A stretch of DNA of 14,260 bases, taken from Nitrososphaerota archaeon. Lineage in GTDB: Archaea > Thermoproteota > Nitrososphaeria > Nitrososphaerales > Gagatemarchaeaceae. The notes under the pieces are model-generated. The model was given only the letters and a program-made list of their open reading frames with translations. It did no database searches and was not told the origin of the DNA. The stretch spans positions 1-14,260 of the forward strand of contig JAPCJP010000042.1 of assembly GCA_027886885.1 (NCBI GenBank), in the 5' to 3' direction. The translations under genes were made by a program, and so were the position numbers. This document shows, in pieces, positions 1-14,260 of this stretch; position 1 is the first letter of the stretch; every line of letters starts with the position of its first letter.

Positions 1-475
1 CGTACCAAATCTGATCCTGACCACAATCCTGGACGATGGGGTTGCTGGCACGAGTGCACAGCTCCATGTGCGTGAACCCGGGGGCGTCATTGAGCATGGT
101 GCCATTGGCGCCGATGTCCAGATTGACCAACTCAGTTTGTGCAGCTGGAGGGCACGATGTGTCTGTCAGGTACCAGATGGCGAGAAAGTAAGTATTGGGT
201 GTGGTCCCGGGCGACAGGAAGACCTGGTATGTGCAATCGGCGCAGGTGCCGCTTGAGCTGTCCTCCCAGATAGTGCCATTCACGCCAGCGAGAGAGGATG
301 GTATAGTTTGGGTTGAAACGCCGGTCGTGTTCGAATTGGCCGCAAGCGGCTCCGGGTGCGGGGAGAAACGCGCGCTGGTCAAACCTGCCTGACCGAGGGC
401 TGACGGGAGCAACGGACCACCGCACAGGAGAAGCAATCCGAAGAACAGCACCGCGCCCGTTGGTCCGAGCCCCAA
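1..475 (-). CDS. Partial CDS whose 3' end runs off the left edge: secreted or cell-surface protein with a hydrophobic N-terminal signal-like segment
   Basis: Missing from the ORF track because the window edge truncates it. The minus-strand frame (codons at + positions 2-4, 5-7, ...) has no stop from position 2 to about 488; I checked each triplet. Translation from TTG 475 (alternative GTG 451): MGLGPTGAVLFFGLLLLCGGPLLPSALGQAGLTSARFSPHPEPLAANSNTTGVSTQTIPSSLAGVNGTIWEDSSSGTCADCTYQVFLSPGTTPNTYFLAIWYLTDTSCPPAAQTELVNLDIGANGTMLNDAPGFTHMELCTRASNPIVQDCGQDQIWY... It has a hydrophobic N-terminus, N-x-S/T sequons and several Cys. A TATA-like CTTTTAC (rc of 501-507) lies about 29 nt upstream of the TTG. 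Confidence 0.5.
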   Translation of the reverse strand, partial: MGLGPTGAVLFFGLLLLCGGPLLPSALGQAGLTSARFSPHPEPLAANSNTTGVSTQTIPSSLAGVNGTIWEDSSSGTCADCTYQVFLSPGTTPNTYFLAIWYLTDTSCPPAAQTELVNLDIGANGTMLNDAPGFTHMELCTRASNPIVQDCGQDQIWY

Positions 476-628
476 ACCATCCGCTGAAATGGGTCAGACG
501 GTAAAAGCATTCCGGAAGAACCGAGTCTTTCCTTCTTGTCTAGCCGCAAGGACACCCCGCGGCCTGGGCATGAGTGCGACCGCTCCGTCACCGGTTGGCG
601 CTTATCTGCTCCGGCGTCCATGTCTGGT

Positions 629-793
629 ATGGCAGAATGCAAAATTTGTGAGAAGGAGGGGTCGATACTCTCGGTCACAGGGATGCAGATCCCCGTCGGA
701 GAAAGGTGCTACACGAAGCTGATTACCAGAGACGTGGTCTGGGACTCGGACACCAAGCTCGGGAAGCTAGAAGAGATGCTCGAGATAGGTTAA
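629..793 (+). CDS. Candidate small protein (54 aa), unknown function
   Basis: This is the 3' part of track ORF 536..793: MAECKICEKEGSILSVTGMQIPVGERCYTKLITRDVVWDSDTKLGKLEEMLEIG. CTTATCT at 601-607 lies 25 nt upstream of ATG 629, the same spacing and box type as other genes here. An alternative ATG is at 620. No recognisable domain; it has a CxxC plus one further Cys. Confidence 0.3.
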   Translation: MAECKICEKEGSILSVTGMQIPVGERCYTKLITRDVVWDSDTKLGKLEEMLEIG

Positions 794-885
794 GAGCTAC
801 CTCCTGATTCACCATGGTCTGACGGCCGGTCAAGGAACGGTCGTGGGACCCTTTCGCATAGGGTTCGTTGCGCCATTGACAGGTT

Positions 886-1854
886 CTACCATCGTTTCTT
901 TCCGGGATGCATCGCGTGCTCCACCTCCCGTCTCTTTTGATGGGTGGACGAGTCCCATAGTTCCCGGACTTTGGAGGCGTATTCCTTGGCGTCCTTCTCG
1001 ACTGCACGAAACGCATCAAGGTCGGACCGGATTCGCGCCGACAGCTGCTCTGGAGACTCGGGCACTGGACGTTCATCTCTTCGGTATGTGTACGGCTTGA
1101 GGAGCGGCTCGAGGTCGCGAGTTGGCCGGGCCAAGAACGAAGCGCCACGCACCAACTCCTCCAGGTTTGAGGTCGCCCCCAGGATTTCCCTGAGGTGAGC
1201 TTCTATCTGGCGAGCGAGGGCCGAGAACCAGAAATAATTCCAATTGAAGACGTAATCTCCGAAAGGGGATTGCATCGCTGTTTCTCCGGACCCTACTTTG
1301 GGGTTAAGCCGCTTTACTTCGTCCGCTATCCGGGCGACGAGCGCAGGAGCCGGGGCCGTCGGAACGAGGAAGAACCTGAACCATTCAGCCCATTTGTCGG
1401 TGGACTCCACGTTTGAGCGGTCGCCTGCCATGCCGTAGAGGTCGGATGTGCGGTCAAGCTTCTCCACCAATTCTATCAACCCATCGAGCTTCAGTCCGGG
1501 CATCTCGAAAGCTTCCCAGATTTCAGCCTCCGCTATGGCGGCGTCAAACCACGGCACGTTGCTGGCGTCGTACGACTCCGCGAGGCTCCTCCCCTGCAGG
1601 AACTCGAACCTTGCGCTTGCCCAGTTGCCTTCTTCGCGTGCAACTATCCCCCTCCACCTTCTGACGGTACACGTCAGCAGTGACTTGTGCGCCAAATCGC
1701 GACCGTACTCCTCGACTGCTTTCTCCAGGGTCGAAATCGCCTCTTTTTGGATAGCGACACGCTCTCTCTCGCTCTTCTCGGAAGCGCTCATCCAGAGCAA
1801 GAACGCCTCCCGTTCGCTAACTGCAGTCAGAGGAAGATCAACCCCAAACCCCAT
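886..1854 (-). CDS. Hypothetical cytoplasmic protein (322 aa), no recognisable domain
   Basis: Complete ORF from ATG 1854 to TAG 886. The composition looks helical and is rich in Trp, Glu and Arg, with no TM segments. A TATA-like CTTTTAGC (rc of 1875-1882) lies about 24 nt upstream of the ATG. Confidence 0.75.
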   Translation of the reverse strand: MGFGVDLPLTAVSEREAFLLWMSASEKSERERVAIQKEAISTLEKAVEEYGRDLAHKSLLTCTVRRWRGIVAREEGNWASARFEFLQGRSLAESYDASNVPWFDAAIAEAEIWEAFEMPGLKLDGLIELVEKLDRTSDLYGMAGDRSNVESTDKWAEWFRFFLVPTAPAPALVARIADEVKRLNPKVGSGETAMQSPFGDYVFNWNYFWFSALARQIEAHLREILGATSNLEELVRGASFLARPTRDLEPLLKPYTYRRDERPVPESPEQLSARIRSDLDAFRAVEKDAKEYASKVRELWDSSTHQKRREVEHAMHPGKKRW

Positions 1855-1874
1855 GATAATGAGGGTAGTTGCGT

Positions 1875-1882
1875 GCTAAAAG
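1875..1882 (-). promoter_or_regulatory. TATA-like box for the 322-aa ORF
   Basis: CTTTTAGC on the minus strand, about 24 nt upstream of ATG 1854. Confidence 0.4.
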
Positions 1883-1892
1883 GAGTTCTGAA

Positions 1893-1917
1893 GGGTTCAT
1901 CGCGCCTGAGCCGGGGA
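1893..1917 (+). repeat. Intergenic conserved motif, copy 1
   Basis: GGGTTCATCGCGCCTGAGCCGGGGA. It lies in the divergent promoter region between the TATA-like boxes at 1875-1882 (-) and 1945-1952 (+). Confidence 0.8.
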
Positions 1918-1944
1918 GGAAGGACCTGTGGCTTCAAAATAGGC

Positions 1945-1952
1945 GTAAATAT
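1945..1952 (+). promoter_or_regulatory. TATA-like box for the 113-aa ORF
   Basis: GTAAATAT follows an A-rich stretch (CAAAATAGG) and is centred 27 nt upstream of TTG 1976. Confidence 0.4.
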
Positions 1953-1975
1953 CTGCTACCTAGTCGTCATACGAC

Positions 1976-2317
1976 TTGGACAGCCAACGCAGTTGGGCGA
2001 TCATCGGCGCCAACCTCGGCAAGCTCGTGGAGTTGATGCTGACCGTCCCGAAGGGGACTTCGGTCGACGTCTTCTGTGATCCGACCGGCAAGATTCTCTC
2101 ATTCTCCGGCCCTTCGGGTCCAGCGAATCTCAAACTCTGCGCAGTGAGCCCACCCGACCTGGATGGGAGCTACGGCGTTCACCCGCAGGGCAGCGGCTTC
2201 GTTAACGACGATGGAGAGGAGATACCGAAGGACCAGCTACCGGCTTACCTCGTCAAGTATATCGAGGGGGCGAGGGATGGAGGGGCTGAGTGGGGATGGG
2301 AGTTCAAGCTTCCTTGA
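1976..2317 (+). CDS. Hypothetical protein (113 aa)
   Basis: The ORF has a TTG start at 1976, 27 nt downstream of the centre of GTAAATAT (1945-1952). An alternative ATG is at 2036. It is convergent with the nitroreductase gene across a 16-nt gap. I recognise no motif. Confidence 0.5.
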   Translation: MDSQRSWAIIGANLGKLVELMLTVPKGTSVDVFCDPTGKILSFSGPSGPANLKLCAVSPPDLDGSYGVHPQGSGFVNDDGEEIPKDQLPAYLVKYIEGARDGGAEWGWEFKLP

Positions 2318-2333
2318 ACCGTCCGAATTAGAC

Positions 2334-3977
2334 TCAGCGGCTGATTGAACCGGCCGCCATCTGTTCTCTGGTCAGCCTCTTCGGGAGCACCCTTCCGAAC
2401 CTCGCCCTGTAGCCGGGGACCCCGATGCCGAGCGCCATCATAGGGGTCATCTTGGATGCGCTGGGAGAAAAGAACTCGGTCACCTGGTCATCGTAGAACG
2501 TCGTTCCCGATGCTCCCATGCCCTGCGCATAGCTCGCCAGGTACATCCTCCCCGCCGCCACGCCGGCCTCGAATTGGGCGGCTCTGTACCCCCGGTCTCC
2601 GAGGAGGCGCAGGTCTTCACCTAGCTCGGTCATCAGGAAGAGCACGGCGCTCGCGCCGGTGAAGAGGGGCTGGCCGAGGCAGAGATAACCGCCCACATCT
2701 CTGAACTCACCCGACCTCAGCTGCTCCAGGGAGCCGGAGGCGCGGTCGAGGCGGTAGCTCCCGTTGGGCAGGCCCTTCACCGCGTTGGAGATCAGATATG
2801 TTTCCAGTAGGGTCTCCCGGGAAGGCAGGCCCAGCGGCACGCCCCTGGTGGAGTAATAGAGCACGTTCGACAGCTGCTCGTATGTTATCGGCTCGGGAGA
2901 GAACCTCCGGGTCGAGCCTCTCCTCAGGATAGCCTGGGCGAGGTCGGGTCCTTCGTCCGGCCTTTGCAACGTCCGCTCCAGCGGATAGCTTCGGTCGGAA
3001 AGGGGCGCGGTGGGGCTGGGTGCTCTCTCCTCCCGCGACTTGGTCCATGTTATCACCTCGCTGAAATCACGCAGGCCGGAGGCCTCGTGCGCTTCCCACA
3101 CATCGGGAGATTCTACCTCGGTCCTGGAGAGCGGGAGGAAGTCTGGGTCGATGGGGGGTGGGAGTTCGTCAGGAGACCTTCCACCGGCGGGCTGGCCGGA
3201 CGCGCTGGCGGACATCCCCAGCGGGCATATCGCGATCGCAGCCTCCTTCCTCGCCCTCAAGCCGAGGAGCCTGTTGACGGCTTCGTCCTCGAAACCGAGG
3301 ACCACGGACGAGCGAAGCCCAGCCGAGCTGGCCGTCGCGAGGAGGTTTGCCGCGATGACCCCACCGTCCCAGAACCAATGTCTGTACGAGCGCGCTTGAT
3401 ACTTCCATGAGTTCCTCCACGCCATCGAGGTGAGAACTATGGATGCGGGCGCTGCGGAGATGTCGGGGCGTAGTCCGGCGTAAGAGGACAGCGTCCTCGT
3501 CCAGTCTCCGCCTCTTAGCCGGGAGAGCGAGAAATCACCGGGAGAGAAGTGATACACGCCCGCTTCAAGACCCTCGAGCTTCTTGCAGACGACGTACAGC
3601 TCGATGGGGTATAGCGCTCCCGTCGCCGGGGCTGCCCTGAAGTAGAACGTCCCCCGTCCCTGGACCTTGACCTCGCGGGTTATCCCTGCGGAGAAGAAGA
3701 GGAGCTCCGCCAGGGTATCGACGCCCATGGCGGCTGAATCCTTGTCCTTTGGAACGGTGCTGATGGCAATGAGAGCGTTGAGTGCCGGCTTGAGAAAGTC
3801 TGTTGGAAGGTCCTGGAGGGGCAGTGCCGTATACACTTTGAAAGGGCTCGGTTTGTTATCCCAGTCCAGATAGTGTCCCGAGGTCCTCACGCTGACCTCG
3901 GAGTGCTTGGTGGCTTCGTGGTACTCTGACGCCTTGCTCCCCGGTCCGTTCATGTTGGAATCGGGTGGCGCGATCAT
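2334..3977 (-). CDS. SagB-type dehydrogenase / nitroreductase-family protein with two tandem nitroreductase-like halves (547 aa)
   Basis: The N-terminus has SEYHEATKHSE, GALYPIELYVV and GVYHFSPGDF, which are typical of the SagB-type dehydrogenase domain. The C-terminal half has an FMN-nitroreductase signature, RRGSTRRFSPEPITYEQL ... GYRAAQFEAGVAAGRMYL ... GTTFYDD. An alternative start, ATG 3953 (MNGPGSK), lies 25 nt downstream of CTTTATGA (rc of 3974-3981). Confidence 0.85.
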   Translation of the reverse strand: MIAPPDSNMNGPGSKASEYHEATKHSEVSVRTSGHYLDWDNKPSPFKVYTALPLQDLPTDFLKPALNALIAISTVPKDKDSAAMGVDTLAELLFFSAGITREVKVQGRGTFYFRAAPATGALYPIELYVVCKKLEGLEAGVYHFSPGDFSLSRLRGGDWTRTLSSYAGLRPDISAAPASIVLTSMAWRNSWKYQARSYRHWFWDGGVIAANLLATASSAGLRSSVVLGFEDEAVNRLLGLRARKEAAIAICPLGMSASASGQPAGGRSPDELPPPIDPDFLPLSRTEVESPDVWEAHEASGLRDFSEVITWTKSREERAPSPTAPLSDRSYPLERTLQRPDEGPDLAQAILRRGSTRRFSPEPITYEQLSNVLYYSTRGVPLGLPSRETLLETYLISNAVKGLPNGSYRLDRASGSLEQLRSGEFRDVGGYLCLGQPLFTGASAVLFLMTELGEDLRLLGDRGYRAAQFEAGVAAGRMYLASYAQGMGASGTTFYDDQVTEFFSPSASKMTPMMALGIGVPGYRARFGRVLPKRLTREQMAAGSISR

Positions 3978-4100
3978 AAAGAAGGTTCCGCCCTTTGGGT
4001 TTTGCCTGATTCCCCAGGCCTGTTATTCTCCTACTCGTAAACCGACTCTGCGGGTCCAGTGAGCTTCCCCGGATTGCCCGCGTCCGTCGGAACGTTCTCA

Positions 4101-4304
4101 CTATGGCGACTTTTCTTCTTCCCGGTCTTCAATCTCCTCTGACTCGTGCTCCTCGGACTCCTCTTCGGTCTCATCCTCCATCTCTTCGTCCTCTGCCTCT
4201 TCTACCGACTCGACGTCGGGTTCTGCATCTTTCTCGTGCTCTTGCTCTATCGCCTCAGCTTCTTCCTTTGATTCCTTGACGTCGTCATTGCTCAACGCGG
4301 CCAC
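4101..4304 (-). CDS. Hyper-acidic small protein (67 aa, mostly Glu/Asp)
   Basis: GTG start at 4304 and TAG at 4101 followed directly by TGA. Sequence: MAALSNDDVKESKEEAEAIEQEHEKDAEPDVESVEEAEDEEMEDETEEESEEHESEEIEDREEEKSP. ATAAATA (rc of 4328-4334) is centred 27 nt upstream of the GTG. Low complexity makes the coding call less certain. Confidence 0.55.
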   Translation of the reverse strand: MAALSNDDVKESKEEAEAIEQEHEKDAEPDVESVEEAEDEEMEDETEEESEEHESEEIEDREEEKSP

Positions 4305-4327
4305 TGAGGAAACTCAGGTTCACCCGG

Positions 4328-4334
4328 TATTTAT
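4328..4334 (-). promoter_or_regulatory. TATA-like box for the acidic-protein gene
   Basis: ATAAATA on the minus strand, centred 27 nt upstream of GTG 4304. Confidence 0.45.
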
Positions 4335-4368
4335 GCCGTGAAACTGCGGTCGATTACGCCCATGTGTA

Positions 4369-4393
4369 GGGTTCATTGCGCATCCGCCTGGGA
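4369..4393 (+). repeat. Intergenic conserved motif, copy 2
   Basis: GGGTTCATTGCGCATCCGCCTGGGA, preceded by CATGTGTA. It is 59 nt downstream of the vapC stop and 65 nt upstream of the acidic-protein GTG. Confidence 0.85.
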
Positions 4394-4451
4394 TAATCGC
4401 CCACACGTTGGGCTATAGTGCAAGATGAGCGGTAATTGGAGGCACAGGTCC

Positions 4452-4898
4452 CTATACTCTTCTAGGGAGGTCCTTGATTGCTACGATGATATCCGAGTCG
4501 TACCCGTTTTCTTGCAGAAAGCTTTTCAGTTCTTTGTCTAGAGACAGAAAAAGCATCCCCGAGTCGGCGGCGGTAGCATAGAGTATGTTGTCGATGTTGT
4601 CCTTGTGCCCCTTGCTGCGCAGTTCGAGCGCGAGGTGGATCGCGCTAGAGGACGGAGCGACCCACTTGTATGTTCCCGAGGCGAACAGACTTTTGATGCC
4701 CATCCCGACCGCCGCGTCGTCTATTTTCTTGGACTTGCCGAGAAGCCCTAGTATCTCGACGAAGCTTACGTGGGAGCAGCAGAGTGCCGTTCGTTGCCTG
4801 ATGGCTCCAAGCGTTTCAAGGTCTTTCGAGCTGATCTCCTCGACCTCTACGCCGAGCGTGGGAAGCAAGAAGGAAGTGTCCAACAAGATCTCAGGCAT
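4452..4898 (-). CDS. vapC: PIN-domain ribonuclease toxin, VapC family
   Basis: 148 aa. The N-terminal MPEILLDTSFLL carries the PIN Asp at position 7. Further conserved acidic positions are E48 (FVEILG), D112 (ATAADSG) and D121 (LSLDKEL). Its ATG overlaps the stop of the upstream antitoxin gene (ATGCCTGA, 4891-4898). Confidence 0.9.
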   Translation of the reverse strand: MPEILLDTSFLLPTLGVEVEEISSKDLETLGAIRQRTALCCSHVSFVEILGLLGKSKKIDDAAVGMGIKSLFASGTYKWVAPSSSAIHLALELRSKGHKDNIDNILYATAADSGMLFLSLDKELKSFLQENGYDSDIIVAIKDLPRRV

Positions 4899-5127
4899 AC
4901 AGCTCAGACTGCTCTTTTTCTGATTCCGACTCGATCTCTCTTGCGGTGACCTTCATCCATTTTTTTGAGCGCAGGGCGACCTCGATCGGGTCGGGCAGCG
5001 GCTCGACGACCAGTTTGCCGTCCTCTATCTCGTATCTTACCCTCTGTCCTTCCTTGAGTCCAAGGCGGCTTACGAGGTCTTTCGGCGGGTAGAGAGCAAA
5101 CTTCTTGGCGACCTTTCCCTCGCTCAT
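4891..5127 (-). CDS. vapB: AbrB/SpoVT-family antitoxin, VapB-type
   Basis: MSEGKVAKKFALYPPKDLVSRLGLKEGQRVRYEIEDGKLVVEPLP is a swapped-hairpin AbrB/MazE-like DNA-binding domain, followed by an acidic tail. There is an 8-nt overlap with vapC. The track extends the ORF to TTG 5160; I prefer ATG 5127. Confidence 0.85.
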   Translation of the reverse strand: MSEGKVAKKFALYPPKDLVSRLGLKEGQRVRYEIEDGKLVVEPLPDPIEVALRSKKWMKVTAREIESESEKEQSELYA

Positions 5128-5197
5128 GTGATTACCGGGTAATCGATGATATCCTGGCAAATAAGCTTTACCCGGTCATTTGAGTTTACCCTGTATA

Positions 5198-5222
5198 ACG
5201 TTCATTGCGCCTTCGCCGGGAA
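5198..5222 (+). repeat. Intergenic conserved motif, copy 3
   Basis: ACGTTCATTGCGCCTTCGCCGGGAA, preceded by CTGTATA. It lies in the divergent region between vapB and the YVTN gene. Confidence 0.85.
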
Positions 5223-5297
5223 TGACCTCTCATGCGTCATGGGTTCGTCCTGGTCGATGACGCAAACTGGCGGGCGCTCTGAGACGCTTCCGAAGTC

Positions 5298-5304
5298 TTA
5301 AATC
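5298..5304 (+). promoter_or_regulatory. TATA-like box for the YVTN operon
   Basis: CTTAAAT, centred 34 nt upstream of TTG 5335. Confidence 0.4.
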
Positions 5305-5334
5305 GAACATCTTCCGATAGAATCATCGAGAACT

Positions 5335-6612
5335 TTGCCGGTTTCATATCGCGGGTTCATCCGCAAGACATCCGTCATGATTCTACTTGTCCTCTTAGTC
5401 TTAGGTTCGGCTTTGGTTGTTCCTTTCGCCAGGGCCCAGACCGGTGTGGCGACCGTAAGCGTACCGGGTACACCCCAGAGCCTCGCCTACGATTCAGGAA
5501 AGGGCGAGGTCTTCGTAATAGATTTGGGCGCCAGGGGCTCCGTCCTATCCGACGCCACCAATACCGTCGTCGCGAACCTTACCCTACCCGCTGGAAGCAG
5601 CCCCGAGGGTGCTATCTACGATTCAGGAAAGGGTGAGGTCTTCGTCGCCGATAGCGGTAACGCCGCTGTCTCCGTGATATCCGACTCGACGAACAAAGTC
5701 ATCGCCAACGTGGGCGTTGGAGGTACCCCCGACGGGTTGGCGTACGACTCCGCCAAGGGGGAAGTGTTCGTGGCAAACGGTCTCGATGACACCCTTTCCG
5801 TCATTTCCGACGCCACCAATACCGTCATCGCGAACGTAACCCTTCCCACAGGGAGCTCCCCCGAGGGCCTGGCATACGACCCCGCAAAGAGCGAAGTGTT
5901 CGTGGCGGATAATGGTGCGGGCAATGTCTCGGTGGTATCAGACTCCACCAACGGTGTCGTCGCGAACGTGGTCACCTATGGTAGCCCTACGGGCCTTGCC
6001 TACGACCCAGCAAAGGGCCAAGTGTTTGTGGACAATTTTGGCGACGGTTTCGCCGTGATATCAGACGCTAGCAACGCGGTCGTCGCGAACGTGGTCTTGC
6101 CTGCAGGGGGGAGCGTCGGGTCTGTAGCCTACGACTCCGCCAAGGGGGATGTAATCGTAGGAAACTACGGGTCGAACACGATCTCCGCGGTATCTGACAG
6201 CAGCGACAAGATAGTAGCGAACGTCACGGTAGGAAGCGAACCCTATGATGTAGCCTACGACCCTGGGAAGGGCGAAATCTTCGTAGCCAATAGTGGCAAT
6301 TCCACTGTCTCCGTGGTACCAGATGCCGCACTGTCGTCAACGACCTCGAGCAGCTCGAGCACCTCGACCACATCCACCCCAGTGAGCTCCACGTCGACCG
6401 CCACGAGCGCACCGACTTCGTCCACTGCGGCCAGCAGTGTCACGAGCTCCAGTTCAACGACGGCGCAGACCTCCACAACAAGCTCGACGGGTGGGGGAGG
6501 GGGAGTGCCGGAGTTTCCCTACCAGTTCTTTGTGGCGGCGCTCTTCACCGTTCTCTTGACAGCGACTTATCTTCTAGTTCGGCGTCGCACTTCATTCGGG
6601 CGCCTAGAGTAA
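5335..6612 (+). CDS. YVTN-family 7-bladed beta-propeller surface protein with a Ser/Thr-rich linker and a PEF-CTERM-like C-terminal sorting signal
   Basis: The signal peptide is MPVSYRGFIRKTSVMILLVLLVLGSALVVPFARA/Q with a TTG start; the internal ATG at 5377 would lose the basic n-region. There are seven repeats of about 42 aa, P.GLAYD..KGEVFVA......VSVISD.TN.V.ANV. A roughly 55-aa S/T tract is followed by GGGGG-VPEFP, a TM helix and RRR. CTTAAAT at 5298-5304 lies upstream. Confidence 0.9.
   Translation: MPVSYRGFIRKTSVMILLVLLVLGSALVVPFARAQTGVATVSVPGTPQSLAYDSGKGEVFVIDLGARGSVLSDATNTVVANLTLPAGSSPEGAIYDSGKGEVFVADSGNAAVSVISDSTNKVIANVGVGGTPDGLAYDSAKGEVFVANGLDDTLSVISDATNTVIANVTLPTGSSPEGLAYDPAKSEVFVADNGAGNVSVVSDSTNGVVANVVTYGSPTGLAYDPAKGQVFVDNFGDGFAVISDASNAVVANVVLPAGGSVGSVAYDSAKGDVIVGNYGSNTISAVSDSSDKIVANVTVGSEPYDVAYDPGKGEIFVANSGNSTVSVVPDAALSSTTSSSSSTSTTSTPVSSTSTATSAPTSSTAASSVTSSSSTTAQTSTTSSTGGGGGVPEFPYQFFVAALFTVLLTATYLLVRRRTSFGRLE
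5473..6330 (+). repeat. Intragenic tandem repeats with a period of about 126-129 nt, encoding the YVTN blades
   Basis: The similarity is visible at DNA level. CTACGATTCAGGAAAGGGCGAGGTCTTCGT (5487-5516) matches CTACGATTCAGGAAAGGGTGAGGTCTTCGT (5616-5645) at 29 of 30 positions. GACGCCACCAATACCGTC(G/A)TCGCGAAC recurs near 5551 and 5811. Confidence 0.85.
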
Positions 6613-6620
6613 GAGAGGCT

Positions 6621-6628
6621 AGGAGAGG
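6621..6628 (+). promoter_or_regulatory. Shine-Dalgarno-like site for the downstream membrane-protein gene
   Basis: AGGAGAGG lies 9 nt upstream of ATG 6638, inside the 25-nt gap after the YVTN stop. This implies co-transcription. Confidence 0.5.
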
Positions 6629-6637
6629 ATTGGAAAG

Positions 6638-7219
6638 ATGAGAAAGCGGACGGTAATCATAGGTCTGATCTTACTGGTCATCGGGATAGCCTTCGTGGCT
6701 GGCGGGGTAGCTGGCCTCAGAGGCACCACCAGCGCGATATCCACCTTCACTCAGCCCAAAACAGGCGAATACGTCTCCTCTGAGGTGGTCCTGAACTCCA
6801 CTTCCACTTTGGTCGTAAGGTCGCCTTCCTCGACCGGAGGGCTCGTCCCGGCGCAGTCATTGAGTGAAGTGAATCAGACGAGTCTTGCGACGTACGCCCT
6901 TGCTGCAAACTCAACGAGGGGAGGGTCCGCGAGCTACGTCGGGCTCAAGGGAGGAGATTACTACTATGTCATCTTCACGTCAAGCCAGCCAACCACCACG
7001 ATAATAGTCACTGGAGACCTCGCCAGGACTATCGGGTCTGGGATCCTCGCGCTCATTGGCGGCGTCCTCTTCCTCGCGGGATTGATAGTGACCATAATCG
7101 GAGCAATCAGGAAGAGCGACAAGCCGAAGCAACCGCCCGGCGTGACCGATGCCGATTACTATTCGAAGCGCCAGGATAGCCCTCCGCCACCACCAAACAC
7201 AACCGCATTGGAGACCTAG
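6638..7219 (+). CDS. Hypothetical bitopic or two-TM membrane protein (193 aa) with a Pro-rich C-terminal tail
   Basis: N-terminal TM TVIIGLILLVIGIAFVAGGVAGL, an extracytoplasmic region of about 110 aa, a second TM IGSGILALIGGVLFLAGLIVTIIGAI, then RKSDKPKQPP...SPPPPPNTT. It is probably in an operon with the YVTN gene. Confidence 0.75.
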   Translation: MRKRTVIIGLILLVIGIAFVAGGVAGLRGTTSAISTFTQPKTGEYVSSEVVLNSTSTLVVRSPSSTGGLVPAQSLSEVNQTSLATYALAANSTRGGSASYVGLKGGDYYYVIFTSSQPTTTIIVTGDLARTIGSGILALIGGVLFLAGLIVTIIGAIRKSDKPKQPPGVTDADYYSKRQDSPPPPPNTTALET

Positions 7220-7220
7220 G

Positions 7221-7314
7221 ACGTTCGGCGACCTAGCGGCCGTCGAATCCGGAGGATGATCACCCACACCTTGCTCTACAGTTAGCCTCACCAGCCAGGC
7301 AGGTCGCCGAATGT
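7221..7314. repeat. Inverted repeat in a convergent intergenic region; function unknown, possibly a bidirectional terminator-like hairpin
   Basis: TTCGGCGACCT (7224-7234) is the exact reverse complement of AGGTCGCCGAA (7301-7311). As RNA the stem can extend to 14 bp with one G-U. The loop is 66 nt. It lies between the stops at 7219 (+) and 7347 (-). Confidence 0.35.
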
Positions 7315-7346
7315 AGACTGTTCTTGCGTGTCATAGGTCGATGGTG

Positions 7347-8615
7347 TCAAGACGCGGCCTGCAGCTGATAGATGTGACCGTCGGAGGAAAGGGCATAGAG
7401 GTTGCCCGATGAATCGAGACCGAACGAGTACATCGAAGACGTGCCCACGACCAGCTCAGCGTGATATGTGACCTGTGTACCGTTGTATTCAAGGGCCCAG
7501 ACGTTGCCAGTGCAGTAGTCGCCATACACGTAGGCACCGTCCAAAGAAGGGATCCCCTTTCCCGTGTAGACGTAGCCGCCTATTATCGCGCAATCTCCCT
7601 GCACGTGAGGATAGGCGATGACAGGGAGTTTCAGCCCCGATTCGTCACAACCGGACGGCGGCGAGTAGCATGAGAATCCTTCCATTATGTTCCACCCATA
7701 ATTCCCACCCTTGGTGACCAGGTCTACCTCCTCGAACCTGTCTTGTCCGACGTCCCCGACCCAGAGTTGACCTGCCGGGTCGAACGAGAACCGCCAGGGG
7801 TTGCGCAGACCATAGGCCCAGATCTCGCCTCGGTCCCCGGCTACCCGGACGAAGGGATTATCGGAGGGAATGGAATACGGCGCCTCTGCCGAGGCGTTCC
7901 CCACGTCGATTCGAAGGACCTTTCCGAGGAGGGTGGACATGTTCTGCCCGTTCCCCATCGGGTCTCCTTCCGAGCCTCCGTCTCCGACTCCTACGTACAG
8001 GTCCCCGTCGGGTCCGAACGCCAGCATGCCGCCATTGTGATTGTTGAACGCCGGCGGTTGCGAGATCTGCAGGATGACCAGCTCGGTGCTGGGGTCGACC
8101 ATGCCCGCGTTGCTGGCGTCGACCGTGAACCTTGCCACTACCGCGTGTCTGCCTGCCCCGGCGGCCGTGTAATACACGTAGAGGTATCCGTTTGCCGCGA
8201 AGTCAGGGTCGAACGCCAACCCGAGCAATCCCTGCTCGTTCCCGGAGGAGTTGACGAGGTTCCTGAGGTCGAGGAATGTGGCCGTCGAGCTCACGTTCCG
8301 TTCGTCCGGGAACTCCAGTATCTCACCCACCTGAAGCACCAAGAACATCCTGTCCGTCCCATCGTCGGGGGAGGTCAGAAAGACCATGCGATTGAATGAT
8401 AGGTAGGGGAATGCCGCAGCAAGCGTCATCGAGCCGTTCCCGGGCAGTATGGAGGAGTTCGAGAGGCGGGTCGAGGAAGTGGTGCTGACGATGCCGGTTG
8501 TTGAGCTCACGCTGCTCGTCCGCGCGCCCCCGTTCGACGCGACGAGGTAGAGAGCGACGGATGAAACCAGGATGATGATGACGAGGACTGCGGCGAGGGT
8601 TCGCTTCGAGGACAA
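7347..8615 (-). CDS. PQQ-dependent sugar dehydrogenase (soluble glucose/sorbosone dehydrogenase family), membrane-anchored
   Basis: 422 aa with a TTG start. An N-terminal TM anchor (LAAVLVIIILVSSVALYLVA) is followed by an S/T-rich linker. The beta-propeller body has family signatures: GLLGLAFDPDF, HNGGMLAFGPDGDLYVGVGDGG, GKVLRID, YGLRNPWRFSFD and GGNYGWN. Confidence 0.9.
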   Translation of the reverse strand: MSSKRTLAAVLVIIILVSSVALYLVASNGGARTSSVSSTTGIVSTTSSTRLSNSSILPGNGSMTLAAAFPYLSFNRMVFLTSPDDGTDRMFLVLQVGEILEFPDERNVSSTATFLDLRNLVNSSGNEQGLLGLAFDPDFAANGYLYVYYTAAGAGRHAVVARFTVDASNAGMVDPSTELVILQISQPPAFNNHNGGMLAFGPDGDLYVGVGDGGSEGDPMGNGQNMSTLLGKVLRIDVGNASAEAPYSIPSDNPFVRVAGDRGEIWAYGLRNPWRFSFDPAGQLWVGDVGQDRFEEVDLVTKGGNYGWNIMEGFSCYSPPSGCDESGLKLPVIAYPHVQGDCAIIGGYVYTGKGIPSLDGAYVYGDYCTGNVWALEYNGTQVTYHAELVVGTSSMYSFGLDSSGNLYALSSDGHIYQLQAAS

Positions 8616-8673
8616 GGACTATGGATACTCCCGAGCGCGTTTCAGGTAAACAAGGGTATCGGCGAGGGATGGA

Positions 8674-8698
8674 GGGTTCATTGCGCCTCCGCCGGGAC
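8674..8698 (+). repeat. Intergenic conserved motif, copy 4 (consensus-like)
   Basis: GGGTTCATTGCGCCTCCGCCGGGAC. It ends 2 nt from the hydrolase stop codon (8700-8702) and starts 59 nt upstream of the PQQ-dehydrogenase TTG. Confidence 0.9.
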
Positions 8699-8699
8699 G

Positions 8700-9749
8700 T
8701 CAGCGGACCAGAGTCAGAAATCGTCGCGGATTATCGACGAGAATCCGGTCAATCGTTTCCTGGGTCATTCCCCTCCTTCGCATCAACGGCACCACGTTCT
8801 CGAGGATGTGGGCGTATCCGAACCCTCCATAGCAGTAGAGGGACTGCTTCTCGCAGATGTCCTGGGAGATCAGGATCCGGTCAGCGTAACCGGCGTCGAC
8901 GAGCTGCTTGACCATGTGGACACGCATCTGGTCGTTCGGGTCGGGGAAGGGCAGGTCTTGGAGGGTCCCGAAGTAGCCGAAGACGTCGAACTCGATGGTA
9001 GCGCCACGGTCCATGACCGCCTTCATCTGCGAGAGTTCCCCGATGGTGCGTTCAATGTGGGCTATTATGACCCGCTTCATGTCGGCGTGCTCCTCCTCGA
9101 GGACGTCGAGAATCAACTGCGGGTGTGCTGGGTTCCTCCCCGGGTGGACCATGAGCGCCGCCCCCGTCTCCAGCTGGGCCCTCGCGGCTCCCCGCAGGAC
9201 CTTCTCCTCGTTCGTCCCCCAGGGGTAGGTCGTCCCTATCTCTCCGATTATGCCTGCGCGCACTTGGGTGCCGTCCATGCCCACCGTGATGTCGCGCACG
9301 ATATCGGACCTGATGTCCTCGACCGACTTGCCGGCGACCTCAGGAGGATGGAACCTTGAGATGTAATACCCGGCTCCGGCGACGATGTTGAGCCCTGTGC
9401 GGAGGGAGAGCTCGCGGAGCGAGGTGGGTGCCCTTGCCAGCCCGATGGTGGTCACGTCCACGATGGTGTTGCCCCCGGCGTTCCTGAACCTCCGCGCCTC
9501 CTTCGCCATCATCTCCATGTCGTCGAGGTGGAGGTTGTCCAGGTTCCTCATGGCATCGCCCCTCACCCACCCCAGGTTGTCTAGGCCCAGCGGGGCTAAT
9601 GCCATCCTCCTCTTCACCGGGTCTTCGGGCGCGACGAAGTAGTGCGACGCGATATCCAGGAACAGGTGCTCGTGCATGAGGGTCGTGCCCAGCTCACTGG
9701 GTTCGACCGGCCCGAGGACGGTCTGGGCCTTGCCGGCGGGTCTGCTCAT
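8700..9749 (-). CDS. Phosphotriesterase-family (PHP/PLL-like) amidohydrolase-fold metallohydrolase
   Basis: 349 aa. LGTTLMHEHLFLD carries the HxH metal ligands. Further ligand-position residues are AGIIGEIG, ALMVHPG, IIAHIE and LISQDI. No signal peptide. CTTAAAT (rc of 9774-9780) is centred 28 nt upstream of ATG 9749. Confidence 0.92.
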   Translation of the reverse strand: MSRPAGKAQTVLGPVEPSELGTTLMHEHLFLDIASHYFVAPEDPVKRRMALAPLGLDNLGWVRGDAMRNLDNLHLDDMEMMAKEARRFRNAGGNTIVDVTTIGLARAPTSLRELSLRTGLNIVAGAGYYISRFHPPEVAGKSVEDIRSDIVRDITVGMDGTQVRAGIIGEIGTTYPWGTNEEKVLRGAARAQLETGAALMVHPGRNPAHPQLILDVLEEEHADMKRVIIAHIERTIGELSQMKAVMDRGATIEFDVFGYFGTLQDLPFPDPNDQMRVHMVKQLVDAGYADRILISQDICEKQSLYCYGGFGYAHILENVVPLMRRRGMTQETIDRILVDNPRRFLTLVR

Positions 9750-9773
9750 CTATGTGGATTGAGAGCCGCCGTG

Positions 9774-9780
9774 ATTTAAG
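9774..9780 (-). promoter_or_regulatory. TATA-like box for the phosphotriesterase-family gene
   Basis: CTTAAAT on the minus strand, centred 28 nt upstream of ATG 9749. Confidence 0.45.
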
Positions 9781-9806
9781 GTGACGCCATCTTCTCGCCT
9801 TGTATA

Positions 9807-9831
9807 GCGCCTATTGCGCCTCCCCTAGGGA
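9807..9831 (+). repeat. Intergenic conserved motif, copy 5 (5' part diverged)
   Basis: GCGCCTATTGCGCCTCCCCTAGGGA, preceded by CTTGTATA. It lies in the divergent region between the hydrolase and pLGIC genes, between their TATA-like boxes. Confidence 0.75.
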
Positions 9832-9853
9832 GAGTGTTCCTCGGCGGTCGCAG

Positions 9854-9860
9854 CTTATAT
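9854..9860 (+). promoter_or_regulatory. TATA-like box for the pLGIC gene
   Basis: CTTATAT, centred 31 nt upstream of ATG 9888. Confidence 0.45.
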
Positions 9861-9887
9861 CTCGGGTTGAGGACCGCGGAGACCCCG

Positions 9888-10883
9888 ATGCGCAGTCTGA
9901 AAATTGCAGCTCCTCTTGTGGCCGCTCTCCTGCTCGTGTCGTTCCTCGGCCTTGTCTCCCCCGCGCACGCCCAGACGCAGCCTCCCACCGAGGTCACCAT
10001 CGGAGCTTATGTGATAAACATCAGCGACTTTAACGTCGGACAAGGCACGTTCTCGGCGGACTTTTACCTCTGGTTCTCCTGGCAGGGAAACTGGACAGGT
10101 AGTTCGTCCTCCGCGGCGCCGCTGCCGAGCGATTTCGAACTCATGAACGGTTTCGTTAACAAAGCGACGCTCATCCAATCAAACCAGAACCTTAGCGGCG
10201 GCTACAACTACCTGATATATCGAATCCAGGCTTCCATGACAGACCCCGTCAACCTGCAGGACTATCCCTTCGACCACCACGACCTCACCATCGAGATCGA
10301 GGACCAGGACCACGATGTGACTTCGCTTGTCTACCTCCCCGATCAAGAGAGCCGCATCGACCAGCTGGTCGCTCTGCAGGGATGGCAGTTGCCGACGTCG
10401 CCGGCCGACGTCTACGTTGTGAATCATTTCTACAACACGACTTTTGGCGAGCCGGGTCAGAACTACACCGAGACCTACTCCAGGTTCATACTCTCTATCC
10501 CCATCGAGAGGCCGGTACTCTCCTCTGTCGTGGAGACCTTCGTCCCTATCATTCTCATCCTGATAGTCGCCATGATCTCTTTCCTCATCAAGCCAACCGA
10601 GTTCGGCTCGAGGTTGGGGCTGAACGTGACGACGCTGCTCACAGCGGTGGCGTTCCAGATCAATCTGACGGCGGGCATCCCTCAGTTCGGATTTCTTACG
10701 CTGGCAGACAGGTTGATGATCAGCCTCTATATCGTCCTGGTCTACTCGCTCCTCATGACGGTGAGCCTGGCGACCATAAAGGGCGAGAGGAGCGCGCGGG
10801 CGGTCAGACGCCTCAACGAGGCCAGCGCCATCATGGTGCCCCTCCTGATGGTGGGCCTGCTCGTCCTCGATTTTCTGCTTTGA
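9888..10883 (+). CDS. Prokaryotic pentameric ligand-gated ion channel (GLIC/ELIC-type, Cys-loop receptor superfamily) homologue
   Basis: Signal peptide MRSLKIAAPLVAALLLVSFLGLVSPAHA/Q. The extracellular domain has VTIGAYVINISDFNVGQGTFSADFYLWFSW. It also has LQDYPFDHHDLTIEIE, the FPFD loop signature without the two cysteines, as in bacterial members. Pre-M1 ERP is followed by M1 VPIILILIVAMISFLI, M2 RLGLNVTTLLTAVAFQINL, M3, a 14-aa M3-M4 loop and M4. The track start at 9834 is unlikely; CTTATAT at 9854-9860 is centred 31 nt upstream of ATG 9888. Confidence 0.85.
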   Translation: MRSLKIAAPLVAALLLVSFLGLVSPAHAQTQPPTEVTIGAYVINISDFNVGQGTFSADFYLWFSWQGNWTGSSSSAAPLPSDFELMNGFVNKATLIQSNQNLSGGYNYLIYRIQASMTDPVNLQDYPFDHHDLTIEIEDQDHDVTSLVYLPDQESRIDQLVALQGWQLPTSPADVYVVNHFYNTTFGEPGQNYTETYSRFILSIPIERPVLSSVVETFVPIILILIVAMISFLIKPTEFGSRLGLNVTTLLTAVAFQINLTAGIPQFGFLTLADRLMISLYIVLVYSLLMTVSLATIKGERSARAVRRLNEASAIMVPLLMVGLLVLDFLL

Positions 10884-10987
10884 GTGAACGCGTCAGTGGA
10901 GGATGGGAGTCAGTCCCGAAGACCGATTCGCCTTTCCCTTCGGAGTGACTCTTCCGGACCGGTTCCGGCGTGACGAGCCACGCACTG

Positions 10988-11012
10988 GGGTTCATTGCGC
11001 CTCCGCTGCATC
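10988..11012 (+). repeat. Intergenic conserved motif, copy 6
   Basis: GGGTTCATTGCGCCTCCGCTGCATC. Its first 19 nt are identical to copy 4. It lies in the convergent gap between the pLGIC stop (10883) and the stop at 11027. Confidence 0.9.
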
Positions 11013-11026
11013 CCAGTTTATTCCTC

Positions 11027-11329
11027 TTACACTGCGGAACCGACCACGGCGACGAGCATGAGAAAGGTCACGAGTGCGACGGCGAGAAAGGTTCCTGCGA
11101 TGAAACGGCCGAAACCGGCTTCAGACCTGCGGTAGTAAACCGTAATCGGGCTTACAACAAAGACCAAGACCAGATACAGCAGGACCAATTCAAAGAAGAA
11201 GCCAAGCTGATTGGGTCCTGCGTTGATAATCCTCCACCCCACAAGAACGAACGGTAGCGCCACGACGAATGCGATTGCGGATCCCAACTCGAATGGATTG
11301 GATATCGGCTTACGAAGGGGGACGCTCAT
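11027..11329 (-). CDS. Hypothetical small membrane protein (100 aa, about 3 TM)
   Basis: ATG 11329 to TAA 11027. Hydrophobic segments: AIAFVVALPFVLVGW, FFFELVLLYLVLVFVVSPI and FIAGTFLAVALVTFLMLVAVVG. No recognised family. Confidence 0.65.
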   Translation of the reverse strand: MSVPLRKPISNPFELGSAIAFVVALPFVLVGWRIINAGPNQLGFFFELVLLYLVLVFVVSPITVYYRRSEAGFGRFIAGTFLAVALVTFLMLVAVVGSAV

Positions 11330-11526
11330 TGCCTACAATGTCCAAGTTGTGGACCTGAGGTCTAGATAACGCTTGTTCTCCTGATTCACAGGGCTATTGG
11401 CAACTCAGTGAGTTAGAGGTGATTTCAACCGTTCCGCGAGAAGATGGTCACCCACGCGTTGGGTTCAGTCCTTGATCTACAGGCGTCGCGGAAAGGTTCG
11501 CCGCAGCCACGCCGAGCCCGATAGGT

Positions 11527-11658
11527 CTAGCCCTGATGCCTTGGCCGCCCCACAATACCAGTTCCGTTGCACTTCGGGCAAGGCGCACTCTGGCCTCCAC
11601 TCATCGCGATTCTGCCAGTACCTTTGCAGTTCGAACACGGTCCTGTTCCCACCGACAT
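11527..11658 (-). CDS. Candidate 43-aa zinc-finger micro-protein with two DnaJ-type CxxCxGxG motifs
   Basis: Too short for the ORF track. My own translation: MSVGTGPCSNCKGTGRIAMSGGQSAPCPKCNGTGIVGRPRHQG, from ATG (rc of 11656-11658) to TAG (rc of 11527-11529). GTAAAAGA (rc of 11682-11689) is centred 28 nt upstream. It overlaps track ORF 11477..11665 in another frame, and that ORF has no features. Confidence 0.3.
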   Translation of the reverse strand: MSVGTGPCSNCKGTGRIAMSGGQSAPCPKCNGTGIVGRPRHQG

Positions 11659-11800
11659 CGGGCATTTGTGGCCCTCAGCCCTCTTTTACGTGTTCCGCCG
11701 TCAGCGCCAGCGAGTTGGTAGTCAGGCCGCTAGCAACAGTTACCAAAACCGATTATTGACCTGGTGGCATTAGTCCATTGAAGGAACTTTAGACATGTAA

Positions 11801-11825
11801 GGGTCAATTGCGCCTCCGCGGGAGA
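11801..11825 (+). repeat. Intergenic conserved motif, copy 7
   Basis: GGGTCAATTGCGCCTCCGCGGGAGA, preceded by ACATGTAA. It ends 17 nt from the stop at 11842. Confidence 0.8.
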
Positions 11826-11841
11826 CACTAGGTGCCCTGAG

Positions 11842-12294
11842 TCATTCTCTTGCTGCTCTTAGGACTAGGTAATCTTGAATGGCGTCGTAGGAGAAGATCA
11901 GAGGGAATAGGGTGAAGGCGAACGAAAGAAAAACAAGTTGAAAGTACTCAAAGAACAGAAGAAATACCGCATATGCAACGGAGATCCCAATCAGTACCTG
12001 AGCGTAACCTGAGTTAAGGCCGAATTTCCTGTAAAAAGCCCTTTGGAATGGGTTGGCCTCTCCTTGAAATCCAACCTTGCTGATGTGAGATACGGTTAGC
12101 TCGTTCGCCACTAGGTTTGATGCTACGGATGCGAACAAGCTGACAGATAGAAGAACGAAAAAAATCTCCGGGTCTGAGCTGTAGAGCTGGTTCCATTTGG
12201 TAACGGATGCGATGCTGAGCGTGAAAGCGACGATGAAGACAGTTACGAAGTAGAATCGCTGTCTCTTCGACAGTCCTCGCTTTGTCTGCTCCAC
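11842..12294 (-). CDS. Hypothetical 4-TM membrane protein (150 aa) in a low-GC segment
   Basis: GTG start at 12294 and TGA at 11842. It has four hydrophobic helices, for example FYFVTVFIVAFTLSIASV and VLIGISVAYAVFLLFFEYF. GAAATAC (rc of 12320-12326) is centred 29 nt upstream. Hand-counted GC is about 47%. Confidence 0.7.
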   Translation of the reverse strand: MEQTKRGLSKRQRFYFVTVFIVAFTLSIASVTKWNQLYSSDPEIFFVLLSVSLFASVASNLVANELTVSHISKVGFQGEANPFQRAFYRKFGLNSGYAQVLIGISVAYAVFLLFFEYFQLVFLSFAFTLFPLIFSYDAIQDYLVLRAARE

Positions 12295-12416
12295 ACCAGT
12301 GTTTCTTGCGCGTTATCGGGTATTTCTTGATTACTGTAGAGATTGGCACGATGAGAGCGAGAGGGCGGAACGTCCCCCGGAAGCTCCACGGATGGAGGTC
12401 CGTTGCGCCCCGCTTG

Positions 12417-13754
12417 TCAATGGCCAACCGCCCCGGACACATCATCAGGCGTTGCAGGCAGCAGTTTGATTATCATCACTATGGTGATCACTGTAGCGGC
12501 AAGACTAGCGAGGATCGGGGCCCGAAAGCCCAACGTCTGGTAGAGGAAGCCGCCTATGATGGGCGCGGGAAAGGCCACCAAGCCCCGATACACCGCCAGC
12601 TTTCCGCCCAGGCTCCCCCTCTCTCCCGCCGGGGATCGCGTCATCACCAGAGACTGCTGGGCAGGCACCCATGTGGCTATCGAGATCCCAAAAAAGACCG
12701 AGAAGAGCACGAAGAGGAGTACCGAATTGGAGAGAGCCCACCCTGCCATCATTATGCACCCGAAGAGTTCCGAGATTGCCAGCGATTTGATGGGCCCGAC
12801 TCGAAGAAGCAGTCTTGTGGCTGGATACTGCGCCAGAATCGTGGCGATCGAGACCGTGCCTACGAGGACGCTGATGACATCGAGCGAATATCTGAACTGG
12901 GTCACCAGCATCCCATAGATGATCGTGGTCGTTATGCCAAATGCGAACGAGTCCATCGCAAAGGTCGCGAAGAAGCCCGAGAACCCCTTCGGGAGGGCGA
13001 GCGCCGTCCTGAACGAGAAGGCTGCCGCCGGTCTGGCGCTGGGACCCAACCCTGTCCTGGTCTCCCTGAGCTCTCTCAGGTAGAGGAGGAGGTCGACGGA
13101 CTCGAGGGCCTCCGCGATGCCGAATATCGCGAAATAGCCGACCCAGCCCACCAGGGGCCCCGCGGCGAAGGACATGAGCGCCCCCGAAGCGGTGCCCAGC
13201 AGGAATATGGTGCTGAAGGCGACGTGCATCTTGCTGGGCTCGAGGTTCACCGATTCCGCCACCATCGCCTGGGACGCGGGGCTGGACAGAGCGGAGAGGC
13301 CGTAGAGGAGGTACCCCACCAAAAGAGTCACGGGGTTGTGGGACAGGGCGGCCAGAAGGAAGAACGACATCGAGACTATCATCGTCACGCTCCCGGCGAC
13401 GACCACCACCTTCCTTCCGAAGATGTCAGCGTAGTGCCCGGCGAGCGGCTGTATGAGCGAGGAGGTGAGCCCGCTGAATCGGCCGCCGACAGCCTGGAGG
13501 ATTCCGAGCGTGGTGATGCCTAGTCCGATTCCCACAGTGAAGGGCTGAAGAAGGGTGTTCAGCATCCCGATGTACACACCAGATATGAGGCTCGTCAGCG
13601 CGATGACCCTCACGTTTCGGTCGAGCAGAAGGGCCCTGGACACTTTCAGGACGCCGTCGGTTCTTCCGCTCAAGCCACGCTCAACCCTCGGAGTGCGCAC
13701 CCCCATTTGACGGCAAATGAATCCATCGGCGCTACGAGCTTGGAAATCATCCAC
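12417..13754 (-). CDS. MFS (major facilitator superfamily) transporter
   Basis: 445 aa with about 12 hydrophobic helices. MFS motif A is present (LAGHYADIFGRKVVVV). GTG start at 13754, with an alternative ATG at 13706. The long + strand ORF 12282..13523 is its antisense shadow. Confidence 0.9.
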   Translation of the reverse strand: MDDFQARSADGFICRQMGVRTPRVERGLSGRTDGVLKVSRALLLDRNVRVIALTSLISGVYIGMLNTLLQPFTVGIGLGITTLGILQAVGGRFSGLTSSLIQPLAGHYADIFGRKVVVVAGSVTMIVSMSFFLLAALSHNPVTLLVGYLLYGLSALSSPASQAMVAESVNLEPSKMHVAFSTIFLLGTASGALMSFAAGPLVGWVGYFAIFGIAEALESVDLLLYLRELRETRTGLGPSARPAAAFSFRTALALPKGFSGFFATFAMDSFAFGITTTIIYGMLVTQFRYSLDVISVLVGTVSIATILAQYPATRLLLRVGPIKSLAISELFGCIMMAGWALSNSVLLFVLFSVFFGISIATWVPAQQSLVMTRSPAGERGSLGGKLAVYRGLVAFPAPIIGGFLYQTLGFRAPILASLAATVITIVMIIKLLPATPDDVSGAVGH

Positions 13755-13789
13755 GCGATCGGAAGATAGGTGTCAACCAAAATGTGTAA

Positions 13790-14260
13790 ATGATTCGTGT
13801 CCGCGAAGCCAAACCCATTGCCAGTGGCAAAGAAACGGGCGAAGAAACCGAAGAAGTCGAAGAAGACCGGAAGCGGATATGGGATACTGATAAACGAAAA
13901 GTGAGACTGGAGAATCCAAGCCAGAGAATATGGTCTGTCAATGAGGCCGAGGCTTGGAACCTAGTCATCCCTCCGGAGCGGACGGACAGAGAGGTCAGTT
14001 TCCTGCTCTCTGTATTCAGGCATTTTGCTCACGAAGATGTTCACGAGATACTGGACCTAGGTTGCGGGGCTGGTCGGTTGGCCATCGAGCTATCGGCGAA
14101 GGGCTATGCCGTTACGGGCGTAGACAACTCCTCGACCATGTTGAATATAGCGAGACGAAACGCCGACGAAAGACACGTGAAGCTCAGGCTCCTTAGATCC
14201 CAGTTAGGCGAACTCAAGATTACGGGGCGGTTCGATGCGGCCTACAGCGTCCAAGACCCG
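13790..14260 (+). CDS. Partial CDS whose 3' end runs off the right edge: class I SAM-dependent methyltransferase
   Basis: Missing from the ORF track because of edge truncation. The frame is open for 157 codons from ATG 13790. The translation contains ...DVHEILDLGCGAGRLAIELSAKGYAVTGVDNSSTMLNIARRNA..., that is motif I (LDLGCGxG) and the acidic post-I residue (VTGVD). The N-terminal 37 aa are charged and low complexity, so GTG 13901 is a possible alternative start. Confidence 0.8.
   Translation, partial: MIRVREAKPIASGKETGEETEEVEEDRKRIWDTDKRKVRLENPSQRIWSVNEAEAWNLVIPPERTDREVSFLLSVFRHFAHEDVHEILDLGCGAGRLAIELSAKGYAVTGVDNSSTMLNIARRNADERHVKLRLLRSQLGELKITGRFDAAYSVQDP

Follow-up and report, generated by a model that had tools for sequence, protein, structure and literature searches.

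Reports of integrons in Archaea extend to Thermoproteota (PMC9668308), and archaeal elements with tyrosine recombinases are likewise known to use one att site repeatedly in tandem (PMC6563490). The stretch of DNA analysed here (the window: positions 1 to 14,260, 14,260 nucleotides, of contig JAPCJP010000042.1 from a Nitrososphaerota archaeon) contains seven copies of a motif that are quite probably att-type joints between independently acquired gene cassettes, belonging to a very large array formed through site-specific recombination by a putative recombinase. The array, occurring in soil Thaumarchaeota, is best read as integron-like, although its sites measure 24–26 bp as compared with 57–141 nt for attC. 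No description of such an rRNA-anchored layout of a cassette array was found in the literature.

All seven strong copies are intergenic and located on the + strand, and the coordinates proposed for them in the earlier note were confirmed (Table 1). A search with TTCATTGCGCCTCCGCC, allowing at most three mismatches, returned six matches, all of them on the + strand, versus 0.07 expected by chance, with none out of 200 shuffled windows reaching six; copy 5, lying outside these six, was recovered via the 11-mer search. The exact 11-mer ATTGCGCCTCC occurs four times (8680, 9813, 10994 and 11807), always on the + strand, and 19 nt (GGGTTCATTGCGCCTCCGC) are common to copies 4 and 6, both as originally noted. 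When both strands of the window were scanned with a position weight matrix (PWM), the seven copies scored 31–45 bits and the next site 7.4, so that the claimed lack of a reverse-strand copy and of a strong copy inside a gene holds for the window. A profile HMM built for nhmmer solely from the copies of other genomes, and then run on the window, recovered all seven (E from 4e-12 to 0.01) and, at 854–874, the weak eighth copy (E 0.003), with no significant match on the – strand. The absence of a hairpin was also borne out: the complementarity of the flanks to the motif equals that of shuffled controls, and the folding z-scores range from +0.7 to –1.1 for six copies, copy 6 reaching –3.0 via idiosyncratic local pairing. 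By these two measures no conserved fold was found around the copies, and the copies have no match in Rfam.

Table 1. Motif copies, further junctions and cassettes of the window
Feature	Positions	Strand	Basis
Weak eighth copy (ATAGGGTTCGTTGCGCCATTGAC)	854..885	+	nhmmer E 0.003; PWM 5.0 bits
Motif copy 1 (junction site)	1893..1917	+	nhmmer E 2e-5; PWM
Motif copy 2 (junction site)	4369..4393	+	nhmmer E 4e-12; PWM
Element B, the final ~27–30 nt of 23S rRNA in reverse complement (ATAATCGCCCACACGTTGGGCTATAG…), joined to copy 2	4394..4425	+	alignment, Rfam, profile
Single cassette, PIN-domain toxin and MazE/AbrB-type antitoxin (vapBC-like)	4394..5197	–	Pfam PF01850, PF04014; between copies 2 and 3
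Motif copy 3 (junction site), 5' of vapB	5198..5222	+	TTCATTGCGCCTCCGCC search, PWM, nhmmer
Possible decayed junction with 23S-like fragment (…CCGGAGGATGATCACCCACACCTTGCTCTACAG), tentative	7235..7290	+	by eye against element B; profile not significant
Motif copy 4 (junction site, consensus sequence)	8674..8698	+	TTCATTGCGCCTCCGCC search, 11-mer, PWM, nhmmer
Single-gene cassette, phosphotriesterase-family hydrolase	8699..9806	–	Pfam PF02126, E 3e-76; between copies 4 and 5
Motif copy 5 (junction site), left arm divergent (GCGCCTATTGCGCC)	9807..9831	+	11-mer, PWM, nhmmer E 0.01
Single-gene cassette, pentameric ligand-gated-channel-like protein	9832..10987	+	weak Pfam PF02932/PF02931; between copies 5 and 6
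Motif copy 6 (junction site), convergent gap, right arm replaced (…CCGC|TGCATC)	10988..11012	+	TTCATTGCGCCTCCGCC search, 11-mer, PWM, nhmmer
Possible decayed junction with 23S-like fragment (…GATGGTCACCCACGCGTTGGG), tentative	11418..11470	+	nhmmer E 0.13–1.2
Motif copy 7 (junction site), left edge of 150-aa-ORF cassette	11801..11825	+	11-mer, PWM, nhmmer
Single-gene cassette, 150-aa membrane ORF	11826..12395	–	88% identity to L110 2521–3139
Decayed ninth copy (AGGTCCGTTGCGCCCCGC|TTGTCAA)	12396..12420	+	L110 comparison; profile E 1.3, below significance
MFS-transporter cassette	12421..13765	–	Pfam PF07690; 87.5% identity to L110 3216–4597

The motif, when read on the – strand (CCCCGGCGGAGGCGCAATGAACCC), is the 23S rRNA gene's 3' trailer. 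In the rRNA sense the site runs …GAAATG|CCCC-GGCGGA-GGCGCAATGAACCC-TATGCATGGC, and a genuine 23S gene adjoins it in the loci L027, L076, L077, L071, L074, L001 and L106. The relatives with the motif directly 3' of a genuine 23S gene are soil and peat MAGs of Gagatemarchaeaceae-like Nitrososphaerota. The TGTA(T/A)A-like bases seen previously in front of the motif are a real extension of it, in which the rRNA trailer simply continues (…CCCTATGCATGGC, – strand). In the pre-23S processing stem, which resembles a bulge-helix-bulge, the site is the 3' strand; the trailer of L027 pairs at –96 kcal/mol with ITS sequence immediately 5' of the 23S gene, and the centre of this stem can be read as a bulge AAG, a helix GCGC:GCGC and a bulge AAT. 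The version of the stem's 5' strand is confined to genuine operons, being absent from the arrays. Concerning the SD-ATG look mentioned in the earlier note, the GGAGG-N5-ATG of the – strand belongs to the rRNA processing stem; it is no sign of a small gene, since the ATG is missing in two of the seven copies and the downstream peptides are not conserved.

Copy 2 is joined to an additional piece of the rRNA gene, element B, which aligns with the genuine 23S 3' end of L076 (…CCCAACGTGTGGGTGATTAT|CCCCGG…). The match to the A+B profile, covering motif and element, spans 4338–4442 (E 1e-19), copy 2 has an extended 70-nt match to copies in L089, L076, L099, L074 and L043, and Rfam identifies element B as the archaeal LSU rRNA 3' end, with LSU 3' ends adjoining the motif. 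The earlier note was thus right that the motif is no tRNA fragment but wrong in substance, since the motif is a fragment of the rRNA operon, and copy 2 also carries ~30 nt of the 23S 3' end. Element B follows 41 copies in nested lengths and was never seen without the motif; ~13% of the copies, window copy 2 among them, bear a 20–100-nt piece of the 23S 3' end.

The 17-mer matches listed come mostly from Nitrososphaerota MAGs, with up to at least 11 copies per 8 kb, the bacterial ones among them being single copies. Four of the six loci with a genuine 23S gene and the motif have an array that begins at the 23S gene: CAVVLY010000009.1 (from 36 to at least 112 kb), OY969807.1 (from 1592 to at most 1536 kb), CAWFZY010000006.1 and CAWFOU010000007.1. 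The arrays span from at least 30 to ~110 kb at about one copy per 0.9 kb. Among the matches listed, all 48 loci with at least three copies exhibit a single orientation (27 all +, 21 all –, none mixed), and in the loci listed 175 of 227 copies lie outside ORFs, though ORFs make up 86% of the DNA. The spacing in these listed loci has a median of 938 bp, 78% of the intervals contain one or two ORFs, and the genes between the copies occupy both strands (207 versus 118, i.e. 64% in the rRNA sense). In CAWCYD010000003.1 (1872–1904 kb), ~40 same-strand copies follow each other in a contiguous 32 kb with genes on both strands. It should be noted that the copies in CAVSWV010000004.1 are inverted with respect to the adjoining rRNA operon and do not fit a simple direct array, that L009 has one gene between inverted copies, and that in L034 the NHL-propeller gene has the reverse orientation with respect to the site.

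Comparison with the relatives strongly supports the view, already considered in the earlier note, of a recombination or junction site delimiting cassettes, since homology begins and ends at the motif, the order of the cassettes varies and the related genomes contain arrays in which up to about 40 copies of one orientation follow each other in 32 kb. Among 38 copy pairs whose homologous flank reaches the motif and measures at least 120 nt, 35 share one flank only; a looser test counted 30 as left-only, 63 as right-only and 3 as both. L110 contains the window segments 11801–12413 and 12397–13765 in exchanged order, the homology starting inside copy 7, and the L110 alignments of the swapped 150-aa-ORF and MFS cassettes overlap solely in 17 nt of the motif. 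A nitroreductase-like gene forms a single cassette bounded by the motif in L078. Variants of the motif go with the left cassette to about +12 and, from about +13 on, with the right one (GTTCATTGCGCCT|CCGC), placing the exchange point, approximately and on few variable positions, inside the 6 bp TCCGCC (GGCGGA in the rRNA sense). This hexamer is situated between imperfect inverted arms (cATTGCgCC / GGgGCAtTt), a layout like that of the core site of a tyrosine recombinase. The right arm is poorly conserved, with little information beyond GGGG.

The comparison with L110 also identifies 12396–12420 as a true junction between the 150-aa-ORF and MFS cassettes. The site at 7235..7290 would tentatively divide the 5198–8674 unit into a cassette with the NHL-propeller and 193-aa genes and a GSDH cassette, and the segment 11478–11822 is homologous to L034, starting just past the possible junction at 11418..11470. 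Further decayed or fused junctions are seen at window 2329/4017 and, given these and the one at 12396, part of the array may be a fossil.

These observations could be explained by small circular DNA units, each bearing a copy of the site and sometimes a piece of the 23S 3' end as well. A dedicated recombinase, probably a tyrosine recombinase, would insert them either into the native site or into any copy already present, with strand exchange inside TCCGCC between the inverted arms, and every insertion would duplicate the site in direct orientation. Repeated insertion, excision and re-insertion would then build and reshuffle the array, starting at the end of the rRNA operon, from units of ~0.9 kb that bring their own promoters and hold one or two genes in either orientation. 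The window's array would be attached to an rRNA operon to its right, on the – strand; that operon was not seen.

As for candidate recombinases, genes for Zn-ribbon tyrosine recombinases (PF00589) are found 0.1–1.9 kb from a terminal motif copy, in the same relative orientation to it, in L002, L123, L066 and L121. On the opposite side, L123 has 10 kb of core genes without the motif. This association is weak because two of the four cases came from searching inside motif loci and L123 is an orthologue of L002. The window has no integrase gene, only two occur in ~480 kb of array DNA, and no motif was found near the homologous integrases of L122, L124, L125 and L126–128. Most of the latter adjoin tRNA genes, like ordinary integrated elements.

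The strongest competing explanation, which we consider rather unlikely, regards the copies as passive scars: larger elements that bear integrases (proviruses or plasmids) would have integrated many times independently at the 23S 3' end and would later have been eroded by deletions. The leftover cassettes would be immobile, and homologous recombination between the 25-bp repeats, which may also stand in for site-specific exchange, would account for the reordering. The tandem re-use of att sites in archaea (PMC6563490), the decayed and fused junctions and the rarity of integrases within the arrays fit this explanation, as do the nested 23S-fragment lengths, resembling differing attP extents of different elements. 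If elements of 10–50 kb had decayed at random, however, uniformly small units (median 0.9 kb; 78% with one or two ORFs) would not be expected; moreover, the core of the site is near-intact in hundreds of copies across genera, identical single-gene units are site-bounded on both sides in different genomes and contexts, and the variant switch is confined to ~5 nt.

It is still less probable, to the point of being a marginal option, that the motif serves as punctuation of transcription or RNA processing—a half bulge-helix-bulge, terminator, insulator or operator separating units 3' of a very strongly transcribed rRNA operon—which corresponds to the earlier ideas of an operator or upstream activating site at transcription-unit boundaries and of a transcribed element. 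In its native setting the sequence has a working role in the pre-rRNA processing stem; with 64% of the array genes in the rRNA sense, transcription could conceivably read through from the rRNA promoter, and five window copies precede – strand start codons by 39–71 nt. Nevertheless, the complementary 5' strand required for a bulge-helix-bulge is absent from the arrays, neither a conserved fold nor an Rfam match accompanies the copies, and the homology ends at the motif and the 23S 3' fragments would be left unexplained. The operator in particular is not supported: the motif keeps one orientation whatever the strand of its neighbour, occurs also in convergent gaps and varies in promoter distance (39 to 71 nt), its proximity to TATA boxes being due to compact cassettes carrying their own promoters. 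A canonical integron, with the copies as attC sites recombined by an IntI-type integrase as in the described archaeal integrons (PMC9668308), shares the same-orientation array, the short cassettes and the toxin–antitoxin and accessory genes, but has almost no probability left, its attC identity being refuted as far as sequence allows by the missing imperfect inverted repeat or hairpin, the missing R''/R' boxes and the short site, with an exchange point not at G|TTRRRY, genes on both strands, a site derived from the rRNA trailer and no intI/attI/Pc platform found.

Returning to the reading as att-type joints of acquired cassettes, the cargo includes PIN/MazE, HicAB, TIR, Mrr, AAA ATPases, methyltransferases, MFS transporters and hydrolases, a kind typical of cassette arrays. 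Within the window, the weak eighth copy directly follows the stop codon of the 322-aa ORF, and copy 1, whose rRNA sense reads on the – strand, lies between the cassette of that ORF and the next unit. The cassette of the pentameric ligand-gated-channel-like protein has the strand opposite to most cassettes.

The conserved intergenic motif of the window is a copy of the trailer of the 23S rRNA gene, and in relatives its copies make up rRNA-anchored, integron-like arrays. A scan with a position weight matrix (PWM) recovered the seven copies described in the earlier note, each at its reported position on the + strand and, as claimed there, intergenic; the exact 11-mer ATTGCGCCTCC also occurs four times, always on the + strand. 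With up to three mismatches to the 17-mer consensus, six copies were matched versus 0.07 expected, a number reached by none of 200 shuffles, and PWM scores were 31–45 bits for the seven copies versus 7.4 for the runner-up on either strand. A profile built only from copies of other genomes found all seven (E 4e-12 to 0.01) together with an eighth one (E 0.003), and nothing on the – strand, while a decayed ninth copy is proven by comparison with a relative. The bases TGTA(T/A)A, with which the unit had been extended, are present and correspond to the next bases of the 23S trailer. The copies share no hairpin, in agreement with the previous reading: the longest motif complement within ±110 nt is at the level of shuffled controls (259 copies), neither searching for complements nor folding, over 80–259 copies, revealed a hairpin or attC-like partner beyond such controls, and six of the seven window copies have DNA folding z-scores from +0.7 to –1.1, with no structure common to all seven. 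The window yielded no Rfam match at E≤1 and no tRNA.

The covariance-model match obtained, as an LSU rRNA end in other loci, is to a flanking element only—here called element B—which follows about 13% of the copies with nested lengths from 20 to >100 nt (41 unique) and, among the copies compared, was never found without the motif. It shows compensatory changes in two small helices (e.g. GCC-CGAA-GGC, GCTC-TTGC-GAGC and GACC-TTGC-GGTC) and is, according to Rfam, the reverse complement of the archaeal 23S rRNA 3' end. Among the loci compared, numbered L001 onwards and coming mostly from MAGs of related Nitrososphaerota, a full or partial LSU rRNA gene stops 3–5 nt from a motif copy in L027, L076, L077, L071 and L074, and the LSU end lies beside the motif also in L001 and L106, i.e. 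in seven loci in total. Because genuine LSU rRNA ends directly adjoin motif copies, the motif read in the rRNA sense is the 23S 3' trailer, …GUGAAUGAAAUG|CCCCGGCGGAGGCGCAAUGAACCCUAUGCAUGGC.

Archaeal pre-rRNA processing stems contain a bulge-helix-bulge that is cut by the splicing endonuclease EndA. In L027, ~50 nt of the trailer pair with the spacer that directly precedes the 23S gene (cofold –96 kcal/mol), and the unpaired centre may be read as bulge AAG, helix GCGC:GCGC and bulge AAU, i.e. as a 3-4-3 bulge-helix-bulge; since the MFE structure draws the centre of the stem slightly otherwise, this is a compatible reading and not a proof. The native motif copy is the 3' strand of the processing stem, whereas the array copies, which number in the hundreds, repeat this strand as DNA, lack a 5'-strand partner and therefore cannot form the bulge-helix-bulge; the 5'-strand version is confined to genuine operons, only the 3' strand having been multiplied. 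It may be added that 23S genes with group-I-intron-like inserts were encountered (Rfam RF00028, 26–32 bits, below the gathering score) and that, in L106, ~1.65 kb separates the end of the Rfam LSU match from the true 3' end and trailer.

The genome scan with GTTCATTGCGCCTCCGC, using one genome per species, returned at least 120 blocks of 8 kb. Among the matches listed, the bacterial ones are single copies, and the non-bacterial ones originate from soil and peat MAGs of Nitrososphaerota—'Ca. Gagatemarchaeum stordalenia' among them—with up to 11 copies per 8 kb once mismatches are allowed. Among these listed matches, 175 of the 227 copies are located outside ORFs, though ORFs cover 86% of the DNA, and all 48 blocks with at least three copies carry the motif on a single strand. 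The median spacing from copy to copy is 938 bp, one or two ORFs occupy 78% of the intervals, and the genes of the arrays run 207 in one sense versus 118 in the other, so that 36% are antisense, again among the matches listed. On long contigs the motif blocks adjoin one another, forming arrays (see table). MITEs, REPs and IS ends occur in both orientations and are characterized by terminal inverted repeats and target-site duplications; the motif has no inverted partner, keeps a single orientation in 48/48 loci of the matches listed and is conserved over ~26 nt, and its exclusion from the REP/MITE class thus stands.

Coordinates of features in the window and in the numbered loci and contigs used for comparison (copies per genome and array extents are at least those given)
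Feature	Sequence	Position	Remark
Motif copy 1	window	1893 (start)	+ strand
Motif copy 2	window	4369 (start)	+ strand
Element B at copy 2	window	4394–4425	~30 nt of 23S 3' end
Motif copy 3	window	5198 (start)	+ strand
Motif copy 4	window	8674 (start)	+ strand
Motif copy 5	window	9807 (start)	+ strand
Motif copy 6	window	10988 (start)	+ strand
Motif copy 7	window	11801 (start)	+ strand
Motif copy 8	window	854–874	
Motif copy 9	window	12396–12420	decayed
Nitroreductase-like gene	window	2329–4017	
Lost junctions of this gene	window	2317–2334; 4017–4100	
NHL/YNCE β-propeller gene	window	5288–6598	
Its counterpart	L034	3792–5091	
349-aa protein	window	9834–10883	
Segment with short ORFs	window	11478–11800	
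Its counterpart	L034	5939–6321	
PQQ-type β-propeller gene	L009	4348–5865	
Native trailer copy	L001	849–960	
Array	CAWCYD010000003.1	1872–1904 kb	~40 copies
Array	CAVVLY010000009.1	32–144 kb	
Array	OY969807.1	1536–1592 kb	
Array	CAVRAG010000008.1	1472–1568 kb	
Intron-containing tRNA	L123	9818–9930	
Intron-containing tRNA	L125	9819–9930	
Intron-containing tRNA	L126	1028–1143	
Intron-containing tRNA	L128	1484–1599	
Tandem duplication	L125	20588–20697	
Group-I-intron-like 23S inserts	L027	4391–5061; 5695–6305	
Group-I-intron-like 23S inserts	L076	1683–2331; 3553–3685	
Group-I-intron-like 23S insert	L077	6619–6752	
Group-I-intron-like 23S insert	L071	3019–3128	
Group-I-intron-like 23S insert	L106	~140–1794	
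IS-type transposase gene	L080	3323–4489	

The arrays are anchored at the rRNA operon. On four contigs an intact 23S gene is found at one end and the array leads away from its 3' end as direct repeats, all of them oriented as the native trailer (L027+L035, L076→L110, L074→L075 and L077). The exception is CAVSWV010000004.1 (8–40 kb), where array and rRNA operon face opposite ways: the native trailer next to the operon (L106 115) is on the + strand and the array copies 8–24 kb away (L032, L054) are on the – strand. In the complete chromosome OY970160.1 (L001), the native trailer copy is alone in its 8-kb block, and the native site therefore appears to be unoccupied; the trailer is followed there by a sequence resembling a tRNA 3' half (GGGTTCAAATCCCGGCGACCGCCCA). 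By analogy, the array of the window is expected to be anchored at an rRNA operon located on the – strand to the right of the window; in CAVVLY010000009.1, counterparts of the window cassettes—the gene or genes between consecutive copies—are positioned 50–75 kb from the 23S gene.

Segments of the window recur in the genomes of relatives, the matches starting and stopping at motif copies, and these synteny breaks and reordering bear out the cassette-junction hypothesis of the earlier note. The window segments 11801–12413 (150-aa ORF) and 12397–13765 (MFS transporter) are both present in L110 with 88% identity, their order being swapped; the two alignments share only 17 nt, which are the decayed motif, and the sequence to the left of …CCTCCGC tracks one cassette, that to the right the other. 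Among 324 copies, flank homology of at least 120 nt up to the motif was seen on the left side in 11 pairs and on the right side in 30, with only 3 pairs homologous on both sides. Up to ~+12 of GTTCATTGCGCCTCCGC the motif variants follow the left cassette, from ~+13 onwards the right one, the switch falling within GCGCCT|CCGCC, and because of this change in linkage the exchange point lies, approximately, inside TCCGCC. Core sites of tyrosine recombinases consist of two inverted binding arms around a 6–8-bp overlap where exchange occurs. The consensus cATTGCgCC–TCCGCC–GGgGCAtTt has imperfect inverted arms (symmetry 6/9) around a 6-bp spacer, the outer part of the right arm being weakly conserved, and its arm–spacer–arm arrangement suggests the layout of such a core site.

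Individual units illustrate both loss and turning. In L078, the nitroreductase-like gene is a single-gene unit with a motif copy on either side; the window has lost both junctions, so that the interval 1893–4369 represents about three former cassettes fused. In L009, a PQQ-type β-propeller gene is located between inverted copies—the only mixed-orientation pair seen—which may be an inversion substrate, and the NHL/YNCE β-propeller gene of the window is turned round with respect to the motif when compared with its counterpart in L034 (81% identity). Together with CAVSWV010000004.1, these cases suggest occasional inversion between sites.

Concerning the recombinase, 672 array ORFs were searched by phmmer with XerD, IntI1 and γδ-resolvase and with a family HMM. 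Across ~480 kb of arrays only two integrases were found, and the window has none; Pfam analysis of 30 large array ORFs gave no recombinase and one IS, and no integrase was found at the rRNA-proximal array end. Six matches from a scan of IMG/VR for viral attP candidates were rejected as chance since their flanks do not match the motif. With integrases rare in the arrays, none at the rRNA end and no viral attP, the cassettes are therefore taken to be non-autonomous. A PF00589 tyrosine recombinase with a C-terminal zinc ribbon is encoded 0.1–1.9 kb from a terminal copy in L002, L123, L066 and L121, always transcribed towards that copy. In L123, core genes are followed by an intron-containing tRNA, then by the integrase and a DnaJ-domain gene, and beyond these by seven motif copies within 9 kb; the 10 kb upstream contain no motif. 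Nine genomic contexts give a mixed picture: homologues of the integrase with 54–89% identity but no motif nearby, sitting beside tRNA genes like ordinary integrated elements, are as common as the motif-adjacent ones, and no alternative repeat was found downstream of two of them (L124, L125).

The intron-containing tRNA lies directly upstream of the zinc-ribbon integrase and the DnaJ-domain gene, and was missed by ARAGORN with default settings but found with the intron option. L123 and L125 have upstream neighbours in common (Mrp/Nuo-type antiporter subunits, polyprenyl synthase), and the variable region downstream of the motif-less locus in L125 contains a perfect tandem duplication of a 55-nt unit. 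An origin of the motif from a tRNA fragment was rejected: the likeness to a T-arm and acceptor, extending also to the tRNA upstream of the L123 integrase, is superficial and the orientation is wrong; no direct repeat of that tRNA was found.

Starting from the site origin, array anchoring, uniform orientation, junction behaviour and approximate exchange point, all of them observed, we infer the enzyme class, circular intermediates and current activity. The native 23S trailer would act as attB; circular units bearing a site copy, some of them with an arm lengthened by a piece of the 23S end, would integrate by conservative site-specific recombination within GGCGGA; every integration would leave two direct copies, and integration at any copy combined with excision between any two would build and reshuffle the array. 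We give about an even chance to the view that soil Thaumarchaeota of the Gagatemarchaeaceae type thus possess an undescribed counterpart of the chromosomal integron—a capture platform at the 23S 3' processing stem, with a site-specific recombinase that inserts, excises and reorders ~1-kb cassettes at a simple 24–26-bp non-hairpin site, arrays of up to ~110 kb (~5% of the genome) and cassettes that may be partly read through from the rRNA promoter.

The main rival explanation, according to which the copies are scars of decayed larger elements that have been reshuffled by homologous recombination, is considered unlikely. A role at the RNA level or in regulation, which might coexist with that of a junction, is distinctly improbable and leaves the synteny breaks unexplained; the regulatory reading of the earlier note is judged wrong. 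The motif was rejected as a promoter element, its distance from start codons varying between 39 and 71 nt; the true TATA boxes of the window are ~26–28 nt upstream of leaderless starts. A small ORF beginning at the ATG of the motif (– strand) was likewise discarded, the peptides (9–57 aa) being unrelated past the first few residues and the ATG absent in copies 5 and 7. As for a canonical integron, the attC is an imperfect inverted repeat (R''-L''…L'-R') forming a single-stranded hairpin with extrahelical bases, the crossover occurs at G|TT of the conserved R' box (GTTRRRY) at the site end, and the array head carries an IntI-type integrase, attI and the Pc promoter. The arrays have no attC fold, no R' box—GTTRRRY is absent at the variant switch—and no IntI platform, which makes this reading scarcely credible.

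The integron-like trait present is that of short cassettes in tandem, with same-orientation sites and a content varying among relatives. Tens to hundreds of ~1-kb cassettes with one repeated site in a single orientation are shared with the Vibrio super-integron and archaeal integrons, the latter having, as described so far, canonical hairpin attCs (Ghaly et al. 2022, PMC9668308). Sedentary chromosomal integrons are also alike in their near-uniform sites within a genome, cassette order varying among relatives, cargo that combines many toxin–antitoxin pairs with accessory genes of unrelated kinds, and an exchange point near one site end, so that most of the site travels with one cassette. Unlike in integrons, however, the site is a duplex-type one of 24–26 bp without a hairpin (versus a folded attC of 57–141 nt) and is copied from the 23S rRNA trailer, the anchor is the rRNA operon instead of intI–attI–Pc, with no IntI found at the array heads, and 36% of the genes are antisense, promoters being carried by the cassettes.

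Accretive integration is exemplified by tRNA/tmRNA genomic islands, Prochlorococcus tycheposons, ICE/CIME accretion and SCCmec composites at rlmH. The same class includes the 'additive' flexible genomic islands (PMC4033161). The arrays are similar to accretive islands in that the att repeats, all direct, are copied from the target gene's 3' end or flank, an intact version of that gene stands at one end, the length of the target-gene fragment varies by element and units without an integrase would be mobilised in trans. They resemble this class with a new target (the 23S rRNA trailer), far smaller units (1–2 genes versus 5–100 kb) and far larger arrays (dozens of units sampled per genome and up to ~110 kb, versus 2–5 units). 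Xer-dependent modules comprise IMEX elements at dif and the pdif modules of Acinetobacter plasmids; they, too, are small, without their own recombinase and with short sites (~28 bp, arm–6-bp-spacer–arm), but dif-type sites have AT-rich palindromic arms of a sequence unrelated to the motif, and pdif orientations alternate whereas the copies here are all direct. SAR11 also has a large hypervariable island, HVR2, directly after the 23S rRNA gene; that island is, however, of the replacement type, based on homologous recombination in the flanking rRNA genes, without junction repeats or cassettes (PMC2217521). For integrated elements of Thaumarchaeota, a survey lists targets in tRNA genes, intergenic regions and protein genes as well as some tandem insertions, arrays of this kind not being found by a term search of its text (PMC6563490), and the literature searches brought up neither integration at the 23S 3' end nor arrays of this type. 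The system behaves like a sedentary chromosomal integron, is built like a tandem att-site accretion at tRNA, tmRNA or rlmH and falls outside the integron family.

If this is true, one of the most abundant archaeal groups of acidic soils and peat stores large, fast-changing sets of accessory genes—toxin–antitoxin pairs, defence-type nucleases and ATPases, transporters and hydrolases—in an integron-like array whose site type differs from that of bacterial integrons; cassette arrays would then have evolved more than once, a hairpin attC not being required. The end of a single, essential and highly transcribed rRNA operon is an appealing target as a site that cannot be lost, and insertions there would lie downstream of the strongest promoter of the cell. 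Read-through from the rRNA promoter may in part serve the cassettes as Pc serves those of integrons. The motif would also provide a simple sequence tag with which metagenomes can be searched for the flexible genes of uncultured Thaumarchaeota, and a candidate short recombination site for archaeal genetics, and would explain the poor assembly of rRNA-proximal regions in these MAGs.

The products encoded in the window cover a nitroreductase-like protein, a PIN/MazE toxin–antitoxin pair, an NHL β-propeller protein, a sorbosone-dehydrogenase-like protein, a phosphotriesterase-family hydrolase, an MFS transporter and a methyltransferase; the cargo of other arrays includes HicAB, MazE/PIN, TIR, Mrr nuclease, AAA ATPases, nSTAND and an IS. 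Such a mixed accessory and defence cargo is typical of integron arrays. The 349-aa protein of the window is weakly similar, below cut-offs, to both domains of pentameric ligand-gated channels (PF02931, PF02932), and a homologue of these channels is an unusual cargo for an archaeal cassette. The segment with only short ORFs (62 and 95 aa), conserved in L034 with 73% identity and without a Pfam match, may be a small-protein or non-coding cassette. Finally, an array in L080 has been interrupted by the insertion of a transposase gene of IS type (DDE_Tnp_IS240/rve, SWIM finger).
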